A stretch of DNA of 64,000 bases, taken from contig JBBRAE010000008.1 in the NCBI GenBank assembly GCA_038207085.1, forward strand, positions 63,743 to 127,742, in the 5' to 3' direction. The notes under the pieces are model-generated. The model was not told where the DNA came from and searched no databases. It was given only the letters and a program-made list of their open reading frames with translations. The position numbers and the translations under genes were made by a program. Shown here in pieces: positions 1 to 64,000 of this stretch. How positions within the stretch are numbered: position 1 is the stretch's first letter; every line of letters starts with the position of its first letter. Origin of the DNA: Armatimonadota bacterium (GTDB lineage Bacteria > Armatimonadota > UBA5829 > DTLH01).

Positions 1-724
1 GAGGATCGCTTCATAGAACGTGCGAGCTGGCTTGAAGGGGATGCGAGTAAGCACTTCCCTGAGTTTGCGCAAACGCGCGGCTTCTGCTTCGTCCGCAGGC
101 TGGTGTCCGCTCAGATGATCGAGAATATTCTGGTGCCACGCACGGATGCCTGCAAAAACGTCACATACCCCGGAGTAGAAGTCGACCTTGCCGGCGTCTC
201 CTGAAGCCTCCGCCTCGCGCAGATATGTCATGGCTTGTGCCTCTACAGCGTCAAAGCCATCGCTGCTGAATCGCACGTAGTCCGGGACGCTGTGGGTGCT
301 CCCACTGCCGCCCAACTACGTGCACGGTCTGCTTGTCCTTGGGCAGGAAGGCGAGCCCTCTTGGGAACGTGACATCCATCGCCATTAGGTGTTCGTCTAG
401 TCTTTGGAGTGATGTCCGGACGCTCTCGTCGTCCGATGTGTCCATCACGCTTTGGAGCAGACTACGATTATACGCCCAGGTATAGTCGCGATCAGGGGCA
501 AGGAGTCTGTTATAGTTCTGATTCTTTGGCCCGCTGTAGTGCCCCCACGGGAAGAGTCGGGTGCCGGAGTAGGGGGTGATTGGATTATGTTCTAACTGGC
601 GCCGAAACGCCCGTGACCAGCGTCGGTGCGGCGACGCCTGGGGCATCTCGCAGTAGCCGGAAGCGAAGAACTCACCTACTGATCTCAAGCGTTCGGGGAT
701 TGGAGGGTTTTCTATTGTTGTCAT
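1..724 (-). pseudogene. Glycyl radical enzyme (pyruvate formate-lyase family), 5' part, with a +1 frameshift near 311-313; continues beyond the window edge
   Basis: The ORF from ATG 724 reads ...TVHVVG and then leaves frame. The adjacent frame (open from 315 to 1) reads GGSGSTHSVPDYVRFSSDGF...DFYSGVCDVFAGIRAWH...LTRIPFKPARTFYEAIL, matching the GRE/PFL-family H-x-x-P-D-Y and P-A-x-T-F-x-E-A motifs. Could be a sequencing error. Confidence 0.65.
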
Positions 725-888
725 TTTGTTGGTTCCCACTCTCATTCACGAACGAATGATAGCACGAAAGCCGACCAGCCGCAATTGACAAAACAACGAG
801 GCCGCCGCATCATAGCGGCAGCCCCGTATTTTCTCGATTTGGATATGCATGTTTCGGACGCATTGCGTCCGTCAGGCTGAACCGATGC

Positions 889-1596
889 CTATACTATTGC
901 CGGCTCCCTGATCTCGAACTTGTAGCCAACGCCCCAGATCGTGGTGATCCTGCAGGGGCTGCCGTTGTTCTCGATCTTTCTGCGCAGTCGCTTGATGTGC
1001 TGGTCCACGGTTCTCTCGTCGCCGTAGAACTCCTGGTAGGCCCAGACATGCTCAAGCAGCTGTTCGCGGGTGAATACGCGGTTTCGGTTGGATGCCAGAT
1101 ACCAGAGCAGATCGAACTCCTTGGGTGTGAGGTCAACCTTGCGGTCGCCAACCACTACCTCGCGGGAAATCCTGCTCACTGCGAGCCCAGGCAGATTCAG
1201 AACCTGCTGCTCATCGGGGTTCGGAACATATGCGGCCCTGCGGAGGACAGCTTTTACTCTTGCGAGAAGTTCACGAGGGGAGAAAGGCTTGGTGATATAA
1301 TCATCAGCGCCTATTTCAAGGCCGAGCACTCGGTCAACCTCATCGTCCCTGGCGGTCAACATAACGATCGGAACGTTGCTTGACTTTCTGATCTCCTTGC
1401 AAACGTCGAGGCCGTCCATACCTGGCAGCATCAGGTCGAGGATAATGATATCGGGTCTATTCTGCCTGGCCTTCTCGATTCCATCTGCTCCGTCGCTGGC
1501 AGTTACGACTTCATAACCTGCCTTGTCGAAGTAGATGGAGACCATTTCACATACGTTTTCTTCGTCGTCGATCACCAATACCTTCTGTTTGGTCAT
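889..1596 (-). CDS. OmpR/PhoB-family response regulator
   Basis: Receiver domain (VLVIDDE, LDLMLP, DDYITKPF) plus winged helix (RTVDQHIKRLR, TIWGVGYKF). Start moved to ATG 1596, which follows a purine-rich SD. Confidence 0.95.
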   Translation of the reverse strand: MTKQKVLVIDDEENVCEMVSIYFDKAGYEVVTASDGADGIEKARQNRPDIIILDLMLPGMDGLDVCKEIRKSSNVPIVMLTARDDEVDRVLGLEIGADDYITKPFSPRELLARVKAVLRRAAYVPNPDEQQVLNLPGLAVSRISREVVVGDRKVDLTPKEFDLLWYLASNRNRVFTREQLLEHVWAYQEFYGDERTVDQHIKRLRRKIENNGSPCRITTIWGVGYKFEIREPAIV

Positions 1597-1694
1597 ACCT
1601 TCTTCTTCCTTTCGTTTCGGGTCCAGCATATCCATATCGTGAGAATTCCCCATCAAGTTGGGAGCAAAGCGGTTCAGCTAGCCCATCTATTGCC

Positions 1695-1723
1695 AGTATA
1701 TGACTATTTCTCTGGTGTGTCAA
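1695..1723 (-). promoter_or_regulatory. sigma70-type promoter for the response regulator
   Basis: TTGACA-N17-TATACT on the minus strand. Confidence 0.75.
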
Positions 1724-2140
1724 TGCTGAAACATATAGTCGGCGAGATATTTCCTTGTAACTTGGTACAAATCACCCCTTCAGGCAGGTCGCTATTGCGC
1801 GGATATTGCCCCTATCGTATGATTTTGTTATCGGTTAGTGCTGGTCTGAACTGTATATTCAGTATCATCATAATAATATCGCAGATGCCACCAGTTTGAC
1901 GGCTGCCTGGTTCGGTACTCAAATTGACACATTGCTGATTGCTGGTAAGTTATGCAGTACGGGAAAGTGTTCGGGGGGTGTGCAATCGTGACAGGGGTCT
2001 ACCTCCAAAGTGCCGCCACTCGGTATGCTAACGTATCATTAGCCTGCCCAAAGTGGCAAAACACGTGTACATACACAAGCCCGTGAAACTCTGTGGGTTT
2101 TGCGTAAAGATGTGGCTGAAACGAGCGTTTGTGGCAATTA

Positions 2141-2404
2141 TTAGCCAGGCAAGCTGTGCGGCTGTTCAATATCTCTGCGCATTTGCTGATATTGCTCGCG
2201 CGTGATCTCGCCGCGTGCGTATCGTTCGCTCAGGATATCAAGTGATGACGTCCCGCGCGTGCTGGGGGTTCGCGACGACTGTCCGGCAAGCCATCTGACG
2301 AGAAATATAACCCCGACGATGATGAGCGCCCAGAAAACAAGCATCATCAACATCATCCACGACCCCGCCGCCCACCAGTTGTTGTTGAACCACCAGTGCA
2401 TCAT
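2141..2404 (-). CDS. Small membrane protein with C-terminal SHOCT domain
   Basis: One TM helix followed by LDILSERYARGEITREQY (SHOCT pattern). Confidence 0.85.
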   Translation of the reverse strand: MMHWWFNNNWWAAGSWMMLMMLVFWALIIVGVIFLVRWLAGQSSRTPSTRGTSSLDILSERYARGEITREQYQQMRRDIEQPHSLPG

Positions 2405-2481
2405 AATCTTACTCCTACACTGGTAGGTTTACCCAACGGCAGCTCACATTATACAGCAAGCCGCCGTTGGCAAGATGCTGG

Positions 2482-3426
2482 TTACATATGCTCGAAGAAG
2501 ACCATCGACTTGAACTCGTTGTATCGGGTGGTGATGTCGTCGTCGGTCAGTTTGCGCATGCGGTCCAGGCTGAAGCCCTCGACGTTGTAAGAGGCGAGCG
2601 TGCTTCCGTAGACGACTGCCTTGCGGATGTTCTGTTCGCTCGTGTCACCGGTGCTTGCGAGGTAACCGATGAACCCTCCCGCGAACGTGTCGCCTGCGCC
2701 CGTGGGGTCGACGACCTCCTCAAGCGGGTAGGAGGGAGCGGCAAAGCAGCGGTCGCTGTCGCAGAATGTGAGTGCCCCGTGTTCGCCCTTCTTGATGACG
2801 ACCGACTTTGGGCCCATCGCTCGGATTTCCATCGCCGCCTTGACCAGGCTTCCGGTGCCGACAAGCTGCCGGGCTTCGGCGTCGTTCAGGAAGGCCACGT
2901 CAACACGCGCGAGCACTTCTTTGAGCTTTTCAGGCTTGCTTGTGATCCAGAAGTTCATTGTGTCGCATGCGACGAGTTTCGGACTTTTGACCTGGTCGAG
3001 CACTTCAAGCTGAAGCTCGGGGTCGATGTTGGCGAGAAAGACGTATTCGGCGGACTTGTAAGCCTCAGGGATAGTCGGCCTGAAAGTCTCAAACACGTTA
3101 AGCTCGGTCGAAAGCGTGTGGGCCTGATTCAAATCATACTCGTATGTGCCTGCCCAGCGGAAGCTCTTGCCGGGCTGGATCTGCACCCCGCGGATATCTA
3201 TCCCACGGGTCTCAAGATACGACAGGTGCTCCTTTGGGAAGTCCTCACCGACGACTCCGACGATCATAACCGGGGAAAAGAAGCTCGCCGCGACTGATGA
3301 GTATACCGCCGCGCCGCCGAGTGCGTTCTCCACCTGACCAAGCGGGGTCTTAACAGAGTCGAGCGCCACGCTGCCGACGATCAGGACGGGGCTTGCGCCG
3401 TTCACGTTGCCAAATTGCAGTGCCAT
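2482..3426 (-). CDS. PfkB-family carbohydrate/nucleoside kinase
   Basis: N-terminal GGAAVY motif and DPTGAGDTFAGG PfkB signature. Confidence 0.93.
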   Translation of the reverse strand: MALQFGNVNGASPVLIVGSVALDSVKTPLGQVENALGGAAVYSSVAASFFSPVMIVGVVGEDFPKEHLSYLETRGIDIRGVQIQPGKSFRWAGTYEYDLNQAHTLSTELNVFETFRPTIPEAYKSAEYVFLANIDPELQLEVLDQVKSPKLVACDTMNFWITSKPEKLKEVLARVDVAFLNDAEARQLVGTGSLVKAAMEIRAMGPKSVVIKKGEHGALTFCDSDRCFAAPSYPLEEVVDPTGAGDTFAGGFIGYLASTGDTSEQNIRKAVVYGSTLASYNVEGFSLDRMRKLTDDDITTRYNEFKSMVFFEHM

Positions 3427-3431
3427 AGTAG

Positions 3432-4184
3432 TTATATCCTCCGAAGCCTGTCGACGAGCACCATCCAGAGAAACCGCGGAAGCGTCGCGACTTTGGTGAT
3501 CTTTTTAGGGTTGCTTGCGAGCCTGTGGACCCACTCGAGCCCGTGGCGGCGCATCCACTGAGGAGCGCGGGTGACCCGGCCCGAGAGCACGTCAAAAGTG
3601 CCGCCGACACCCATTCCGACGCTGATGCCCATCCGTTCCATATTGCCGGCGATGAACTTTTCCTGCCTGGGGATGCCCATCGCGACTAGTAAAATCTTTG
3701 CGCCGGAGGCTGCGACCGCCTGGACGACTTCCGATTCGTCAGTGAAAAATCCGTCGCGCACTCCGGCGATTTTGAGCGGCGGGTAGCGCCTTACAAGCTC
3801 CCGTGCGGCTTCCTCAGCTACGCCGGGGGCGGCGCCGAGCAGAAACATCGGGTAGCCTTCACGGGCTGCGAGATCGGCCATCTCAACGGCGAGGTCGACG
3901 CCGGATACTTTTTGGGGAAGCGGGCTGCCATACCACTTGGAGGCAATCATGATCCCGGAGCTGTCGGGGGTGACGAGGTCGGCGGAGTTGATTATCTCCG
4001 CAAGAACCTTGTCCTCCTGGGCGATGACGACCGCCGAGGCGTCCGCTGTGACGATGATATGCGGCGTGCCACTCTCGATGAAATCCTTCACTGCTTCCAT
4101 AGCTGTGGGGAAGGTGATCTTATCTATTCTGATTCCAAGCAGGCTGATACTGTCCATTTGTTTGCTGTGCATATTTACTTTCAA
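3432..4184 (-). CDS. WecB/TagA/CpsF-family glycosyltransferase
   Basis: ADLVTPDSSG, VAMGIPRQE, GVGGTFD and GLEWVHRL motifs; start codon uncertain. Confidence 0.92.
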   Translation of the reverse strand: MKVNMHSKQMDSISLLGIRIDKITFPTAMEAVKDFIESGTPHIIVTADASAVVIAQEDKVLAEIINSADLVTPDSSGIMIASKWYGSPLPQKVSGVDLAVEMADLAAREGYPMFLLGAAPGVAEEAARELVRRYPPLKIAGVRDGFFTDESEVVQAVAASGAKILLVAMGIPRQEKFIAGNMERMGISVGMGVGGTFDVLSGRVTRAPQWMRRHGLEWVHRLASNPKKITKVATLPRFLWMVLVDRLRRI

Positions 4185-4567
4185 GCGAAGTGTGCGCTCT
4201 TGAAGAGCCCTCAGTATGATACAGAATTAGAGGCAAAAATACAAATGGGGATAGAAGCTAGTTGTTAGTTGTAATTCGCTAGCTGGGATTTTGTCTTTGT
4301 TGGGTGGCGATTTCCGAATCGCCACCCCAAAGCTAAGACGGGATTTCCGAATCCCGAATGGCGTAATGCATGGCAATTGACCCACTAGGTCAGACTAGAC
4401 TTGATAAGTGGGACGAAACGAAGCGTTCCCGCAGTATACAAAAACTATCTGTCGCCCAAAAACAAAGCAGCCTCGAGATGCCGCACTCCATATGCTGTTT
4501 GGTCGCCATGTTGGTATAACTGTGTAGGACTCTAAGGCTAATAGTTATACTCGGCTTTGCAAATAAG

Positions 4568-4593
4568 AAAGGGCAGGGGTTAGCCTGCCCTTT
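4568..4593. terminator. Intrinsic terminator-like hairpin downstream of the NDP-sugar synthase
   Basis: AAAGGGCAGG-loop-CCTGCCCTTT. Confidence 0.6.
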
Positions 4594-4626
4594 GAATGAT
4601 TGTCGATAAGACCTAACCCGGAGCGA

Positions 4627-5661
4627 CTATCTGCCGCCGGGGTCTACTATGACTCCGTCGAACACTGCGGCGTTGGATTTTACCCGGCAGCCGGTTCCTA
4701 CTACGCACCGTTCTAGCATGGTGTCGCGCATGACGCACGCGCCGTGCCAGAGGATGCTCTGCTTGACCGTCGCGTTCTCTTCAAGCACGCAGTCGTCACC
4801 CAGGATAGAATATTCACGCAGCTTTGCGCCCGCCTCTATGCGGCAGTTGCGGCCGATCACTACAGGGTAGCCGATCTCAGCGGTCGGGTCGATCTCTGCG
4901 CCTTCGCCTATCCAGACGTACTTGCGGACCTGCTTGTGCGGGATTTCGATATTCACCCGACCGTCCAGCGCGTCAAAGTGCGACTGCTGATACTGCTTCA
5001 GGTTTCCGACGTCTCTCCAGTAGCTGGAGGTCAGATATCCGTAGAACCTGGTGCGGTGCTCGAGCATCATTGGGAACACGTTGTTGCCGAACCCGTAGGG
5101 GATCCCGCGTGGGATGAACTCAAGAACCTGAGGCTCGAAAACATAGACGCCGGTGTTCGCGGTGTTGCTGAATATCACCTCGCCGCGCGGCTTCTCAAGG
5201 AACCGCGTGATGCGCCCACGCTCGTTTAGAAGCGCGATTCCATACTCGGAGGGGTCGTCAACAAGCGAAAGTGCGATCGTCGCGATCGCGCGCTTCTCCT
5301 TGTGAACCCGAATGACCCGCGACAGGTCGAGGTCGGCAAGGTCGTCGCCGCCGACTACGAGGAACGTGTCATCGAAGAAGTCCTCGCAGCGCTTGACGCT
5401 TCCCGCGTCGCCCCAAAGCCTGTCCTCCCTGGAGTATTGGATATTGACGCCCCACTTGCTTCCATCGCCGAAGTACTGCTCGATCTGGTCGGCGAGGTAG
5501 TGCAGGTTGACCATGATATCCTTGATGCCGTGCTTCGCCAACAGGTCGACGATGTGTTCCATAACCGGTCGGTTGACGATCGGCACCATGGGTTTTGGAA
5601 TATTGCGGGTTAGCGGATCAAGCCTTGAACCAACACCCGCAGCCAGAATCATAGCTTTCAT
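4627..5661 (-). CDS. NDP-sugar synthase (mannose-1-phosphate guanylyltransferase-like) with left-handed beta-helix tail
   Basis: MKAMILAAGVGSRLDPLT...PKPM, EKP, YWRDVG and hexapeptide repeats. The ORF-track extension to 5757 runs through a repeat and was trimmed. Confidence 0.93.
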   Translation of the reverse strand: MKAMILAAGVGSRLDPLTRNIPKPMVPIVNRPVMEHIVDLLAKHGIKDIMVNLHYLADQIEQYFGDGSKWGVNIQYSREDRLWGDAGSVKRCEDFFDDTFLVVGGDDLADLDLSRVIRVHKEKRAIATIALSLVDDPSEYGIALLNERGRITRFLEKPRGEVIFSNTANTGVYVFEPQVLEFIPRGIPYGFGNNVFPMMLEHRTRFYGYLTSSYWRDVGNLKQYQQSHFDALDGRVNIEIPHKQVRKYVWIGEGAEIDPTAEIGYPVVIGRNCRIEAGAKLREYSILGDDCVLEENATVKQSILWHGACVMRDTMLERCVVGTGCRVKSNAAVFDGVIVDPGGR

Positions 5662-5700
5662 ATAAGCACCGTTTGATGATTTTAGATTTTGGATTGCAGA

Positions 5701-5773
5701 GCACTGTTCACGAGTTACGTGAATAGTGCGGGCTAGCGAGAGTTTTATTCGCTTCACGAATAAAACGGGCTAG
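5701..5773 (-). repeat. Double-hairpin intergenic repeat, copy A (diverged)
   Basis: GCACTGTTCACG-AGTTA-CGTGAATAGTGC plus GTTTTATTCG-CTTCA-CGAATAAAAC; homologous to the copies at 25013, 34313 and 61654. Confidence 0.85.
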
Positions 5774-6864
5774 AACGTCTTCAACGCCTTAACTATCTCA
5801 GCGACTTGCTCTTCTCTGAGCTCAGGGTGGACAGGGAGCGACAGAACCTCACGTGACGCCAGCTCGGCTGCCGGGAAGTCACCCTCCTTATACCCCAAAA
5901 ACGCATAAGCTGGTTGCACATGCAGCGGGGAAGGATAATAAACTGCACAGCCGATACCCGCGTTCTTCAGGGTTGACTGCACTATATCTCTATTCCCGGT
6001 TCGGATCGTATACTGATGATAAACATGATAGTTGCCGGCAAGTTCGGTCGGGGCGGTGATCGATGAACCCTCAAGCGCCGCCGTGTAGGCGTGTCCGTGG
6101 GTTCGGCGCGACTCGTTCCACTCCTTGAGCTTTGTGAGCTTCACGCCGAGCACCGCGGCCTGGATGCCGTCGAGCCTGCTGCAGAACCCGATCCGCTCGT
6201 AGGCGTAAGTCGCTGACCTGCCGTGGTCCCGAAGGCTTCTTGCGGCTTCTGCAAGCTCGTCGCTGTTTGTGAGGATCATCCCACCGTCGCCCGCGCCGCC
6301 GAGGTTCTTTGTAGGGTAGAAGCTGAGAGTGCAGGCGTCACCGAGTTCACCGATCGGGCGGCCCCTGTAGGTCGCGCCGATGGCCTGAGCGCCATCGCAG
6401 ATCACTTTCAGGTTGTGCCGAGCGGCGATCTCCATAATCTCGTCCATATTGGCGCACTGGCCGTAGAGGTGGACGGGAAGAATCGCCTTGGTCTTCGGGC
6501 TAATCGCCTTTTCTACTGCAACCGTATTGATGTTGTAGGTCACGGGGTCGATGTCGGCGTATACCGGCTTCGCTCCGACCAGGCAGATCGACTCGGTCGT
6601 TGCGACGAATGTGAAGGGAGTTGTGATCACTTCATCGCCGGGCCCGACACCCGCAGCGGCAAGCGCGATGGTGATGGCATCTGTGCCGGAATTAACCGCG
6701 ATGCCATACTTTGCGCCACACAGCGCAGCTATGTCTTCCTCAAGCTTGGTGACGGTTTCGCCGAGGATGAACGAGCACTTGCCGAGAACGTCAAGCACTG
6801 CGGCGTTGATCTCAGCCTCAAGTGAGCGATACTGTGCTCTTAGATCGGCCATCGGAATGGACAA
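5770..6864 (-). CDS. DegT/DnrJ/EryC1/StrS PLP-dependent sugar aminotransferase
   Basis: VNSGTDA, PVHLYGQ, DGAQA and SFYPTKNLG (PLP lysine). Confidence 0.95.
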   Translation of the reverse strand: MSIPMADLRAQYRSLEAEINAAVLDVLGKCSFILGETVTKLEEDIAALCGAKYGIAVNSGTDAITIALAAAGVGPGDEVITTPFTFVATTESICLVGAKPVYADIDPVTYNINTVAVEKAISPKTKAILPVHLYGQCANMDEIMEIAARHNLKVICDGAQAIGATYRGRPIGELGDACTLSFYPTKNLGGAGDGGMILTNSDELAEAARSLRDHGRSATYAYERIGFCSRLDGIQAAVLGVKLTKLKEWNESRRTHGHAYTAALEGSSITAPTELAGNYHVYHQYTIRTGNRDIVQSTLKNAGIGCAVYYPSPLHVQPAYAFLGYKEGDFPAAELASREVLSLPVHPELREEQVAEIVKALKTF

Positions 6865-6914
6865 CTCAACAACTCCTTTGTGAAAAACGATGTCTGCCCG
6901 GTCTATTGCAAGAC

Positions 6915-7769
6915 TCAGCTTACAGACTGATCGAGCGCGGATTGAAACTGCGCTCTAAACGATGGTCCAAGCTCCGGGTCACTAAGACACGCGAGCGTGA
7001 ATGCTTCAAAATATATGGGAAACGTGCCAATATCCCGCCGGATCTCACTTCCAACAAGCGGCACACACCACACCGGGTTGCCGTCCGCAAGCATCAGCCC
7101 GATAGAGTCGGTGATCTGAAGCTCGCCAAGCGCGCCCGCTGTGGTTCTCTTTATATAGTCAAAAATGCGTGCGTCAAAGGCGTAGCGTCCGGCGATCGAG
7201 TATTCGCTCGGGCATTCCTCCGGGGCGGGTTTCTCGACGAGCAGATCGATCTCGAACCGCTCGGCTCCGTCCCATCGCACAGGACGGACCATACCAAAGC
7301 TTCGGCACTGCTCGATCGGCGTGCTCATGACCACTATCACGGACTCAGCGTTGGTCTGTGCGAAGCAGTCCAGAACCCGTGTGGTGGAATGAGCCGGGCC
7401 GTCCTGCGTGATGATCGAGTCGCCGAGAGCAACAAGAAACGGGTCGCCCGCGACGAACTCCTCGCTGCAGAGCACCGCATCGGCGAGCCCTTTTTGCTCT
7501 TTCTGGATAGTGTAATCGACCCGAACACCGGGATAATTCTTGAAATACTCAGGAACTGAAAGCTTTTCGTCCGAGATCACGAGGAGAATGTCGGTGATGC
7601 CTGCGCCAGTGAGTTCATCGAAGATGACTTCAAGCACCGGTTTTCGCCCGAGCGGAAGCATTTCCTTGGGCACAGCTTTGCTCAAGGGGTAGAGTCTAGT
7701 CCCTTTGCCTGCCGCAGGGATAACGGCTTTGGTTATCTTTTTGGTTTCTCCCAAGGTTTGTTCCCGCAA
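6915..7769 (-). CDS. galU: UTP-glucose-1-phosphate uridylyltransferase-like nucleotidyltransferase
   Basis: KAVIPAAGKGTRLYPLSKAVPKEMLP, VEKP, GRY and GELQITD. Confidence 0.8.
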   Translation of the reverse strand: MREQTLGETKKITKAVIPAAGKGTRLYPLSKAVPKEMLPLGRKPVLEVIFDELTGAGITDILLVISDEKLSVPEYFKNYPGVRVDYTIQKEQKGLADAVLCSEEFVAGDPFLVALGDSIITQDGPAHSTTRVLDCFAQTNAESVIVVMSTPIEQCRSFGMVRPVRWDGAERFEIDLLVEKPAPEECPSEYSIAGRYAFDARIFDYIKRTTAGALGELQITDSIGLMLADGNPVWCVPLVGSEIRRDIGTFPIYFEAFTLACLSDPELGPSFRAQFQSALDQSVS

Positions 7770-7836
7770 ACTCCTCTTAAGACCGGCTACATTTTAGCAT
7801 ACGGCAGAGCCACGGTCAAACCTTGATATTTCGGCA

Positions 7837-10266
7837 CTATTTTCCGAGACGAAACACCAGAACTGCCACGTCATCGCGCAGCAAGCCGCCCGCGTGGGCC
7901 TTGGCGGAGTTGACGACAAAGGAGGCTACCGACTTCGGATCTCGGTCCTTCACAACCGATAAAACACTTCGAAGTCCCTCCGTGCCGAAAAACACTCCCG
8001 AAGGTGATCTAGCTTCGGTGATGCCGTCGGTGCAGAGGACGAACACGTCTCCATCGTTAAGGCTTTGTGAGGCTTCGGGATACTCGTAACCCATGGAAAT
8101 GCCTATGGCCCGCCCCGCGATATCGACGTCAAGGACAGAGCCGTCAGTTCTCACGATAACGGGAGAACTGTGCCCAGCGTTTGCGCACGTAAGAGAGCCA
8201 CCAGTCGTATCGACTACGGCGAAGAAGGCCGTCATCATCTCTGATCCGATTTGGGGGTTTCTGATCAGCGCTTCGTTCGTGAGCGTGAGGACGCTTGCCG
8301 GGCTTGGGTCAATATACGCGTAGGCACGAACTGAGTGCCTCGCGGCGGCTACGCGAATCGCAGCCGCAAGGCCTTTGCCCGAGACGTCGCCGATCAGTAT
8401 GCCGATCCGTCCACCGTCGAGCTCGAACACGTCGTAGAAATCGCCTCCGACCTCAGCCTCTTTCATAGCAGGCAGATACGCCGCGGCTATTTCACAGCCG
8501 TGAATAGAGTAGACGGTATCAGGGATCAGTGCTTTTTGGAGGACATCTGCGATGTGGTGTTCGCGCTGGAAAAGGCGTTTGCGCTCTTCTTCACGCGTGT
8601 ATACATCGGTTATGTTGCGGAAGACGTTTGTCGCGCCTATGATCTCACCGTTTGCGTTCCTGACGGGGCTTGCGCTTGTGCTGATGACAATGTGGCGGCC
8701 GTCCGGGGTTACCATTCGGTAGCGAAGGTCCCGCACAGTCTCACCCTGAAGCGCGCGGTAAGTCGCCGTCTGCTCAATGGTCATCGGTGTGCCGTCGAGG
8801 GTTGCTATGGAAAACTTTCGTTCAAAGTTCGCGGGACACAGGGTGTCATCGATGCACAGACTTTTTCGACCTGCCTGGTTGATGAACTTGATGCATCCCT
8901 TTGTATCAAAGAGTGCGACGCCGTCGGACATACTTGAAATGAACGATGTGAGCTCCGCTGCGCGCATTTCGGCGGCGGCCCTCGCGTTGGCAGCCTCTTC
9001 TTCGGCGGTAATCCTCGGGGTAACATCAAGGCCGAGTGAGAGCATGCCCGTCGTGTTTCCATCGGCGTCCCGAAGCGCCGAGTTATGCCACTCACAGACG
9101 ATCACGCTGCCGTCCTTGCGCCGGTTGCGGTTTCTGCTGAAGCCGTATGAGAGCTCTCCTGAGTAGAGCCTTTCTGTCATCTGAATGACGCCTTCCACGT
9201 CGTCTTCATAAATTGTGTCAAGTTTGGTCGGAAGCTGGCCCATCACTTCTTCTGCCGTCCAGCCGAGCAATCGTGTTGACTCAGAGGTCCATCGCGTGAT
9301 GCGGCCTTCTTTGTCCCACTCGATCAGGCCAAGGGGGGAGTGCTCGATCAACGTGTCGAGCCGCTGTGCGGCGTCTCGCAGCGCTTCCTCGGCGTGTTTG
9401 CGCTCGGTGATGTCCTCGATGACAATCACACCAAATTGCGGCGTATTGTCCGGGTTTCGAACAACTGAGACGTTCAGTCGTACCCAGATGACCTCTCTGT
9501 TTTTCCGAACATAACGCTTTTCAATGCCAACGCTTGGGATGAGGTTGGCCAAGAGATCGCGATACGGTTGTGATGAGATCGGAACGTCGTCGGGATAGGA
9601 TATCGCGTCTCTGTGAACACCGTTTAGCTCACCCGGGCCGTATCCCATCAATCTTTCAAAAGCGGTGTTCGCCCGGTGGAAGGTGCCGTCCATTGCGCCG
9701 ATAGCCATGCCGACTGCGGCTTTGTCAAATATGGTTCGGAACATATCATCGCTTCGTTGCAGTTCCACTTCCAGGCGTTTGCGGTCGGTGATGTTACTTA
9801 GCCCTATGATGAGCCCTTTCTGGTAGGGACAGGCGTTCACCTGGTAGACGATCCCAGTCCGTTCGCAGTGTGAGTCGAAGTTGGTTGGGGCATGCTCGGC
9901 CATAGCACGGATGAATGGGGCGCTGTTCTCGCCTTCCAGAAGGTGAGCGTGAGTCTCCCAGAGCGTGCGCCCGAGCAGTTCAGAGTGGTCACAGCTGCAT
10001 GCCCGCCCAGCGGCATCGTTCGCATAAAGGAACTTCCACTTTGAGTCGACGACGAAAACCGGGTCGGAGATCCTGTCGAAAGCTGCGAAGCGAGCAGAGA
10101 TATCTTGAATGGACTGTGTGACATTGACCGCAGTGCATTTTCCGGACGCGACAGCGCTTGCAGCCTCACCAACACTCCGGTAGGCAACGGCGTCTATATT
10201 ATTGGCAGCCAGAACCCTCTGCAGCTCATGAAGGATGGAATCGTCACATACTACAATAACAGACAT
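7837..10266 (-). CDS. Multi-PAS SpoIIE/RsbU-type PP2C phosphatase
   Basis: About four PAS/PAC repeats, then VGGDFYD, GDVSGKG, NAGH, TDGITEA and DDVAV. Confidence 0.93.
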   Translation of the reverse strand: MSVIVVCDDSILHELQRVLAANNIDAVAYRSVGEAASAVASGKCTAVNVTQSIQDISARFAAFDRISDPVFVVDSKWKFLYANDAAGRACSCDHSELLGRTLWETHAHLLEGENSAPFIRAMAEHAPTNFDSHCERTGIVYQVNACPYQKGLIIGLSNITDRKRLEVELQRSDDMFRTIFDKAAVGMAIGAMDGTFHRANTAFERLMGYGPGELNGVHRDAISYPDDVPISSQPYRDLLANLIPSVGIEKRYVRKNREVIWVRLNVSVVRNPDNTPQFGVIVIEDITERKHAEEALRDAAQRLDTLIEHSPLGLIEWDKEGRITRWTSESTRLLGWTAEEVMGQLPTKLDTIYEDDVEGVIQMTERLYSGELSYGFSRNRNRRKDGSVIVCEWHNSALRDADGNTTGMLSLGLDVTPRITAEEEAANARAAAEMRAAELTSFISSMSDGVALFDTKGCIKFINQAGRKSLCIDDTLCPANFERKFSIATLDGTPMTIEQTATYRALQGETVRDLRYRMVTPDGRHIVISTSASPVRNANGEIIGATNVFRNITDVYTREEERKRLFQREHHIADVLQKALIPDTVYSIHGCEIAAAYLPAMKEAEVGGDFYDVFELDGGRIGILIGDVSGKGLAAAIRVAAARHSVRAYAYIDPSPASVLTLTNEALIRNPQIGSEMMTAFFAVVDTTGGSLTCANAGHSSPVIVRTDGSVLDVDIAGRAIGISMGYEYPEASQSLNDGDVFVLCTDGITEARSPSGVFFGTEGLRSVLSVVKDRDPKSVASFVVNSAKAHAGGLLRDDVAVLVFRLGK

Positions 10267-10417
10267 ACTCAGAACAACCCATCAGGACATCATTGTGGGG
10301 AAGTTCAAGCCCCAATGACTACTTAACCAGGTGGGCACATATTTCCTGCCAAAGGCCAAGCATGTAATTGGCACGTCGAAAACACGGTGGACTCTGCGAC
10401 GATGTGCGACTGTACAA

Positions 10418-10452
10418 AGAAAGAACCCGATGAGAATAATCTCACCGGGCTC
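10418..10452 (-). terminator. Intrinsic terminator after tRNA-Leu
   Basis: Minus strand GAGCCCGGTGAGAT-TA-TTCTCATCGGGTTC followed by a T-rich run. Confidence 0.7.
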
Positions 10453-10459
10453 GTATCTG

Positions 10460-10545
10460 TGGTGGGGATGAGAGGAGTTGAACCTCCACGGGGTTGCCCC
10501 CACTTGGCCCTCAACCAAGCGCGTCTGCCATTCCGCCACATCCCC
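10460..10545 (-). tRNA. tRNA-Leu (anticodon GAG)
   Basis: GGGGATG acceptor stem, TGGCGGAATGGCAGAC D arm, CTTGG-TTGAGGG-CCAAG anticodon arm, long variable arm, GTTCAAC T loop and encoded CCA. Confidence 0.97.
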
Positions 10546-10557
10546 TTAGCGACTTAT

Positions 10558-10586
10558 ATTGTAGCGAGTATCACTTTATGTGTCAA
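10558..10586 (-). promoter_or_regulatory. sigma70-type promoter of tRNA-Leu
   Basis: TTGACA-N17-TACAAT just upstream of the tRNA. Confidence 0.8.
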
Positions 10587-10600
10587 GCGTTTTGTGGCCA

Positions 10601-11494
10601 CTACTTGGATAATTCTTGCAGATGGTCTATTTGTTCACTCTCTGTGAGGTCTATGGGTTCGGTGCGATCGCGCAGGTAGATGATCCAGTAGACCAGCCCG
10701 ACCATCACCGCGCCGCCGATGATGTTGCCGATCGTCACCGGCAATAGGTTGCCGACCAGAAACCTCTCAGGGGTGAAGATAGACACAGGATACTTTTCGA
10801 TCACGTGCACGGTTGCAGGATTGGATAAGAACTGAGGCGTGTGCGAGAGCATCATCCCGTAGGGGATGAGAAACATATTCGCGACGCTGTGCTCAAAACC
10901 CATCGCCACAAACGCGGTTACGGGGAAGATTATCGCGACGATCTTGTCGGCGACCGAGCGCGACCCATAGCAGAGCCACACGGCGATACACACAAGCGCG
11001 TTGCAGAGCGCTCCACTTGCGACAGCTGCTGCAAATGAGAGGCTCAGCTTCTTACCTGCAATGACGTACGCCGTCGCTCCGACCGACATATCACCGGCCT
11101 TCCAGTGGCCCGCGAGAATGATCAGCCCGACAGTGAGCAGGCTTCCGACAAAGTTGCCGAGGTATACGATCGTCCAGTTGCGCAGCAGCCGCCCCATGCT
11201 AACTCTGCCGCTGATCGCCGCCATGATGATAAGAGTGTTGCCGGTGAAGAGTTCCGCACCGGCAACGACTACCAATATTAGCCCGAGGCAGAATACGAGC
11301 CCTCCAATGAGCCTCGTGATCCCGTATCCCGCCTCTGAGCCGGTTATCGAGTTTAGATAGAAAGCCGAACCAAGGGCGACGAACCCACCCGCAAGCACCG
11401 CAAGCATAAACGTGCTCAGGAAATCGAGCCTGGCTTTCGCCACACCTACGTTTTCAGCCTTCTTCGCGATATCCTTGGGAGGGAATGCGTCCAT
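10601..11494 (-). CDS. Formate/nitrite transporter (FocA/FdhC family)
   Basis: GAELFTGN, CNALVC, GFEHSVANM and GNIIGG FNT signatures; multiple TM helices. Confidence 0.95.
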   Translation of the reverse strand: MDAFPPKDIAKKAENVGVAKARLDFLSTFMLAVLAGGFVALGSAFYLNSITGSEAGYGITRLIGGLVFCLGLILVVVAGAELFTGNTLIIMAAISGRVSMGRLLRNWTIVYLGNFVGSLLTVGLIILAGHWKAGDMSVGATAYVIAGKKLSLSFAAAVASGALCNALVCIAVWLCYGSRSVADKIVAIIFPVTAFVAMGFEHSVANMFLIPYGMMLSHTPQFLSNPATVHVIEKYPVSIFTPERFLVGNLLPVTIGNIIGGAVMVGLVYWIIYLRDRTEPIDLTESEQIDHLQELSK

Positions 11495-11559
11495 CTAGTT
11501 CATCTCCGGTGGCGCAAGCGCCACTGTGAAAGCAGCCATCGGCTGCGAAAGAACTGGCG

Positions 11560-14500
11560 CTATGCGCCACCGGTGATCCTCAGGATCATCATGTCATGTT
11601 TCTTCAGTGGGAATGTTACACTATTCCCCTTAACACTCAGGGGTGTAACATCCTTCTTTTCTGTGTCGGTTACGGTATAATCGCCATACCCAAGCGCTTT
11701 CGGGTCGATGTTGAGCTTTACCTGCTCATCGTTGTCTGAGTAGCCGACGACTACCACAATCGCTTCGCGTCCGGGGACGCTGTAGACGATTGTCGGGATG
11801 TCCTTGTTGCCGGTCGTGACGGGTTGCGCGCGGTCGTCCCAGTAGCGGTAGACCGTAAGCGCCGGGTCGTCGAGCAGGTCGAGTATTGGTTTGGGAACAC
11901 TGCCGCCGTCGAGCTCGTGCACGAGCCTGGAGGCGACGAATGTTCTTGCGATCCACTGGTCGTCTGCCTGTGCTCCGTGCTCGCCGAGCGGAACGGGCCA
12001 TACGCCGGAGAGTTCTCCGTCTGTGGCAAGCTGGATATACTCGCGGGTGAACCTGTCCTGCACCTCGCCGCTTGAGTACTTCCATTCCCAGTCATACTGC
12101 ACCGTGGCGAAGCTCATGATCGGCAGGCAGTTGAAGCTGGTCATGTGTGGGAACGTGATCGGCAGCATCCCGCGCTCGTTCATCATGACAAACGTGCGTT
12201 TGACGAGGTCGCGCAATTCCCATATGCCGGTCGCCGGGACGATCTTGCCCGAGGTGTCCTTGTAGGCGGCGGTCATCTCTGTGTTGGCAGTCGCGACGAT
12301 GAACATATTGTCCCAGTAGACGCCCTTGTTATTCCCGACCTCGAAGCTCTTCGCGTACCAATAGAGCGCATGGTCGATGTAGGACTTGGATGGGACGATC
12401 TTGATCTCGTACCGGTTGTTGTCTTTGCCGAAAGCTCTGAAGTCGGAAAGCCCCCACTCATCTTTGAACGTTTCGAACTCGTCAGCCGCATTGTAGCTTG
12501 CCCGGTTGTAGTAGAAGACCATGTTGGCCCCGAGGTGCGACCTCAGATTGTACCCCGCGCAGGCCTTGAACCAGTAAAGGGGCTCATTGCCGTAGGGCTC
12601 GAAGTAGTGCTTGCCGTAGTCGATCAGGTCGTTGATCTCTTTGTCGCTTACCTGCTCTTTGTTGCCCTTAGCGATCATCTCCCAGAAGCGCATGTCCTTG
12701 CCTGCCGGGTAGACGCTTCCGCAGTTGCCGAGCGCGAGCCAGTTGATGTCGGTGCCCAGGAGCTGATAATTGTCTCGCTCGTAGCGGTATCTCCACCAGT
12801 TGGGGTTGCCGTCTGCCGTGATTCTCGGTTTGACGGGCGCACCAAGCAGGCCGAAGGTGATCGTTCTCGGGTGCGTGATGACGGTCGGCTGGTTAACGAG
12901 GTGTATTCGCAGCGTCACCTGTTCGCCGTTTCGAACGACTTCCATGTTGGAGGTCTTCGAGTCCCATCCCCAGCCGCGATTGTTGTCGGCGAACCACGCT
13001 AGCCCGCGCACGGCGTTGCCGATGAACACATACGGGCAGAAGTTCGGTATGTAGTCTATGCACTGGACCTGTGAGCCGTCCCAGACGATTCCCTGGCCCT
13101 CTGGAATCTTCTGCGCGACTGGGCTTCTTATGCTGTCGCTGTTCGCGTGGATCAACTCTGCGGCCGCTTTGTCGAACGGTATCTCAAGCGTGAGTTCGTC
13201 GATTTTCTTGCCGCCGGTTGGAAGCAGTGTGAGGTCGACCCTGAGCGTGCCGTCGTAGTCCCACGTGCCAAGCGATGTCGCCTTGAACGCGCCTGCGGTG
13301 AAGCTCGCTTTGGTCTTTGCGATGTTCGGCTTTGCGCCAAGGACTATGATCTGTTCGGCTGTTACGGGAAGTGTCTTGCCGTCGATCTTGATCGTGTAGC
13401 GCATCGGCTCAGAAAGAATCGGCTTGGCGACGCCGGTCTGCGCGGAGGTCCCGAGCATCTGGTCAAAGAGTCCAAGTCCGTTCAGTGTATACTCTCGAAG
13501 GACGGTCCTAAGCTTGTTACCATCCACTTCGATCGGCGTAAACGGCGCGTAGACCTTGTCGCTTATGCCCACCTTGCTGTTTTCCCACGGGTAAACCGTG
13601 CGCTCGAAGGTCTTTACGACCTCTTTGGCCGAAACGCCCTTGCCCGCGGCCTTTACGACGATCTCGTAGTTGCCCTTGAGCGGCGGCAGGTTGAACGCGA
13701 CCTCCTGGCGACCGCCTTTGAACCCGGCTGCTGGGAATTTCGTAGTGTGGATCACCTTCTTGTTCGACGCTTCGCGCACGACTGCCGTCACGGCTGTGAC
13801 CTTGGCGGTCTTCGGCATATTGGTGATATCGGCGAAGAGCTTCATCTTGTTTTTGGAGGGATAATACGCGAAGCCGAAGTTGAGCGGCGGCTTTTTGATC
13901 TCAGCTCCCTTGCCGACGTATATGACGGGTTCGCCTTTGGTCCACTTGGTGCGCCTGTCGTAGATGGACACGCCGTCGGCGGTTTTGACTGTAGCGTCGA
14001 GCTGATAGCTTGTCGTCGGGTCGTCTTTGGGGATCGCAAGGGCGATCTCTTCATTTGTTCCCGGGGCAAGCGTGATTGCCTTCTGCTCTTTAAGCTCTGG
14101 CATGTTGTTGCGATTCACAAAAAGCCGGGCGTCCAGGTTTATCGCAGCGTCTGTCGGGTTGAACAGGGAAAGCGTGCCCTTTGCTCCCTGGATATAGGGG
14201 TCGCTGTCCCAGGCGAACTGGACCGCCGGGGCTTTGGGGTCGAACTTGAACAGGCATCCAGCTAGCGCGTAACCGCCGCCATCGGGAAGGGCGCTCCATG
14301 ACCATTCCGGTTTCCAGTTGCGGGTAATGTTGATCTGCCAGATTCCGTCCGTCGTCTTGCGGCCCGGGCCGGAGTATTTCATAGTTTCAATAGGAATGGC
14401 ACACTCCCACTGCCACCAGCCGCCTCCTACGGAGTTGGCGAGCTTCCAGTTGCCTTTCCAGCTCGGGGTGTCGTTTCCTTTGGCTACAGTGTGGATCTTG

Positions 14501-14913
14501 TAGCCGCCTTTACCCGTTGAGTTGAAGAGGAACTGATACTGCACCTGGTCAGCCTGGTTCGGCGCAGGGTTTATGTAGACCTCAGCGGAGTCGTCACAGA
14601 CCGTGTTCAGGTTGTCGTTTTGTGGGTCTGCGAACAGCTTGCCCTTGGTGGGGAGCATGCTCCGCATCGCAATGTAGATATTCTTTTCGTCTGCGCCGAC
14701 ATAGGTCTGGACGCGCCGCTGATCGATCTTTGCGCCGTTGAACAGTCCGTCGAAACCGGCAGACGCGGCCCATTCAGCGGCGTCGATCTTGCCGTCGATC
14801 GTCGGCGGCTTTGCCATAATCGGCACACGGTTCTCGCCCGCGGCGTGAGCCGTTCCTGCGAGTGTGGCTGCTGCTGCTATGAGCGCGCTCACCAAAGTGG
14901 TGGCTTTCTGCAT
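11560..14913 (-). CDS. Large secreted putative glycoside hydrolase (CBM9-like N-terminus, DUF6067-like core), paralogue 2
   Basis: Signal peptide ending AHA; PPTIDGKID..EW and D.VEVYI CBM9-like motifs; GVYWDN catalytic-type motif. Start set at ATG 14913 after GGAGG. Family name is from resemblance only. Confidence 0.65.
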   Translation of the reverse strand: MQKATTLVSALIAAAATLAGTAHAAGENRVPIMAKPPTIDGKIDAAEWAASAGFDGLFNGAKIDQRRVQTYVGADEKNIYIAMRSMLPTKGKLFADPQNDNLNTVCDDSAEVYINPAPNQADQVQYQFLFNSTGKGGYKIHTVAKGNDTPSWKGNWKLANSVGGGWWQWECAIPIETMKYSGPGRKTTDGIWQINITRNWKPEWSWSALPDGGGYALAGCLFKFDPKAPAVQFAWDSDPYIQGAKGTLSLFNPTDAAINLDARLFVNRNNMPELKEQKAITLAPGTNEEIALAIPKDDPTTSYQLDATVKTADGVSIYDRRTKWTKGEPVIYVGKGAEIKKPPLNFGFAYYPSKNKMKLFADITNMPKTAKVTAVTAVVREASNKKVIHTTKFPAAGFKGGRQEVAFNLPPLKGNYEIVVKAAGKGVSAKEVVKTFERTVYPWENSKVGISDKVYAPFTPIEVDGNKLRTVLREYTLNGLGLFDQMLGTSAQTGVAKPILSEPMRYTIKIDGKTLPVTAEQIIVLGAKPNIAKTKASFTAGAFKATSLGTWDYDGTLRVDLTLLPTGGKKIDELTLEIPFDKAAAELIHANSDSIRSPVAQKIPEGQGIVWDGSQVQCIDYIPNFCPYVFIGNAVRGLAWFADNNRGWGWDSKTSNMEVVRNGEQVTLRIHLVNQPTVITHPRTITFGLLGAPVKPRITADGNPNWWRYRYERDNYQLLGTDINWLALGNCGSVYPAGKDMRFWEMIAKGNKEQVSDKEINDLIDYGKHYFEPYGNEPLYWFKACAGYNLRSHLGANMVFYYNRASYNAADEFETFKDEWGLSDFRAFGKDNNRYEIKIVPSKSYIDHALYWYAKSFEVGNNKGVYWDNMFIVATANTEMTAAYKDTSGKIVPATGIWELRDLVKRTFVMMNERGMLPITFPHMTSFNCLPIMSFATVQYDWEWKYSSGEVQDRFTREYIQLATDGELSGVWPVPLGEHGAQADDQWIARTFVASRLVHELDGGSVPKPILDLLDDPALTVYRYWDDRAQPVTTGNKDIPTIVYSVPGREAIVVVVGYSDNDEQVKLNIDPKALGYGDYTVTDTEKKDVTPLSVKGNSVTFPLKKHDMMILRITGGA

Positions 14914-14925
14914 CCTGACCTCCAT

Positions 14926-17900
14926 CTATTTATCTCCCTTGGGTGCTATTTTGAGGATGATCATATCGTGTTTCTTGAGCGAGAACTTGACAGCATTGCC
15001 TTTGACTGGCAGCGGCTCTGAGTTTTCTTTTTCGGTGTCGGTGACGGTGTAGGTGCCCAAACCGAGCGTTGTCGGGTGGATCTTGAGCTTGATCTCTTCG
15101 TCCTTTTCGGAGTAGCTGACGACGACTGCGATCGCCTCTTTGCCCGGCACACTGTATACGACCGTCGGGATGTCTCTGTTGCCTGTCGTAACTGGCAGCG
15201 TGCGGTCGTCCCAGTAGCGGTAGACCTGAAGCGTGGGGTCGTCGAGAATGTTTAGTATGGGTTGCGGAACATCTCCGTCGAGTTCGTGCACCAGCCTTAC
15301 GGCCCTGAACGTTCTTTGTATCCACTGGTCGTTTTCCTGCGGTCCATGGTCGCCGAGGAGCACCGGCCATACCCCTGAGAGCTCGCCGGTTGTTGCGAGC
15401 TTGATATACTCGCGGGTGAACCTGTCCTGTACCTCACCGCGCGAATACTGCCACTCCCAGTCATACTGCACCGTTGAGAAACTCATAATCGGCAGTGGGT
15501 TGAAGCTTGTCATGTGCGGGAATGTGATCGGGAGCATCCCGCGCTCGTTCATCATGACAAACGTGCGCTTGACGAGGTCCCGAAGCTCCCAGAACCCGGA
15601 TGCAGGGATGACTGAGCCATCAGTGGACTCGTAGGCGTCGGTCATCTCTGTGTTTCTGGTGGGGACTATGAACATGTTGTCCCAGTAGACGCCCTTGTTA
15701 TTTCCGACCTCGAAGCTTTTTGTATACCAATACATGCAGTAGTCTAGGTAGGACTGGGTGGGGACCACTTTGATCTCGCCGATGCCGTTACCCTTCTCAA
15801 CTGTGCGAAGGTTGTCGCAGCTCCACTCGTCCTTGAACGTCTCGAACTCTTCGCAAGCCTGATAGCTTGCGCGGTTGTAGTAGAAGACCATCTTCTTGCC
15901 CTGACGATTTCTCAGATTTGGGCCGACGTGATGTTTGAATGTGGCGAGCCAGTCTGGGTAAGGCGCGAAGTACGGGCTTCCTCGCTCAATCACTTCCTGG
16001 ATTAGGCTGTCTGGGGCCTGCTCTTTGTTGCCGCGGGCGATCGCCTCCCAGAGGAACATATCTTTCCCTGCGGGGTAGACTGCGGCGCAGTTTCCAAGTG
16101 CAAACCAGTTGATATCGGTACCAAGAAGCGAGTAATGATCGCGGGCGTATCGGTAGCGCCACGAGTTCGGGTTTGAGTTCGCGGCAAGCCTCGGTTTCAC
16201 AGGTGCTGCGAGCATCCCGAATGTGATCGTCCTTGGTTCGGTGATGACTGTCGGCTTGTTGACGAGGTGGATTCGCAGCACTACGTTCTTACCAGTGCGC
16301 ACAAGTTCCATATTCGGCGTGGCGCTGTCCCAGAGCCATCCCTGGTCGTTTTCTGCGAACCAGGAGAGCCCGCGCACTGCGTTGCCGACAAAAACATACG
16401 GGCAGAAGAGCCTCGGCCAGTCAAGGGTGCCGAGGTTCTTTGAGCTCCAGACGATGCCCTTCCCCTCAGGGATTTGCCGCGCTACAGGAACTCTGATGCG
16501 GTCGGCGTTGGCGTGGATCATCTCGCCGGTCTCAGCGTTGAACGGGATCTCAAGCGTGAGCTCATCGACCGTCTTGCCAGCCGACGGCTGCAGGGTGAGT
16601 TCGACTTTTACCGTGCCGTCATAGTCCCAGAGGCTTTTTGACGAGGCCCTGAGCGCTCCAGCTGTAAAGGTGGTCTCGGTTGTCACTTCGTTCTGCTTGG
16701 CTGATACGACACGGAGCGTGCCTGCTTGAATCGCTGTCGGTTTGCCGTCCACACGGGCGACGTAGCGCATGGGCGATGCAAGCATCGGTTTGGCGATGCC
16801 GGTGTTCGCCGACTCGCCGGTTATCTGGTCTAGCAGTCCAAGGCCGTTTAGCGTATGATTGCGAAGGACGGTCGAGAGCGTGTTGCCAACTACTTTGATC
16901 GGAGTAAACGGCGCGTAGACCTTGTCACTGAGGCCCAGAGTGTTGTGTTCCCACTCATAAACGGTTCGCTCGAAGGGTTTGACTATTGCCGCAGGGGCGT
17001 TTGTCCCACGTGGGCTAAGTACTAGCTCATACTGCCCTTTGAGCGGCGGCAGGTTCATCTCAAGCTCCTGTTTGCCTGCCTTATCGAACCCGTCAAGCGA
17101 TACGGGCTGCACTTTGACCGTCTTGCCGCCCGCTTCACGAACCGTAGCGCTCAGGCCGGCGAGCTTTGCGTCGCTGGGAAGCCCTGAGATGTCGATCGCA
17201 ATGCGCATCTTGTTTGTGTAAGGGTAGTAAGCAAAGTCGAGCTTGAGCGGGGCTTTCTTGACAACAACGTCTCCGCCCTTGTAGACAAGCTTGGATGTGC
17301 GGGGCCACTTGGTGGCGCGGTCGTAGTAGACGGTTTTGCCGTCGGCGGAGGTGACGAGGATGCGCTGGTCAAAAGCGGTCGTCGCGTCGTCCTTGGGGCA
17401 GGTGATGACAAGGCTTTCGCGCGCTCCAGGGGCCAGTGTAAACTTCTTAGCCTGCCTGATCTCGGGCATCCGGTCGCGGTCTATCACGATGGACGCATCA
17501 AGCTCCATCGGTGCGTTTGTCGGGTTGTATAGTGAAAGCGTTCCAGAGAAGTCGGAGAGAAACGGGTCGGAGCCGACCGAGTAACCGACCGCTGGGGCCG
17601 CTTTTGTGAACATGAACGGCAGTCCCTGGAAGAGATGTGGGCCGCCTGCGCTGAACCCGCCGTTTAGAGTCTGGCACGCGATGGAGCCAACTGCGCCGGT
17701 CGGGCCTTTCCACTCACGGGACAGGTTCAAAACCCAGACGCCATCCGTGATCTTGCGAACTTTCTTGACCGCGCTCATGCTGGAGATCGGTACCGCGCAC
17801 TCAAACTCCCAGTATCCGTTTCTGAAACCTATGGCTTTCTGCCAGCCGCCATCCCAGCCCGGGTCTTCCTGGGCATTGTTCAGCTCATGCACTCTGTAGG

Positions 17901-18303
17901 TTGCATATCCGAGGTGGTTCACGAGTAGCTGATACTGAAGCTGTTTGTAATCGTTTGGGATCGGGTTTATGTGCACGTCGACTGTGTCGTCGCTCCAAAA
18001 CATCTGTGCAAGGTTTGCCCGGGGCTCTGATATCAGGCTCCCTTCGTCGGGGGTCTGTGTGCGTACCGCGAAGTAGAGCGTTTTCTCATCTGCGCTGACC
18101 CAGGCCTGCGCGCGCTGTTGGACAAGCCCTTCGGTACGACCGAAACCGTCAAATGAAGTGGCAGTAGCCCATTCACATGTTTCTATCTTGCCGTCAATCT
18201 GTGGTGGTGTGCTTGTTAGTGGTGATGTGAAGTTGTCGGCGTGAGCCGTGCCAACGAGTGCAGCAAGCATTGCGGCTGCCGCCAGTCTTTGAAGATGAAA
18301 CAT
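14926..18303 (-). CDS. Large secreted putative glycoside hydrolase (CBM9-like N-terminus, DUF6067-like core), paralogue 1
   Basis: Same architecture as its neighbour; shares near-identical blocks such as KSFEVGNNKGVYWDNMFIV and WELRDLVKRTFVMMNERGMLPITFPHMTSFN. Confidence 0.65.
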   Translation of the reverse strand: MFHLQRLAAAAMLAALVGTAHADNFTSPLTSTPPQIDGKIETCEWATATSFDGFGRTEGLVQQRAQAWVSADEKTLYFAVRTQTPDEGSLISEPRANLAQMFWSDDTVDVHINPIPNDYKQLQYQLLVNHLGYATYRVHELNNAQEDPGWDGGWQKAIGFRNGYWEFECAVPISSMSAVKKVRKITDGVWVLNLSREWKGPTGAVGSIACQTLNGGFSAGGPHLFQGLPFMFTKAAPAVGYSVGSDPFLSDFSGTLSLYNPTNAPMELDASIVIDRDRMPEIRQAKKFTLAPGARESLVITCPKDDATTAFDQRILVTSADGKTVYYDRATKWPRTSKLVYKGGDVVVKKAPLKLDFAYYPYTNKMRIAIDISGLPSDAKLAGLSATVREAGGKTVKVQPVSLDGFDKAGKQELEMNLPPLKGQYELVLSPRGTNAPAAIVKPFERTVYEWEHNTLGLSDKVYAPFTPIKVVGNTLSTVLRNHTLNGLGLLDQITGESANTGIAKPMLASPMRYVARVDGKPTAIQAGTLRVVSAKQNEVTTETTFTAGALRASSKSLWDYDGTVKVELTLQPSAGKTVDELTLEIPFNAETGEMIHANADRIRVPVARQIPEGKGIVWSSKNLGTLDWPRLFCPYVFVGNAVRGLSWFAENDQGWLWDSATPNMELVRTGKNVVLRIHLVNKPTVITEPRTITFGMLAAPVKPRLAANSNPNSWRYRYARDHYSLLGTDINWFALGNCAAVYPAGKDMFLWEAIARGNKEQAPDSLIQEVIERGSPYFAPYPDWLATFKHHVGPNLRNRQGKKMVFYYNRASYQACEEFETFKDEWSCDNLRTVEKGNGIGEIKVVPTQSYLDYCMYWYTKSFEVGNNKGVYWDNMFIVPTRNTEMTDAYESTDGSVIPASGFWELRDLVKRTFVMMNERGMLPITFPHMTSFNPLPIMSFSTVQYDWEWQYSRGEVQDRFTREYIKLATTGELSGVWPVLLGDHGPQENDQWIQRTFRAVRLVHELDGDVPQPILNILDDPTLQVYRYWDDRTLPVTTGNRDIPTVVYSVPGKEAIAVVVSYSEKDEEIKLKIHPTTLGLGTYTVTDTEKENSEPLPVKGNAVKFSLKKHDMIILKIAPKGDK

Positions 18304-18615
18304 TCGATTCCCCTTTGAATAGTCCCTAAATCTGATAGACGTAATAGTACAGGTTTGATAGCCATTTATCGGCTGCCTGTGGCCTGTTTGCTTTGCTGGG
18401 CAAATACGTTTGATAATCCCAGCGTTTCTATGGAATAGATGAGCATTGAAAGGCCTCGTTTCGACGAGATCACGCTCACAGATCTGACACGGAAAGGATT
18501 GATATCTAGGTCGATATACAACAGATGTGCATCAAATGCGCAGAGCTCGTTGTCACGGCCAGCGGTTGAATGATATAATGGAACAAGATATTACTCCAGA
18601 GGTTGATTCCCCGAT

Positions 18616-21600
18616 ATGACACGCCAGGCCGGGACACCTGAGTTTTCGGGCGAGGCTGGCTCCTCTCTACATTCGGATGGCTCCAAGTCGGCTGCAATAC
18701 TGCGGACCCTTGAAGCGGCCCGGGCGGAGATCGGCGCCGAGTGCCTTGCGCTCGCGGCCCAGGACGGTAATCTAAGCCATGTCCTAACATGGAAGGCTGA
18801 GCTTGACGGATGCGCGGATGCCGCGAAATGCGTTGAAGCCGCCACGCGTGTCTGCGGGGACGCCGAAGCGTCCGATTCGGGCGTGCTTTCCATCACATTC
18901 GGATCAAACCGGCGAGCCGCGCTTGCCTCTGCGGCTGGCAGCACCGAGCTATTGGAGAAGATTTCCCCCCAGATTAACCTCGCCCTTGAGAACTACAGGC
19001 TCACTTGCGAGCTTGAAGCGGCCAAAGAACAGTCGAGAAAGCGCGTGGAGGAGGTTGCGGCGGTCTACGAGATAGGCGCGGCGATAACCGAGGTCGACAC
19101 CTCTAACTTGCTCCCGATGATCACGGAAAAGGCCGCTCATGTTATGGACGCGCAGGCGTGTTCGCTCCTGATACGCGATTTCGAGAGCGATGAGCTTACG
19201 ATCGAGGCAAGCTACGGGCTGGTCGACGACATCGTGCGGGGAACGAGAATCCCGGTGGGGCAGGGGATCGCGGGGCGGGTCGCTTCGACCGGCGAGGCGA
19301 TGCTGATTCTCGATGTGGACTCCGACCCCAGGCTCCACGGTTTTGTGCGGGCGCGAAAAGACATCGCAGCCTCGATCTGCGCGCCGATGAAGGACGAAAT
19401 GGGCCGGGTGATGGGGGTGCTGAACATCAGACGGCACTTCCCAGCGGAGCCCTTTACCGAAGAGGACGTGAAGCTCTTCTCCATCTTTGCCACCCAGGCC
19501 ACACTCGCGATCTCAAACGCAAATCTCTATACCAGTCTCACCCGCCGAGTCGCCGAGATCAGCACGATCTCCGACCTGTTGCGGGCGATCAACTCGACGC
19601 TCGACCTAGACGGCGTCTTGAACCAGGTCGCCGACAGCATCGTAGACGTTGTTGGCTTTGACCGCTGCTGCGTGTATCTCTCCGACCCGCGCACAGGCGA
19701 GCTTATAGCTGGCGTCTGCCGTGGTTACACTGAGGCTGAACTCGTCGCCCCGGTCGCGCCGGGTGACGGCATTGTCGGCCTTGCCGCGCGCGAGCACATC
19801 CCGATTTTTGCCCGCGACGGCGGGATCACCGACTACGATCACCCCGGAGTCGTTCGGGAGGACGCCCACCTCGCTGCCCCGATTGTAGTGCGCGAGGAAT
19901 GCATCGGCGTTGTTATGGTCGACAACTCCGTGTCGAACCGGGCGATCCAGCCTTCTGCCGTGGAACTCCTATCGACGTTTGTCAGCCAAGCCGGTATCGC
20001 CATCGAAAACGCTCGGCTTTACGAGGCTATGGAAGAGAAATACAGCGAGCTGAACGTGCTCTTTGAGCACAGCAAGACGATCAGCTCGGCTTATGGCCTT
20101 GATAACGCCGCCACGATCGCAACCGACGTTGCGCGTAAAGCCGTCGCATGCGACGGCTGTGGGCTGCTTCTCTTGGACGAACGGCGGACCTCGATCGATC
20201 TCAAATCGGCGACCGGCGTCGACGGTGACGTGCTCGGCCTGGTGCGGGAGGTGTTGACGAGCGATCACGCGCTTGAGCTTGTTCGTGAGCTTCGTTCTAC
20301 TGTTCAGTTTACACACGAAACGGCGACAGGGCTCACACCAACGGCCCGGATTTTGATAGACCAGATCGCAGGTCCCGACGGCGCTGTGCTTTTGGTGCCG
20401 CTCCTTGCCGAGGATGCTCCGGTCGGTGCGCTTGTGATGTTCAGACGCGAGAAACCGGCGTTTGCGATCGGCGAGACCCAACTGCTTTCGATTGTTGCTT
20501 CCCAGGCTGCGGTCGTTCTGAAAAACGCTATCAGGTACGAGCAGAGGATGCGCCGTCAGGTGCTCGATCTCTCTACACTGTATGAGTTCTCGCGAAGAAT
20601 CAGCTCGTCATCGAGCCTGGAAGAGGCGCTTGACGCGATTCTCTCCATTGTGATCGATCTCGTCGACGCCGATGAAGCGGCGATATACGCGATCGACCAC
20701 GAGCACGGGCTTATGGTGCCGACGGCTGTGAAGTGTACGGTCGGCAACCCGAGAAAACTTGCCCCGCAGCCGCTTTCCGGCAACAATGTGATGAGTTGGA
20801 CGGTGCGCGAGGCGAAAGCCGTCGTCTCGCCGGACGTGAGCCAGGACCAGCGTTTCGACCCCATCAACTTGAGCGACAGGCCGATTCGCTCGCTTATGAG
20901 CATCCCGCTTATGGTGCAGGACGACGCGGTCGGCGTTCTTTCGGTCCACAGCGCGAACCCGAATCTCTACTCCGAAGACGACGTGCGGGTGCTTTCCATC
21001 ATCGCAAGCCAGAGCGCCGCTATATATAAAGAATTGGAAGCGCTCGCGACGCTTACGAGCTATACCTACAATATTCTTTCAAGTATTGCAGCAGGTGTCA
21101 TCACGCTGGACAGCGGCGGGAAGGTGCTGACATGGAACAACGCGGCGGAAAAGATCGTCGGTGTCGTGGGGTACAAAGTCATCGGGAAGCTATTCCGGGA
21201 TGTCGTGAAGTCGCTCAAGATGACCGATGAGGACAAAAAGAGCACTCTTGACATCATTGGGCACGTACAGTCCACAGGGCTGCTCTACCAGGGCTACAAG
21301 CTCGTCTATCACCCCCCCGGCCCGGACGTGATGTACTTGAACCTAAGCGCATCGGTTCTCTCGAACAACTCAGAGGAGCCGCTTGGAACCGTTATCATTT
21401 TTGAGGATATCACGCGAGATATCAAGATGGAAAACGAGTTCCGTCGGATGGGGGAGCTTGCGGCTGTCGGCCAGCTTGCGGCGAGCATCGCCCACGAGCT
21501 CAGGAACCCGTTGAGCTCGATCAAGGGCGCGGCGCAGTATCTGCAGAAGGAATTCGAGCACGAAGCTTCTATTGTAGAGTTCCTTGGTATTATAATAGAT

Positions 21601-22161
21601 GAGGTGAACGGACTCTCGCGCCTCACTACGGAGTTTTTGGAGTATGCGCGGCCGATGGAGTTCGATATCGGCCCGGTAGACGTAAACGAGATCGTCGAAA
21701 AGACTTTGGCGCTGATGTGCGTTCACATCGTCGACAGCGGTGCAGTCGCCCACGAGAAGCTCGCGGCGGAACTGCCGCTCATACAGGCCGACGGCAAGCA
21801 GCTTGAGCATGTGCTCCGTAACATGATCATCAATTCGCTTCAGGCGATGCCCACGGGCGGCGAGATAACGATCATCACGCGCTCTATCGGCGGTCACAGT
21901 GTGGAGCTTGCAGTAAAAGACACCGGCTGCGGAATCGCCGAGGAGAAGCTCAGGAGCATCTTTGTACCGTTCTTCACTACCAAGACCAAGGGAACAGGGC
22001 TTGGCCTCTCGGTCGTCCAGAAGATTGTGGAGAACCACAGCGGGCGGATACACGTAGAAAGCCGGGTCGGGCAAGGGACGATGTTCCGTATGATCCTTCC
22101 GGTCGCAGGAGCGCTGCGGCCAAACCCGCCGGAAGCCGATACTATTGATAGAAGACAGTAA
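18616..22161 (+). CDS. Cytoplasmic sensor histidine kinase, ~4 GAF + PAS + HisKA + HATPase
   Basis: Repeated GAF motifs (GQGIAGRVA, GDGIVGLAA, SLMSIPL..VGVL), AHELRNPL H-box, NSLQAM, DTGCGI and PFFTTKTKGTGLGL; no TM segment. Confidence 0.93.
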   Translation: MTRQAGTPEFSGEAGSSLHSDGSKSAAILRTLEAARAEIGAECLALAAQDGNLSHVLTWKAELDGCADAAKCVEAATRVCGDAEASDSGVLSITFGSNRRAALASAAGSTELLEKISPQINLALENYRLTCELEAAKEQSRKRVEEVAAVYEIGAAITEVDTSNLLPMITEKAAHVMDAQACSLLIRDFESDELTIEASYGLVDDIVRGTRIPVGQGIAGRVASTGEAMLILDVDSDPRLHGFVRARKDIAASICAPMKDEMGRVMGVLNIRRHFPAEPFTEEDVKLFSIFATQATLAISNANLYTSLTRRVAEISTISDLLRAINSTLDLDGVLNQVADSIVDVVGFDRCCVYLSDPRTGELIAGVCRGYTEAELVAPVAPGDGIVGLAAREHIPIFARDGGITDYDHPGVVREDAHLAAPIVVREECIGVVMVDNSVSNRAIQPSAVELLSTFVSQAGIAIENARLYEAMEEKYSELNVLFEHSKTISSAYGLDNAATIATDVARKAVACDGCGLLLLDERRTSIDLKSATGVDGDVLGLVREVLTSDHALELVRELRSTVQFTHETATGLTPTARILIDQIAGPDGAVLLVPLLAEDAPVGALVMFRREKPAFAIGETQLLSIVASQAAVVLKNAIRYEQRMRRQVLDLSTLYEFSRRISSSSSLEEALDAILSIVIDLVDADEAAIYAIDHEHGLMVPTAVKCTVGNPRKLAPQPLSGNNVMSWTVREAKAVVSPDVSQDQRFDPINLSDRPIRSLMSIPLMVQDDAVGVLSVHSANPNLYSEDDVRVLSIIASQSAAIYKELEALATLTSYTYNILSSIAAGVITLDSGGKVLTWNNAAEKIVGVVGYKVIGKLFRDVVKSLKMTDEDKKSTLDIIGHVQSTGLLYQGYKLVYHPPGPDVMYLNLSASVLSNNSEEPLGTVIIFEDITRDIKMENEFRRMGELAAVGQLAASIAHELRNPLSSIKGAAQYLQKEFEHEASIVEFLGIIIDEVNGLSRLTTEFLEYARPMEFDIGPVDVNEIVEKTLALMCVHIVDSGAVAHEKLAAELPLIQADGKQLEHVLRNMIINSLQAMPTGGEITIITRSIGGHSVELAVKDTGCGIAEEKLRSIFVPFFTTKTKGTGLGLSVVQKIVENHSGRIHVESRVGQGTMFRMILPVAGALRPNPPEADTIDRRQ

Positions 22162-22196
22162 CCTCAGACTAAACTCTGATTGGAAGCGAGTGGAAA

Positions 22197-23408
22197 GTGG
22201 CTGCTAACAACACTGGAACGATTCTTATAGCTGATGACGAGCCCAATATCAGGCGAGTTATCGAGGCGGTGCTAACCAAGGATGGCTACACCGTAATAAC
22301 CGCCGAAAACGGCAAAAAGGCGATCGACATAGTGTCGACGAACACATCGATCGACTGCATGATCTCTGACCTCATCATGCCCGACGTCAACGGCGTCGAG
22401 CTCCTTGAGGCCGCCAAGGAGATAAACCCGAGCCTTTCGGTGATTATGATAACTGCGCACGGCACCATAAAGAGCGCGGTAGATGCGATGCGCCTAGGCG
22501 CGTTCGACTACATCACCAAGCCTTTTGAGATGGACGAGCTAAAAGTTGTCGTCAAGCGAGCCCTCGAGCGCAGACACCTGATCAACGAAAATAGAGAGCT
22601 TCGCCAGCAGCTGAAGACCCGCTACAAGTTTGAGAACATCATCGGCTCATCAAGCGCCATGCAGGAAGTCTATAAGATGGTCGAGCGCGTCGCCGACAGC
22701 CGGGCGACCGTGCTTGTGCGGGGTGAAAGCGGCACCGGCAAAGAGCTTATCGCCCGCGCGCTTCACTTCAACTCGACGCGTGCGCAGCACCCGTTTATCC
22801 CCGTCGTCTGCGTCGCACTCTCCGAGCAGCTTCTTGAAAGTGAGCTCTTCGGGCACGAGAAGGGGTCGTTTACTGGCGCTATGAATCAGAAAGCGGGGCG
22901 ATTCGAGCTTGCCCACACCGGAACGCTTTTTCTCGATGAGATCGGCGACATCCCCGGCAACGTGCAGATGAAGCTTCTGAGGGTCATCCAGGAACGTGAG
23001 TTCGAGCGCGTCGGCGGCCTGAAGCCGATCAAAGTTGACGTAAGGCTCGTCACCGCGACCAACCAGAACCTCGAAAAAGATGTGAAAGAAGGCAAGTTCA
23101 GGGAGGACCTGTTCTACCGTCTGCAGGTAGTTCAGATCAATCTGCCGCCGCTACGCGAGCGCATCGACGACGTTGCGCTTTTGGTCGAGCACTTTATCGG
23201 CAAGTTTGCCAAAGAAAACGGCAAAGATATCAAGTTTGCGAGCCCCGAGGCGCTTGAGATAATGATGCATCACCGCTGGCCGGGGAACATCCGAGAGCTT
23301 GAGAACGTCTGCGAGCGGGCGATAGTGCTCGCTGACCCCAAGGCCCAGCTGATCACCCCCGACCTGCTTCCGCCCGCTGTAATTGCATCGGCAGTCGCTG
23401 CAAAGTAA
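22197..23408 (+). CDS. sigma54-dependent response regulator (NtrC/AtoC-like) lacking the C-terminal HTH
   Basis: Receiver domain, GESGTGKE, ELFGHEKGSFTGA, FLDEIGD and WPGNIRELEN; the stop follows the AAA+ domain directly. Confidence 0.9.
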   Translation: MAANNTGTILIADDEPNIRRVIEAVLTKDGYTVITAENGKKAIDIVSTNTSIDCMISDLIMPDVNGVELLEAAKEINPSLSVIMITAHGTIKSAVDAMRLGAFDYITKPFEMDELKVVVKRALERRHLINENRELRQQLKTRYKFENIIGSSSAMQEVYKMVERVADSRATVLVRGESGTGKELIARALHFNSTRAQHPFIPVVCVALSEQLLESELFGHEKGSFTGAMNQKAGRFELAHTGTLFLDEIGDIPGNVQMKLLRVIQEREFERVGGLKPIKVDVRLVTATNQNLEKDVKEGKFREDLFYRLQVVQINLPPLRERIDDVALLVEHFIGKFAKENGKDIKFASPEALEIMMHHRWPGNIRELENVCERAIVLADPKAQLITPDLLPPAVIASAVAAK

Positions 23409-23420
23409 ACATAATCATTT

Positions 23421-23451
23421 GTGGGGACGGGTCTATTGCACCCGTCCCCAC
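23421..23451. repeat. REP-like palindrome or terminator after the sigma54 activator
   Basis: GTGGGGACGGGT-loop-ACCCGTCCCCAC, a 12-bp perfect stem. Confidence 0.6.
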
Positions 23452-23505
23452 TATCCTCCCAACCAATGGTTTGGCGCAATCTCTGCTGGGAAAACTATTA
23501 GATGT

Positions 23506-24381
23506 ATGGACACCCTACTTTTCAACCCAAACGCCGGGAAGGCGAAGAAGATAGGCTTGACTCCGGAGGACCTCGCCTCGCGGTTCTATGCTCGCGGAAT
23601 CGAGGTGGAGTATCCGCCGTGTGCGACGGAGGCTGAGATCCTCGACGCCGCCACTCGCTCCGGGGGCCGGGTGATTGTCGCGGGTGGCGACGGGACGATT
23701 CATGCGCTTCTGCAGGCGGTCGACCGCTGCCGTGCGCTTCGTCTCGGGATCATCCCCGTAGGCTCGGCGAACCATCTCGCAAACGCGCTTGGCATACCGA
23801 CAGACATCGACGCGGCGATCGACGTTTTCGCTGAAGGACACACCCGCGAGATCGATCTTGGCAGGGTAAACGGCGTCGTGTTTTCGCAGGCCGCTGGTGT
23901 CGGGTTTCACGCTGCTATATTTCGTGCCTACGGCGAGCGCACCGAGAAGAGCCGGGTCGATGCCATCTCCGCAGCTATCGCGACGTTCTCGGACTGGGCC
24001 CCACAGCTAGTTCGGGTGATCATCGACGGCGTGCCCTATGTCGAGGAAGTCTTCCAAGTTACAGCCGCCAACACCTCGATGTATGGTGGGCAGTTCCAGA
24101 TCGCCCCTGACGCAGTGATTGACGACGGCCTGCTCGATGTCATCATAGTCGGGAGTCTGAACAAGGTTGAGATCATCGAGTATAGCGTTGCGGCAGCCAT
24201 GGGCGCCCATCTGGGCCTGGCGAAGACCTATATCACCCGGGCAAAACGTGTGGAAGTCGCCGCAGTGGGCGACGAGCAACTGGCGATTCACGCCGACGCG
24301 ATGTCGGTCGGGTTCACTCCCGCCGAGATCGAGGTGCTGCCCGGATGCCTGCAAGTCGTGGTCCCGGAGGCGGTGCCATGA
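23506..24381 (+). CDS. YegS/DAGK-family lipid kinase
   Basis: NPNAGK, AGGDGT, IPVGSANHLA and DDGLLDV; start moved to ATG 23506. Confidence 0.92.
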   Translation: MDTLLFNPNAGKAKKIGLTPEDLASRFYARGIEVEYPPCATEAEILDAATRSGGRVIVAGGDGTIHALLQAVDRCRALRLGIIPVGSANHLANALGIPTDIDAAIDVFAEGHTREIDLGRVNGVVFSQAAGVGFHAAIFRAYGERTEKSRVDAISAAIATFSDWAPQLVRVIIDGVPYVEEVFQVTAANTSMYGGQFQIAPDAVIDDGLLDVIIVGSLNKVEIIEYSVAAAMGAHLGLAKTYITRAKRVEVAAVGDEQLAIHADAMSVGFTPAEIEVLPGCLQVVVPEAVP

Positions 24382-25016
24382 ACGTAGCCCTCCACGTCCA
24401 CACGAACTTTTCAGCCTGTTCTGAGAGCAAACTCCCCGCTATCGCCGAGTACTGCAGGCGAGGCGGGATCGACGCGATCGCGATCACCGACCACAACCGC
24501 ATCGACGGCGCGCTGGCCTTTGCAAAAGAAGCGCCGGACCTGCATGTGATAATCGGTGAGGAGATATCGACGATGCACGGTGAGGTGGTCGGCCTGTTTC
24601 TAAGCAAAAAGATCGAGGCCGGGGGAAACCTGCGTGAGACCTGCATCGAGATCAAGCGCCAGGGCGGTCTCGTCTACGTGCCGCACCCCTTTGACAAGTT
24701 CAAGGTCCACCGCGTGCGCAGGCGGAGGCTTTCAGAGATAATCGACCTCGTAGATATAATCGAAGTCTTCAATGCAAAGATCAGCCTGCCGATGTACAAC
24801 GTTCGGGCGCTCCACGTAGCAGAGCGCTTCGGCAAGGTCGGTGCAGTTGGAAGCGACTCCCACTTTGTCGCATCGATCGGGAGCGCAATCAACATAATGG
24901 AGCCATTCACCGACCCCGCAAGCTTCCTCGAAAACCTCCGTCAAGCCAGATTCCACACCGAAGCCTCAGGCCTGCTGTCGACCTGGTGGGTTAGGATGCG
25001 TAAGATGGTCAGTTAG
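24378..25016 (+). CDS. PHP-domain phosphoesterase
   Basis: LHVHT, AITDHN, PHPF and GSDSH; ATGA overlap with the upstream gene. Confidence 0.9.
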   Translation: MNVALHVHTNFSACSESKLPAIAEYCRRGGIDAIAITDHNRIDGALAFAKEAPDLHVIIGEEISTMHGEVVGLFLSKKIEAGGNLRETCIEIKRQGGLVYVPHPFDKFKVHRVRRRRLSEIIDLVDIIEVFNAKISLPMYNVRALHVAERFGKVGAVGSDSHFVASIGSAINIMEPFTDPASFLENLRQARFHTEASGLLSTWWVRMRKMVS

Positions 25017-25096
25017 CCCGCTTTATTCGTGAAGCGAATAAAGCTTTCGCTAACAGAGCATTATTCACGCTACTCGTGAATAATGCAGGTTAGCCC
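25013..25096 (+). repeat. Double-hairpin intergenic repeat, copy B (84 bp)
   Basis: TTAGCCC-GCTTTATTCG TGAAG CGAATAAAGC-linker-GCATTATTCACG CTACT CGTGAATAATGC-AGG-TTAGCCC; fills the gap between two convergent stop codons. Confidence 0.9.
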
Positions 25097-28000
25097 TATT
25101 CCATCCGAATGTCCGAGCTTGTGCATGGTTTCACGACCCGCACGACCGGGCCACCCATCGAGCGGATGCAGGAACTGATCCCCTTCACTGTGACATAGTT
25201 ACCGATGGCGTAGCTTCGGCCGTCGAAGGCGATTCGCACTCCGAGGGGGTAGGGGGTGCGCTGCGAGGTTCCGTCGTACAGCCCCGAGCCGTCATCGATG
25301 TAGAAATACGCGCCGGCTGGGTCGATGCAGGTGATCTTGCCCCAGACCCGCACGAGCAGGCCGAGGTTGTTCCTTCCTATGGACTGGTTCCATCTCCATA
25401 CTCCCACGGTGTCAACGCTCTCAGCAGCGTCCCACACGCCTTCCTGAAGGCCGAGTGGGCCGCCGCCAAGCGCGTAGTTTGTCATACCCAGTGGAGCCGG
25501 GACGGGTGCGACAGCGGCGAGGTCGGGCCACTGTCCTGTGGGCTCGATATAGCGCTCGCCTGTCGTGCTGTCGGTCTTGATCGCCCCCGAGAGGTTGATC
25601 ACCTGCCCAAGAGCGAACGCCTCCGACGTATCTATTCTCGTACCTCCCGATCTGTCGGCAAACTCCGCGTAGAGCATGGATGGGAACGCGGCAGTCACTA
25701 CGAGGTCCCCCACGCTCACACTCGTCCCATCAGAAAGCGATCGTTTGGCAGAAGAAAGCGCCAGCGGACGCTCGTAGGCGCCTATATCGGGAAGCGCCGT
25801 CCCGTCGCCGTCGCCGTCCTGCGGGCGGATCGACCCCGCAATGTCTTTGGCGGGCGCATCGGCAGGGGCAGCCGTGTCTACACAGGGAGAGGTGAACATC
25901 GGCTGATAATCCGCCGCCGCAAGAGCCGGGTCACTTGTCACGTCGCCGCTTGATGACAGCCCGGAGTAATCGTAAGCGCCGTTTGACCCGACGCAGTTGC
26001 TGCGGGCAGTCGGGCTGCCGGATATCTTGAACACACCAGGTGAGTTGTAGGCGACGACGTTGTTGGCAATGATGGGCGATGAGTTCATTATGTAGATTGC
26101 GCCACCGTCGGTTGAGGTGCTGTTGTAGACTATAGTGTTGTTTCTGATCGAAGGCGCGCCCGATGAACAGCGGATGCCTCCACCGGTTGAAGCGCTGTTG
26201 CTTGAGATGATATTGTTCACGATCACCGCGTTTGAGCCATAGCAATAGATGCCCCCGCCAGTCGTCGTCGCGCCGTTTCCAATGATGATGTTACCTGAGA
26301 TAGTCGGAGAGCTTGTATAAATATAGAAGCCACCGCCGTTTGTCGCAAGCCCGCCGGTAACGGTGAACCCATCGATTACGGTGGTCTGAGTCGCGCCGGA
26401 CTGAACGGTTATGGTCGACCCCCCGCTGCTTCCGTTTAGCGTCGTCTTGTTGACCCTGGCGTTGCGTTCTTCCCTGACTCCCTCGCGAGCCGCAAACCCT
26501 CCGTAAATCGCTGTGCCCGACTTTATCGTGATGCGCTCAGCGTAATCGCCAGAGGCGACCCATATTTCCTTGCCGCTTGTCGAGGCGCTTATCGCCTGGG
26601 TGATGGTCTGATAGGCGGTCGTCCAGCCCGACCCGTCGCGAACGGCGTTTTGGTTGGCTTTGTTGACGTAGATTACGTTTGTTGTAAGCCGAACTTCTAA
26701 CGTTGAGCTTATCACAGGGCTTGCATTGCCGGAGCTCGAAAACGCCTGGGTCTGGACGGTGTGTAAGCCTGCGCCGAGCGTCTGCGTTGTGAACGTAAAC
26801 GACTCGGAGTCCTCGTCAAATGCACCGTCCGCTGAAGCGGCATCACTCCACACCCCACCGTCGATACACCACTTCACAGCTGTGATTTTGTTGATAGTCA
26901 CGTCCGAGCGCAAGGGAGCGACACAGGGGATGTCGGTAGCGGTGCCGTAAATGGTAGGAGTCGAGTCGTCATTCGGTGTCGTGATGGTGCTGTACGTGCA
27001 GCCCACTGTGTTGTCGACGGTGTCGGGGAGCCCGTCGGAGTCGCTGTCCCTCCATCCTATCTGCGCCCAGGTATACTGACACAGGTAGTCGTCGTTGGAC
27101 TTCATCACGCAGGAAACACTCGCGGGGTTGTCCAGTTCGCAGTTGGTGTTTGGAATGTTAAGATAACCGGCATTTGCCGACGTGCAGCAGGCGTAACCTT
27201 GCTGGCAGTATTCGTCGTCTGCGAGGAAGATGTGACCGGTCTCGTGGCTTGTGACCTGGTTCATTCGCGATATTCCCCAGCCGTCGTTGTCGTAGGTCAT
27301 GATGACATAGGGACCACCCAGCCACGCGTAGCCGAACCTTCCAGTGGTGAACATGCCGTCGCTATCGTTCAGGCTGTCGACGACGATGATCGCAAAGCTC
27401 CAGTCCGTCGCCATAGTGCTTCTGAGGTTGTTAATATAGCTGCGAGCCCGGGCAAAAGGTGTGCCTGAGGAGTAACCCATGTTGGCGAAGATGTCTGACA
27501 CCCACGTGCTCTCATCTTCGTAACCCTGCATGGTGATCGGCTCGTACTGGGTTGGAACGCTGAACTTTTTGTCGTAATAGAACGTGAGATGCGCTGCGGC
27601 CCCGCCTTTGTTGACCCACCAGTTGAGCCCGGTCACGATCTGGCTGAAGACGGTGTCCTGCCGTGCCGCCGACCAGTTCTCACCGGACCCGTTTGACTCC
27701 GGGATGATGACGCCGACCGCCACTTTGCCGATCATAAACTCGCTGGTCTGAGTGGTTCCCGGGGCTGCCGCAGCCAGGACCGCTGATGTGCTCATATCAG
27801 GCTCCGGCGGGACAAAGGCGTCTCTGACAAGCGGCTGTCCGTCGGGCGCGTCCGTGGCAGTCTCAGGTTGCAGAAGTGTGTTCCAGATTTTGATGGCGGT
27901 TGTCGTGTCCGGGTCTGCTGAGGCGGGAATGGCCACGGTCACTCGGATGATTGCCCTGACTTCTGGGAGCTCGTTTGCACCGGCCTCCGCGCTCGTCGGA

Positions 28001-28245
28001 ACGCTTGCGATAATCGCGCCTCCTGGGAGCACGTGCTGGGCTTCAATTCCTAGCGCTCGAAGCCTTTCTATGGCGGCTTCGACCCCCGCGGCGTCTTTCT
28101 GATTAAGCAGAATGAGCGCCTGGTCCGGTGCTGCCGCGGCATGCGCCGGGGGCGTCGGAAATATCAGTGTAAGAACAACGAATAACAGACCCATCCATGT
28201 CTGAAGAGACGAATGTCCATCCTTGGAAGCATCTTTTCGCCGCAC
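25096..28245 (-). CDS. Secreted multidomain protein: zinc metallopeptidase + Ig-like + right-handed beta-helix + C-terminal OB-like tail
   Basis: Signal peptide (PAHA), HETGHIFLADDEY zinc motif, GGGIY/N-rich beta-helix repeats, DGDGDG..PDIGAYE, and tail with GLLVRVWGKIT..YIDDGSG. Confidence 0.75.
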   Translation of the reverse strand: MRRKDASKDGHSSLQTWMGLLFVVLTLIFPTPPAHAAAAPDQALILLNQKDAAGVEAAIERLRALGIEAQHVLPGGAIIASVPTSAEAGANELPEVRAIIRVTVAIPASADPDTTTAIKIWNTLLQPETATDAPDGQPLVRDAFVPPEPDMSTSAVLAAAAPGTTQTSEFMIGKVAVGVIIPESNGSGENWSAARQDTVFSQIVTGLNWWVNKGGAAAHLTFYYDKKFSVPTQYEPITMQGYEDESTWVSDIFANMGYSSGTPFARARSYINNLRSTMATDWSFAIIVVDSLNDSDGMFTTGRFGYAWLGGPYVIMTYDNDGWGISRMNQVTSHETGHIFLADDEYCQQGYACCTSANAGYLNIPNTNCELDNPASVSCVMKSNDDYLCQYTWAQIGWRDSDSDGLPDTVDNTVGCTYSTITTPNDDSTPTIYGTATDIPCVAPLRSDVTINKITAVKWCIDGGVWSDAASADGAFDEDSESFTFTTQTLGAGLHTVQTQAFSSSGNASPVISSTLEVRLTTNVIYVNKANQNAVRDGSGWTTAYQTITQAISASTSGKEIWVASGDYAERITIKSGTAIYGGFAAREGVREERNARVNKTTLNGSSGGSTITVQSGATQTTVIDGFTVTGGLATNGGGFYIYTSSPTISGNIIIGNGATTTGGGIYCYGSNAVIVNNIISSNSASTGGGIRCSSGAPSIRNNTIVYNSTSTDGGAIYIMNSSPIIANNVVAYNSPGVFKISGSPTARSNCVGSNGAYDYSGLSSSGDVTSDPALAAADYQPMFTSPCVDTAAPADAPAKDIAGSIRPQDGDGDGTALPDIGAYERPLALSSAKRSLSDGTSVSVGDLVVTAAFPSMLYAEFADRSGGTRIDTSEAFALGQVINLSGAIKTDSTTGERYIEPTGQWPDLAAVAPVPAPLGMTNYALGGGPLGLQEGVWDAAESVDTVGVWRWNQSIGRNNLGLLVRVWGKITCIDPAGAYFYIDDGSGLYDGTSQRTPYPLGVRIAFDGRSYAIGNYVTVKGISSCIRSMGGPVVRVVKPCTSSDIRME

Positions 28246-28349
28246 GGGAGCCCTCGCTTTCGAATCGAGGATACTTGCAATTCTGTCGCAGTATATCCCC
28301 AGCCTGCCTGCTTGTCAAACATAGCAGGCAGGCGAGAGCTTTACGCACG

Positions 28350-28665
28350 TCAGGCGGCGTCGGACTGAATCTCGATTACCGATTCCAAGAGGCTCGTGAA
28401 ACTGGAGTGGTTTGCGTCTGTGCTGCGAGCGGCGATGCTGGCGGCGAGCGCCCGCACGTCGCAGGCCGCCGGAGTCATAGGGGAAGATGCGACGAACGAT
28501 TGTCGCTTGCGCACGCAGGAGGCCGCTGGGCGTCGGCGCGTACACATCCGCCGTAGGTTAGTCGCTTGGACAGAAACTTGCCTGCGATGGAGTCGATGAT
28601 GCCAAAAACCTGCTCCGCCTGCTCCTGGCTCTGCGCCATATTGACGACTACCCTGATGTTGGCAA
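28350..28665 (-). pseudogene. FlhG/FleN/MinD-family ATPase remnant (C-terminal third, frameshifted)
   Basis: One frame reads ANIRVVVNMAQSQEQAEQVFGIIDSIAGKFLSKRLTYGGCVRAD; after a shift near 28530 it reads AASCVRKRQSFVASSPMTPAACDVRALAASI. No P-loop half is present. Confidence 0.65.
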
Positions 28666-28762
28666 TGGAGATTTGTCATAGACATAGTATTGCTACCTGT
28701 CCAAGAGTATTGTTCTATCAACTGTCGGGGAATTGCCGAGGATTTCGTGCCTGTAATCAATC

Positions 28763-28796
28763 AAAAAGGCCCGGAGCTCACTACTGCTCCGGGCCT
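28763..28796 (-). terminator. Intrinsic terminator of the hydrogenase operon
   Basis: Minus strand AGGCCCGGAGC-loop-GCTCCGGGCCT-TTTT. Confidence 0.85.
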
Positions 28797-28808
28797 GTGG
28801 GTTCTCTT

Positions 28809-30581
28809 TTATGCTTCTTGAGTCTCAGGCAACAGAGGCTCAATCTCAACCACGGGATACCTGCGCCGCTTGGTGTAGTGCGTGTGCAGGAGTTTGTGGG
28901 CGAGGTGGCTGTTTGGCTCGCCGAGGAACTCCTCGTAGAGCGCCTTGACGGCCGGATTCTCGTGGCTCTTGCGGATGACAAGCGCCTCGTCCTCGTCGTA
29001 GATGGCCTTCATGCGGGCCTCGCGGATCGCGTCGGTGGTTGGGATCGGCTGTCCGCCTCCACCAATACACCCGCCGGGGCAGCACATGATCTCGATGAAG
29101 TGATAGTCGGCGGTTCCGGCTGCGACCTTGTCCATAAGCTGGCGGGCGTTTGTAAGCCCGTTTGCAATCGCGACCTTCACGGGGATATCCCCGACCTGTA
29201 CCGTCGCCTCTTTCACGCCTATCAGCCCTCGAACGTCGGTGAAGTTGACGTTCTCAAGCGTGTCGCCCGTGACTACTTCATACACCGTCCGAAGCGCGGC
29301 TTCCATAACACCGCCGGTCGCTCCGAAGATCACTGCAGCGCCGGTCGATATGCCAAGCGGCTCGTCGAACTGGTTGTCGGGCAGGTTCGCGAAGTCGACG
29401 CCCATCTCGCGGATCATCTTCGCCGCCTCACGGGTCGTCAAGACCGCGTCGATATCAGGGATGCCGGGGTTCGCCGACATCTCCTCGCGCTCCGCCTCGA
29501 ACTTCTTCGCCGTACAGGGCATGATCGAGACCACATAGACGTCTTTGGGGTCGACGCCTTCTTTTTCGGCGTAGTAGGTCTTGGCGAGCGCCCCAAACAT
29601 CTGCTGCGGACTCTTGCACGTAGACAGATGCGGCAGTAGCTCGGGGTAGAAGTGCTCGATATACTTGATCCATCCCGGCGAGCAGGATGTGATCATCGGG
29701 AGCGTCCCGCCCTTCTTCAGGCGACCAAGAAGCTCCGTTCCTTCTTCAAGGATCGTCAGATCCGCGGTGAAGTCGGTGTCGAAGACCTTGGCAAAGCCCA
29801 TCTGGCGAAGCGCGTTCACCATCTTGCCGGTGACGCGGGTGCCCGCAGGCATGCCGAACTCCTCGCCGATCGCCACGCGGACGGCTGGCGCGGTCTGAAC
29901 TACAACGTGCTTGGTCGGGTCGGCGAGCGCCTTCCAGACGGCTTTGGTCGAGTCCTTCTCGTAAAGCGCGTTAACCGGGCAGACAGATACGCACTGCCCG
30001 CACATCACGCATGCGACATCGTTCAGGTCCTTCTTCATCGCCGGGACGACCGCCGTCTCGAATCCACGGTCGACCGGGAACAGCGCCCCGACGCCCTGCA
30101 CCTGCTGGCAGACCGTCACGCAGCGTCTGCACAGGATGCACTTGCTGCTGTCGCGGACGATGCTCGGGCTTGAGGTGTCCATGATCTGCTTGGGCATTGC
30201 TCCCGCGAAGCGCGATTCGGTGACACCGAGCTGCTTTGCCACCTCCTGAAGCTCGCAGTTAAGGCTGCGGCCGCAGAAGGTGCATTCCTGGCGGTGCGCT
30301 GAGAGCATCAGCTCGACGACAGTTCGCCGGGCCGATCTAACCCGCTGGGTGTTGGTCTTGACGGCCATTCCGTCGGTCGCGGGGTAGACGCATGAGGCCT
30401 GAAGCCCGCGCCCGCCTTCGATCTCAACGAGACAGACCCGGCAAGCGCCCATCGAGTGCACGCCGTCGAGGTAGCAGAGCGTCGGGATGTTGATCCCCGC
30501 GGCCTTTGCCGCCTGCAGCACCGTGCTTCCCGTCGGCACGCTCACCTGTTTTCCATCTATAGTAAGGGTAATGTTCTCCAT
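28809..30581 (-). CDS. hydA: [FeFe]-hydrogenase catalytic subunit (group A, multimeric)
   Basis: H-cluster motifs TSCSPGW, MPCTAKKFE and EIMCCPGGCIGGGGQP; N-terminal 2Fe-2S, HxxxCxxC and 2x[4Fe-4S] motifs; start ATG 30581. Confidence 0.96.
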   Translation of the reverse strand: MENITLTIDGKQVSVPTGSTVLQAAKAAGINIPTLCYLDGVHSMGACRVCLVEIEGGRGLQASCVYPATDGMAVKTNTQRVRSARRTVVELMLSAHRQECTFCGRSLNCELQEVAKQLGVTESRFAGAMPKQIMDTSSPSIVRDSSKCILCRRCVTVCQQVQGVGALFPVDRGFETAVVPAMKKDLNDVACVMCGQCVSVCPVNALYEKDSTKAVWKALADPTKHVVVQTAPAVRVAIGEEFGMPAGTRVTGKMVNALRQMGFAKVFDTDFTADLTILEEGTELLGRLKKGGTLPMITSCSPGWIKYIEHFYPELLPHLSTCKSPQQMFGALAKTYYAEKEGVDPKDVYVVSIMPCTAKKFEAEREEMSANPGIPDIDAVLTTREAAKMIREMGVDFANLPDNQFDEPLGISTGAAVIFGATGGVMEAALRTVYEVVTGDTLENVNFTDVRGLIGVKEATVQVGDIPVKVAIANGLTNARQLMDKVAAGTADYHFIEIMCCPGGCIGGGGQPIPTTDAIREARMKAIYDEDEALVIRKSHENPAVKALYEEFLGEPNSHLAHKLLHTHYTKRRRYPVVEIEPLLPETQEA

Positions 30582-30586
30582 GTATA

Positions 30587-33500
30587 TTACCTCGACTCCT
30601 GGTTGCAGGCGTCGCATCGCAGACACCTGTTAGCTTCCCTGATCGCGACATCTCGTTCGTAGCCTGTCTCGACTTCGGCGAAGCGGTTTCTCTTCTCGAC
30701 CGAGATACTCGGCATCTCGGCACGCGGTGTCTCGACGATGTCGTCAACGTCTTCGGCGGGCTGCGGGATCACGATGTCCTCGATATCCGAGGGAATCACC
30801 CCGTCGCCTCCAAAGAGCCTGTCGATACCCTGGGCAGCGGTGATACCCGCGCCAATCGCCTCGATAACGGTCGCAGGCCCCGTAACAACATCACCACCGG
30901 CGAATATGCCGTCGGCTGATGTCGCGCCGGTCTGCTTGTCGACCCATATCTTGCCGCGCTTGGTTTCGATGGTGTTGCCACCGAGGAAGTCTAGCTCCGG
31001 CTCTTGGCTGATCGCCGAGATGACGGTGTCGGCAGGGATGTCGATAACTTCGCCCTCGATCGCCTTCGGGCTGCGCCTTCCGCTCTTGTCGAACTCTTTT
31101 AGCTCAAGGAGCTGGCAGCGAAGCGACTTGGCCTTGCCGCCTTCGGCGACGACTTCGGTCGGAAGCACGAGGAACCGAACGACGACCCCTTCAAGCTCCG
31201 CCTCATGTATCTCGTAAGGGTCAGCGGGCATGTCTTCCCTGAGCCTTCTGTAGGCGATGGTGACGTGCTTTGCGCCGAGCCGAAGCGACGTTCTTGCCGC
31301 GTCGATTGCAGCGTTTCCGCCGCCGACTACGACGACGTTTTCGCCCACGGGGATGCTCTCTCCGAGTGCAGCATCGCGCAAGAATTTGATGGAATCATAT
31401 ACACCCTCGGACTCTTCTCCGGGGATTTCAAGGTTCCAGCTCTTGTCTGCGCCGGTTGCGACATAGACCGCGTCAAAGCCGCTTTTTATCGCATCCATTG
31501 TAATCTCTTTGCCGACCCGGGTGTTGCACTTGATCGTAACACCGAGCTCTTCGATGGCTCTTATCTCTTCGCGAAGCACGGCCTTCGGCAGGCGATACTC
31601 GGGGATACCCCAGACGAGCATTCCACCGGCTTCGGGGAGCGCCTCAAATACGGTCGGGGTGTGGCCCATCCGCGCGAGGTGATACGCGGCGGTGAGGCCC
31701 GATGGCCCGCCGCCGATGATCGCGACCTTCTTGCCGGACTTCGTGCCGCGCGTCTTAACCGGCGGCATCTTGGTGTCTTTCATCTCAACGTCGGCGACGT
31801 ATCGCTTCAGGTTTCTGATCGAAAGCGGCTCGTCTATCTGGCTTCTGCGGCACTTATCTTCACAAGGCGCATTGCAGACCCGACCGCAGACCGCGGGAAA
31901 CGGGTTGTGGTCGCGCACGATCCTGAGCGCATCGGAGAAGCGCCTGTTCGAGATAAGCGAGAGATACTTGGGCACACTCGTCCCTGCGGGGCAGGTGTGC
32001 GAGCAGGGTGCCTCAAACATCGCGTTGCAGACGCACGCCGGGCACTTCTTGTCCCTGATATGCGCTTCGTACTCGTGCCTGAAGTATCGCAGTGTCGAAA
32101 GCACGGGGTTCGGAGCAGTCTGACCGAGCCCGCAGAGCGCGGAGTCTTTGATCCGCTCGCCAAGGTCGATCAGAAGCTCGATATCGCCTTCTTTGCCATC
32201 GCCGTGTGCAATTCTGTCCAAGATTTCAAGCATTCTCTTGGTCCCGACGCGGCACGGTGTGCACTTTCCGCAGGACTCGTCCTGGATAAAGTCTAGGAAG
32301 AAGCGCGCAAGGTCGACCATGCACGTGTTCTCATCCATAACGATCAAGCCGCCCGAGCCCATCATCGCGCCAAGCTCGATCAGGCTGTCGTAGTCCATCG
32401 GCACGTTCAGGTGCTCTTTAGGGATGCACCCACCGGAGGGTCCACCGGCCTGCGCCGCTTTGAACTTGCGCCCGCCACGGATTCCGCCGCCGATGTCGTA
32501 GATGATCGTTCCAAGATCGGTCCCCATCGGCACTTCGACGAGCCCCGTGTTGCTGATCGCGCCCGCAAGCGCGAATATCTTGGTGCCCTTGCTCTTTTCG
32601 GTGCCGATTTTGGCGAACTCTTCCGCGCCCATGTTGATGATCATCGCCACGTTTGCGTAGGTTTCGACGTTGTTCAGGACGGTCGGGCTTTCCCAGAGTC
32701 CAGAGACTGCGGGGAACGGAGGTCTGGGCCTCGGCTCGCCGCGCTTGCCCTCTATCGAGGCCATAAGCGCCGTCTCTTCACCGCAGACAAACGCGCCTGC
32801 GCCCATCCTGATATCAAGCTCGAATTTGTGTCCCGTGCCAAGCACGTTGTCACCCAGGAGACCATACTCGCGGGCCTGATCGAGCGCTTGCGAAAGCCTC
32901 TCGATCGCCAACGGATACTCAGCGCGCACGTAGACGTGACCGATCGACGCTCCAATCGCGTACCCCGCGATCAGCATACCTTCGATGATTGCGTGCGGGT
33001 CGCCTTCAAGAAGACTTCTGTCCATAAACGCGCCAGGGTCACCTTCGTCAGCGTTGCAGAGCACGTATTTCTGGTCACCCTTGGACGCAGCCGCAAACTG
33101 CCACTTGCGTCCGGTCGGGAAGCCACCGCCGCCTCGACCTCTAAGGCCGCTTTTGATCATCTCGTGGATGACCTGCTCGGGGGTCATCTCTGTCAGGACC
33201 TTGCCAAGCGCGGAGTAGCCTTCGCGGGCGATATACTCGTCGATATTTGCGGGGTCGATCACACCGCAGTTTCTTAGCACCAGCTTCTTCTGAAGCTGGA
33301 AGAACGGCAGCTCATCGACGCTCCTGAACGACTGCCCGCCTTCCTCGTATGTATGGAGCAAATCCTCGACCACTCGGCCCTTCAGGAGATGCTCCTCGAC
33401 GATTCGGACGGCGTCTTCAGGCTTAAGCTTTGTGTAGAAAACTCCCTCAGGAGCTATCACCATAACAGGGCCGAGGTCGCATGTTCCGATACATCCGGTT

Positions 33501-33643
33501 TGGATGACCTTGATCTCGTCCTGCAGGTTATGTTTTGCTATCTCACTTGTCAGGGCATCGGCAACGGCATGGCATCCAGAGGAGACGCATCCCGCGCCGG
33601 CGCACACCAGCACATGAGACCTATACAGTTTCTCCATAGTCAA
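30587..33643 (-). CDS. hydB: HydB/NuoF-type FMN/NADH subunit fused to a GltD/NfnB-like FAD/NADPH domain
   Basis: N-terminal thioredoxin-like 2Fe-2S; GRGGGGFP, NADEGDPGAFMDR, GAGAFVCGEET and SCGKCTPCR; then APCSHTCP, CGRVCNAPCE, GGGPSGL, GGGNAAID..YRR, FAGGD and EANRCLRC. Confidence 0.9.
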   Translation of the reverse strand: MTMEKLYRSHVLVCAGAGCVSSGCHAVADALTSEIAKHNLQDEIKVIQTGCIGTCDLGPVMVIAPEGVFYTKLKPEDAVRIVEEHLLKGRVVEDLLHTYEEGGQSFRSVDELPFFQLQKKLVLRNCGVIDPANIDEYIAREGYSALGKVLTEMTPEQVIHEMIKSGLRGRGGGGFPTGRKWQFAAASKGDQKYVLCNADEGDPGAFMDRSLLEGDPHAIIEGMLIAGYAIGASIGHVYVRAEYPLAIERLSQALDQAREYGLLGDNVLGTGHKFELDIRMGAGAFVCGEETALMASIEGKRGEPRPRPPFPAVSGLWESPTVLNNVETYANVAMIINMGAEEFAKIGTEKSKGTKIFALAGAISNTGLVEVPMGTDLGTIIYDIGGGIRGGRKFKAAQAGGPSGGCIPKEHLNVPMDYDSLIELGAMMGSGGLIVMDENTCMVDLARFFLDFIQDESCGKCTPCRVGTKRMLEILDRIAHGDGKEGDIELLIDLGERIKDSALCGLGQTAPNPVLSTLRYFRHEYEAHIRDKKCPACVCNAMFEAPCSHTCPAGTSVPKYLSLISNRRFSDALRIVRDHNPFPAVCGRVCNAPCEDKCRRSQIDEPLSIRNLKRYVADVEMKDTKMPPVKTRGTKSGKKVAIIGGGPSGLTAAYHLARMGHTPTVFEALPEAGGMLVWGIPEYRLPKAVLREEIRAIEELGVTIKCNTRVGKEITMDAIKSGFDAVYVATGADKSWNLEIPGEESEGVYDSIKFLRDAALGESIPVGENVVVVGGGNAAIDAARTSLRLGAKHVTIAYRRLREDMPADPYEIHEAELEGVVVRFLVLPTEVVAEGGKAKSLRCQLLELKEFDKSGRRSPKAIEGEVIDIPADTVISAISQEPELDFLGGNTIETKRGKIWVDKQTGATSADGIFAGGDVVTGPATVIEAIGAGITAAQGIDRLFGGDGVIPSDIEDIVIPQPAEDVDDIVETPRAEMPSISVEKRNRFAEVETGYERDVAIREANRCLRCDACNQESR

Positions 33644-33683
33644 CTATGTCTCTCCCGTTCGTGAAGACTGCGCAGAGAACTCC

Positions 33684-34214
33684 CTACGCGCCGTTACCTT
33701 TATATTTGGCGACGATGCCAGGAATCTTGTCGAGCTTGACCCTTCGGTAGATATCGGCTCCCACCGTCACTACCGGTGCAAGACCGCAGGCGCCAACGCA
33801 GCGGTTGATTTCGAGCGAGAATTCTCTCTCCTCGGTCGTTCCGCCGACTTGGATCTTGAGCTCCTTTTGAAGCTTCTCAAGTATCTCTTTGCCGCCTCTG
33901 ACATAGCATGCGGTCCCGAGGCACACTCGTATCGTGTGTTTTCCTCGTGGAACCGTGTTGAAGAACGAGTAAAATGTCAGCACTCCGTGGACTTCGGAGA
34001 GCGGGACATCGAGTCCTTCAGCGACTTTAATCTGTACGGCCTCAGGCAGCCATCCAAAGAGCTCCTGCGCCTTGTGCAGCACCTGGATCAGAACACCCTT
34101 CTGTCCCCGGTGCGCCTCGATCATTTCATCGAGTTTGGCATACAGTTCGCGCTCAGTGGCCGCCGCATCTTGAGCAATCTGCTCACAATCACATACGTGC
34201 GTTTGCAACAGCAA
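33684..34214 (-). CDS. hydC: HydC/NuoE-type 2Fe-2S subunit
   Basis: LIQVLHKAQ, TFYSFF, CLGTAC and CVGACGLAP. Confidence 0.93.
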   Translation of the reverse strand: MLLQTHVCDCEQIAQDAAATERELYAKLDEMIEAHRGQKGVLIQVLHKAQELFGWLPEAVQIKVAEGLDVPLSEVHGVLTFYSFFNTVPRGKHTIRVCLGTACYVRGGKEILEKLQKELKIQVGGTTEEREFSLEINRCVGACGLAPVVTVGADIYRRVKLDKIPGIVAKYKGNGA

Positions 34215-34312
34215 TATACCTCCTGGTTATGGTTACAGGTGAGAATAAGTAGCTAGTAGCCAGTGGCTAGTCGCTAGTTGGAATACTGTTGGGCCGGATT
34301 TGCAATCCGGGC

Positions 34313-34396
34313 CCTCTAACCCGCATTATTCACGAGAAGCGTGAATGATGCTCTCTTAGCAAGAGCTTTATTCGCTTCACGAATAAAGCGGGCTAA
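34313..34396 (-). repeat. Double-hairpin intergenic repeat, copy C
   Basis: Reverse-orientation copy GCATTATTCACGAGAAGCGTGAATGATGC...GCTTTATTCGCTTCACGAATAAAGCGGGCTAA; overlaps the TAG stop at 34393. Confidence 0.9.
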
Positions 34397-34755
34397 GATG
34401 TCGCGACCACCCAGTCGCCGATCATCTGGCCGCCGAGCACGTGGCGTTCCACGATGGCTCGGGCTCTTTCGGGCGTGACATAGCCGTAGGTCACGGCTGG
34501 TCCGCCTGCTGTGATGACATCTACCGTCGGTTCTTTTTCACAAAGCCCCTTGCAGCCGGTCTGCGTGACGGTGATGTTGGATATTCCGCGGTTTGCGAGC
34601 TCATCGAGGATCGCGGACATGACTTCTCGAGCTCCCGATGCGATGCCGCAGGTTCCCATCGCGACGACGACCTTGCAAGTCTGTTCGCCATCGCGAACCA
34701 TCATAGCCTGCAGCGCTTCCTCACGGATTTTCTTCAGGTCCTCCAGTGTCTTCAT
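34393..34755 (-). CDS. Thioredoxin-like [2Fe-2S] ferredoxin subunit (HydD/HndB-like)
   Basis: MGTCGIASGA and TGCKGLCEKEP; lies inside the hyd operon. Confidence 0.88.
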   Translation of the reverse strand: MKTLEDLKKIREEALQAMMVRDGEQTCKVVVAMGTCGIASGAREVMSAILDELANRGISNITVTQTGCKGLCEKEPTVDVITAGGPAVTYGYVTPERARAIVERHVLGGQMIGDWVVATS

Positions 34756-34807
34756 TAGACATCCTTTCTCTGGGTTAAGTTATGAGCTATTAGCTATTAG
34801 CTGTTAG

Positions 34808-35356
34808 CTAGGCGATTGCTCCAATATTTGCGATACTTTCGGTAAGATACTCGCGCATCCAGTGGCGAACTTCGGGTGTCTCAATGGGCACCTCGCCTAG
34901 CTCTCGCCTGACGTCGCTTGTATCAAGATTTGCGCTCTTACCATTCACGGTCTGCTCATACTTGAACGATATCGCCGGGTTTGCGACGACAATATCAACC
35001 ACGGTTGTTGCGATATCTCCAAACGGCGCGCGGTCGATGTGTGAGAGCTTGAACTTTACATCAAGCCTCGTCCCATCGCCGACCTTGGACGATATCCGAA
35101 GCGCGCCTTCGCAGGCTTCCGCAGCAGCCGTGAACATTGGAATCCCGAGCCCGACCTTGCGGGTCGTTCGGGTCGTCCAAAACGGGTTCATCGCGTTCTT
35201 GATCGTCTCCGGGCTCATCCCGCGTCCGTTATCGACAATCGAGATCGAAAGCAGATCCCGAACCGTGTCGGCATCCACAATAATCTCAACCCGACCGGCC
35301 CCTGCCGCAATAGAGTTCTGAACAATATCCAATATATGAAGAGAAATCTCACGCAT
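34808..35356 (-). CDS. Stand-alone HATPase (histidine kinase-like ATPase) of hyd operons
   Basis: MREISLHILDIVQNS, DNGRGM, PFWTTRTTRKVGLG and SHIDRAPFGD; start trimmed to ATG 35356. Confidence 0.88.
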   Translation of the reverse strand: MREISLHILDIVQNSIAAGAGRVEIIVDADTVRDLLSISIVDNGRGMSPETIKNAMNPFWTTRTTRKVGLGIPMFTAAAEACEGALRISSKVGDGTRLDVKFKLSHIDRAPFGDIATTVVDIVVANPAISFKYEQTVNGKSANLDTSDVRRELGEVPIETPEVRHWMREYLTESIANIGAIA

Positions 35357-35400
35357 ATTGTTAGCCACCGTTGTTTCGGGGACCCTGTCCCTGAAACGAT

Positions 35401-35435
35401 GATCGTGGGGGATATTCATCCCGCACGAAACAGAA
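35401..35435. repeat. Short palindromic repeat family 2
   Basis: GATCGTGGGGGATATTCATCCCGCACGAAACAGAA; near-identical to 53295-53350. Confidence 0.7.
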
Positions 35436-35570
35436 CAACAAGGACTTAAGTCCGGGAAATCGACTGTAGTCGACTCATCGGGAGTAAACTCCCTTGTTCT
35501 TCTTTGCGTGTGCGATACATATCGCACACGATCACCGCATACAAATCTATCAATACCAACCATTCGCATC

Positions 35571-36320
35571 TCAAACGAACAACTCGCCGACGCATCTTCC
35601 GTCCCGCGCTTCACAAGCCATCCGAATCTCGACGACTGATCTGTGCTCAATATAGAACGTCGTCCTACATATCCCAATGTCAGAGAGTATATGCGCGTCC
35701 GACGAGGTTATCACCGAAAGACTCGCAAGATCGGGATACTTCACCCGCGCCTCGTCGAGCTTCGTCCGCCGAGACACTTCGACCGCAGAAAACTTCGGCT
35801 CCTCCGGCATAAACCCGAGCACTCCAAAGAGCCCGTATCCGGGGCGATCGACATGCGCGGGGATCGCAAACCCCGAGCGCTCACTTACGGCGGCGGCGAT
35901 ATCTTCGATTGTCAAAGAAGTCGGCGCAAGGAGCAATCGCTCGTTGTACCGCACAAACTCCGCATCAGATGTGACCACCATCTGATCGCCGAACTTGCCC
36001 GCCGGGTTCACAAGCGGCGGAAGCGCGCTGTAGACCAACTCCTGCATCGACTCGGCGTCCGCGGCGTCGTCAAACAGGCAGATGATGTGCACGCCTTCGA
36101 CCGATTCGCACTCCATACCAGGCAAAACTTTGAGCGCACTAGACCTTGCGGCTTGAATCACCGCCCGAGTGTTTTCAGCCGAGTTGTGATCGGTGATCGC
36201 GATCATATCGAGCCCTTCGGCGATCGACTTTTCGACGATCAGCCGGGGGATCATCTCGATCTCAGCGCACGGCGACAAAAGCGTATGAATATGCAGGTCC
36301 GCGATGCATTTAACCGGCAT
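35571..36320 (-). CDS. PHP-domain protein (hyd operon associated)
   Basis: DLHIHTLLSPCA, AITDHNS, PAHVDR and SSDAH; start ATG 36320. Confidence 0.9.
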   Translation of the reverse strand: MPVKCIADLHIHTLLSPCAEIEMIPRLIVEKSIAEGLDMIAITDHNSAENTRAVIQAARSSALKVLPGMECESVEGVHIICLFDDAADAESMQELVYSALPPLVNPAGKFGDQMVVTSDAEFVRYNERLLLAPTSLTIEDIAAAVSERSGFAIPAHVDRPGYGLFGVLGFMPEEPKFSAVEVSRRTKLDEARVKYPDLASLSVITSSDAHILSDIGICRTTFYIEHRSVVEIRMACEARDGRCVGELFV

Positions 36321-36654
36321 TTGTCCGGACGCCCATGCTCCAGAGCTTGCCGACGACATCAAACGCAGACTGGTTCGTCGAGTAGAGCGGCACGTTTTCC
36401 TCCCGGGCCTTGTCTATGGTGTCCTGGTCGGGTTCGAGCCCACCCGCGACGATTACACCAGCAAGCCCAAGAAGAGATGCCACTGCTACTACGTTCATAT
36501 GCTTCTGGTTCGTCACCAGGATAAAGCCGGGCTTGGCTTTGGCGAGCACGTCAGAGAGCAGGTCGGAGCAGTATCCGCCGACCACCTGAGCTGAGCCGAG
36601 CTCGTCATTTAGAGGCTTCAGGCTTAGTTCCATCGTCAGTTGTTGAAGTATCAT
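36310..36654 (-). CDS. DRTGG-domain protein
   Basis: GGYCSDLLSDVLA and VTNQKHMNVVAVA. Confidence 0.85.
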   Translation of the reverse strand: MILQQLTMELSLKPLNDELGSAQVVGGYCSDLLSDVLAKAKPGFILVTNQKHMNVVAVASLLGLAGVIVAGGLEPDQDTIDKAREENVPLYSTNQSAFDVVGKLWSMGVRTNAG

Positions 36655-38002
36655 TTTGCTCCGATCCCTTTCTTATCGCTCCCATTGATCCGGGAACCGC
36701 AAGCGCCGCCTGCATCAGTTCCTCAGCCAAGAGCTGGACGCGCTCTCTAAGCTTAAACACGCAGTCAGTCTCAGCCGCAAGCCCGCGCACCACGTCCTCG
36801 GCGAGCGCCCGGCAGTTGGGCGCGCCACACGAGCCGCAGTCGAGCCCCGGCAGGTTCTCGACCATCCGCTCGATAGCCGCGAGCTTCTTGATAGCCTGGC
36901 TCATGTCCTCATCGAGCTTCAGAGTAGGCCTGGGGAATATCGCCTGGTCAAAGTCATAAATCGGCTTGCTTAGGCCGTCTCTGATGAGTCGTTCTTCTTC
37001 ATGAGTCGGCAGCTGGGCGGTCTCATCTGAGGCGAGTATTCTAATGCGCCTGCGCGTGATAAACGAGTTTTCGACCGTCAGCACCCCGCCGACGCACCCG
37101 CCGATGCATGCCTGCGCCTCGATATACTGCATGTCATGGAGCTTGCCGCGCTCGACGTTCTCCAAAATATCAATTACGTTGTGGATGCCATCGACCGCGA
37201 GGTGCTTTTCGACCGCGATCGACTGGTTCTCACCACCCGCGCGCGCCCAACCGATACCCGGCCTCGTCCCGCAGCGAAGCGGCTGCTTGTCGGGGAGATT
37301 CCCTCGCGAGAGCGCTTCCTGGATCATTGGGAAGACTGCCGAAATCGGGATCGCGCCGTCGAGGCACCGGTCGGCAAACCCTGCGGGCTCGTTTACGGCG
37401 CTTACTTTTGCCGGGCAGGGTGTTATAAAGAATACTCCGATATCGGCCTCATCAATTCCCATTTTGACGGAAATCTCTTCGCGGGCAAGCCTTGCGGCGA
37501 TTCTCATAGGGGAGGCGACGGGGGCGATGTGCTCGATCAGGTTGGGAAACCGAACTTGTATAAGTCTGACAACGGCGGGGCAAGCGGACGATATCACTGG
37601 ACGAATCTTTGCGCGCATAATCTGGTGGTGAAGTTTTTCAGCGGCGAGGTGAGCGGCAAAGGCGACGTCGAGGACATCGTCAAACCCGAGGGTAAAGAGC
37701 GCGGCGAGGACTTTCCGTGGGTCGATACCTTCCCAAAACTGCCCGTAAAGCGCGGGGGCGGGGACGGCGACCGTATGCTTGAACCGCTCCATAGATGCGA
37801 GCTGGTCAGCGAGGACGTCTTTGGCATTGTTCGGGCACGTGCGCACGCACTCGCCACAGTCGATGCAACGCTCCTCAAGGATGTTGGCTTTGCCGTCCCT
37901 GACTCGTATCGCCTCAGTAGGGCATCGTTTGATGCAGCTTACGCAGCCTTTACACTTGCTCTCGATCAAATGAACCGAGTGGAAGTAGCGCATAGTCATC
38001 AC
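36605..38002 (-). CDS. [FeFe]-hydrogenase-like Fe-S protein with non-canonical H-cluster motifs (putative sensory)
   Basis: N-terminal 2x[4Fe-4S]; SSACPA, TPCPAK and EAQACIGGCVGG; C-terminal LPGLDCGSCGAPNC. Confidence 0.85.
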   Translation of the reverse strand: MMTMRYFHSVHLIESKCKGCVSCIKRCPTEAIRVRDGKANILEERCIDCGECVRTCPNNAKDVLADQLASMERFKHTVAVPAPALYGQFWEGIDPRKVLAALFTLGFDDVLDVAFAAHLAAEKLHHQIMRAKIRPVISSACPAVVRLIQVRFPNLIEHIAPVASPMRIAARLAREEISVKMGIDEADIGVFFITPCPAKVSAVNEPAGFADRCLDGAIPISAVFPMIQEALSRGNLPDKQPLRCGTRPGIGWARAGGENQSIAVEKHLAVDGIHNVIDILENVERGKLHDMQYIEAQACIGGCVGGVLTVENSFITRRRIRILASDETAQLPTHEEERLIRDGLSKPIYDFDQAIFPRPTLKLDEDMSQAIKKLAAIERMVENLPGLDCGSCGAPNCRALAEDVVRGLAAETDCVFKLRERVQLLAEELMQAALAVPGSMGAIRKGSEQNDTSTTDDGTKPEASK

Positions 38003-38442
38003 CGGTTGAAGAATACCAGTTTCACGGTCGTGCCAGTGCCTGGCACGGAGTCGATCTCAAGCTCGTCGGCACATTCGACCATGTTCGGCAGCCCCATTCC
38101 GGCTCCAAACCCCATCTCTCGCACCTCGTCGCTTGCGGTGGAGAATCCGGGTTTCATAGCAAGGTCGATGTCCGGGATACCCGGCCCTTGGTCTTCAATT
38201 TGAAGTATAACACAATCGGGCCCGGCGTCCAGTGTGATTTTGCCGAGGTGCGCGTGGATAACCACATTCATCTCAGCTTCGTAGCTTGCGACGGCTATCC
38301 GCCGCACAGTGTTGGGGTCGACGCCGATCTGCTGCAGGATGTGTTTTATCCTGCTAGACGCGCCGCCCGCGCCGTTGAAGTCACGTCCCGCCACCTCAAA
38401 AGAGTGCTTGAGTCTGCCATCGGAGGGATCGAGACTTGCCAT
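37999..38442 (-). CDS. Anti-sigma-type Ser/Thr kinase (RsbT/RsbW-like)
   Basis: YEAEMNVVIHA, DQGPGIPD and GFGAGMGLPN. Confidence 0.9.
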   Translation of the reverse strand: MASLDPSDGRLKHSFEVAGRDFNGAGGASSRIKHILQQIGVDPNTVRRIAVASYEAEMNVVIHAHLGKITLDAGPDCVILQIEDQGPGIPDIDLAMKPGFSTASDEVREMGFGAGMGLPNMVECADELEIDSVPGTGTTVKLVFFNR

Positions 38443-38904
38443 TTAGGACTCTCCGTCTGTAAGCGCGCCGGAAGCTCGCTCAAGGTCTTTGCGTCTGATC
38501 TTCGCGCGCTTTTTTGGGGTGTCGGTCGTGCAACCTAGCAGCCCGAGCGAGTAAAGTCTGCCGCAGCTTTCGTAAAGAGGGTAGGGGGAAAGTAAAATTG
38601 GAAGGTTGCGCGATTTCGCGAGTTCGATCGTCGCTTCGTCGGGTCGCTTGTCGCGGACAAAGACGATCGCTTTCAAGTCGAGCATCTCAGCGGTCCTTAC
38701 GACCTGCTGATTTGTGAGGCCCGTGAGTAGCACCGACCCCGGCTGAGTGAACGCGAGCACGTCACTCATCAGGTCGCAGCCGCAGGCCGTCCTGATCTCA
38801 TCCTGGAGCTTGTCTTCGCCGCCGATGACTTCAGCTTCAAGAGTGTTGCAGACTTCTTGGAGTGTAATTTTGCGTTCGGTTTTCTTGCCGACGTTTTCGT
38901 TCAT
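38443..38904 (-). CDS. DRTGG-domain protein (first gene of the hyd operon)
   Basis: CDLMSDVLAF and LLTGLTNQQVVRTAEM. Confidence 0.85.
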   Translation of the reverse strand: MNENVGKKTERKITLQEVCNTLEAEVIGGEDKLQDEIRTACGCDLMSDVLAFTQPGSVLLTGLTNQQVVRTAEMLDLKAIVFVRDKRPDEATIELAKSRNLPILLSPYPLYESCGRLYSLGLLGCTTDTPKKRAKIRRKDLERASGALTDGES

Positions 38905-39006
38905 ACTCCTGATGCTCCCGCTCGCCCTAAGAATAAGACCGGTTCCTTAAGCTTGGAAACACAAGCCTTAAGCTCGCGCCACACCCTCGTCATCCCTTCG
39001 GCAAGA

Positions 39007-39024
39007 TCGTGAGATTTTTCACAA
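39007..39024. promoter_or_regulatory. Rex-like operator
   Basis: TTGTGAAAAATCTCACGA (minus strand) versus the Rex consensus TTGTGAANNNNTTCACAA. Confidence 0.65.
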
Positions 39025-39121
39025 GCCAATGCTAGAAAAAAGGGGCCTCAGAACGGCCACCGTTTGCCTTGGGATACAACAAGGGTTGACGAAATCGCCA
39101 TCAGCGACTCCGTACACACTC

Positions 39122-39151
39122 AGTATACTGCCCCTCCGCCACGTTTGTCAA
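39122..39151 (-). promoter_or_regulatory. sigma70-type promoter of the hyd operon
   Basis: TTGACA-N18-TATACT on the minus strand. Confidence 0.7.
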
Positions 39152-39168
39152 CGACTTGAGTCAGCGTC

Positions 39169-39186
39169 TGGTGAAAAGAGTCACGA
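39169..39186. promoter_or_regulatory. Second, weaker Rex-like operator
   Basis: TGGTGAAAAGAGTCACGA, just upstream of the -35 box. Confidence 0.45.
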
Positions 39187-39559
39187 GAGTGTGGGGCATC
39201 TACTATTGGATATATCGTAGCTTCACCTAAAGCACATTTACCTCAGCTTAAGCTCGGCCTGATACTCGCTGTTCTGCAGGCGTTTTACGTGCAGCTTTCC
39301 TATATAAAGCTCTGGGAGCTCTACGACAGCGAGTCAGGGTTCGCCGAGCCGACAATCAAGGAGCCTGTTCCACGCTGACAGAATCGACGGCTCCTGCAAT
39401 CGTCCTGCTGCGTCTCCGCCTGATAAAATACTACTTGGCGTCTCCCTGCTTTTTGTGTAATATGAAGCTGATCACTTCGACGGCGCTATGCGCGCTGTCT
39501 CTTAAGGGCTGGCGCGGATAGCGCCACCGGTTTGAGCACGCAATACAAGGAGATTCCCT

Positions 39560-40672
39560 TTGAACACACGCCCATTTGGCAACAGAAGCGGCTTTAACGT
39601 GCCGCAGGTAAGTATTGGAGCTATGCGGTTCCCGGAAGACACTGACCAGGCGGTCGCCCTGATTCGCCATGCCATAGACAGCGGCACGGTCTACATCGAC
39701 ACCAGCCGCGGGTATGGAGACTCCGAGATCAAGCTCGGCAAAGCGCTGAAAGACGGTTACCGCGAGAAGGTTATCCTCTCAACCAAATGGTCGCCGTGGA
39801 TCACCAAGATCGAGGAGACCGATGACGCATCAGCCGACTGTATGCGTAAGCGCATCGAAGAGTCGATGACCCGCCTCGACGTAGACTACCTGGATTTCTA
39901 TCAGGTATGGAACATCGACTCCCGTGAGCACTACGACCAGGCAGTGGCAAAGGGCGGTATGGTCGACGGCATCCGCAAAGCGATGGACGACGGAATAGTC
40001 GGCCACACAGGGTTCACGACTCACGACTCTGTGGCGAACCTTCTCACCTACATCGATGAAGCCGAGTGGTGTGAGATCATTCTTTTTACCTATAACATGC
40101 TGAACAACACCTATGCCCCCGCTATCGATGCGGCCCACCGTAAGGGTATCGGTACGGTCATTATGAACCCCGTCGGCGGCGGAATGCTCACCAAGCCAAG
40201 CGCGGTCCTTGCCGAACTGGCCCAAGCCGCCGGATCCACATCGCTTCCTGACCTTGCCATTCGCTATATTCTTTCGAACCCCAGCGTCGACACGATCATC
40301 TCCGGCTTTTCCAAGCCCTCCGACGTCACCGAAACCCTCGCTTCATCGGGCTCACGGCTGTTCTCAGAGGAAATGATGCTGATGCTGCGAGATAAGCTCG
40401 ACGGCATATTGCATGGCTGCCAGGCTTTCTGCACCGGCTGCAAATACTGCCTGCCGTGCCCTCAGGGCATCGACATTCCAGGCGTTATGTACGGCGTCGG
40501 CCAGGACAGGTTCTGGGGTTTCGAGGAACACGCGCGGACTCACTTCGCTCAGATGAACACCCCAGGCCCCGAAGCCTGCACCGCCTGCGGCGCATGTGAA
40601 GAAAAGTGCACCCAGCACCTGAAGATCAGCGAAGAGATGGCTCACGCAGTCGCAAGGTTCGGCGCGAAGTAG
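39560..40672 (+). CDS. Aldo/keto reductase with C-terminal 4Fe-4S dicluster
   Basis: IGAMRFP, YIDTSRGY, LSTK, CTGCKYCLPCP and CTACGACEEKC; GGAG SD before a TTG start. Confidence 0.92.
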   Translation: MNTRPFGNRSGFNVPQVSIGAMRFPEDTDQAVALIRHAIDSGTVYIDTSRGYGDSEIKLGKALKDGYREKVILSTKWSPWITKIEETDDASADCMRKRIEESMTRLDVDYLDFYQVWNIDSREHYDQAVAKGGMVDGIRKAMDDGIVGHTGFTTHDSVANLLTYIDEAEWCEIILFTYNMLNNTYAPAIDAAHRKGIGTVIMNPVGGGMLTKPSAVLAELAQAAGSTSLPDLAIRYILSNPSVDTIISGFSKPSDVTETLASSGSRLFSEEMMLMLRDKLDGILHGCQAFCTGCKYCLPCPQGIDIPGVMYGVGQDRFWGFEEHARTHFAQMNTPGPEACTACGACEEKCTQHLKISEEMAHAVARFGAK

Positions 40673-40682
40673 TTCGCAGCCA

Positions 40683-40728
40683 TATTTTGATGCTTTGGCT
40701 ACCAAGAACGAGCCGAAGCATCAAAATA
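40683..40728. repeat. Long inverted repeat (18-bp stem)
   Basis: TATTTTGATGCTTTGGCT-N10-AGCCGAAGCATCAAAATA. Confidence 0.75.
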
Positions 40729-40848
40729 CGCGACGCCGATGGTGGGGCAATTTTCCGTGCATATTGACAATTACTGACTCAGCAGTTTCTTTTTTTGCGA
40801 GTCGAAGGTAAATTACACTATAAGCTTCGACAAAGGAGAGGTGGCGAT

Positions 40849-42882
40849 ATGAAACTAGAAGATGTGTGCAGCGATGCACTGCATAGAGCACTCGATGATT
40901 TGCCAGCGCAGTTTCCCACTACGCAACTGTCCAATCATAAAGTAATGGTTGAAGCCCACCGCAACTACTATGAGCACGACAAATACTACCATGCGTGAAT
41001 AGGGAGTTACCTCTCCCGCTATGAATCTCAGTTAGAGATCAGGTGCATTGACCGCCGACCTGACGCTGTGTGGGAGAAGGTTGGCATTGGAGGGAGGAGA
41101 GATACCAATTCTTCCAGTGCCCCGCAAGAAACTGTCACTATGACAAGGCCATCACGTGTGGAGACTCGTTCATCATCCGGCCCAGTACGAGATGGTCACT
41201 ACCGATCACTTGAATACATGCTCACCCCGGAGTTTAGGCAGGTCAAGCATTTGTTTGAAAGCATTCCCGAGATTGGAGGCGTGTACTTCCGTCCAACAGA
41301 CGGGCGGATCACTGTGGTTGACCTGCATCCTCATTCGCCCAAACCGAGGATTGGAGTTGGGCGTGACCCGTACATCAGGTGTGGTGCCACGTCGTCTGAG
41401 GTGTCGGACAGCTTGGACGAACGTATTGCATACCTGCGGGATGTCCGGGCAAGACAATTGCAGCCTTCGCGTGAGAACCAATTTGAGGCCCGCCTGATTC
41501 GCGAGGCTCAGTGCAATCATCTGTGCATACCGGGGTGCCCTAACCGCCTGCGTTTTGTCTTCAGCCAGTGGCGCATGGGTTTGACGCCCGATGTCGGCCA
41601 GCGATTCACTGATCTGGTGGCAGTGGATATTGAGAGGCGTTGCCTTGCTATTATAGAACTCAAAGCCGAACCGGACAACTCAGCCTTCCCTCAGGTCCAG
41701 TCGTATGTCGAGTACTTCAAGAACCACTGGAACGAATTAGGGCCCTTGTTTGTGAAGATTGCTCAAGTTATGGGCGAGTTGTATGGGTGCCGAGACCTGG
41801 CGAGTCTGAGCTGCCTCACTGGAAATATCGTGCCAATCGTCGGTTGGCCAACAAGCATCGGGACGCCGGTATTCACGGAGGTCAACCGAGAGACGTCTTG
41901 CGAGCACTGTTACGGGGTGTCAGCGAGTGGAACCCAGGAGAGCCCGCAGGACTCGACAGATATTGGGCCTCAGTGCCGGAGTGACTCCCCATTCACAGCC
42001 CGTATGCGCTTCCACCAGAGCTGGTACCGCTCTACGGTGTTGCGGGTGCCTTGCGGCACGGGACCAAACAAGGACAGCACATCGCGCTACGGCAATATGC
42101 TGACGACAGGTGATGGCGAACGTGGACTGAACTTTGTCTCCCCAGAAGCTTTCGCGGCAGCCAATAGGCGGATGGCGGAGCACACGGGTGCCGTAGAGCC
42201 ATTCCGCCTGCTACACAACATGCTGTCGAGTATGCCAATGTGCTTCAACCTCTTCGGCCCACTGGCGGAAGATATGGGACTGGCGACGGCAGGTCTCCAG
42301 GCGCTGCTGGGTAAGGATGAAGTCCGGCGTGTTCGGGAACTTGCATTTGAATATGCACCTTACCCCAAGTCAGAATATCTCAATGATGGCACAGCCTTCG
42401 ATGCACTCATCTCATACGAACGTCCCGATGGCAGTCTAGGTTTTCTGGGCATTGAGACAAAGCTTACAGAGCCGTTTTCACAGCGGCACTATGACTCCTG
42501 TGATTACCGAAGGTGGGTAGAACGGCAGGACTCTCCGTGGCCAAGAGATTCGTGGAGTCAACTGGACCACATCGACTATAACCAACTATGGAGAGGGCAT
42601 CTTCTGGCGACGGCTATGACGCACCACCCGCGCTCTCCTTACTCTGCTGGCTTGTTTGTGCTGGTTCGGCATCCGGGAGACGCTCAGTGTGCTCAGGTCG
42701 TCGATGCATACAAGAAGCTGCTGAAGCCACAAGACCACAGCTTTGTTGACCTTACTCTGGATAGCGTGGTTGACGCTTGGGAGCGAGCTTTCCCGGTTAG
42801 GTGTTCCGACTGGCTCGACAACATCAAGCTGCGATACGTTGATCTGGCGTCTAGCGACGTCAGCTGGCTGCATCGACACTGA
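40849..42882 (+). pseudogene. Double PD-(D/E)XK nuclease-like protein interrupted by one in-frame TGA (40996-40998)
   Basis: AAAGGAGAGG SD before ATG 40849; ORFs 40795-40998 and 41068-42882 share a frame. Domain 1 FTDLVAVD..IIELK..QVQSY (NucS/Mrr-like); domain 2 NMLSSMPMCFNLF..TAFDA..GIETKLTEPF (PGN_0703-like). Confidence 0.65.
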
Positions 42883-42910
42883 TCCTAGGAATAAAGGGAC
42901 TGACCCTTTA

Positions 42911-42939
42911 TTGACAAGCGATCCAGCAGATTGTATACT
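42911..42939 (+). promoter_or_regulatory. Strong sigma70-type promoter
   Basis: TTGACA-N17-TATACT. Confidence 0.85.
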
Positions 42940-42951
42940 GCTGCCATGCTA

Positions 42952-43043
42952 AGAGTAGCGCGATCGGTAGTTGAAGAGGCCGGCCGCGAAAGGCTTAATA
43001 ACGGCTCAGTCCCCTTATTTCAGTCCTCTGCCTTCTGCGCTCT
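42952..43043 (+). ncRNA. Candidate structured RNA (riboswitch leader or sRNA) upstream of guaB-guaA-hpt
   Basis: Starts just after the promoter. Nested pairings by eye: AGAG..CGCG/TGCGCTCT, GGTAG/CTGCC, TTGAAG/TTTCAG, GCCG/CGGC and GCC-GCGAAA-GGC. No family recognised. Confidence 0.45.
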
Positions 43044-43122
43044 GAACTATCAGCAAGTTCCTTGACTTCAGCCTATATCGTTTGATATGATATGTGCAAA
43101 AGCTGTTGGAGGAACAAGAATC

Positions 43123-44283
43123 TTGTTGGTCAATATCGGGGGCAAAAAAACTGCCAGACGAGCTTATGGTTTTGATGAAGTGGCCGTGGTGCCAGCGGCG
43201 GTGAGTGTGGATGTCGCCGATGTAGATACTAGCTGGAATATCGGCAAGCTTTGCTTTGGGGTGCCGATTCTTGCCTCTGCCATGGACGGCGTTGTCGACC
43301 CACGACTCGCTATCGAAATGGGCAGGCTGGGCGGACTTGCGGTGCTCAACCTCGAAGGCGTGCAGTGCCGCTACGAGGATGCAGACGCGGTGATCAACCA
43401 GATCATCGAGGCTGACTCTGCCGGGGTTATCCAACTGATTCAGGGGATCTACCAGGAGCCGATCAAGCCTGAGCTGATCGCGCACCGCATCAAGCAGATC
43501 AAGGCCGGCGGCCAGCTTGCCGCAGTCTCTGCTATCCCCGCAGCCGCGCAGAAGTACGCTGACGTGATCTTCGAAGCCGGCGCGGACATGGTCGTTATTC
43601 AGTCGACCGTTACCGCCGCGACATTCCATTCAAGCCGCGGTGAGGCCGTTTCTATTTCAGATTTCTGCAAGAACTCACCCATCCCCGTTATGATCGGCAA
43701 CTCGGTCTCCTACGCGACCACGCTTGCGCTTATGGAAGCTGGAGCCGATGCGATTCTCTCGGGAGTCGGCCCCGGCGCTGCCTGCACCACCCGCAAGGTC
43801 TGCGGAGTAGGCGTTCCCCAGATCACCGCGACCGCCGACGCTGCCTCTGCCCGCGAAGACTTCTTCGAGAAGACCGGCAAGTACGTCCCGGTCATCGCTG
43901 ACGGTGGAATGAGGACCGGCGGCGACATCATCAAGGCAATCGTTGCAGGCGCCGACGCGGTTATGATCGGAAGCCCGATCGCCGCGACCGAAGAGGCCCC
44001 CGGCAAAGGGTTCCACTGGGGTATGGCCACTTCGAGTCTGGGTCTGCCGCGAGGCACCAGGGTCCACGTCGGCACCAGGGCAAGCCTGGAGCAGACGCTC
44101 TTTGGCCCGGCCAAGCTGGACGACGGCACAATGAACTTTATCGGCGCACTGAAGCTTTCCATGAGCTACTGCGGCGCTAGAACTATAAAAGATATGCAGC
44201 AGGCGGAGCTGATTATCGCTCCTTCACTTCCGACCGAAGGTAAGACGATGCAGCGCGCACAGGGGGTTGGCCAGTGGCGGTAA
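43123..44283 (+). CDS. guaB: IMP dehydrogenase-family protein (GuaB3-like, no CBS domains)
   Basis: [30 protein letters not shown] (catalytic Cys) and IADGG; TTG start after GGAGG. Confidence 0.85.
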
Positions 44284-45833
44284 GTTCCAAAGCGAGCGCA
44301 GCAACTAAGCAGCTCGTAGTCGTTCTCGATTTCGGCGCTCAGTACAGCCAGCTGATCGCAAGACGCGTGCGTGAGTGCCGCGTCTACTGCGAGATTCTGC
44401 CGTACGACACGCCTATCGAGGAGATATCGAAACGCCAGCCGATGGGGATCATCTTCTCCGGTGGACCTTCAAGCGTCTACGATGATGGAGCTCCCACCTG
44501 CGACCCGAGGATCTACGATCTTCGTATTCCTATTCTTGGCATCTGTTACGGAATGCAGCTTATGGCGTTCCAGCTCGGCGGGGGCGTTATGCCTCAAGAG
44601 CGACGCGAGTACGGCAAGACCGAGCTAGACGTTCTTGATAATTCCGACCTGTTCGCAGGCCTTAACCCTGAACTGATCTGCTGGATGAGCCACGGTGACG
44701 CGGTGCAGAGCCCGCCTCCGGGGTTCAAGGTCTGCGCCCGCACCGGCAACTCGCCTGTCGCCAGTATGTCGAACTCCGAGCGCAAGCTCTTTGGCGTCCA
44801 GTTCCACCCCGAGGTCGTGCATACGCCCTGGGGAGTTGAAGTTATTCGCAACTTCCTCTATAACGAGTGTGGTTGCGGTGGCCTTTGGACGATGGAGTCG
44901 TTCGTCAAGATTGCTTGCGATCACATCAAAAAGCAGGTCGGCAGCAAATCTGTTATATGCGGCCTGTCGGGCGGTATCGACTCGGCGGTTGTCGCTGGGC
45001 TTGTTCACAGAGCGGTCGGCGACCAGCTGACATGCATTTTCGTCAACCACGGACTGCTCCGAAAAGACGAGGCGAAACAGGTCCGGGACACTTTTGAAGG
45101 ATTCTTCAAGATTAAACTGATCTACGTCGACTGCGAAAAGCGGTTCCTTGATCGGTTGAAGGGAGTCACCGACCCCGAAGAGAAGCGAAAGATTATTGGC
45201 GAGGAGTTCATCCGGGTATTCGAAGAAGAAGCAAACAAGCTTCCGAAGGCGGATTACCTCGCGCAGGGGACTCTTTACCCCGACGTGATCGAAAGTGGCA
45301 CGAAAAACGCCGCCAAGATCAAGACCCACCACAACGTGGGAGGGCTTCCCGATGATATGAACTTCAAGCTCGTCGAACCGCTTCGCTATCTCTTCAAGGA
45401 CGAGGTTCGTCGCGTCGCCGAGGAACTCGGGCTTCCGAGTGAGATGGTGTGGCGTCAGCCGTTCCCTGGTCCGGGTCTCGCGATCAGGATCATCGGCGAG
45501 GTCACCAAAGACCGCTTGGACACGCTTCGTGAAGCGGACGCGATCATCGTAGAAGAGATCAAGCGCGCGGGTCTTTATAGAAGTATTTGGCAGGCCTTTG
45601 GCGTGCTCGCTCCGATCAAAAGCGTCGGTGTTATGGGCGACCAGCGCACATACGCATATCCGATCATCCTTCGCGCGGTCACAAGTGAAGACGCTATGAC
45701 CGCCGACTGGGCAAGACTTCCTTGGGAAGTGCTTGAGAGAATTAGTAACCGCTTGATAAACGAGGTAGAGGGTGTGAACCGGCTGGTGTATGACGTCAGC
45801 TCCAAGCCCCCGGCTACCATCGAATGGGAGTAG
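44274..45833 (+). CDS. guaA: GMP synthase (glutamine-hydrolysing)
   Basis: [34 protein letters not shown] and [10 protein letters not shown]. Confidence 0.98.
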
Positions 45834-45838
45834 GCTAA

Positions 45839-46408
45839 ATGGGACAGTCAAAGTACGCTCTGGCGACTGATATAGCTCAGGTGCTCATTACTGAGGAGCA
45901 GCTTCAGGCCCGGGTTAAAGAACTTGGAGAGCAGATTTCCCGAGACTACGAGGGTAAGGCCCTGGTGCTCGTGGGTATACTTAAAGGTGCTACGATATTC
46001 CTCGCCGACCTTGTAAGGCACATCACCATTCCGGTGGATTACGACTTCGTCGCGATCTCCAGCTATGGGGCCGACACCAAGACCTCGGGCGTCGTAAGAC
46101 TCCTGAAGGACCTTGATGAGAGCATCGAGAGCAAGCACGTTCTTGTGGTCGAGGACATAGTGGACACTGGCTGGACGCTTCGTCTCAGCTACATCGTCGA
46201 GAACCTCCGCTCAAGGAAAGCTGCGAGCGTGAGAGTCGCGACCCTGCTCGACAAGCCCAGCCGCCGAAAGGTAGATGTTGGAATAGACTATTACGGGTTC
46301 ATAGTCGAGGACAAATACGTCGTCGGCTACGGCCTGGATTACGATGGAAGATATCGAAGCCTGCCATACGTCGGGATACTGAAACCCGAAGTATACGGCG
46401 GAGGATAG
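45839..46408 (+). CDS. hpt: Hypoxanthine phosphoribosyltransferase
   Basis: GILKGA, SSYG, VLVVEDIVDTG, LLDKP and VGYGLDY. Confidence 0.96.
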   Translation: MGQSKYALATDIAQVLITEEQLQARVKELGEQISRDYEGKALVLVGILKGATIFLADLVRHITIPVDYDFVAISSYGADTKTSGVVRLLKDLDESIESKHVLVVEDIVDTGWTLRLSYIVENLRSRKAASVRVATLLDKPSRRKVDVGIDYYGFIVEDKYVVGYGLDYDGRYRSLPYVGILKPEVYGGG

Positions 46409-46558
46409 CCTTTTTCAGGGGTTGGGAATAGGGATTGGGGGCTGGAAAAACCGGCCTCTGGGCCCTGTTCCCTGGCCCTGGTGAGCAGTGTTAACCCCCA
46501 AACGTTCTTCCATCCTCATAGTCCAAAAGCCATTAGGGAAAATATATTTGTTAAAGTG

Positions 46559-46587
46559 TGGACAAAGTATGGATTCTTCGGTATAAT
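46559..46587 (+). promoter_or_regulatory. sigma70-type promoter for rho (long leader)
   Basis: TGGACA-N17-TATAAT, ~290 nt upstream of rho. Confidence 0.7.
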
Positions 46588-46881
46588 ACTCAACGGAGAG
46601 ATTACAAGTCCTCATTCGGTCGTCGGGGACGGACGGCCAATACTTCCGAGTCACCATTTTTCGAACTTCAGTTACGCACGGATTCCGTCGGGATCATGTG
46701 CCGAATGTTCGCCCTGCAAGTTTTCCCGGCTGAGCGTTTAGCGGTACCGGAAGTCAAAGAGCAATCCCAATGGCCGATTTTGTCGGCATTATATTCGTTT
46801 AATAGCGCGGCCCAAGCGGTCGCCTAAGCCCTCAAACATTCAGTTCAATTCCAGGAGTCGGTTTGTGGGCCAGCCAAAGAG

Positions 46882-48162
46882 GTGAGTAGATTGGATCAGA
46901 TAGAACTGTCGGATTTGGAGAAGAAAACTGTAGACGAGCTACAGGAGATCGCCAAGGAGCTAGAGCTCGGCGATGACCACGACGGCAAAAGGGACCTTGT
47001 TTTTAAGATCCTTGCCGCGGTGACCGAGAAAAGCGGGTTGATATTCGACCACGGCGCGCTCGAGATCCTGCCGGACGGGTGGGGGTTCCTGAGGCACGAC
47101 AACTTCTCGCCATCCCCGACCGATGTGTATGTCTCGCAGAGCCAGATCAAGCGCTTCGGGCTTAAGACCGGCGACACTGTCTACGGAGAAGTGCGCCCGC
47201 CCAAAGACAGCGAGAAATACTACAGCCTGCTTCGCGTGAAGGCCGTAAACGGAGTGGACCCGGACATGGCGAGGCAGCGCAAGCATTTCGATGACTTGAC
47301 GCCGATCTACCCCGACGAGAGACTCATCCTTGAGACGACCGGCGATAACCTGTCGGCGCGCTTTATTGATCTGATCGCACCAATCGGCAAGGGCCAGAGA
47401 GGCCTGATCGTCGCTCCGCCGAAGGCTGGTAAGACCACTCTCCTGAAGACAATCGCAAACAGTGTTACGACAAATTACCCCGACGTTCACCTGATCGTGC
47501 TGCTGATCGACGAACGCCCGGAAGAAGTCACCGACATCCGCCGCTCGGTCAAAGGCGAGGTAGTGAGTTCAACGTTCGACGAGCTTCCCGAGAACCATAT
47601 GAGGGTAGCCGACATCGTGCTTGAGAAGGCCAAACGCCTTGTGGAGTCTGGCCGGGACGTAGTAGTTCTCCTTGACTCGATCACCAGGCTTTCGCGCGCC
47701 TCGAACCTCACGGTCAACCCGAGTGGCCGCACGCTCTCCGGTGGTCTTGACCCGTCGGCGCTTTACCGGCCGAAGAGGTTCATTGGCGCCGCGCGAAACA
47801 TCGAGGAAGGCGGCAGCCTTACCGTTATCGGAACCGCGCTTGTTGAGACAGGCAGCCGAATGGACGATGCGATCTTTGAAGAGTTCAAGGCGACAGGCAA
47901 CATGGAGCTGGTGCTCGACCGCAACATCGCCGAGCGCAGGCTTTTCCCTGCAATCGACGTCAAGCGCTCCGGCACCCGCCACGACGAGCTTCTCTATGAC
48001 GAGGACACCCTGCGCCGCGTATGGCAGCTGCACAGGCTCCTGGCAGCGCTGGGAAGCGTAGAAGCGACCGAGCTTCTCCTGGACCGCCTGCGCCACACCA
48101 AGTCGAACAAAGAGTTCCTGAAGATCGTCGACAAGACGATGAAGTCGGGAGATTTGGACTAA
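46882..48162 (+). CDS. rho: Transcription termination factor Rho
   Basis: [35 protein letters not shown] and LDSITRL; the start may be TTG 46891. Confidence 0.98.
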
Positions 48163-48336
48163 GAGAGATAGAGAAGTGCAGAGAGAAGAGTTCAGAGTAG
48201 GGACTGACGAGGCTTGGTGTGCTGGTGTAACAGCCACTCTGAAATCTGAACTCTGAACTGTACTCTCTACTATTGATTGCCGTTTCCCGTCTGCGGGTAA
48301 ATTGGTTGCAGAGTAACATCAAAGGGGCTTACTGAA

Positions 48337-48894
48337 GTGGAAGATGATAGAGACTTCAACGAAGAGGATCGCCCGGAAGAGGGAAAGCCTGGCGGCGGGG
48401 ACAACCCGCTTGATGGTATGCCTCCTTTCCGGGGCGATTGGAACGAGGGACCCCCTGGAGAAGGGGAAGGGCAGTCTCTTGACGAAAAAGAGGTCAAGGT
48501 GGTCGGCGTGTACGAGCATCAGGACGCCGCCACAGCTCAGCCCACTGCTTTTGTGCTTTTAAGAGACAACACCGGCAGGTCGGTCTTGATATGGATCGGC
48601 CGTCCGGAGGCATTTTCTATATCGGTCGCCCTTGAAGGCGCGAATGCGGACCGGCCCATGACCCACGATCTGGTGAAGAACATTGTTTTTCGCATGGGCG
48701 GGAATATCGAGCGCATCGTCATCGACGACCTGTGGCATGACACCTACTACGCCAAGATCCACGTGGCAATGAACGGCCGCGAGTTGATCATTGACTCCAG
48801 ACCAAGCGACGCGATCGCAGTCGGCCTTCGGGCAAAGGCTCCGATCTTTATGGCGGAGGCGGTTCTGGAGCAGGCTGCCGCTTATGAGGAATGA
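48337..48894 (+). CDS. Bifunctional nuclease family (DUF151) protein
   Basis: IWIGRPEA, RPMTHDL and IDSRPSDAIA. Confidence 0.9.
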   Translation: MEDDRDFNEEDRPEEGKPGGGDNPLDGMPPFRGDWNEGPPGEGEGQSLDEKEVKVVGVYEHQDAATAQPTAFVLLRDNTGRSVLIWIGRPEAFSISVALEGANADRPMTHDLVKNIVFRMGGNIERIVIDDLWHDTYYAKIHVAMNGRELIIDSRPSDAIAVGLRAKAPIFMAEAVLEQAAAYEE

Positions 48895-48926
48895 GCCGAG
48901 GGTGACATACACCCCGGCTCATTTTT
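48891..48926 (+). terminator. Intrinsic terminator between the DUF151 and OGG genes
   Basis: ATGAGCCG.GGGTG-loop-CACCC-CGGCTCAT-TTTT. Confidence 0.65.
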
Positions 48927-48931
48927 GATTT

Positions 48932-49837
48932 ATGGCCGAGTTTCTTCCCATCCCAAAACATCACTTGAACCTGCAGTTTACGCTCGCCTGCGGGCAGGCG
49001 TTCAGATGGCGTCACGACCACGAACTCTTCTGGGCCGCTCCCGTCCAAGGCAAAGTCATCCGTGTAAAAGAGATTGACGAGGGGATTCTTTGGGAGACTC
49101 TTCCGGGCGAGCCCGATTACGAACTATTCGCTTCTACATTTCGTCTGGACGACGACATCGAGCGCATCTACGCTGACCTTTCAGCCGCCGATGCTCATCT
49201 GGCAGAGCTTGTAAACGACCGCTTCGCCGGCATGCGACTTCTTCGTCAGGACCCCACCGAGGCTCTTCTCTCCTACGTCTGCTCCACCGCAAACTCCGTT
49301 CCCAGGATTATGAAAGCAATCGAGCTGTTAAGCGAGAATTACGGCGAGTTCATAGTGGAAGTGGCAGGCAGAAAGCACTACGCCTTCCCCAAGCCTGATG
49401 CCTTCATCGCAGCCGACCCAGATGACCTTTGGAAGACCGGCAGCCTGGCGTGGCGCGGCCCGAACATCGCGATGGTCGCCCGCCAGATCCTCGAACACCC
49501 CGCGCGGTGGGTCGATTCGCTAAGAGAAGCGCCGTACGAAGTCGCCAAAGCCGAGCTGATGAGTTTAAGGGGAATTGGCGCAAAGATTGCTGACTGTGTG
49601 TGTCTTTTCGCTCTGAACAAGGACCAGGCAGTCCCTGTCGATACCCACATCAGGCAAGTCGCGGAGCGTTATTTTATGCCCGAGATCAAGCTGAAGACGA
49701 TCACCACCGCTGCCTACAGAAAGATCACCAACGCCTTCTGGGATCGTTATGGCGTGTGGTCGGGTTGGGCTCAGGAGTTCTTGTTCTACGAAGACCTGCT
49801 GCGCGCGAGAAAGCAGCATAAGACCGAGTTGACGTGA
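48932..49837 (+). CDS. 8-oxoguanine DNA glycosylase (OGG1-like, HhH-GPD)
   Basis: TLACGQAFRW, RLLRQDP, LRGIGAKIADCVCLF, VPVDTH and GWAQ. Confidence 0.93.
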   Translation: MAEFLPIPKHHLNLQFTLACGQAFRWRHDHELFWAAPVQGKVIRVKEIDEGILWETLPGEPDYELFASTFRLDDDIERIYADLSAADAHLAELVNDRFAGMRLLRQDPTEALLSYVCSTANSVPRIMKAIELLSENYGEFIVEVAGRKHYAFPKPDAFIAADPDDLWKTGSLAWRGPNIAMVARQILEHPARWVDSLREAPYEVAKAELMSLRGIGAKIADCVCLFALNKDQAVPVDTHIRQVAERYFMPEIKLKTITTAAYRKITNAFWDRYGVWSGWAQEFLFYEDLLRARKQHKTELT

Positions 49838-49843
49838 AGAGTC

Positions 49844-50200
49844 TCAGTAGAGACTGTGCCCTGGTCGATTGCATGTGGGGTTATCCCCGACGCTGCCTGG
49901 GGTGTATTCCCCTCCGCCGGGACATACGGGCCGGTTCTTGAAGTAGTTTGGTATGAGGTCGTCGTACGTGGGGATGTCCGCAGAGTTCTTCTTCTTGTCG
50001 ATCGCCCAACGCTCTTTCGCGTCCTGCATCAGTCGCAGCTGTCCCCGACATACACTCGCCTGTGAATGCTCCCTGGCGGTAAGATAGCTTGGGATTGCGA
50101 TCGCAATGAGAATGCCGAGGATCAAGAGGACGCACACCATCTCGATCAGCGTAAAGCCGAATCGGGAGCGTGTTTTGACTGAGCCGGGGTGTTTTGTCAT
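49844..50200 (-). CDS. Prepilin-type (type IV pilin/T2SS pseudopilin) protein 2
   Basis: GFTLIEM cleavage motif, hydrophobic helix and C-terminal CPGGGEY..PTC; start set at ATG 50200. Confidence 0.8.
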   Translation of the reverse strand: MTKHPGSVKTRSRFGFTLIEMVCVLLILGILIAIAIPSYLTAREHSQASVCRGQLRLMQDAKERWAIDKKKNSADIPTYDDLIPNYFKNRPVCPGGGEYTPGSVGDNPTCNRPGHSLY

Positions 50201-50202
50201 AT

Positions 50203-50240
50203 AAAAAGACCTGGTCGCCCATCCGAAGACGGGCGACCAA
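50203..50240 (-). terminator. Intrinsic terminator between the two pilin genes
   Basis: TGGTCGCCC-loop-GGGCGACCA followed by GGTCTTTTT on the minus strand. Confidence 0.75.
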
Positions 50241-50268
50241 TTTTCGTTAGACTTGAAAATCCTGCAAC

Positions 50269-50655
50269 CTACTGAAGCTGATGGTCGTCGTAGGTATCTG
50301 CAGTAGCGTTCGTTCCTTTGTCGCACACCGGTCTGGTCGACATATTACCGATAGAGTATGAACCGTTTGACGGGCAGGTCGGAAGGGTGTTGTCTGTGCC
50401 CTTCATATACTCTGTGACCAAGTCATCCTTGGTAGCGGTATCGGTTGCGCCCTTGCGATTGTCCATTGCCCACTGCTCTTTTGCAGTCTCGATCTGTCTC
50501 AGGTTGCCCTGGCAGCTCTTGGCACGTGACGACTCCCTGGCTCGCAGGAAGTTCGGGATAGCGATAGCGAGAAGGATTGCAATGATCAAAACCACGATCA
50601 TGATTTCGATGAGGGTGAAACCTCCACGTCGCTTCTTTCCATTAATACACAGCAT
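50269..50655 (-). CDS. Prepilin-type (type IV pilin/T2SS pseudopilin) protein 1
   Basis: KKRRGGFTLIEIMIVVLII..AIAIPNF and CPSNGSY..PVC; AAGGAGG SD. Confidence 0.9.
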   Translation of the reverse strand: MLCINGKKRRGGFTLIEIMIVVLIIAILLAIAIPNFLRARESSRAKSCQGNLRQIETAKEQWAMDNRKGATDTATKDDLVTEYMKGTDNTLPTCPSNGSYSIGNMSTRPVCDKGTNATADTYDDHQLQ

Positions 50656-51275
50656 GTTCTTTACTCTGCCTCCTTGGGGTTTGCTTCAAAGGGTGGCAAG
50701 CTTCCCATAACGCCCTTCACCCTGAATGCCTGACTGGTTATATGAGTCGGTAAATCGTGTTGGCTAAAGCCTCAGTGTTACGTGCCATGCCACACACTGG
50801 TCTGGTCGACAAAATCGTCGAAATATTCTTGGTCCACGTTCACCTCCTCCAGTCTTGCAAGTTGTGATCGTATACGGAGAAGACTCCGTCACTCAGAGTG
50901 GAACGAATCCCAATCTGGTCAACCATACAAGTTCTTCCACGAGTATGTTCGGCTCTTAACATGTATTTTGGCGATAATGGATTGTTGTTTTAGGGTAGGG
51001 GATGGGGAAATGCAAATTGCAAATTGGGGACTGGCGAGGGTTGGGAGGTTGTGGTCGCTCATACAGTGATCGTGTGCGATATTTATCGCGCCGGGTCTTT
51101 TATCGCGCCGGGTCTCCAGACCCGGCGCGCATATTCCCAGGGTCTGGAGACTAGTTGATGCCCCGGACTAAACTCCTCGTTCTTCTTTTCGGTCGGGAGC
51201 AATCTCCCGAGCGATCTGTGATGCACGGCACGATCTGGCTAACAGCTAATTGCTAAGAGCTAATAGCTCCAATAA

Positions 51276-52163
51276 CTATTCCCCCTCGACCAACGCCCGA
51301 ACGAACTCCTCGGGATCGAAGTCTTCGAGGTCATCGAGCTGTTCGCCGGTGCCGACGAGCTTGATAGGCACGCCGAGCTCGTCTTTGATCGTGATGACGA
51401 TGCCGCCTTTTGCGGTGCCGTCGAGCTTGGCGAGGGCGATTCCTGTCACATTGACCGCCTGCATAAACTCTTTTGCCTGGGTGACGGCGTTCTGTCCCGT
51501 GGTGGCGTCGAGGACCAAGAGCGTCTCCTCCGGCTGACGGCCAAGCGCGCGCTCGACCACCCGTCCCATCTTGTTCAGCTCCGACATCAGATTGACGGCG
51601 GTGTGGAGCCTGCCGGCGGTGTCGACGATGATGCAGTCAGTCCCACGAGCCATCCCAGCCTGCACCGCGTCAAAGATTACCGCCGATGGGTCCGCGCCGG
51701 GCTGATGCTTGATGATGTCCACACCGACTCGATTGGCCCAAATCTCTATCTGATCGATCGCCGCCGCCCGGAACGTGTCCCCAGCCGCAAGGATGACCTT
51801 CTTGCCCTGTTTCTTGAGCTTATGGGCAAGCTTGCCGATGGTAGTAGTCTTGCCGACGCCGTTCACCCCAACTATCACATACACGCTTGGAGGGGTGCTC
51901 GCGACTTTCAGCCTGTTGTCTCCGTCGGTTTTCAAAATGCCGAGCAGAATCTCCTCAAGCTTGGTCCGAACGTCCGAGGAGTCCGAGAGCCGCTCTTTGC
52001 GAGCCGCCGCCCGTAGTTCATCGACAATCTTCATAGTAGTATGAATGCTGATATCAGCCTGGATCAAAATCTCTTCCAGCTCATCAAACAGCTCATCATC
52101 AACAGGCCGCCGCCCAGTAAGCAGTTGGTCGACCTTCTGAAATATCCCTCTAAACAGTCGCAT
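51276..52163 (-). CDS. ftsY: SRP receptor FtsY
   Basis: GVNGVGKTT, DTFRAAA, DTAGR, DATTGQN and KLDGTAKGG; start ATG 52163. Confidence 0.97.
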   Translation of the reverse strand: MRLFRGIFQKVDQLLTGRRPVDDELFDELEEILIQADISIHTTMKIVDELRAAARKERLSDSSDVRTKLEEILLGILKTDGDNRLKVASTPPSVYVIVGVNGVGKTTTIGKLAHKLKKQGKKVILAAGDTFRAAAIDQIEIWANRVGVDIIKHQPGADPSAVIFDAVQAGMARGTDCIIVDTAGRLHTAVNLMSELNKMGRVVERALGRQPEETLLVLDATTGQNAVTQAKEFMQAVNVTGIALAKLDGTAKGGIVITIKDELGVPIKLVGTGEQLDDLEDFDPEEFVRALVEGE

Positions 52164-52181
52164 GTAAGTTATGTCTCCCAC

Positions 52182-52213
52182 AAAAAAAGAAGCAGCCCCG
52201 GCTGGGGCCGCCT
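52182..52213 (-). terminator. Intrinsic terminator at the end of the EPS operon
   Basis: Minus strand GGCGGCCCCAG-CCGGGGCTGCTTC followed by T7. Confidence 0.7.
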
Positions 52214-52297
52214 CCAATTATATCAAAACAAAGCAACTTCATGTAGGGGCGGACCAGCGTGTCCGCCATTTCTTCTGAAAGCTAACAGCTAATAGCT

Positions 52298-53239
52298 TTA
52301 ATAGTTCCACTTGTTGCGAAGAATCCAGCGAATGACCGACCACTTGTCTTTCTTGATCTCCGGGCTGACGCTTCCGATCATCCAGCAGTTCTTGCCGCAA
52401 TTTCGGGCCATCTTGCGGACCTCATCGGCGCGCGGGCTGGTCCAAATCTTCTCAAAAGAAGAGTCTTTTATGTTCCCCATACTCTCAGGGATCACGTTGC
52501 AGGGGTAAATCTCGCCGTATGGGTCGCAAAGGAAGATATCGCTCCCCATATTGCAGGGCTTCAGCCGCTCCCCGCCGTTGACGTAGTTGATGAGCCCGTG
52601 GTTAAAATACGCGCGGAACCAGTTCTTCGGACGCCGGGTCTTAAAAAGCTCGCGGATAAGCTGACGGAACGAGTCTGAGACCTCAGCCTTCTTGGTGATC
52701 GCGTTGTCCTGCTTGTGGAAATAGAACCCGTTGTGGAGCGCCGCCGTCGCGAACTCGACCTTGAGCCACTTGGCAAGTTCGTAGAGCTCCAACAGGTCCT
52801 CGTGGTTACGGTCAGAGACCGTGATCCCGAAGCCGATATCCTTCACTCCGAGCCTGTGCAGCTGCAGCAGCGTGCGCAGCCCGTGGTCGAACCCGTCCTG
52901 CAGGCCTCGAAGCTCGTCATTGGCCGTTGGGAGGCCTTCCAGGCTGATCCTGAAGCCGAGGTCGGGATACTTCTCCGCAAGTTTCACAACTCGGTCGGTA
53001 TAGTACCCGTTGGTGCTGATGCAGATGCGCTCGCTCTTGGGCTTTACGATCTTGACGATGTCTTCGATCTCGGCGCGAAGAAACGGCTCTCCGCCGGTGA
53101 TGTTCAGGAACTTGACGTTCGGGAACTTCTCGTAATATTCAACCGGCAGCTCTTCGGCGGGCTCACTCGGAAACTGCCAGGTGTTGCACATATGACACTT
53201 CGCGTTGCAGCGATAAGTAGCGACTAAAATCCCTTCCAT
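52298..53239 (-). CDS. Radical SAM/SPASM(twitch)-domain protein
   Basis: CNAKCHMC, TGGEP, STNG and C-terminal PCNMG..PCN..CGKNCWMIG; start ATG 53239. Confidence 0.92.
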   Translation of the reverse strand: MEGILVATYRCNAKCHMCNTWQFPSEPAEELPVEYYEKFPNVKFLNITGGEPFLRAEIEDIVKIVKPKSERICISTNGYYTDRVVKLAEKYPDLGFRISLEGLPTANDELRGLQDGFDHGLRTLLQLHRLGVKDIGFGITVSDRNHEDLLELYELAKWLKVEFATAALHNGFYFHKQDNAITKKAEVSDSFRQLIRELFKTRRPKNWFRAYFNHGLINYVNGGERLKPCNMGSDIFLCDPYGEIYPCNVIPESMGNIKDSSFEKIWTSPRADEVRKMARNCGKNCWMIGSVSPEIKKDKWSVIRWILRNKWNY

Positions 53240-53294
53240 TTGGTTACTCCTATAAGTTGATGGGGCGGGAGCTTGATCGGTTCTGATGGGGCGT

Positions 53295-53350
53295 GATCGT
53301 GCGGGAGATGTCTCCCGCACGAAACAGAATCCGCGGGATATTCATCCCGC
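53295..53350. repeat. Short palindromic repeat family 2 (two hairpins)
   Basis: GATCGTGCGGGAGATGTCTCCCGCACGAAACAGAA plus GCGGGATATTCATCCCGC. Confidence 0.7.
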
Positions 53351-53356
53351 CCAAAC

Positions 53357-54508
53357 TCACAAATTTACTACGTTTTTAACTGGTTCGTCGAGCTGCGACT
53401 GGGCCCCGATTTTCTCATCAAGAAGCGACTGATAAAGATTCACGGTCTTAACTGCGATGCTGTCGTAGCTGTACTCCTCGACGCCCATTGCGTGAGCTTT
53501 CTTTCCAAGCTCTTCGGCCATCGCCGGGTCATCTTCGACCTTCTGCAGCGCCTCCGCGAGATCACCTACGTTCTTACTCTCAAATATTAGCCCGCAGTCT
53601 TTGACGACTTCCATACACGCGGGAATATCGCTCGCGATGACGCACTTGCCGAAGGCCACGGCCTCAAGCAGCGTGATCGGCATGCCTTCGATGGTCGAGG
53701 GGTGCACGTAGGCGTAGGCGTTGGTGTATAGCTCGCGCACGGTGTCACCGTAGACATAGTCGGTGAAAATCACACGCTCCCCGGCCATCGCCTTCAGGCT
53801 CTCCATATATTCATCGCTGTGGCTTGAGCCTCCCGCGATGACGAGCTTCTTGTCGGTCTTCAGCTTCTTGAACGCCTCGATTAGAAAATGCGCTCCCTTT
53901 TCAGGAACGAGCCTCGCAAGGAAGAGATAATAGTCTCCGCCCAGAAGTCCCCACTGCTTGATCTCGTTTGGCGCGATCTCCACGGGGTCGAGCACTGCGC
54001 TTGGGATATAGTCCACGTGCTTGTGATACTTTTCCTCAAGATAGCTTTTGAGATACTTTGAGACCGCGATCGTCGCCTGCGGGAACTTCACCGCCGCCCG
54101 CTCACCGAGTTTCAAGTATATCTTGGCCTTGCTGCCCCACTTTTCGCGCTCCCAGTCCAGCCCATGCACGGTTGCGACGGTCTTCTTGCCGAAGAACCGG
54201 GGCATAAACGACATTGTCGAGGGTCCAATCGCGTGGTAGTGGACGATATCGTAATCCTGCCAGAGTATGTGAAGCGTCGATATGAACGTGTGGGTGATGG
54301 CGTCCAGGTTCTTGTTCTTGACGGTGGGCAGCTTCTTCAGCCTGATCCCTTTGTAGAACTGATCGGGCGTAGTCGTATAGTAGGGCCGGCAGTAGACGGT
54401 GACGTCGTGACCCATCTTGGCGAAGCGCAACGCGAGTTGTTCGACGTGATGCTCGATGCCTCCCCAGGTCGCCGGTATCCCTTTTGTCCCAACAATCGCA
54501 ATCTTCAT
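53357..54508 (-). CDS. Glycosyltransferase family 4
   Basis: GTKGIPATWGGIE, HGLDW, ARLVPEKG and EGMPITLLEA. Confidence 0.94.
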   Translation of the reverse strand: MKIAIVGTKGIPATWGGIEHHVEQLALRFAKMGHDVTVYCRPYYTTTPDQFYKGIRLKKLPTVKNKNLDAITHTFISTLHILWQDYDIVHYHAIGPSTMSFMPRFFGKKTVATVHGLDWEREKWGSKAKIYLKLGERAAVKFPQATIAVSKYLKSYLEEKYHKHVDYIPSAVLDPVEIAPNEIKQWGLLGGDYYLFLARLVPEKGAHFLIEAFKKLKTDKKLVIAGGSSHSDEYMESLKAMAGERVIFTDYVYGDTVRELYTNAYAYVHPSTIEGMPITLLEAVAFGKCVIASDIPACMEVVKDCGLIFESKNVGDLAEALQKVEDDPAMAEELGKKAHAMGVEEYSYDSIAVKTVNLYQSLLDEKIGAQSQLDEPVKNVVNL

Positions 54509-54518
54509 TCGGTATATC

Positions 54519-55214
54519 TTACTCCGCGCCGAGTTCTTTTAGCACCTTGTCGCTCGGCTCGAAGGTCGCCTTCTTCTTCACAACCTTCAGAATATCTTTT
54601 TCGAGTGAAACGCACAGGTCAGTTGCTGCGGCTTCCGCGCTTGCCCGGTCGTAGTCGACCGGCGAGGTGAACTTGACCATCGCAGACGGCTCAACTGTCT
54701 TAAACACGTTCCTAAACGACTGCGATAGCTTGCTTCCAAGCGTCGGTGTCACTTCACCAGCCATATAGAACCAGTAGATGAGCACGATCTCGCCCTGGCG
54801 TTCGCTTCTCATGTTGTTGAGAACCGCGAGGTGTTCGGGTGCGCCGATCGGCTTGATTTTGATCAACCTCTGATTGATCACCTGCCATCCCGCCCCGTTC
54901 ATGCAGACTTCAGGCTGGTGGAAATCACCAAGATCCAGACCAAGAACCACGCTGAGCTGCGCCGAAGCGCCAGACAAGTCTTTATAGTAGCTGCGGTTAA
55001 GCAACTGGCATGTGCTTAGCTGTGCGTAGACGCTGGCGGCGCCATCAAACTGCTGGTTTGTGCCGTACCAGCCGTTGGCGTGCAGCGGAATCTCGCTGAA
55101 GTCCTCCGACAGGCGCATCCCGACCGATCCAGGATTTGGGCTCAGAGTTATCAGTCCCGCCCAGGCGAGCACAAGCGTCATTAGCACTACGGCATAAATC
55201 TGAAATCTCGGCAT
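54519..55214 (-). CDS. epsI: EpsI-family exosortase-associated protein
   Basis: N-terminal TM, FHQPEVCMNGAGW and YWF; adjacent to the exosortase. Confidence 0.8.
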   Translation of the reverse strand: MPRFQIYAVVLMTLVLAWAGLITLSPNPGSVGMRLSEDFSEIPLHANGWYGTNQQFDGAASVYAQLSTCQLLNRSYYKDLSGASAQLSVVLGLDLGDFHQPEVCMNGAGWQVINQRLIKIKPIGAPEHLAVLNNMRSERQGEIVLIYWFYMAGEVTPTLGSKLSQSFRNVFKTVEPSAMVKFTSPVDYDRASAEAAATDLCVSLEKDILKVVKKKATFEPSDKVLKELGAE

Positions 55215-56110
55215 TTGACCACCTTAGCTGCATATACGTAAAGCAGATACATTGAAATAAACACGATGACATAGCCGCCTTGATCGTGGGCGATCTTCAT
55301 CGCATCATGGCCCATGTTCTCTCCGACAAGAGCCACCACAAACACACGGACGGAGTTGGTGATAAGCGCTACCGGCGGGACGATGGCGACAATGCTGAGC
55401 CTCTTCCAGATTGGGCCATCGAGCACATAAGCAAGCACCGAGGCAAAGGCAAGGAGCATCACAAGCGTTCGGATGCCGCTGCATGCCGCCGCGACCTCAA
55501 CCTTGAATCCCGACCCAAACACGATGAATGTGCCTTCCCGCATTGCGTTGAACCCAATGACCTTCAGCCCGGCGGTAGCAAGCACCGTGCTTGCCATCTG
55601 GATATCGTGGCTGAGCTGAGTGATGATCGACGCGGGCGGAACGCACATAAACGTCAAAAACGCCAGTGGGAACCACATCACCTTGGTCGCCTGCCAACCA
55701 AAGAGCATAAGTGACATACCCGCGACGACAAAGGGTATCGTCATCCCGGCCATACTGAGCCCTGCGCTGCGATGTCCGGCGAACTGCACCAGGATCATCG
55801 GCAGGATCACGAGTGCACCCAGGAGATTGGGTCGCACGGGGACTTTGGAGATACGTTTCCCGTCAAGCCAGATCAAGAACCCGCAGATAAACGGCACGAG
55901 TATCCCGTGGGAGTACTCGCTTTCCTCTCTCCACCACGCAGCCCATTCCCACTGCATTGTGTTCTTGTAGACGATGGCGAGGGCGAGAATCGTGATGATC
56001 CCAAGAACTTGCCAAACTCTGTTTGTCACAACGTCTCCGACTGTGACAACTCCGGGTTTCGTTTCCTGTTCTAATTCCAGTATCTTAGTAGTATCCAAGG
56101 CACCTCTCAC
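55187..56110 (-). CDS. Exosortase (EpsH family)
   Basis: EYSHG, about 8 TMs, and catalytic Cys (AACSGIR), Arg (NSVRV) and His (AHD). Confidence 0.93.
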   Translation of the reverse strand: MRGALDTTKILELEQETKPGVVTVGDVVTNRVWQVLGIITILALAIVYKNTMQWEWAAWWREESEYSHGILVPFICGFLIWLDGKRISKVPVRPNLLGALVILPMILVQFAGHRSAGLSMAGMTIPFVVAGMSLMLFGWQATKVMWFPLAFLTFMCVPPASIITQLSHDIQMASTVLATAGLKVIGFNAMREGTFIVFGSGFKVEVAAACSGIRTLVMLLAFASVLAYVLDGPIWKRLSIVAIVPPVALITNSVRVFVVALVGENMGHDAMKIAHDQGGYVIVFISMYLLYVYAAKVVKCRDFRFMP

Positions 56111-56766
56111 CTAGCTCCGCGGCCTGTGAGCACCGCGGGGATTGTGCGCAGCAAAATAATGAAGTCCAGGCGCAGTGACTGGTTTGCAATATACTGCAGG
56201 TCGAGATCGACCCACCGTTCAAAAGACAGATCGCTACGTCCGCTCACCTGCCAAAGACATGTCATACCGGGAACAACCGCAAGCCTACCGAGCGCCCTTT
56301 CGGTGTAATGCTCCACTTCATTTGGAAGCGGCGGTCTGGGTCCGACAAGACTCATCTCGCCTTTTAGCACATTGATCAGCTGCGGCAGTTCGTCGAGACT
56401 GCTTTTGCGCAGCATAGCGCCGACGCGTGTGATTCTCGGGTCCCGCTTGATCTTGAATATCGGCCCGCTGGCCTCGTTCAAGTGAACAAGGGAAGCCCTT
56501 ATGCGCTCTGCGTCATTGCACATCGATCGAAATTTATAAAGCTTGAACTTGCGCCTGTCTTTGCCGACGCGGGTCTGCGCAAAGAACACGGGTCCGGGAG
56601 AATCGATCCTGACGGCGAGGGCGATCAAGACCACAAACGGGGCGAGCAGAAGAAGCGCTATGGCGGCGACAACAACGTCTACGCCACGCTTAACAATCGC
56701 TCTCCAGCCTCGGAACCGTCTCCGCGGCGCAAATGCCTCCAAGACGACCTGTTGCATCTGTTTCAA
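56107..56766 (-). CDS. Priming sugar transferase (Bac_transf)
   Basis: [33 protein letters not shown] and PGMTCLWQV. Confidence 0.95.
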
Positions 56767-56910
56767 CCGTCTGCGAAATATATACAGTGTCGCAAACGTC
56801 CCTTCAACCTTTGCAAGCGTGCCAATGGCCGCTCACTATCATTGTAATATGCCGGAGTCTGAAGCCCCGATCAATTAATGAGTTTCTGTTGGCGTAGAAT
56901 TAGATTAACA

Positions 56911-56947
56911 CCCCTCTCCCCATGAGGGAGAGGGTTAGGGTGAGGGG
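56911..56947 (-). repeat. CCCTCACCCTAACCCTCTCCC...GGGAGAGGG-type intergenic palindrome
   Basis: Minus strand CCCCTCACCCTAACCCTCTCCCTCATGGGGAGAGGGG. Confidence 0.65.
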
Positions 56948-56978
56948 TATTATCTAATACACGACCAATTGAAACTCT

Positions 56979-59108
56979 CTAGCTCTGGTCTTCATCCTGT
57001 CCCGAAGGAATCGCCTTGACGCCGCCAACGATCGCCGCGACCTTGGCTGCTCCCTGCGCCGTAAGGTCCTGATAGAACCGGCGATAATGGAAGTAGCCGT
57101 GGCAGTCCTCAGGTCTGACCTTGTTCAGCAGGACGCCGATGACATTGGCGCCCGCAAGATCGAGCTTGCTTCTGAACTCCGACTCCGAACCTCTTGGAAC
57201 CTTGCCCGCCGCGTGAACGAGCACAACGTTCCTGGCGTGAGCTGCAACAAGGGATGCGTCGGCAAATGTGACGCCGGCGGGAGTGTCAAACACTACAAAG
57301 TCCGCGAGTGTCCCGATCTCTTTGGTGAACTCCGCCATCTTATCTGAGCGAAGCAGCCGGATTGGGTTGTCAGGCGCGGGCCCTGCGGCCATAAAGAGCA
57401 GTCCCTCCACCTTGGTAGGAACCACCGCGTCTTCGATCGACACCGCGCCGGAGAGCACGTTGCTAAGTCCCGGCTTGTTGGCAAGTCCGAACATCAGGTG
57501 AAGCTGGGGCTTGCGCATATCGGCGTCTACAAGAATCACTCGTGCCCCGTCGCGGGCAAGCGTGATCGCGAGGTTTGATGCGGTCACCGTCCGGCCAACC
57601 TCAGGCTCCGCGCTCGCGACGACTACGGTAGGCTGGGACGTCTTTGCCACAGTGCTCCAAAGCGTCGCGGTGATCATCTCGTGCGATGCCAGAAGCCCTT
57701 CGTTGTCGGGCCTTCTTGCAAGGCTGTGGGAGCGCGAAAGCGGGATGACCGATATAACGGGGAGTCCGAGAAGGTCTTCGGCCTCCGCCGGTGTCTTGAC
57801 GGTATTGTCGAGATAGTTCAACAGGAACGCGATACCCGCGCCAAGGAGCGGACTAAGGGCAAGCGCGAGCGCCATCTTGAGTGCAAGCTTGCGCTCAACC
57901 GGGTAGACGTAGGCAGGGTCGATCATCTTGATCGTGCTGTCTTTGCTCGACTCGTTGACCTTGAGCTTTGCTTCTTCCAGCTTGGAGAGCAGGAGCCTGT
58001 AGGTTTCTTCGGCGGACTGAACGTCCACTTGGAGCCCGGCCATCTTCATTTCCTGCTCAGGCAGCGCGTGAAGTTTAACTTTCTGCTCTTCAAGGGCAAT
58101 GTTTAGCGCGGCCTCACGTGCATCGGCCCCTGCGGCTTCAGCGTTCAACGTGATTTGGCTCTCAATCGCGGCGTTGATCTTGGGGTTGAGCGTCTGGCCT
58201 TTGGCGTTCACCATCATCGGCGCTTGTTTTTTGATCTGAGAGTTGACTTCGGCGATCTGCTTTTGTATCGCCTGCACGTCGGGGTGATTGCGTCCCCTTG
58301 TAGCAAGCATCTTGCCAAGCTCGGTCTCGAGCCTCACCTTGTCGCTCAAAAGCTGCTGATAAATAGGGTTATTGGATGTCTGCTCGCTTGTCATGATCAT
58401 CCGGTCTTCGCCTTTGACGAGGCTCTGTATCTGTGCGAGCCTGCTGCGCGCTTCACTTGCCGTCACGTGCGCCTGCATAGCGTCCGCCTCGATCTGGGAA
58501 GTGCGCTGGACCAGCGTCTGGGACTGAATATTCAGTTCGACGACGTCGTTGTTGGTCTTGAACTCCTTGAGAGCTTCGCGTGCTGTTCTGACCCTCTTCT
58601 TCGCGTCTTTGAGCTGCTTTTCGATGAACTCTCGGCTCTGCTCGGCTGCTCCGGCAACCAGTTCCCTGTAGAACCTTTGGAACTCAGCCGCGACAACGTC
58701 TGCTGCCGACTTCGCCTCTCCGCTATCCGGCGATGTCACTTCGATCTGAATGATCTGGGTGTCCTCGACCGGCTTAACCTCAAGCGTACGGATCAGTTTC
58801 ACAGGGTCTATGGTAATTCCGAGGTCTTCGAGCGAAGAGACGGACCGGGTGATAACCGTGTTACTTGTGGCAATGTGCGCGAGGTCAGCGAGGTGGATTT
58901 CCACCGAACTGTTCATCGCGTAGGGCTGATTATACACCTGTACCGGCTGCTGGTTCGGCTGACGTTCCATAAGACGGCATCGACCCGTCCACTGGTCCGG
59001 TGTCATGAATTTGCTCTGCACAAACACGACCGTTACGCAAGTCAGCACACAGAATAGTATCAACCATCTCCGTCGGCGGAGAATCCTATAATATCGCCAA
59101 AGTTCCAA
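56979..59108 (-). CDS. Wzc/GumC-like polysaccharide co-polymerase with BY-kinase domain
   Basis: Two TMs flanking a coiled coil; SAEPEVGRT (Walker A variant), VDADMRKP, VFDTP and a Tyr-containing tail. Confidence 0.9.
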   Translation of the reverse strand: MELWRYYRILRRRRWLILFCVLTCVTVVFVQSKFMTPDQWTGRCRLMERQPNQQPVQVYNQPYAMNSSVEIHLADLAHIATSNTVITRSVSSLEDLGITIDPVKLIRTLEVKPVEDTQIIQIEVTSPDSGEAKSAADVVAAEFQRFYRELVAGAAEQSREFIEKQLKDAKKRVRTAREALKEFKTNNDVVELNIQSQTLVQRTSQIEADAMQAHVTASEARSRLAQIQSLVKGEDRMIMTSEQTSNNPIYQQLLSDKVRLETELGKMLATRGRNHPDVQAIQKQIAEVNSQIKKQAPMMVNAKGQTLNPKINAAIESQITLNAEAAGADAREAALNIALEEQKVKLHALPEQEMKMAGLQVDVQSAEETYRLLLSKLEEAKLKVNESSKDSTIKMIDPAYVYPVERKLALKMALALALSPLLGAGIAFLLNYLDNTVKTPAEAEDLLGLPVISVIPLSRSHSLARRPDNEGLLASHEMITATLWSTVAKTSQPTVVVASAEPEVGRTVTASNLAITLARDGARVILVDADMRKPQLHLMFGLANKPGLSNVLSGAVSIEDAVVPTKVEGLLFMAAGPAPDNPIRLLRSDKMAEFTKEIGTLADFVVFDTPAGVTFADASLVAAHARNVVLVHAAGKVPRGSESEFRSKLDLAGANVIGVLLNKVRPEDCHGYFHYRRFYQDLTAQGAAKVAAIVGGVKAIPSGQDEDQS

Positions 59109-59157
59109 ATCGTCCTCCAGGTGTCAGGGCCAGTATCGAAGATCGTATCGGTAATAC

Positions 59158-60057
59158 TTAGAATCCGAACCGTCTCAGAGACAACGCGCCAGTTACAGTA
59201 TTTAAAATGGTTGCAATCTTGTTCCAGTTGGGCTTTGATGTCTCGGGTACGATGACCACATCGCCCGGTTCAAGCTTTACGTCCTGTGAGACATCGCCTT
59301 TCTTGATCCGGCCGATGTCCACAATCCGCTTTTCGGGGTTTTTGAGGTCGCCGCGAACGAGCACGGTCCCTTTGAGCGATCCTCGCTCGGTCTCTCCCCC
59401 CGCCATCATAACCGCGGAAAGCACGCTCGCATTCTCTTTGAGCTTGAACATGCCCGGCTGTCGGACTTCCCCAAGGACATAGTACTTGTTGAAAGTGTCT
59501 TCAGGGATATATATGGTGTCGCCCTCTTGGAGCGCATAGTTCTGACTGAGGTCTCCGAGCAGGAGCATCTTGCGCAGGTCGATTGGGATCTGCTGGTCGG
59601 AGTTTTTGTGAGTAAGCGTCGCCGATTCAAGCCACGCGTCGGGCATTGTGCTTCCGGCGGCGGAGATTGCTGTCGTCAGTGAGTCTCCTTGCTTGAAATC
59701 CACGGGGCCGGGGCGTCCAACCTGTCCAAGCACCCACACCTGCATCTTGTGTCTATTGATCACATTGATATCGATCTTTGGGTCGAGTAGAATCTCTGCT
59801 TTGACGTACTCATCGTGGATCTTTTGGGAAAGCTCCTGCTGAGTCATCCCCTTTGCCTGTATGACGCCATTGATGTAAGGCACGGTGATGTTGCCGTCCG
59901 GGTTGATCTGAAGTTGTTTTCTCGATAGCTCCGGCTCCTGCCAGATGTTCATCTCGATAACATCATCAGGCGCAAGACGGTAATCGTCGGCAAACGCGGG
60001 GACAACGATCACCCCCAGCACGATTATCGCAAACAAAACTGCTTGTATATTACGCAA
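59158..60057 (-). CDS. Polysaccharide export protein (Wza-like, Poly_export + SLBB)
   Basis: YRLAPDD, PDGNITVPYI, VLGQVGRPG, VLGEVRQPG and LEPGDVVIVP. Confidence 0.9.
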   Translation of the reverse strand: MRNIQAVLFAIIVLGVIVVPAFADDYRLAPDDVIEMNIWQEPELSRKQLQINPDGNITVPYINGVIQAKGMTQQELSQKIHDEYVKAEILLDPKIDINVINRHKMQVWVLGQVGRPGPVDFKQGDSLTTAISAAGSTMPDAWLESATLTHKNSDQQIPIDLRKMLLLGDLSQNYALQEGDTIYIPEDTFNKYYVLGEVRQPGMFKLKENASVLSAVMMAGGETERGSLKGTVLVRGDLKNPEKRIVDIGRIKKGDVSQDVKLEPGDVVIVPETSKPNWNKIATILNTVTGALSLRRFGF

Positions 60058-60597
60058 TTGTTTCTCCCAACGTAAATGGTGTTTCCTGCCATTTGCGTTC
60101 TCGTGTTCATAAATATGGCAGCAGCGCAGTCTTTTGCACTGCGAGAAGGCTCATGAACACTATGTGCCCACTGCCCGAATGGGCGACGGCTGGCTTAAGT
60201 CGTGCGCAAACGCCACAGATCACTCTCACATGTGAGCGTTCCTCTCAAATCAATTATCGACTTTATACACGGCATCTTTAGAGTAAATGATCCAATTATG
60301 TGTTCAATTGGTCAGGTTTGTTCCGATTGGCCGCTACTCATCAATACGGCTCACCTGGTTCGCGCAGTTCCCTCCTGTACGTCTGGCTTGGTGAAAAAAG
60401 AATTTTTACGGGGAGAACTAGAGATTTGGTTCAAAAACATTCTGGAGAACTCAGTGATATAGCCATATATTCCACATGTTGATGATAACACCATGACTCA
60501 TCAGTGTCAATAATTCTGGCATTTACCCTGGTAATTCTACCTGAATTCCACCTTCATATATAAAATTGTGGGGACTATTTGCGCAAAACTGCACGGC

Positions 60598-60613
60598 TGG
60601 CACTGTTCTTGCA
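60598..60613 (+). promoter_or_regulatory. sigma54 (-24/-12) promoter of the PEP-CTERM gene
   Basis: TGGCAC-TGTTC-TTGCA, a perfect consensus ~80 nt upstream of the start. Confidence 0.85.
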
Positions 60614-60691
60614 ACTAGGGTTACTGAGTGGCAGCCGGTACTGCCGCTGCAGTAGTAAAATAAGTATACCGAGAAGGTGGTGCGTGTGATT

Positions 60692-61609
60692 ATGAATCGC
60701 ATGTTGTTTGTAAGTGCGGTCCTCGTCGCGGTCGTATGCCTATGCATGCCTTCCGTGGCGGGAGAAAAACCTGCCCCTGGCGCATTCTTGAACTACCGTG
60801 TAGACAGCGTTAGTGGTCTGGTAAGCCAGATTGACACCGAGCCTCGCGTGGCTGCTCGATATGCCGAGCATTTCCATGTCAGCCCTGCGGCGCTCAAGGA
60901 CTATCTGAAGAACAATGTTAGGCTGATCACCCTGAAAAGGCCGACCCAAGCGGTGGAGTATTTCACCAAAAAGGGCGGCGGTATCGGCTCTGACCGGCGT
61001 GTTCTGCCTGCCGGCACGAGAGTCTTCGCTACGACAAGTGGCGAACTTGTGCTGGAGTGGCGCTGCGGAAACCCGCTCGCTGCGAGGCTGCCTGTCAGTA
61101 TCCAGACAAAAGCTGAGCCCGCGAGGAAGCCTGTGCCGTCAGTTGTCAGCAAGGCTGTCACTGAGGCCCAGCCCGCAGCTTTGAGCACGGCTCCTATCGA
61201 GGCGCCCATAACGGCGACAGCCCCTGTGGCTGAGACGACGTTGCTCAACCCTGAAGCGCCGATCGAACTTGCCGAAGGGCCGATCATTCCGCCTGCAGTG
61301 AGCGTATTGCCGAGTGTTGAAACTCTTGCTCCTGCGGCTGTAATGACACCGGTCGTTCCGACGACGGTTCCGCCGGCAGTGGCTGTGACCACCAGTCCGG
61401 CGATAACAGCTCCGCCCGTAATCGCTTCGAGCGGCGGCAGCAAGTTCCCGTGGATCATTCCGCTTCTCATCGGCGCTGGCGCCGGTATTGCAGGCGGTGG
61501 CGGTGGGAACACTCCGGAGCCGCCCGTTACTCCCGAGCCTGCGACGCTGATGCTTCTTAGCGCTGGTGTTGCCGCTGTCGGGTTCAAAATCAGGACAATC
61601 AAACGCTAA
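60692..61609 (+). CDS. PEP-CTERM surface protein (signal peptide, CGNPL domain, Pro/Ala/Thr-rich stalk)
   Basis: C-terminus TPEPATLMLLSAGVAAVGFKIRTIKR; N-terminal domain ends LPAGTRVF..LEWRCGNPL. Confidence 0.88.
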   Translation: MNRMLFVSAVLVAVVCLCMPSVAGEKPAPGAFLNYRVDSVSGLVSQIDTEPRVAARYAEHFHVSPAALKDYLKNNVRLITLKRPTQAVEYFTKKGGGIGSDRRVLPAGTRVFATTSGELVLEWRCGNPLAARLPVSIQTKAEPARKPVPSVVSKAVTEAQPAALSTAPIEAPITATAPVAETTLLNPEAPIELAEGPIIPPAVSVLPSVETLAPAAVMTPVVPTTVPPAVAVTTSPAITAPPVIASSGGSKFPWIIPLLIGAGAGIAGGGGGNTPEPPVTPEPATLMLLSAGVAAVGFKIRTIKR

Positions 61610-61653
61610 ACCACCCTTTAAATAGAGGGGCGGCCTCAGGGCTGCCCCTCGGT

Positions 61654-61737
61654 TTAGCCCGCTTTATTCGTGAAGCGAATAAAGCTTTCGCTAACAGAGC
61701 ATTATTCACGCTACTCGTGAAAAATGCGTTTTAGCCC
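61654..61737 (+). repeat. Double-hairpin intergenic repeat, copy D (84 bp)
   Basis: Almost identical to copy B and bounded by TTAGCCC at both ends. Confidence 0.9.
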
Positions 61738-61780
61738 CAAGCCTCTTGAACCATTGCCCCAGATGCCGTATAATCACCCC

Positions 61781-63184
61781 GTGGATACTTCTCGGAGAAT
61801 GAGATCACTTCCTTCGGTTGACCGCCTGCTTTCGCACCCCACGGTGCAGCAAGTGCAGGGCATTTTGCCGCGTCAGGTGTTAGTCGATTCTATCAGAGCC
61901 ACGCTGGACGACCTCCGAATAGCTATCAAGTCAGGCACAGACCCTAAAACGAATCTCGACCATATCGCCCTGACAGCCCTGGCCCGTGCAAAAGCCTGTG
62001 TCGCTCCGTCCCTCGGCCCAGCCGTGAACGCAACCGGCATTGTTCTCCACACCGGCCTTGGGCGCGCGGTCCTGTCCTCGGAGGCCCGGGCAGCGGTCGC
62101 CTCGGTGGCGGAAGGTCACAGCACCCTTGAGATCGACCCCGAGACCGGTCACCGCGGTTCCCGCCAGTCCCACATCGAGGATATTTTATGCAAATTGACC
62201 GGCGCAGAGGCCGCAATGGCCGTCAACAACAACGCCGCCGCCGTGTTCCTTGCGATCAACTCGCTTGCGGCCGGGATGGACGTGATCATCTCGCGTGGCC
62301 AGCTTGTTGAGATCGGCGGCCAGTTCCGGGTTCCCGACATCATCAAGCGCGCCGGATGCCGCCTGGTTGAGGTCGGAACGACCAATCGTACCCGTATCGA
62401 CGACTATAGCGACGCCCTCACCGGAGACTCCGCCCTGATCCTTCGCGTTCACCCCAGCAACTTCCGTGTCGTCGGCTTCACGGAGGAGGCGTCCATCGAA
62501 GAGATGGTAGAGCTCGCCCACGGAGCCAGGCTCCCTGTTATTGACGATCTGGGCAGCGGTGCGCTGATCGACCTTTCGCGTTTCGGCCTCACCGACGAGC
62601 CGATGGTCCAGACCAGCGTTTCGGCAGGCTGCGACATCGTCACCTTCAGCGGTGACAAGCTCCTTGGCGGCCCCCAGGCGGGCATTCTGGTCGGCTCCAG
62701 GGAGTCGATCGACCGCTGCCGCACAAACCCGCTCGCCCGCGCCGTCAGAATCGACAAACTGAGTCTTGCCGCGCTTGAGGCGACTCTCAAGCTCTATCTC
62801 GACCCCGAGGGCGCGATCGAGAAGATCCCCGTGCTCCGATGTATAGCAAGGCCCGTTGACGATATCGAGAAAGTGGCAAATCACGTTGCCTCTCAGATTC
62901 AGAAATTAGTAGGGCGGGGGACGAGCGTTGAAGTGATCGACTCCCAATCCGAGGTCGGTGGTGGCTCACTTCCGGGCCAGCAGTTGCTGAGCAAAAGCAT
63001 TGCTCTGAAGAGCGAGCACTTTTCTTCCGAATATTTGAGTAATCGGTTCAGGCAGTTTAATAAACCGATATTTGGGCGTATCGAGGCAGGCCGCCTGCTT
63101 TTCGACCTCCGCACCGTCGAACCGGAGGAGACCGACGAAATCGTCGACTGCGCCAGATCCGTGTTCCAAGATTTCGCCCACTAA
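61781..63184 (+). CDS. selA: L-seryl-tRNA(Sec) selenium transferase
   Basis: LPSVD, NATGIVLHTGLGRA, VNNNAAA, SRGQLVEIGG, EVGTTNRT, HPSNF and FSGDKLLGGPQAG. Confidence 0.96.
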   Translation: MDTSRRMRSLPSVDRLLSHPTVQQVQGILPRQVLVDSIRATLDDLRIAIKSGTDPKTNLDHIALTALARAKACVAPSLGPAVNATGIVLHTGLGRAVLSSEARAAVASVAEGHSTLEIDPETGHRGSRQSHIEDILCKLTGAEAAMAVNNNAAAVFLAINSLAAGMDVIISRGQLVEIGGQFRVPDIIKRAGCRLVEVGTTNRTRIDDYSDALTGDSALILRVHPSNFRVVGFTEEASIEEMVELAHGARLPVIDDLGSGALIDLSRFGLTDEPMVQTSVSAGCDIVTFSGDKLLGGPQAGILVGSRESIDRCRTNPLARAVRIDKLSLAALEATLKLYLDPEGAIEKIPVLRCIARPVDDIEKVANHVASQIQKLVGRGTSVEVIDSQSEVGGGSLPGQQLLSKSIALKSEHFSSEYLSNRFRQFNKPIFGRIEAGRLLFDLRTVEPEETDEIVDCARSVFQDFAH

Positions 63185-63213
63185 GCTTCGTTCTACGAAG
63201 GAGAACAATAGGA

Positions 63214-63819
63214 ATGTCTAACAACCTGGATGGACTTAATGGCATGGACAAATTCTACAAGCAGACTATTGCCGCGCTTGTAGCCGCTCAGGGTGAGCGC
63301 GACAGCATCGCCGAGGCCCACAGTGAGCGCGTGCGAACCTATGCGGCGATCATCGCCGAGGCGCTTGGCGGACTTTCCGAAGAGGACTTGAAGAACGTCG
63401 GCTACGCCGCGAGCCTTCATGACATCGGGAAAGTAGCAGTTTCAAGTAAGATATTAAACAAACTTGGACGCCTCACTGAGGATGAGTTCAAGGTGATGCG
63501 CGAGCACTCGCTTGTCGCTGCCAAGATATTGGAAAAGATCGAAGGCCTGAAGGGTGCGATCCCCTACATCCGCCACCACCACGAACGCTACGACGGCACT
63601 GGCTATCCCGACGGCCTCGCGGGTGAGGACATTCCGCTCGGCGCAAGAATTATCGCCGTTGCCGAGACCTACGACATTTTGACATCTGACGTCCCCTGGC
63701 GAAAAGCCTTAAGCCGTGAAGCCGCGGCAGATGAGATCGAAAGCTGCAGCGGCGGCCAGTTCGACCCCAAAGTCGTCCAGGCTATGCGAATCGCCTTGCA
63801 ACCGACAACAATTCACTAA
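63214..63819 (+). CDS. Stand-alone HD-GYP domain protein
   Basis: HSERV, LHDIGK, HHERYDGTGYPDGL and QFDP. Confidence 0.92.
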   Translation: MSNNLDGLNGMDKFYKQTIAALVAAQGERDSIAEAHSERVRTYAAIIAEALGGLSEEDLKNVGYAASLHDIGKVAVSSKILNKLGRLTEDEFKVMREHSLVAAKILEKIEGLKGAIPYIRHHHERYDGTGYPDGLAGEDIPLGARIIAVAETYDILTSDVPWRKALSREAAADEIESCSGGQFDPKVVQAMRIALQPTTIH

Positions 63820-64000
63820 GAGCGTGTCTGAGAAGTGTAGTGGCCGTCCTCCGTGACGGCCATCGGCTCCGAAGGAGCTGGAAAACGGTGGAATTTCGTG
63901 CCAATTGAACATTGATACGAGATTGCGCCGTAGGGCAGCGCCTACGGCGCTGATGGCCGGCACGGCGACCGGCCACTACAATCGGGATTTCTCAGACACG
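63820..64000. mobile_element. MITE-like non-coding element with terminal inverted repeats and internal GTAG-REP palindromes (right end truncated by the window)
   Basis: CGTGTCTGAGAA (63823-63834) is inverted as TTCTCAGACACG (63989-64000); inside lies an inverted pair of TGTAGTGGCCG..CGGCCAT hairpins. Confidence 0.6.

Follow-up and report, generated by a model that had tools for sequence, protein, structure and literature searches.

Does an [FeFe]-hydrogenase whose HydB subunit ends in an FeS/FAD/NAD(P)H module exchange electrons with NAD(H) and NADP(H), and would the two reactions be coupled? The question is raised by a gene cluster on the minus strand of the window (the whole 64,000-nucleotide stretch of DNA analysed), where open reading frames and their translations at 28809-34755 comprise a HydD-like protein, HydC, a HydB of 1018 residues and HydA. 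The initial annotation proposed that the ferredoxin exit of this enzyme has been replaced by a second flavin site.

A four-gene hydrogenase locus

The locus is a genuine four-gene [FeFe]-hydrogenase. Its catalytic subunit is encoded by hydA (28809..30581, minus strand). The alignment to A. woodii HydA (7q4v_A, 722.8 bits) begins at query residue 16, and the ATG at codon 16 of the open reading frame 28809-30626 is the probable start. HydA comprises an N-terminal [2Fe-2S] domain, a His-ligated [4Fe-4S] domain, a 2x[4Fe-4S] domain and the H-cluster domain, with Pfam matches to Fe_hyd_lg_C (E 6e-104), Fe_hyd_SSU, Fer2_4 and NADH-G_4Fe-4S_3, and passes the NCBIfam NF040763 cut-off of 765 with 938 bits. 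All three H-cluster motifs are intact, as first described (TSCSPGW, MPCTAKKFE and EIMCCPGGC); the Ser-containing first motif also occurs in the solved A. woodii HydA. The fused hydB (30587..33643, minus strand) was delimited by translation, Pfam, NCBIfam and alignments. Its 1018-codon frame opens with TTG, and since an identical database entry (P0005) has 1016 residues, translation probably starts at the ATG of codon 3.

Upstream lies hydC (33684..34214, minus strand), encoding a NuoE-like, thioredoxin-fold [2Fe-2S] subunit that carries the C1 cluster, and its PF01257 match (E 2.6e-48) bears out the earlier assignment. The HydD-like ferredoxin also named there is the less secure of the two. 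This hydD/bfuD-like gene (34393..34755, minus strand) encodes a small thioredoxin-like [2Fe-2S] protein of 120 residues, with a homologue in syntenic position in 16 of 20 related loci; its PF01257 match of 20.7 bits is below the 24.8-bit cut-off, and its match to the NCBIfam 2Fe-2S ferredoxin (about 40 bits) is far under the cut-off. In all 20 of these loci the fused hydB is flanked by hydC on its upstream side and by a HydA homologue on its downstream side, with a full H-cluster domain in 18.

Pfam matches delineate a regulatory cluster further upstream (34808..38904, all minus strand), consisting of a HATPase_c protein (34808-35677), a PHP-domain protein (35571-36362), a sensory-type [FeFe]-hydrogenase-like protein (36605-38002), a HATPase (37999-38442) and a DRTGG protein (38443-38904). 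The closest relatives (L036-L042, 7 of the 20 loci) have these genes in the same order, and most of the remaining 13 have a variant of the cluster. The genome also encodes standard HydB proteins of the B3/B4 type, one HydB without B3/B4, NfnAB and a compact Nfn-Bfu-like pair, so the fusion represents an additional, non-redundant type.

The fusion could in principle have arisen by erroneous joining of separate hydB and gltD-like genes during assembly or annotation, but the probability of this is negligible and we reject it. The frame is open throughout, and a 7686-base Logan contig from run X1, produced by another assembler, spans the junction and covers 30400-32749 with 0 differences. As run X1 may be the source sample, the contig counts as a different assembler and not as an independent sample; this is the sole caveat, and we found nothing in favour of an artefact. 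Further, at least the 120 best homologues among the matches listed are all fusions, 119 of which align over 97% or more of the query length; a near-full-length fused frame is found in 32 of 201 same-phylum genomes, and fusions make up 13 of the best 80 loci in named genomes.

The two halves of the fused HydB

A domain search of both halves, suggested at the outset as a check, indicates a HydB-type N-terminal half and an NfnA/StnC-type C-terminal half. The first is complete, with Pfam matches to 2Fe-2S_thioredx (residues 8-84), Complex1_51K (164-333), SLBB (357-405) and NADH_4Fe-4S (444-528), and the motifs ADEGDPGAF at 198 and GAGAFVCGEET at 281. Residues 8-547 align to the bifurcating HydB of A. 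woodii (7q4v_B) at 809 bits with one small gap, and Foldseek gives 63% identity to the same chain. The thioredoxin-like [2Fe-2S] domain that holds the B5 site spans residues 8-97 (33353..33622, minus strand; PF01257 at residues 8-84), and its ligands C14, C19, C51 and C55 occur without exception in an alignment of 26 fusions and reach at least 90% conservation in one of 58. Residues 130-530 (32054..33256, minus strand; PF01512, PF10531, PF10589) contain the FMN/NADH Rossmann-like and SLBB domains and the four-helix [4Fe-4S] domain, with B1 ligands C458, C461, C464 and C504. The Zn/B2-site residues H528, C534 and C539, together with C441, and a linker occupy residues 528-546 (32006..32062, minus strand). 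In A. mobile HydB the B2 ligands are C438/H525/C531/C536 (PMC9304861), and a gapless alignment to that protein (7t2r_B, offset +3) places them at C441/H528/C534/C539; in the 58 fusions the last three are invariant and C441 is at least 90% conserved. The B2-site His is missing from non-bifurcating homologues (PMC9304861). Judged by these alignments, the fused HydB keeps the bifurcating-type features (N-terminal [2Fe-2S], FMN, B1 and the Zn/B2 site), with only B3/B4 replaced.

The classical 2x[4Fe-4S] ferredoxin domain was not found in the 1018-residue HydB by Pfam search. As first proposed, an FeS/FAD/NAD(P)H module takes its place, seen as matches to Fer4_20 (532-623) and Pyr_redox_2 (638-933) and in alignments to NfnA and StnC. 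Residues 545-1012 align with NADPH/FAD/2x[4Fe-4S] modules, scoring 446 bits to C. saccharolyticus NfnA, 393 to S. ovata StnC and 367 to T. sibiricus NfnA, and then 314 to NfnB (4ylf_B) and about 205 to GltD. Among solved structures, the module is nearest to the NADPH-oxidising domains of NfnA and StnC. The earlier comparison with the Stn transhydrogenase is an apt one. The Fer4_20 domain with its two [4Fe-4S] sites lies at residues 547-623 (31775..32005, minus strand; PF14691). By alignment, the FAD-adjacent cluster is assigned the ligands C551, C590, C594 and K613, which correspond to C108/C147/C151/K170, the ligands of the A7 cluster in C. saccharolyticus NfnA (PMC11829005); the distal cluster is assigned C547, C586, C598 and a Cys from the tail. 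This C-terminal tail, residues 974-1013 (30605..30724, minus strand), ends in RCLRC and aligns to residues 15-43 of T. maritima NfnB and 546-568 of C. saccharolyticus NfnA; neither C1007 nor C1010 varies among the fusions aligned (sets of 26 and 58). The tail provides the Cys that canonical NfnB places N-terminally, a circular permutation.

The FAD and NAD(P)H Rossmann domains span residues 638-946 (30806..31732, minus strand; PF07992). The former carries GGGPSG at 644, E667 and R684 (the counterpart of StnC R239), and the latter GGGNAA at 774 and YRR at 798-800, which we take to be an NADPH-binding motif. Alignment to the NADPH-using NfnA, StnC and NfnB shows GGGN.A..DAAR and YRR retained; among 58 fusions R800 is invariant, and Y798 and R799 are at least 90% conserved. 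Homology and the YRR motif lead us to infer NADP(H) rather than NAD(H) at the FAD site. The module is complete and conserved over the 58 fusions, down to 38% identity, in its eight Cys, K613, GxGxxG, GGGNAA and YRR.

The Lys ligand and the permuted Cys tail mark the module, on sequence grounds, as Stn type and not as bifurcating NfnB type. This bears on the postulate of Zheng & Huang (2024), in the portion of PMC11406978 available, that the extra FAD bifurcates as in NfnB, beside the FMN-FeS centre. The shared NfnB fold would fit two such centres, but we consider them very improbable here. The FAD-proximal ligand is K613, matching K170 of both StnC and NfnA, where NfnB has Glu; the StnC FAD is reported to be non-bifurcating (PMC10482914); a single FeS path leads out of the FAD; and the operon has no NfnA/PyrK-like partner, the NfnAB of this genome being located away from it on contig C10.

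A candidate mechanism and its alternatives

The two halves are closely joined. From C539 to C547 there are only 7 residues between the Zn/B2 site and the first Cys of the module, and an AF2 model of the fusion (mean pLDDT 88.8, pTM 0.86) has a pLDDT of 90 over residues 531-550 and 92 over 1001-1010; no PDB chain spans more than about half of the protein (TMq at most 0.51). With so short a linker and a confidently modelled junction, the module clusters must adjoin the Zn/B2 site, the usual place of B3/B4.

The likeliest reading, which we favour by a narrow balance of probability, is that this HydABC(D), with an NADP(H) module for B3/B4, interconverts 2 H2 + NAD+ + NADP+ and NADH + NADPH + 2 H+. 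Domains, ligands, conservation and synteny are observed; the route of the electrons, the nucleotide used at each site and any energetic coupling are inferred, as follows. HydA would turn over H2, and its FeS chain would hand electrons to a HydB/HydC core of B1, FMN and C1, with NAD(H) reacting at the FMN. The low-potential branch of standard enzymes leaves this core via the C-terminal B3/B4 of HydB to ferredoxin. In the fusion, the Stn/NfnA-type module would occupy the B3/B4 position, electrons would pass between its distal [4Fe-4S], the Lys-ligated [4Fe-4S], FAD and NADP(H), and NADP(H) at the FAD would substitute for ferredoxin. During H2 evolution, NADPH would help to pull NADH oxidation. 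At physiological potentials of about -380 mV for NADPH and -280 mV for NADH (PMC9304861, Table 1), the calculated H2 ceiling is about 1e-3 bar with NADPH and NADH together, and about 3e-5 bar with NADH alone.

An alternative is an enzyme in which FMN and FAD work independently, either nucleotide alone suffices for H2 turnover, and there is neither confurcation nor bifurcation. At 1 bar, H2 has a lower potential than either nucleotide couple and can reduce both uncoupled, so a gated, bifurcation-like mechanism is not thermodynamically required. HydB enzymes without B3/B4 are described as non-bifurcating and NADH-dependent in the available parts of PMC7311640 and PMC11406978, and an FAD of the StnC type serves simply as a flavin for electron input (PMC10482914). 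We nevertheless regard uncoupled operation as rather unlikely, though it deserves to be taken seriously. The fused HydB keeps the Zn/B2 His and Cys, B5, and a HydC with C1, hallmarks of the gated bifurcating core that are missing in non-bifurcating homologues (PMC9304861).

The distal [4Fe-4S] of the module could alternatively be where ferredoxin docks, still as low-potential partner, with FAD and NADP(H) forming an extra branch of Nfn-like function. NfnSL offers a precedent, as the two [4Fe-4S] clusters of its subunit homologous to the module serve ferredoxin. Docking on the distal cluster has been proposed for an archaeal HydB that carries a glutamate-synthase domain (PMC11216029); neither a ferredoxin-binding surface nor NADP was tested in that paper, and "NADP" occurs 0 times in its text. 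The complete NADPH pocket is conserved in the 58 fusions, which speaks for a genuine nucleotide substrate, and we judge a retained ferredoxin partner to be improbable.

Known relatives and distribution

The fusion represents a known but biochemically uncharacterised architecture. As the initial annotation anticipated, similar fusions appear in genomic surveys (PMC5037454, PMC11406978 and PMC11216029, as far as their available text goes); we found no biochemical study of this hydrogenase fusion in the literature. From genomes it has been published as "sub-type I BfuB" (Zheng & Huang, mSystems 2024, PMC11406978), and the HydDB rule lumps such fusions into group A3 (PMC5037454). According to the accessible part of PMC11406978, sub-type I BfuABC(D) of group A3 has the B3/B4 of BfuB replaced by DPD_II (2x[4Fe-4S]) and a C-terminal FAD/NAD(P)-binding domain, is encoded with BfuA, BfuC and in some cases BfuD in many phyla, and is one of five BfuABC sub-types, three of which are encoded by Anoxybacter fermentans. 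A fusion from that organism, 60% identical, is among the matches listed. We see no architectural difference from sub-type I, a match made by described architecture and not by tree placement; the second bifurcating FAD postulated with it is disfavoured here by the Lys ligand and Stn-type affinity.

HydC, B5, FMN, B1 and the Zn/B2 residues are shared with the electron-bifurcating HydABC enzymes from A. woodii, T. kivui and T. maritima (7q4v, 8a6t, 7p5h), whereas the B3/B4 ferredoxin-reducing domain of those enzymes gives way to a module of about 470 residues. NfnABC/StnABC (Nfn-Bfu) of C. saccharolyticus, S. ovata and T. sibiricus (9bov, 8oh5, 9n5u) have the same permuted GltD-like module and Lys-ligated proximal [4Fe-4S], joined to a BfuBC-type core. 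Those complexes, however, lack an H-cluster; their module is part of BfuA, where it feeds the mid-potential entry, and their BfuB retains B3/B4 for ferredoxin. In the fusion it is BfuB that carries the module, in place of B3/B4, and BfuA is a true hydrogenase. NfnAB/NfnSL (T. maritima 4ylf, P. furiosus 5jca; 314 and 289 bits) resemble the module in fold, FAD site, YRR Rossmann domain and two [4Fe-4S] clusters, but NfnB has Glu for K613, an N-terminal Cys-bearing helix and a PyrK-like partner.

By its description in the available part of PMC11216029 (Cell 2024), the HydB of archaeal group F hybrid [FeFe]/[NiFe] enzymes is likewise a NuoF-like diaphorase with a glutamate-synthase-type domain, modelled on 7E5Z_B and 7MFM_I; its partner HydA is fused to a [NiFe] small subunit, and ferredoxin, not NADP(H), is proposed. 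The non-bifurcating, NADH-dependent HydAB(C) enzymes from Syntrophus aciditrophicus and Syntrophomonas wolfei also lack B3/B4 and connect H2 with pyridine nucleotide without ferredoxin (PMC7311640, available portion). Their HydB is devoid of B2-B5 (PMC9304861), whereas the fusion keeps B5 and the Zn/B2 residues and adds a second flavin site.

The fusion design is widespread, being present in 39 of the 201 same-phylum genomes and in records named for at least 8 other lineages. A phylogeny of both halves had been suggested; the tree computed is a FastTree of the NuoF core, in which the fusions do not form one clade. Their distribution needs 8 changes, at least 5 of them forced by starred branches, so different fusions may not all work alike.

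Domain composition of the fused HydB and its operon

Four genes lie consecutively on the minus strand in the order hydD-hydC-hydB-hydA, as seen from ORF calls and translations: a hydD-like gene for a 120-aa thioredoxin-like [2Fe-2S] protein (34393-34755), the NuoE-like HydC (33684-34214), the fused HydB of 1018 aa (30587-33643), and HydA (28809-30626, with a probable start at 30581). In the Bfu nomenclature, where BfuA, B, C and D correspond to HydA, B, C and D, the operon provides the H-cluster-containing BfuA, the BfuC and the BfuD of a sub-type I enzyme. HydA scores 938 bits against the NCBIfam model for NADH-dependent group A6 [FeFe]-hydrogenases (cut-off 765), and the solved A. woodii HydA is closest to it, at 722.8 bits. 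The first H-cluster motif, at residue 313, reads TSCSPGW with the same Ser as in A. woodii HydA, whereas the aligned motif of C. pasteurianum CpI (Iron hydrogenase 1) is TSCCPGW; a section of PMC11406978 describes Ser as common at this position in four of five sub-types. Every motif that the initial annotation had quoted was found in its place.

In the fused HydB, Pfam detects 2Fe-2S_thioredx (PF01257, residues 8-84), Complex1_51K (PF01512, 164-333), SLBB (357-405), NADH_4Fe-4S (PF10589, 444-528), Fer4_20 (PF14691, 532-623) and Pyr_redox_2 (PF07992, 638-933), while NCBIfam places a NuoF family at 130-529 and the GltD-like families PRK12771/PRK12814 at about 498-1014. Residues 8-547 align with A. 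woodii HydB (7q4v_B) at 809 bits with a single small gap (63% identity in Foldseek), and residues 6-544 align without gaps to the NiFe-HydB of A. mobile (7t2r_B) at an offset of +3. We see the FMN/NADH domain and B1 cluster that characterise BfuB (PMC9304861), as well as the N-terminal thioredoxin-like [2Fe-2S] cluster B5, for which C14, C19, C51 and C55 are conserved. Of the B1 [4Fe-4S] residues, C458, C461 and C504 do not vary among 58 fusions, and C464 is kept in at least 90% of them. The B2-site ligands, named as C438, H525, C531 and C536 in part of PMC9304861, map through the gapless 7t2r_B alignment to C441, H528, C534 and C539; among the 58 fusions, which reach down to 38% identity, the last three never vary and C441 is retained in at least 90%. 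The fifth B2 position is Ala479 (C476 in A. mobile, Thr in FeFe enzymes), and a passage of PMC11829005 reports that Zn occupies the B2 site in solved FeFe enzymes.

The alignment with standard HydB stops at residue 547, exactly where the B3/B4 2x[4Fe-4S] domain starts. Pfam returned no Fer4-type dicluster match in the 1018-aa protein, and Fer4_20 is found instead; IPR017896 (4Fe-4S ferredoxin-type) is one of three InterPro signatures in the legend to the BfuB tree, Figure 2 of PMC9304861. The replacement of B3/B4 by DPD_II and a C-terminal FAD/NAD(P) domain, present here as PF14691 and PF07992, is the hallmark of sub-type I. Exactly such a BfuB is given this name in sections of Zheng & Huang (mSystems 2024; PMC11406978), where it is assigned to many phyla and BfuD is optional.

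Residues 545-1012 score highest against C. saccharolyticus NfnA (region 102-568, 446 bits), followed by S. ovata StnC (102-566, 393 bits), T. sibiricus NfnA (105-502, 367 bits), T. maritima NfnB (46-461, 314 bits), the P. furiosus NfnI large subunit (50-468, 289 bits) and the glutamate synthase small chain (56-466, about 205 bits). Two derived characters, a Lys ligand and a permuted Cys tail, assign this C-terminal half to the Stn/NfnA type. The ligands of the FAD-proximal [4Fe-4S] cluster of NfnA, listed in a passage of PMC11829005 as C108, C147, C151 and K170, align with C551, C590, C594 and K613 of the fused HydB. The Lys that marks the Stn/NfnA type occurs without exception in a set of 26 fusions and in at least 90% of a set of 58, whereas T. 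maritima NfnB has Glu in the same column; according to part of PMC10482914, K170 is essential in StnC and Glu stands at that place in NfnB.

The final 40 residues, terminating in RCLRC, align with the N-terminus of NfnB (residues 15-43), and NfnA and StnC also place this Cys-tail segment after the Rossmann domains, as the fused HydB does. Read from the alignment, the arrangement is a circular permutation, with C1007 and C1010 of the tail, both invariant in the sets of 26 and 58 fusions, predicted to supply the remaining cluster Cys. C537 and C1013 were discounted as ligands because they are not conserved. The FAD motif, R684 (equivalent to StnC R239), GGGNAA and YRR are conserved, and in the 58 fusions R800 is invariant while Y798 and R799 are each present in at least 90%. 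The YRR motif binds the 2'-phosphate. Its conservation, together with homology to NADPH enzymes, suggests that the FAD module may use NADPH in preference to NADH. The location of the module differs from that in StnC/NfnA, where it is inserted in BfuA between the [2Fe-2S] and NuoG/Fdh-like domains, whereas here it forms the C-terminus of BfuB. The fused HydB also differs from NfnB, the large subunit of NfnSL, in having neither a Glu-ligated proximal cluster nor a PyrK-like partner; ORF calls and Pfam show no PyrK-like gene in the operon.

The initial annotation had named an assembly artefact as a way in which the fusion could fail. The frame is open throughout, and a 7686-base Logan contig from the sequencing run X1, produced by a different assembler, spans 30400-32749 with no differences and so bridges the domain junction at about 32006-32062. 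X1 may be the source sample and hence not an independent one; with its junction bridged in this way the fusion is confirmed, and an artefact is extremely improbable. No RNA run was listed as containing this DNA. Between C539, which is the final ligand of the Zn/B2 site, and C547, with which the distal-cluster ligands of the module begin, there are only seven residues. An AF2 model with a 58-sequence alignment as input gave a mean pLDDT of 88.8 and a pTM of 0.86, with pLDDT of about 90 over the junction and 92 on the Cys tail, which speaks for a single rigid body and not two beads on a string. Solved chains retrieved by Foldseek cover at most about half of the model (TMq at most 0.51), and no PDB sequence matching both halves was found, so the fused subunit is unsolved in the 2026 PDB copy.

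Occurrence and gene neighbourhood of the fusion

A search of 5.8 billion clustered proteins gave at least 7999 scored candidates. The best 120 homologues are 824-1033 aa long and 60-100% identical, with 119 of them covering at least 97% of the query, and their named sources are mostly Armatimonadota MAGs, which makes this phylum the probable one for the genome under study. Among 201 genomes of the same phylum, the window's own included, at least 32 carry a near-full-length fused frame and at least seven more a partial match across the junction, both being lower bounds from the best 150 of 363 matches. One in-frame stop is present in four of the 32 frames (TAA in contigs G097:C1 and G018:C3, TAG in G001:C338, TGA in G032:C163); possible explanations are pseudogenes, sequencing errors and, in the TGA case, recoding of the stop.

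When contigs from one genome per species were searched, fusions made up 13 of the best 80 loci, with records labelled Armatimonadota, Nitrospiraceae, Smithella, Atribacteria, Actinomycetota, Deltaproteobacteria (two), Halanaerobiales, Bacteroidales, Hyphomicrobiales, Clostridiales, Firmicutes and Prolixibacteraceae. With clustering at 50%, both halves are present in 18 of the best 150 representatives. A FastTree phylogeny of the NuoF core was built from 121 rows, drawn from the 150 representatives, six paralogues of the genome itself and five close fusions, with rows below 90% core coverage dropped. It requires eight changes of fusion label, at least five of them forced by starred branches, although, given its long branches and truncated rows, the tree is too weak a basis for counting fusion origins.

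In all 20 same-phylum loci compared, hydC lies upstream and a hydA homologue downstream of the fused hydB; the hydA match covers the H-cluster domain in 18 of these, and a HydD homologue occurs in 16. In the two exceptions the match is shorter: the gene that follows the fused hydB in locus L055 (G058:C6) resembles HydA over residues 17-221 only, a stretch that has the FeS part but lacks the H-cluster domain, and in L046 (G187:C1) the match is confined to residues 5-393. In some cases, then, a fused BfuB may work with a partner that is not an intact hydrogenase. Five loci (L038-L042, from genomes G085, G060, G034, G144 and G097) have a standard hydC-hydB-hydA set directly downstream of the fused operon, placing two hydrogenase types in tandem; their second HydB matches the N-terminal half only, at 48-50% identity. 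We also see proteins of about 650 aa (P0200, P0208, P0214, P0219, P0229, P0230, P0266 and P0269) with NADH_4Fe-4S followed by Fer4_20 and Pyr_redox_2, the domains being those from Pfam runs on two members. The junction in this family is as in the fused HydB, but the FMN domain is absent.

Proposed electron flow

As judged from its sequence, the initial annotation was anatomically right about the fused HydB; the function that it proposed, with a second flavin site in place of the ferredoxin exit and H2 turnover coupled to both NADH and NADPH, is one that we likewise infer. The parts, their ligands, the conservation of these and the synteny are direct observations. Reasoning by analogy for the electron path, for which nucleotides are used and for whether coupling is obligatory, we lean towards an enzyme that would link H2 to NAD(H) at the FMN and to NADP(H) at the FAD. 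Electrons from the H-cluster would, as in the solved Bfu enzymes (PMC11829005, PMC10482914), pass along the HydA chain to B1 and the FMN, where NAD(H) would react, and the mobile HydC cluster C1 would hand the other electrons to whatever adjoins the Zn/B2 site. Since the Stn-type module adjoins that site, this branch is expected to lead to FAD and NADP(H), for a net reaction of 2 H2 + NAD+ + NADP+ = NADH + NADPH + 2 H+.

With the physiological potentials listed in Table 1 of PMC9304861 (NADH -280 mV, NADPH -380 mV, H2 -414 mV), the NADH/NADPH pair averages -330 mV, which we calculate to correspond to equilibrium at about 1.4e-3 bar H2, compared to about 3e-5 bar for NADH alone. PMC7311640 gives 2.2-40.2 Pa H2 for a non-bifurcating enzyme, a range that includes the value for NADH alone. 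We put forward tentatively that the hydrogenase could be obligately coupled, confurcating NADH and NADPH (or bifurcating from H2), and the first Bfu-type enzyme with a pyridine nucleotide in place of ferredoxin on the gated low-potential branch. That both nucleotides are used by an uncoupled enzyme is somewhat doubtful. The B2-site His, here H528, is described in part of PMC9304861 as missing in HydB homologues that do not bifurcate.

A ferredoxin site could also have been kept on the module. For archaeal hybrid hydrogenases, a Cell 2024 paper (PMC11216029) models a HydB that carries a glutamate-synthase domain and suggests ferredoxin binding at this domain, NADP being unmentioned there; we consider a retained ferredoxin site unlikely in the fused HydB. 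A different role for the FAD, that of a second bifurcating centre, is postulated in part of Zheng & Huang, who state that biochemistry is nonexistent (PMC11406978). The FAD of StnC is described in a passage of PMC10482914 as a non-bifurcating flavin, and we regard a bifurcating FAD in the fused HydB as very unlikely.

If NADP(H) does replace ferredoxin, as in our preferred reading, H2 metabolism would be tied directly to both pyridine-nucleotide pools and be ferredoxin-free, the H2 pressure permitting NADH re-oxidation would by calculation be about 50-fold above that for NADH alone, and the enzyme would make a convenient test bed for the still-debated flavin-plus-two-cluster (B1-FMN-C1) mechanism of Bfu enzymes. 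Were coupling obligatory, two soluble substrates that can be followed optically would be available for studies of the B1-FMN-C1 switch.

Classification, co-resident enzymes and neighbouring genes

The fused architecture is already published, and the locus is one additional member of a described, uncharacterised type. New here are the Lys ligand and permuted tail as evidence for the Stn type and against the NfnB type, the tether of seven residues, a confident model in which both halves form a single body, a check of the junction at read level and the inventory of co-resident hydrogenase types. The main text of Schut et al. 2022 (PMC9304861) contains none of the terms GltD, NfnB, fused or fusion, excerpts of PMC7311640, PMC8924675 and PMC6085437 do not mention the fusion, and searches of the published papers turned up neither biochemistry nor a structure for the fused enzyme. 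Under the HydDB rule, as worded in a section of PMC5037454, a partner protein that has a GltD-type domain and lacks NuoF leads to group A2, and the presence of NuoF to A3. The partner of HydA here has both domains, so the rule, which reads the gene downstream of hydA (hydB is upstream in this operon), files the enzyme under A3, not A2. By relying on NuoF, it silently classes the fusions as ordinary bifurcating A3 enzymes. As the fusions form a large family found across many anaerobic phyla, annotation as 'NuoF' or ordinary A3 has probably led to wrong electron routes in many reconstructions of metabolism.

The genome that contains the window (3.35 Mb in 83 contigs, 100% complete) has seven NuoF-like genes and eight Fe_hyd_lg_C matches. 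A HydB with two CxxCxxCxxxC tail motifs (B3/B4-type) adjoins HydA on each of contigs C2 and C3, and a 552-aa HydB without these motifs adjoins HydA on C4. Contig C23, without a HydA match, carries another B3/B4-type NuoF-like gene, C29 a complex-I-like NuoF, and C10 a canonical NfnAB. On C19, a 786-aa NuoE-NuoF fusion adjoins a 518-aa [2Fe-2S]/Fer4_20/FAD GltD-like protein, giving a compact Nfn-Bfu-like pair. A single cell thus has several hydrogenase/transhydrogenase types, which the fused enzyme joins and does not replace.

On the 5' side of the operon, Pfam identifies five genes: one sensory-type hydrogenase-like, two HATPase, one PHP and one DRTGG. On the 3' side of hydA are a 136-aa ORF with no Pfam matches (28350-28760, minus strand) and, directly 3' of hydA, a 1049-aa ORF with only a marginal DUF1565 match (25096-28245, minus strand; E 2.7e-4). 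Both were rejected as parts of the operon, with no tblastn match above 60 bits in the 20 related loci. Two adjacent minus-strand ORFs of about 1120 aa each (11560-14925 and 14926-18303), with GH123_N as their sole Pfam match, probably encode paralogous glycoside-hydrolase-like proteins. Elsewhere in the window, an aldo/keto reductase with a 4Fe-4S dicluster match at its C-terminus (39560-40672, plus strand) is encoded near a 604-aa protein with PD-(D/E)XK nuclease (PDDEXK_13) and REase-ARP domains (41068-42882, plus strand).
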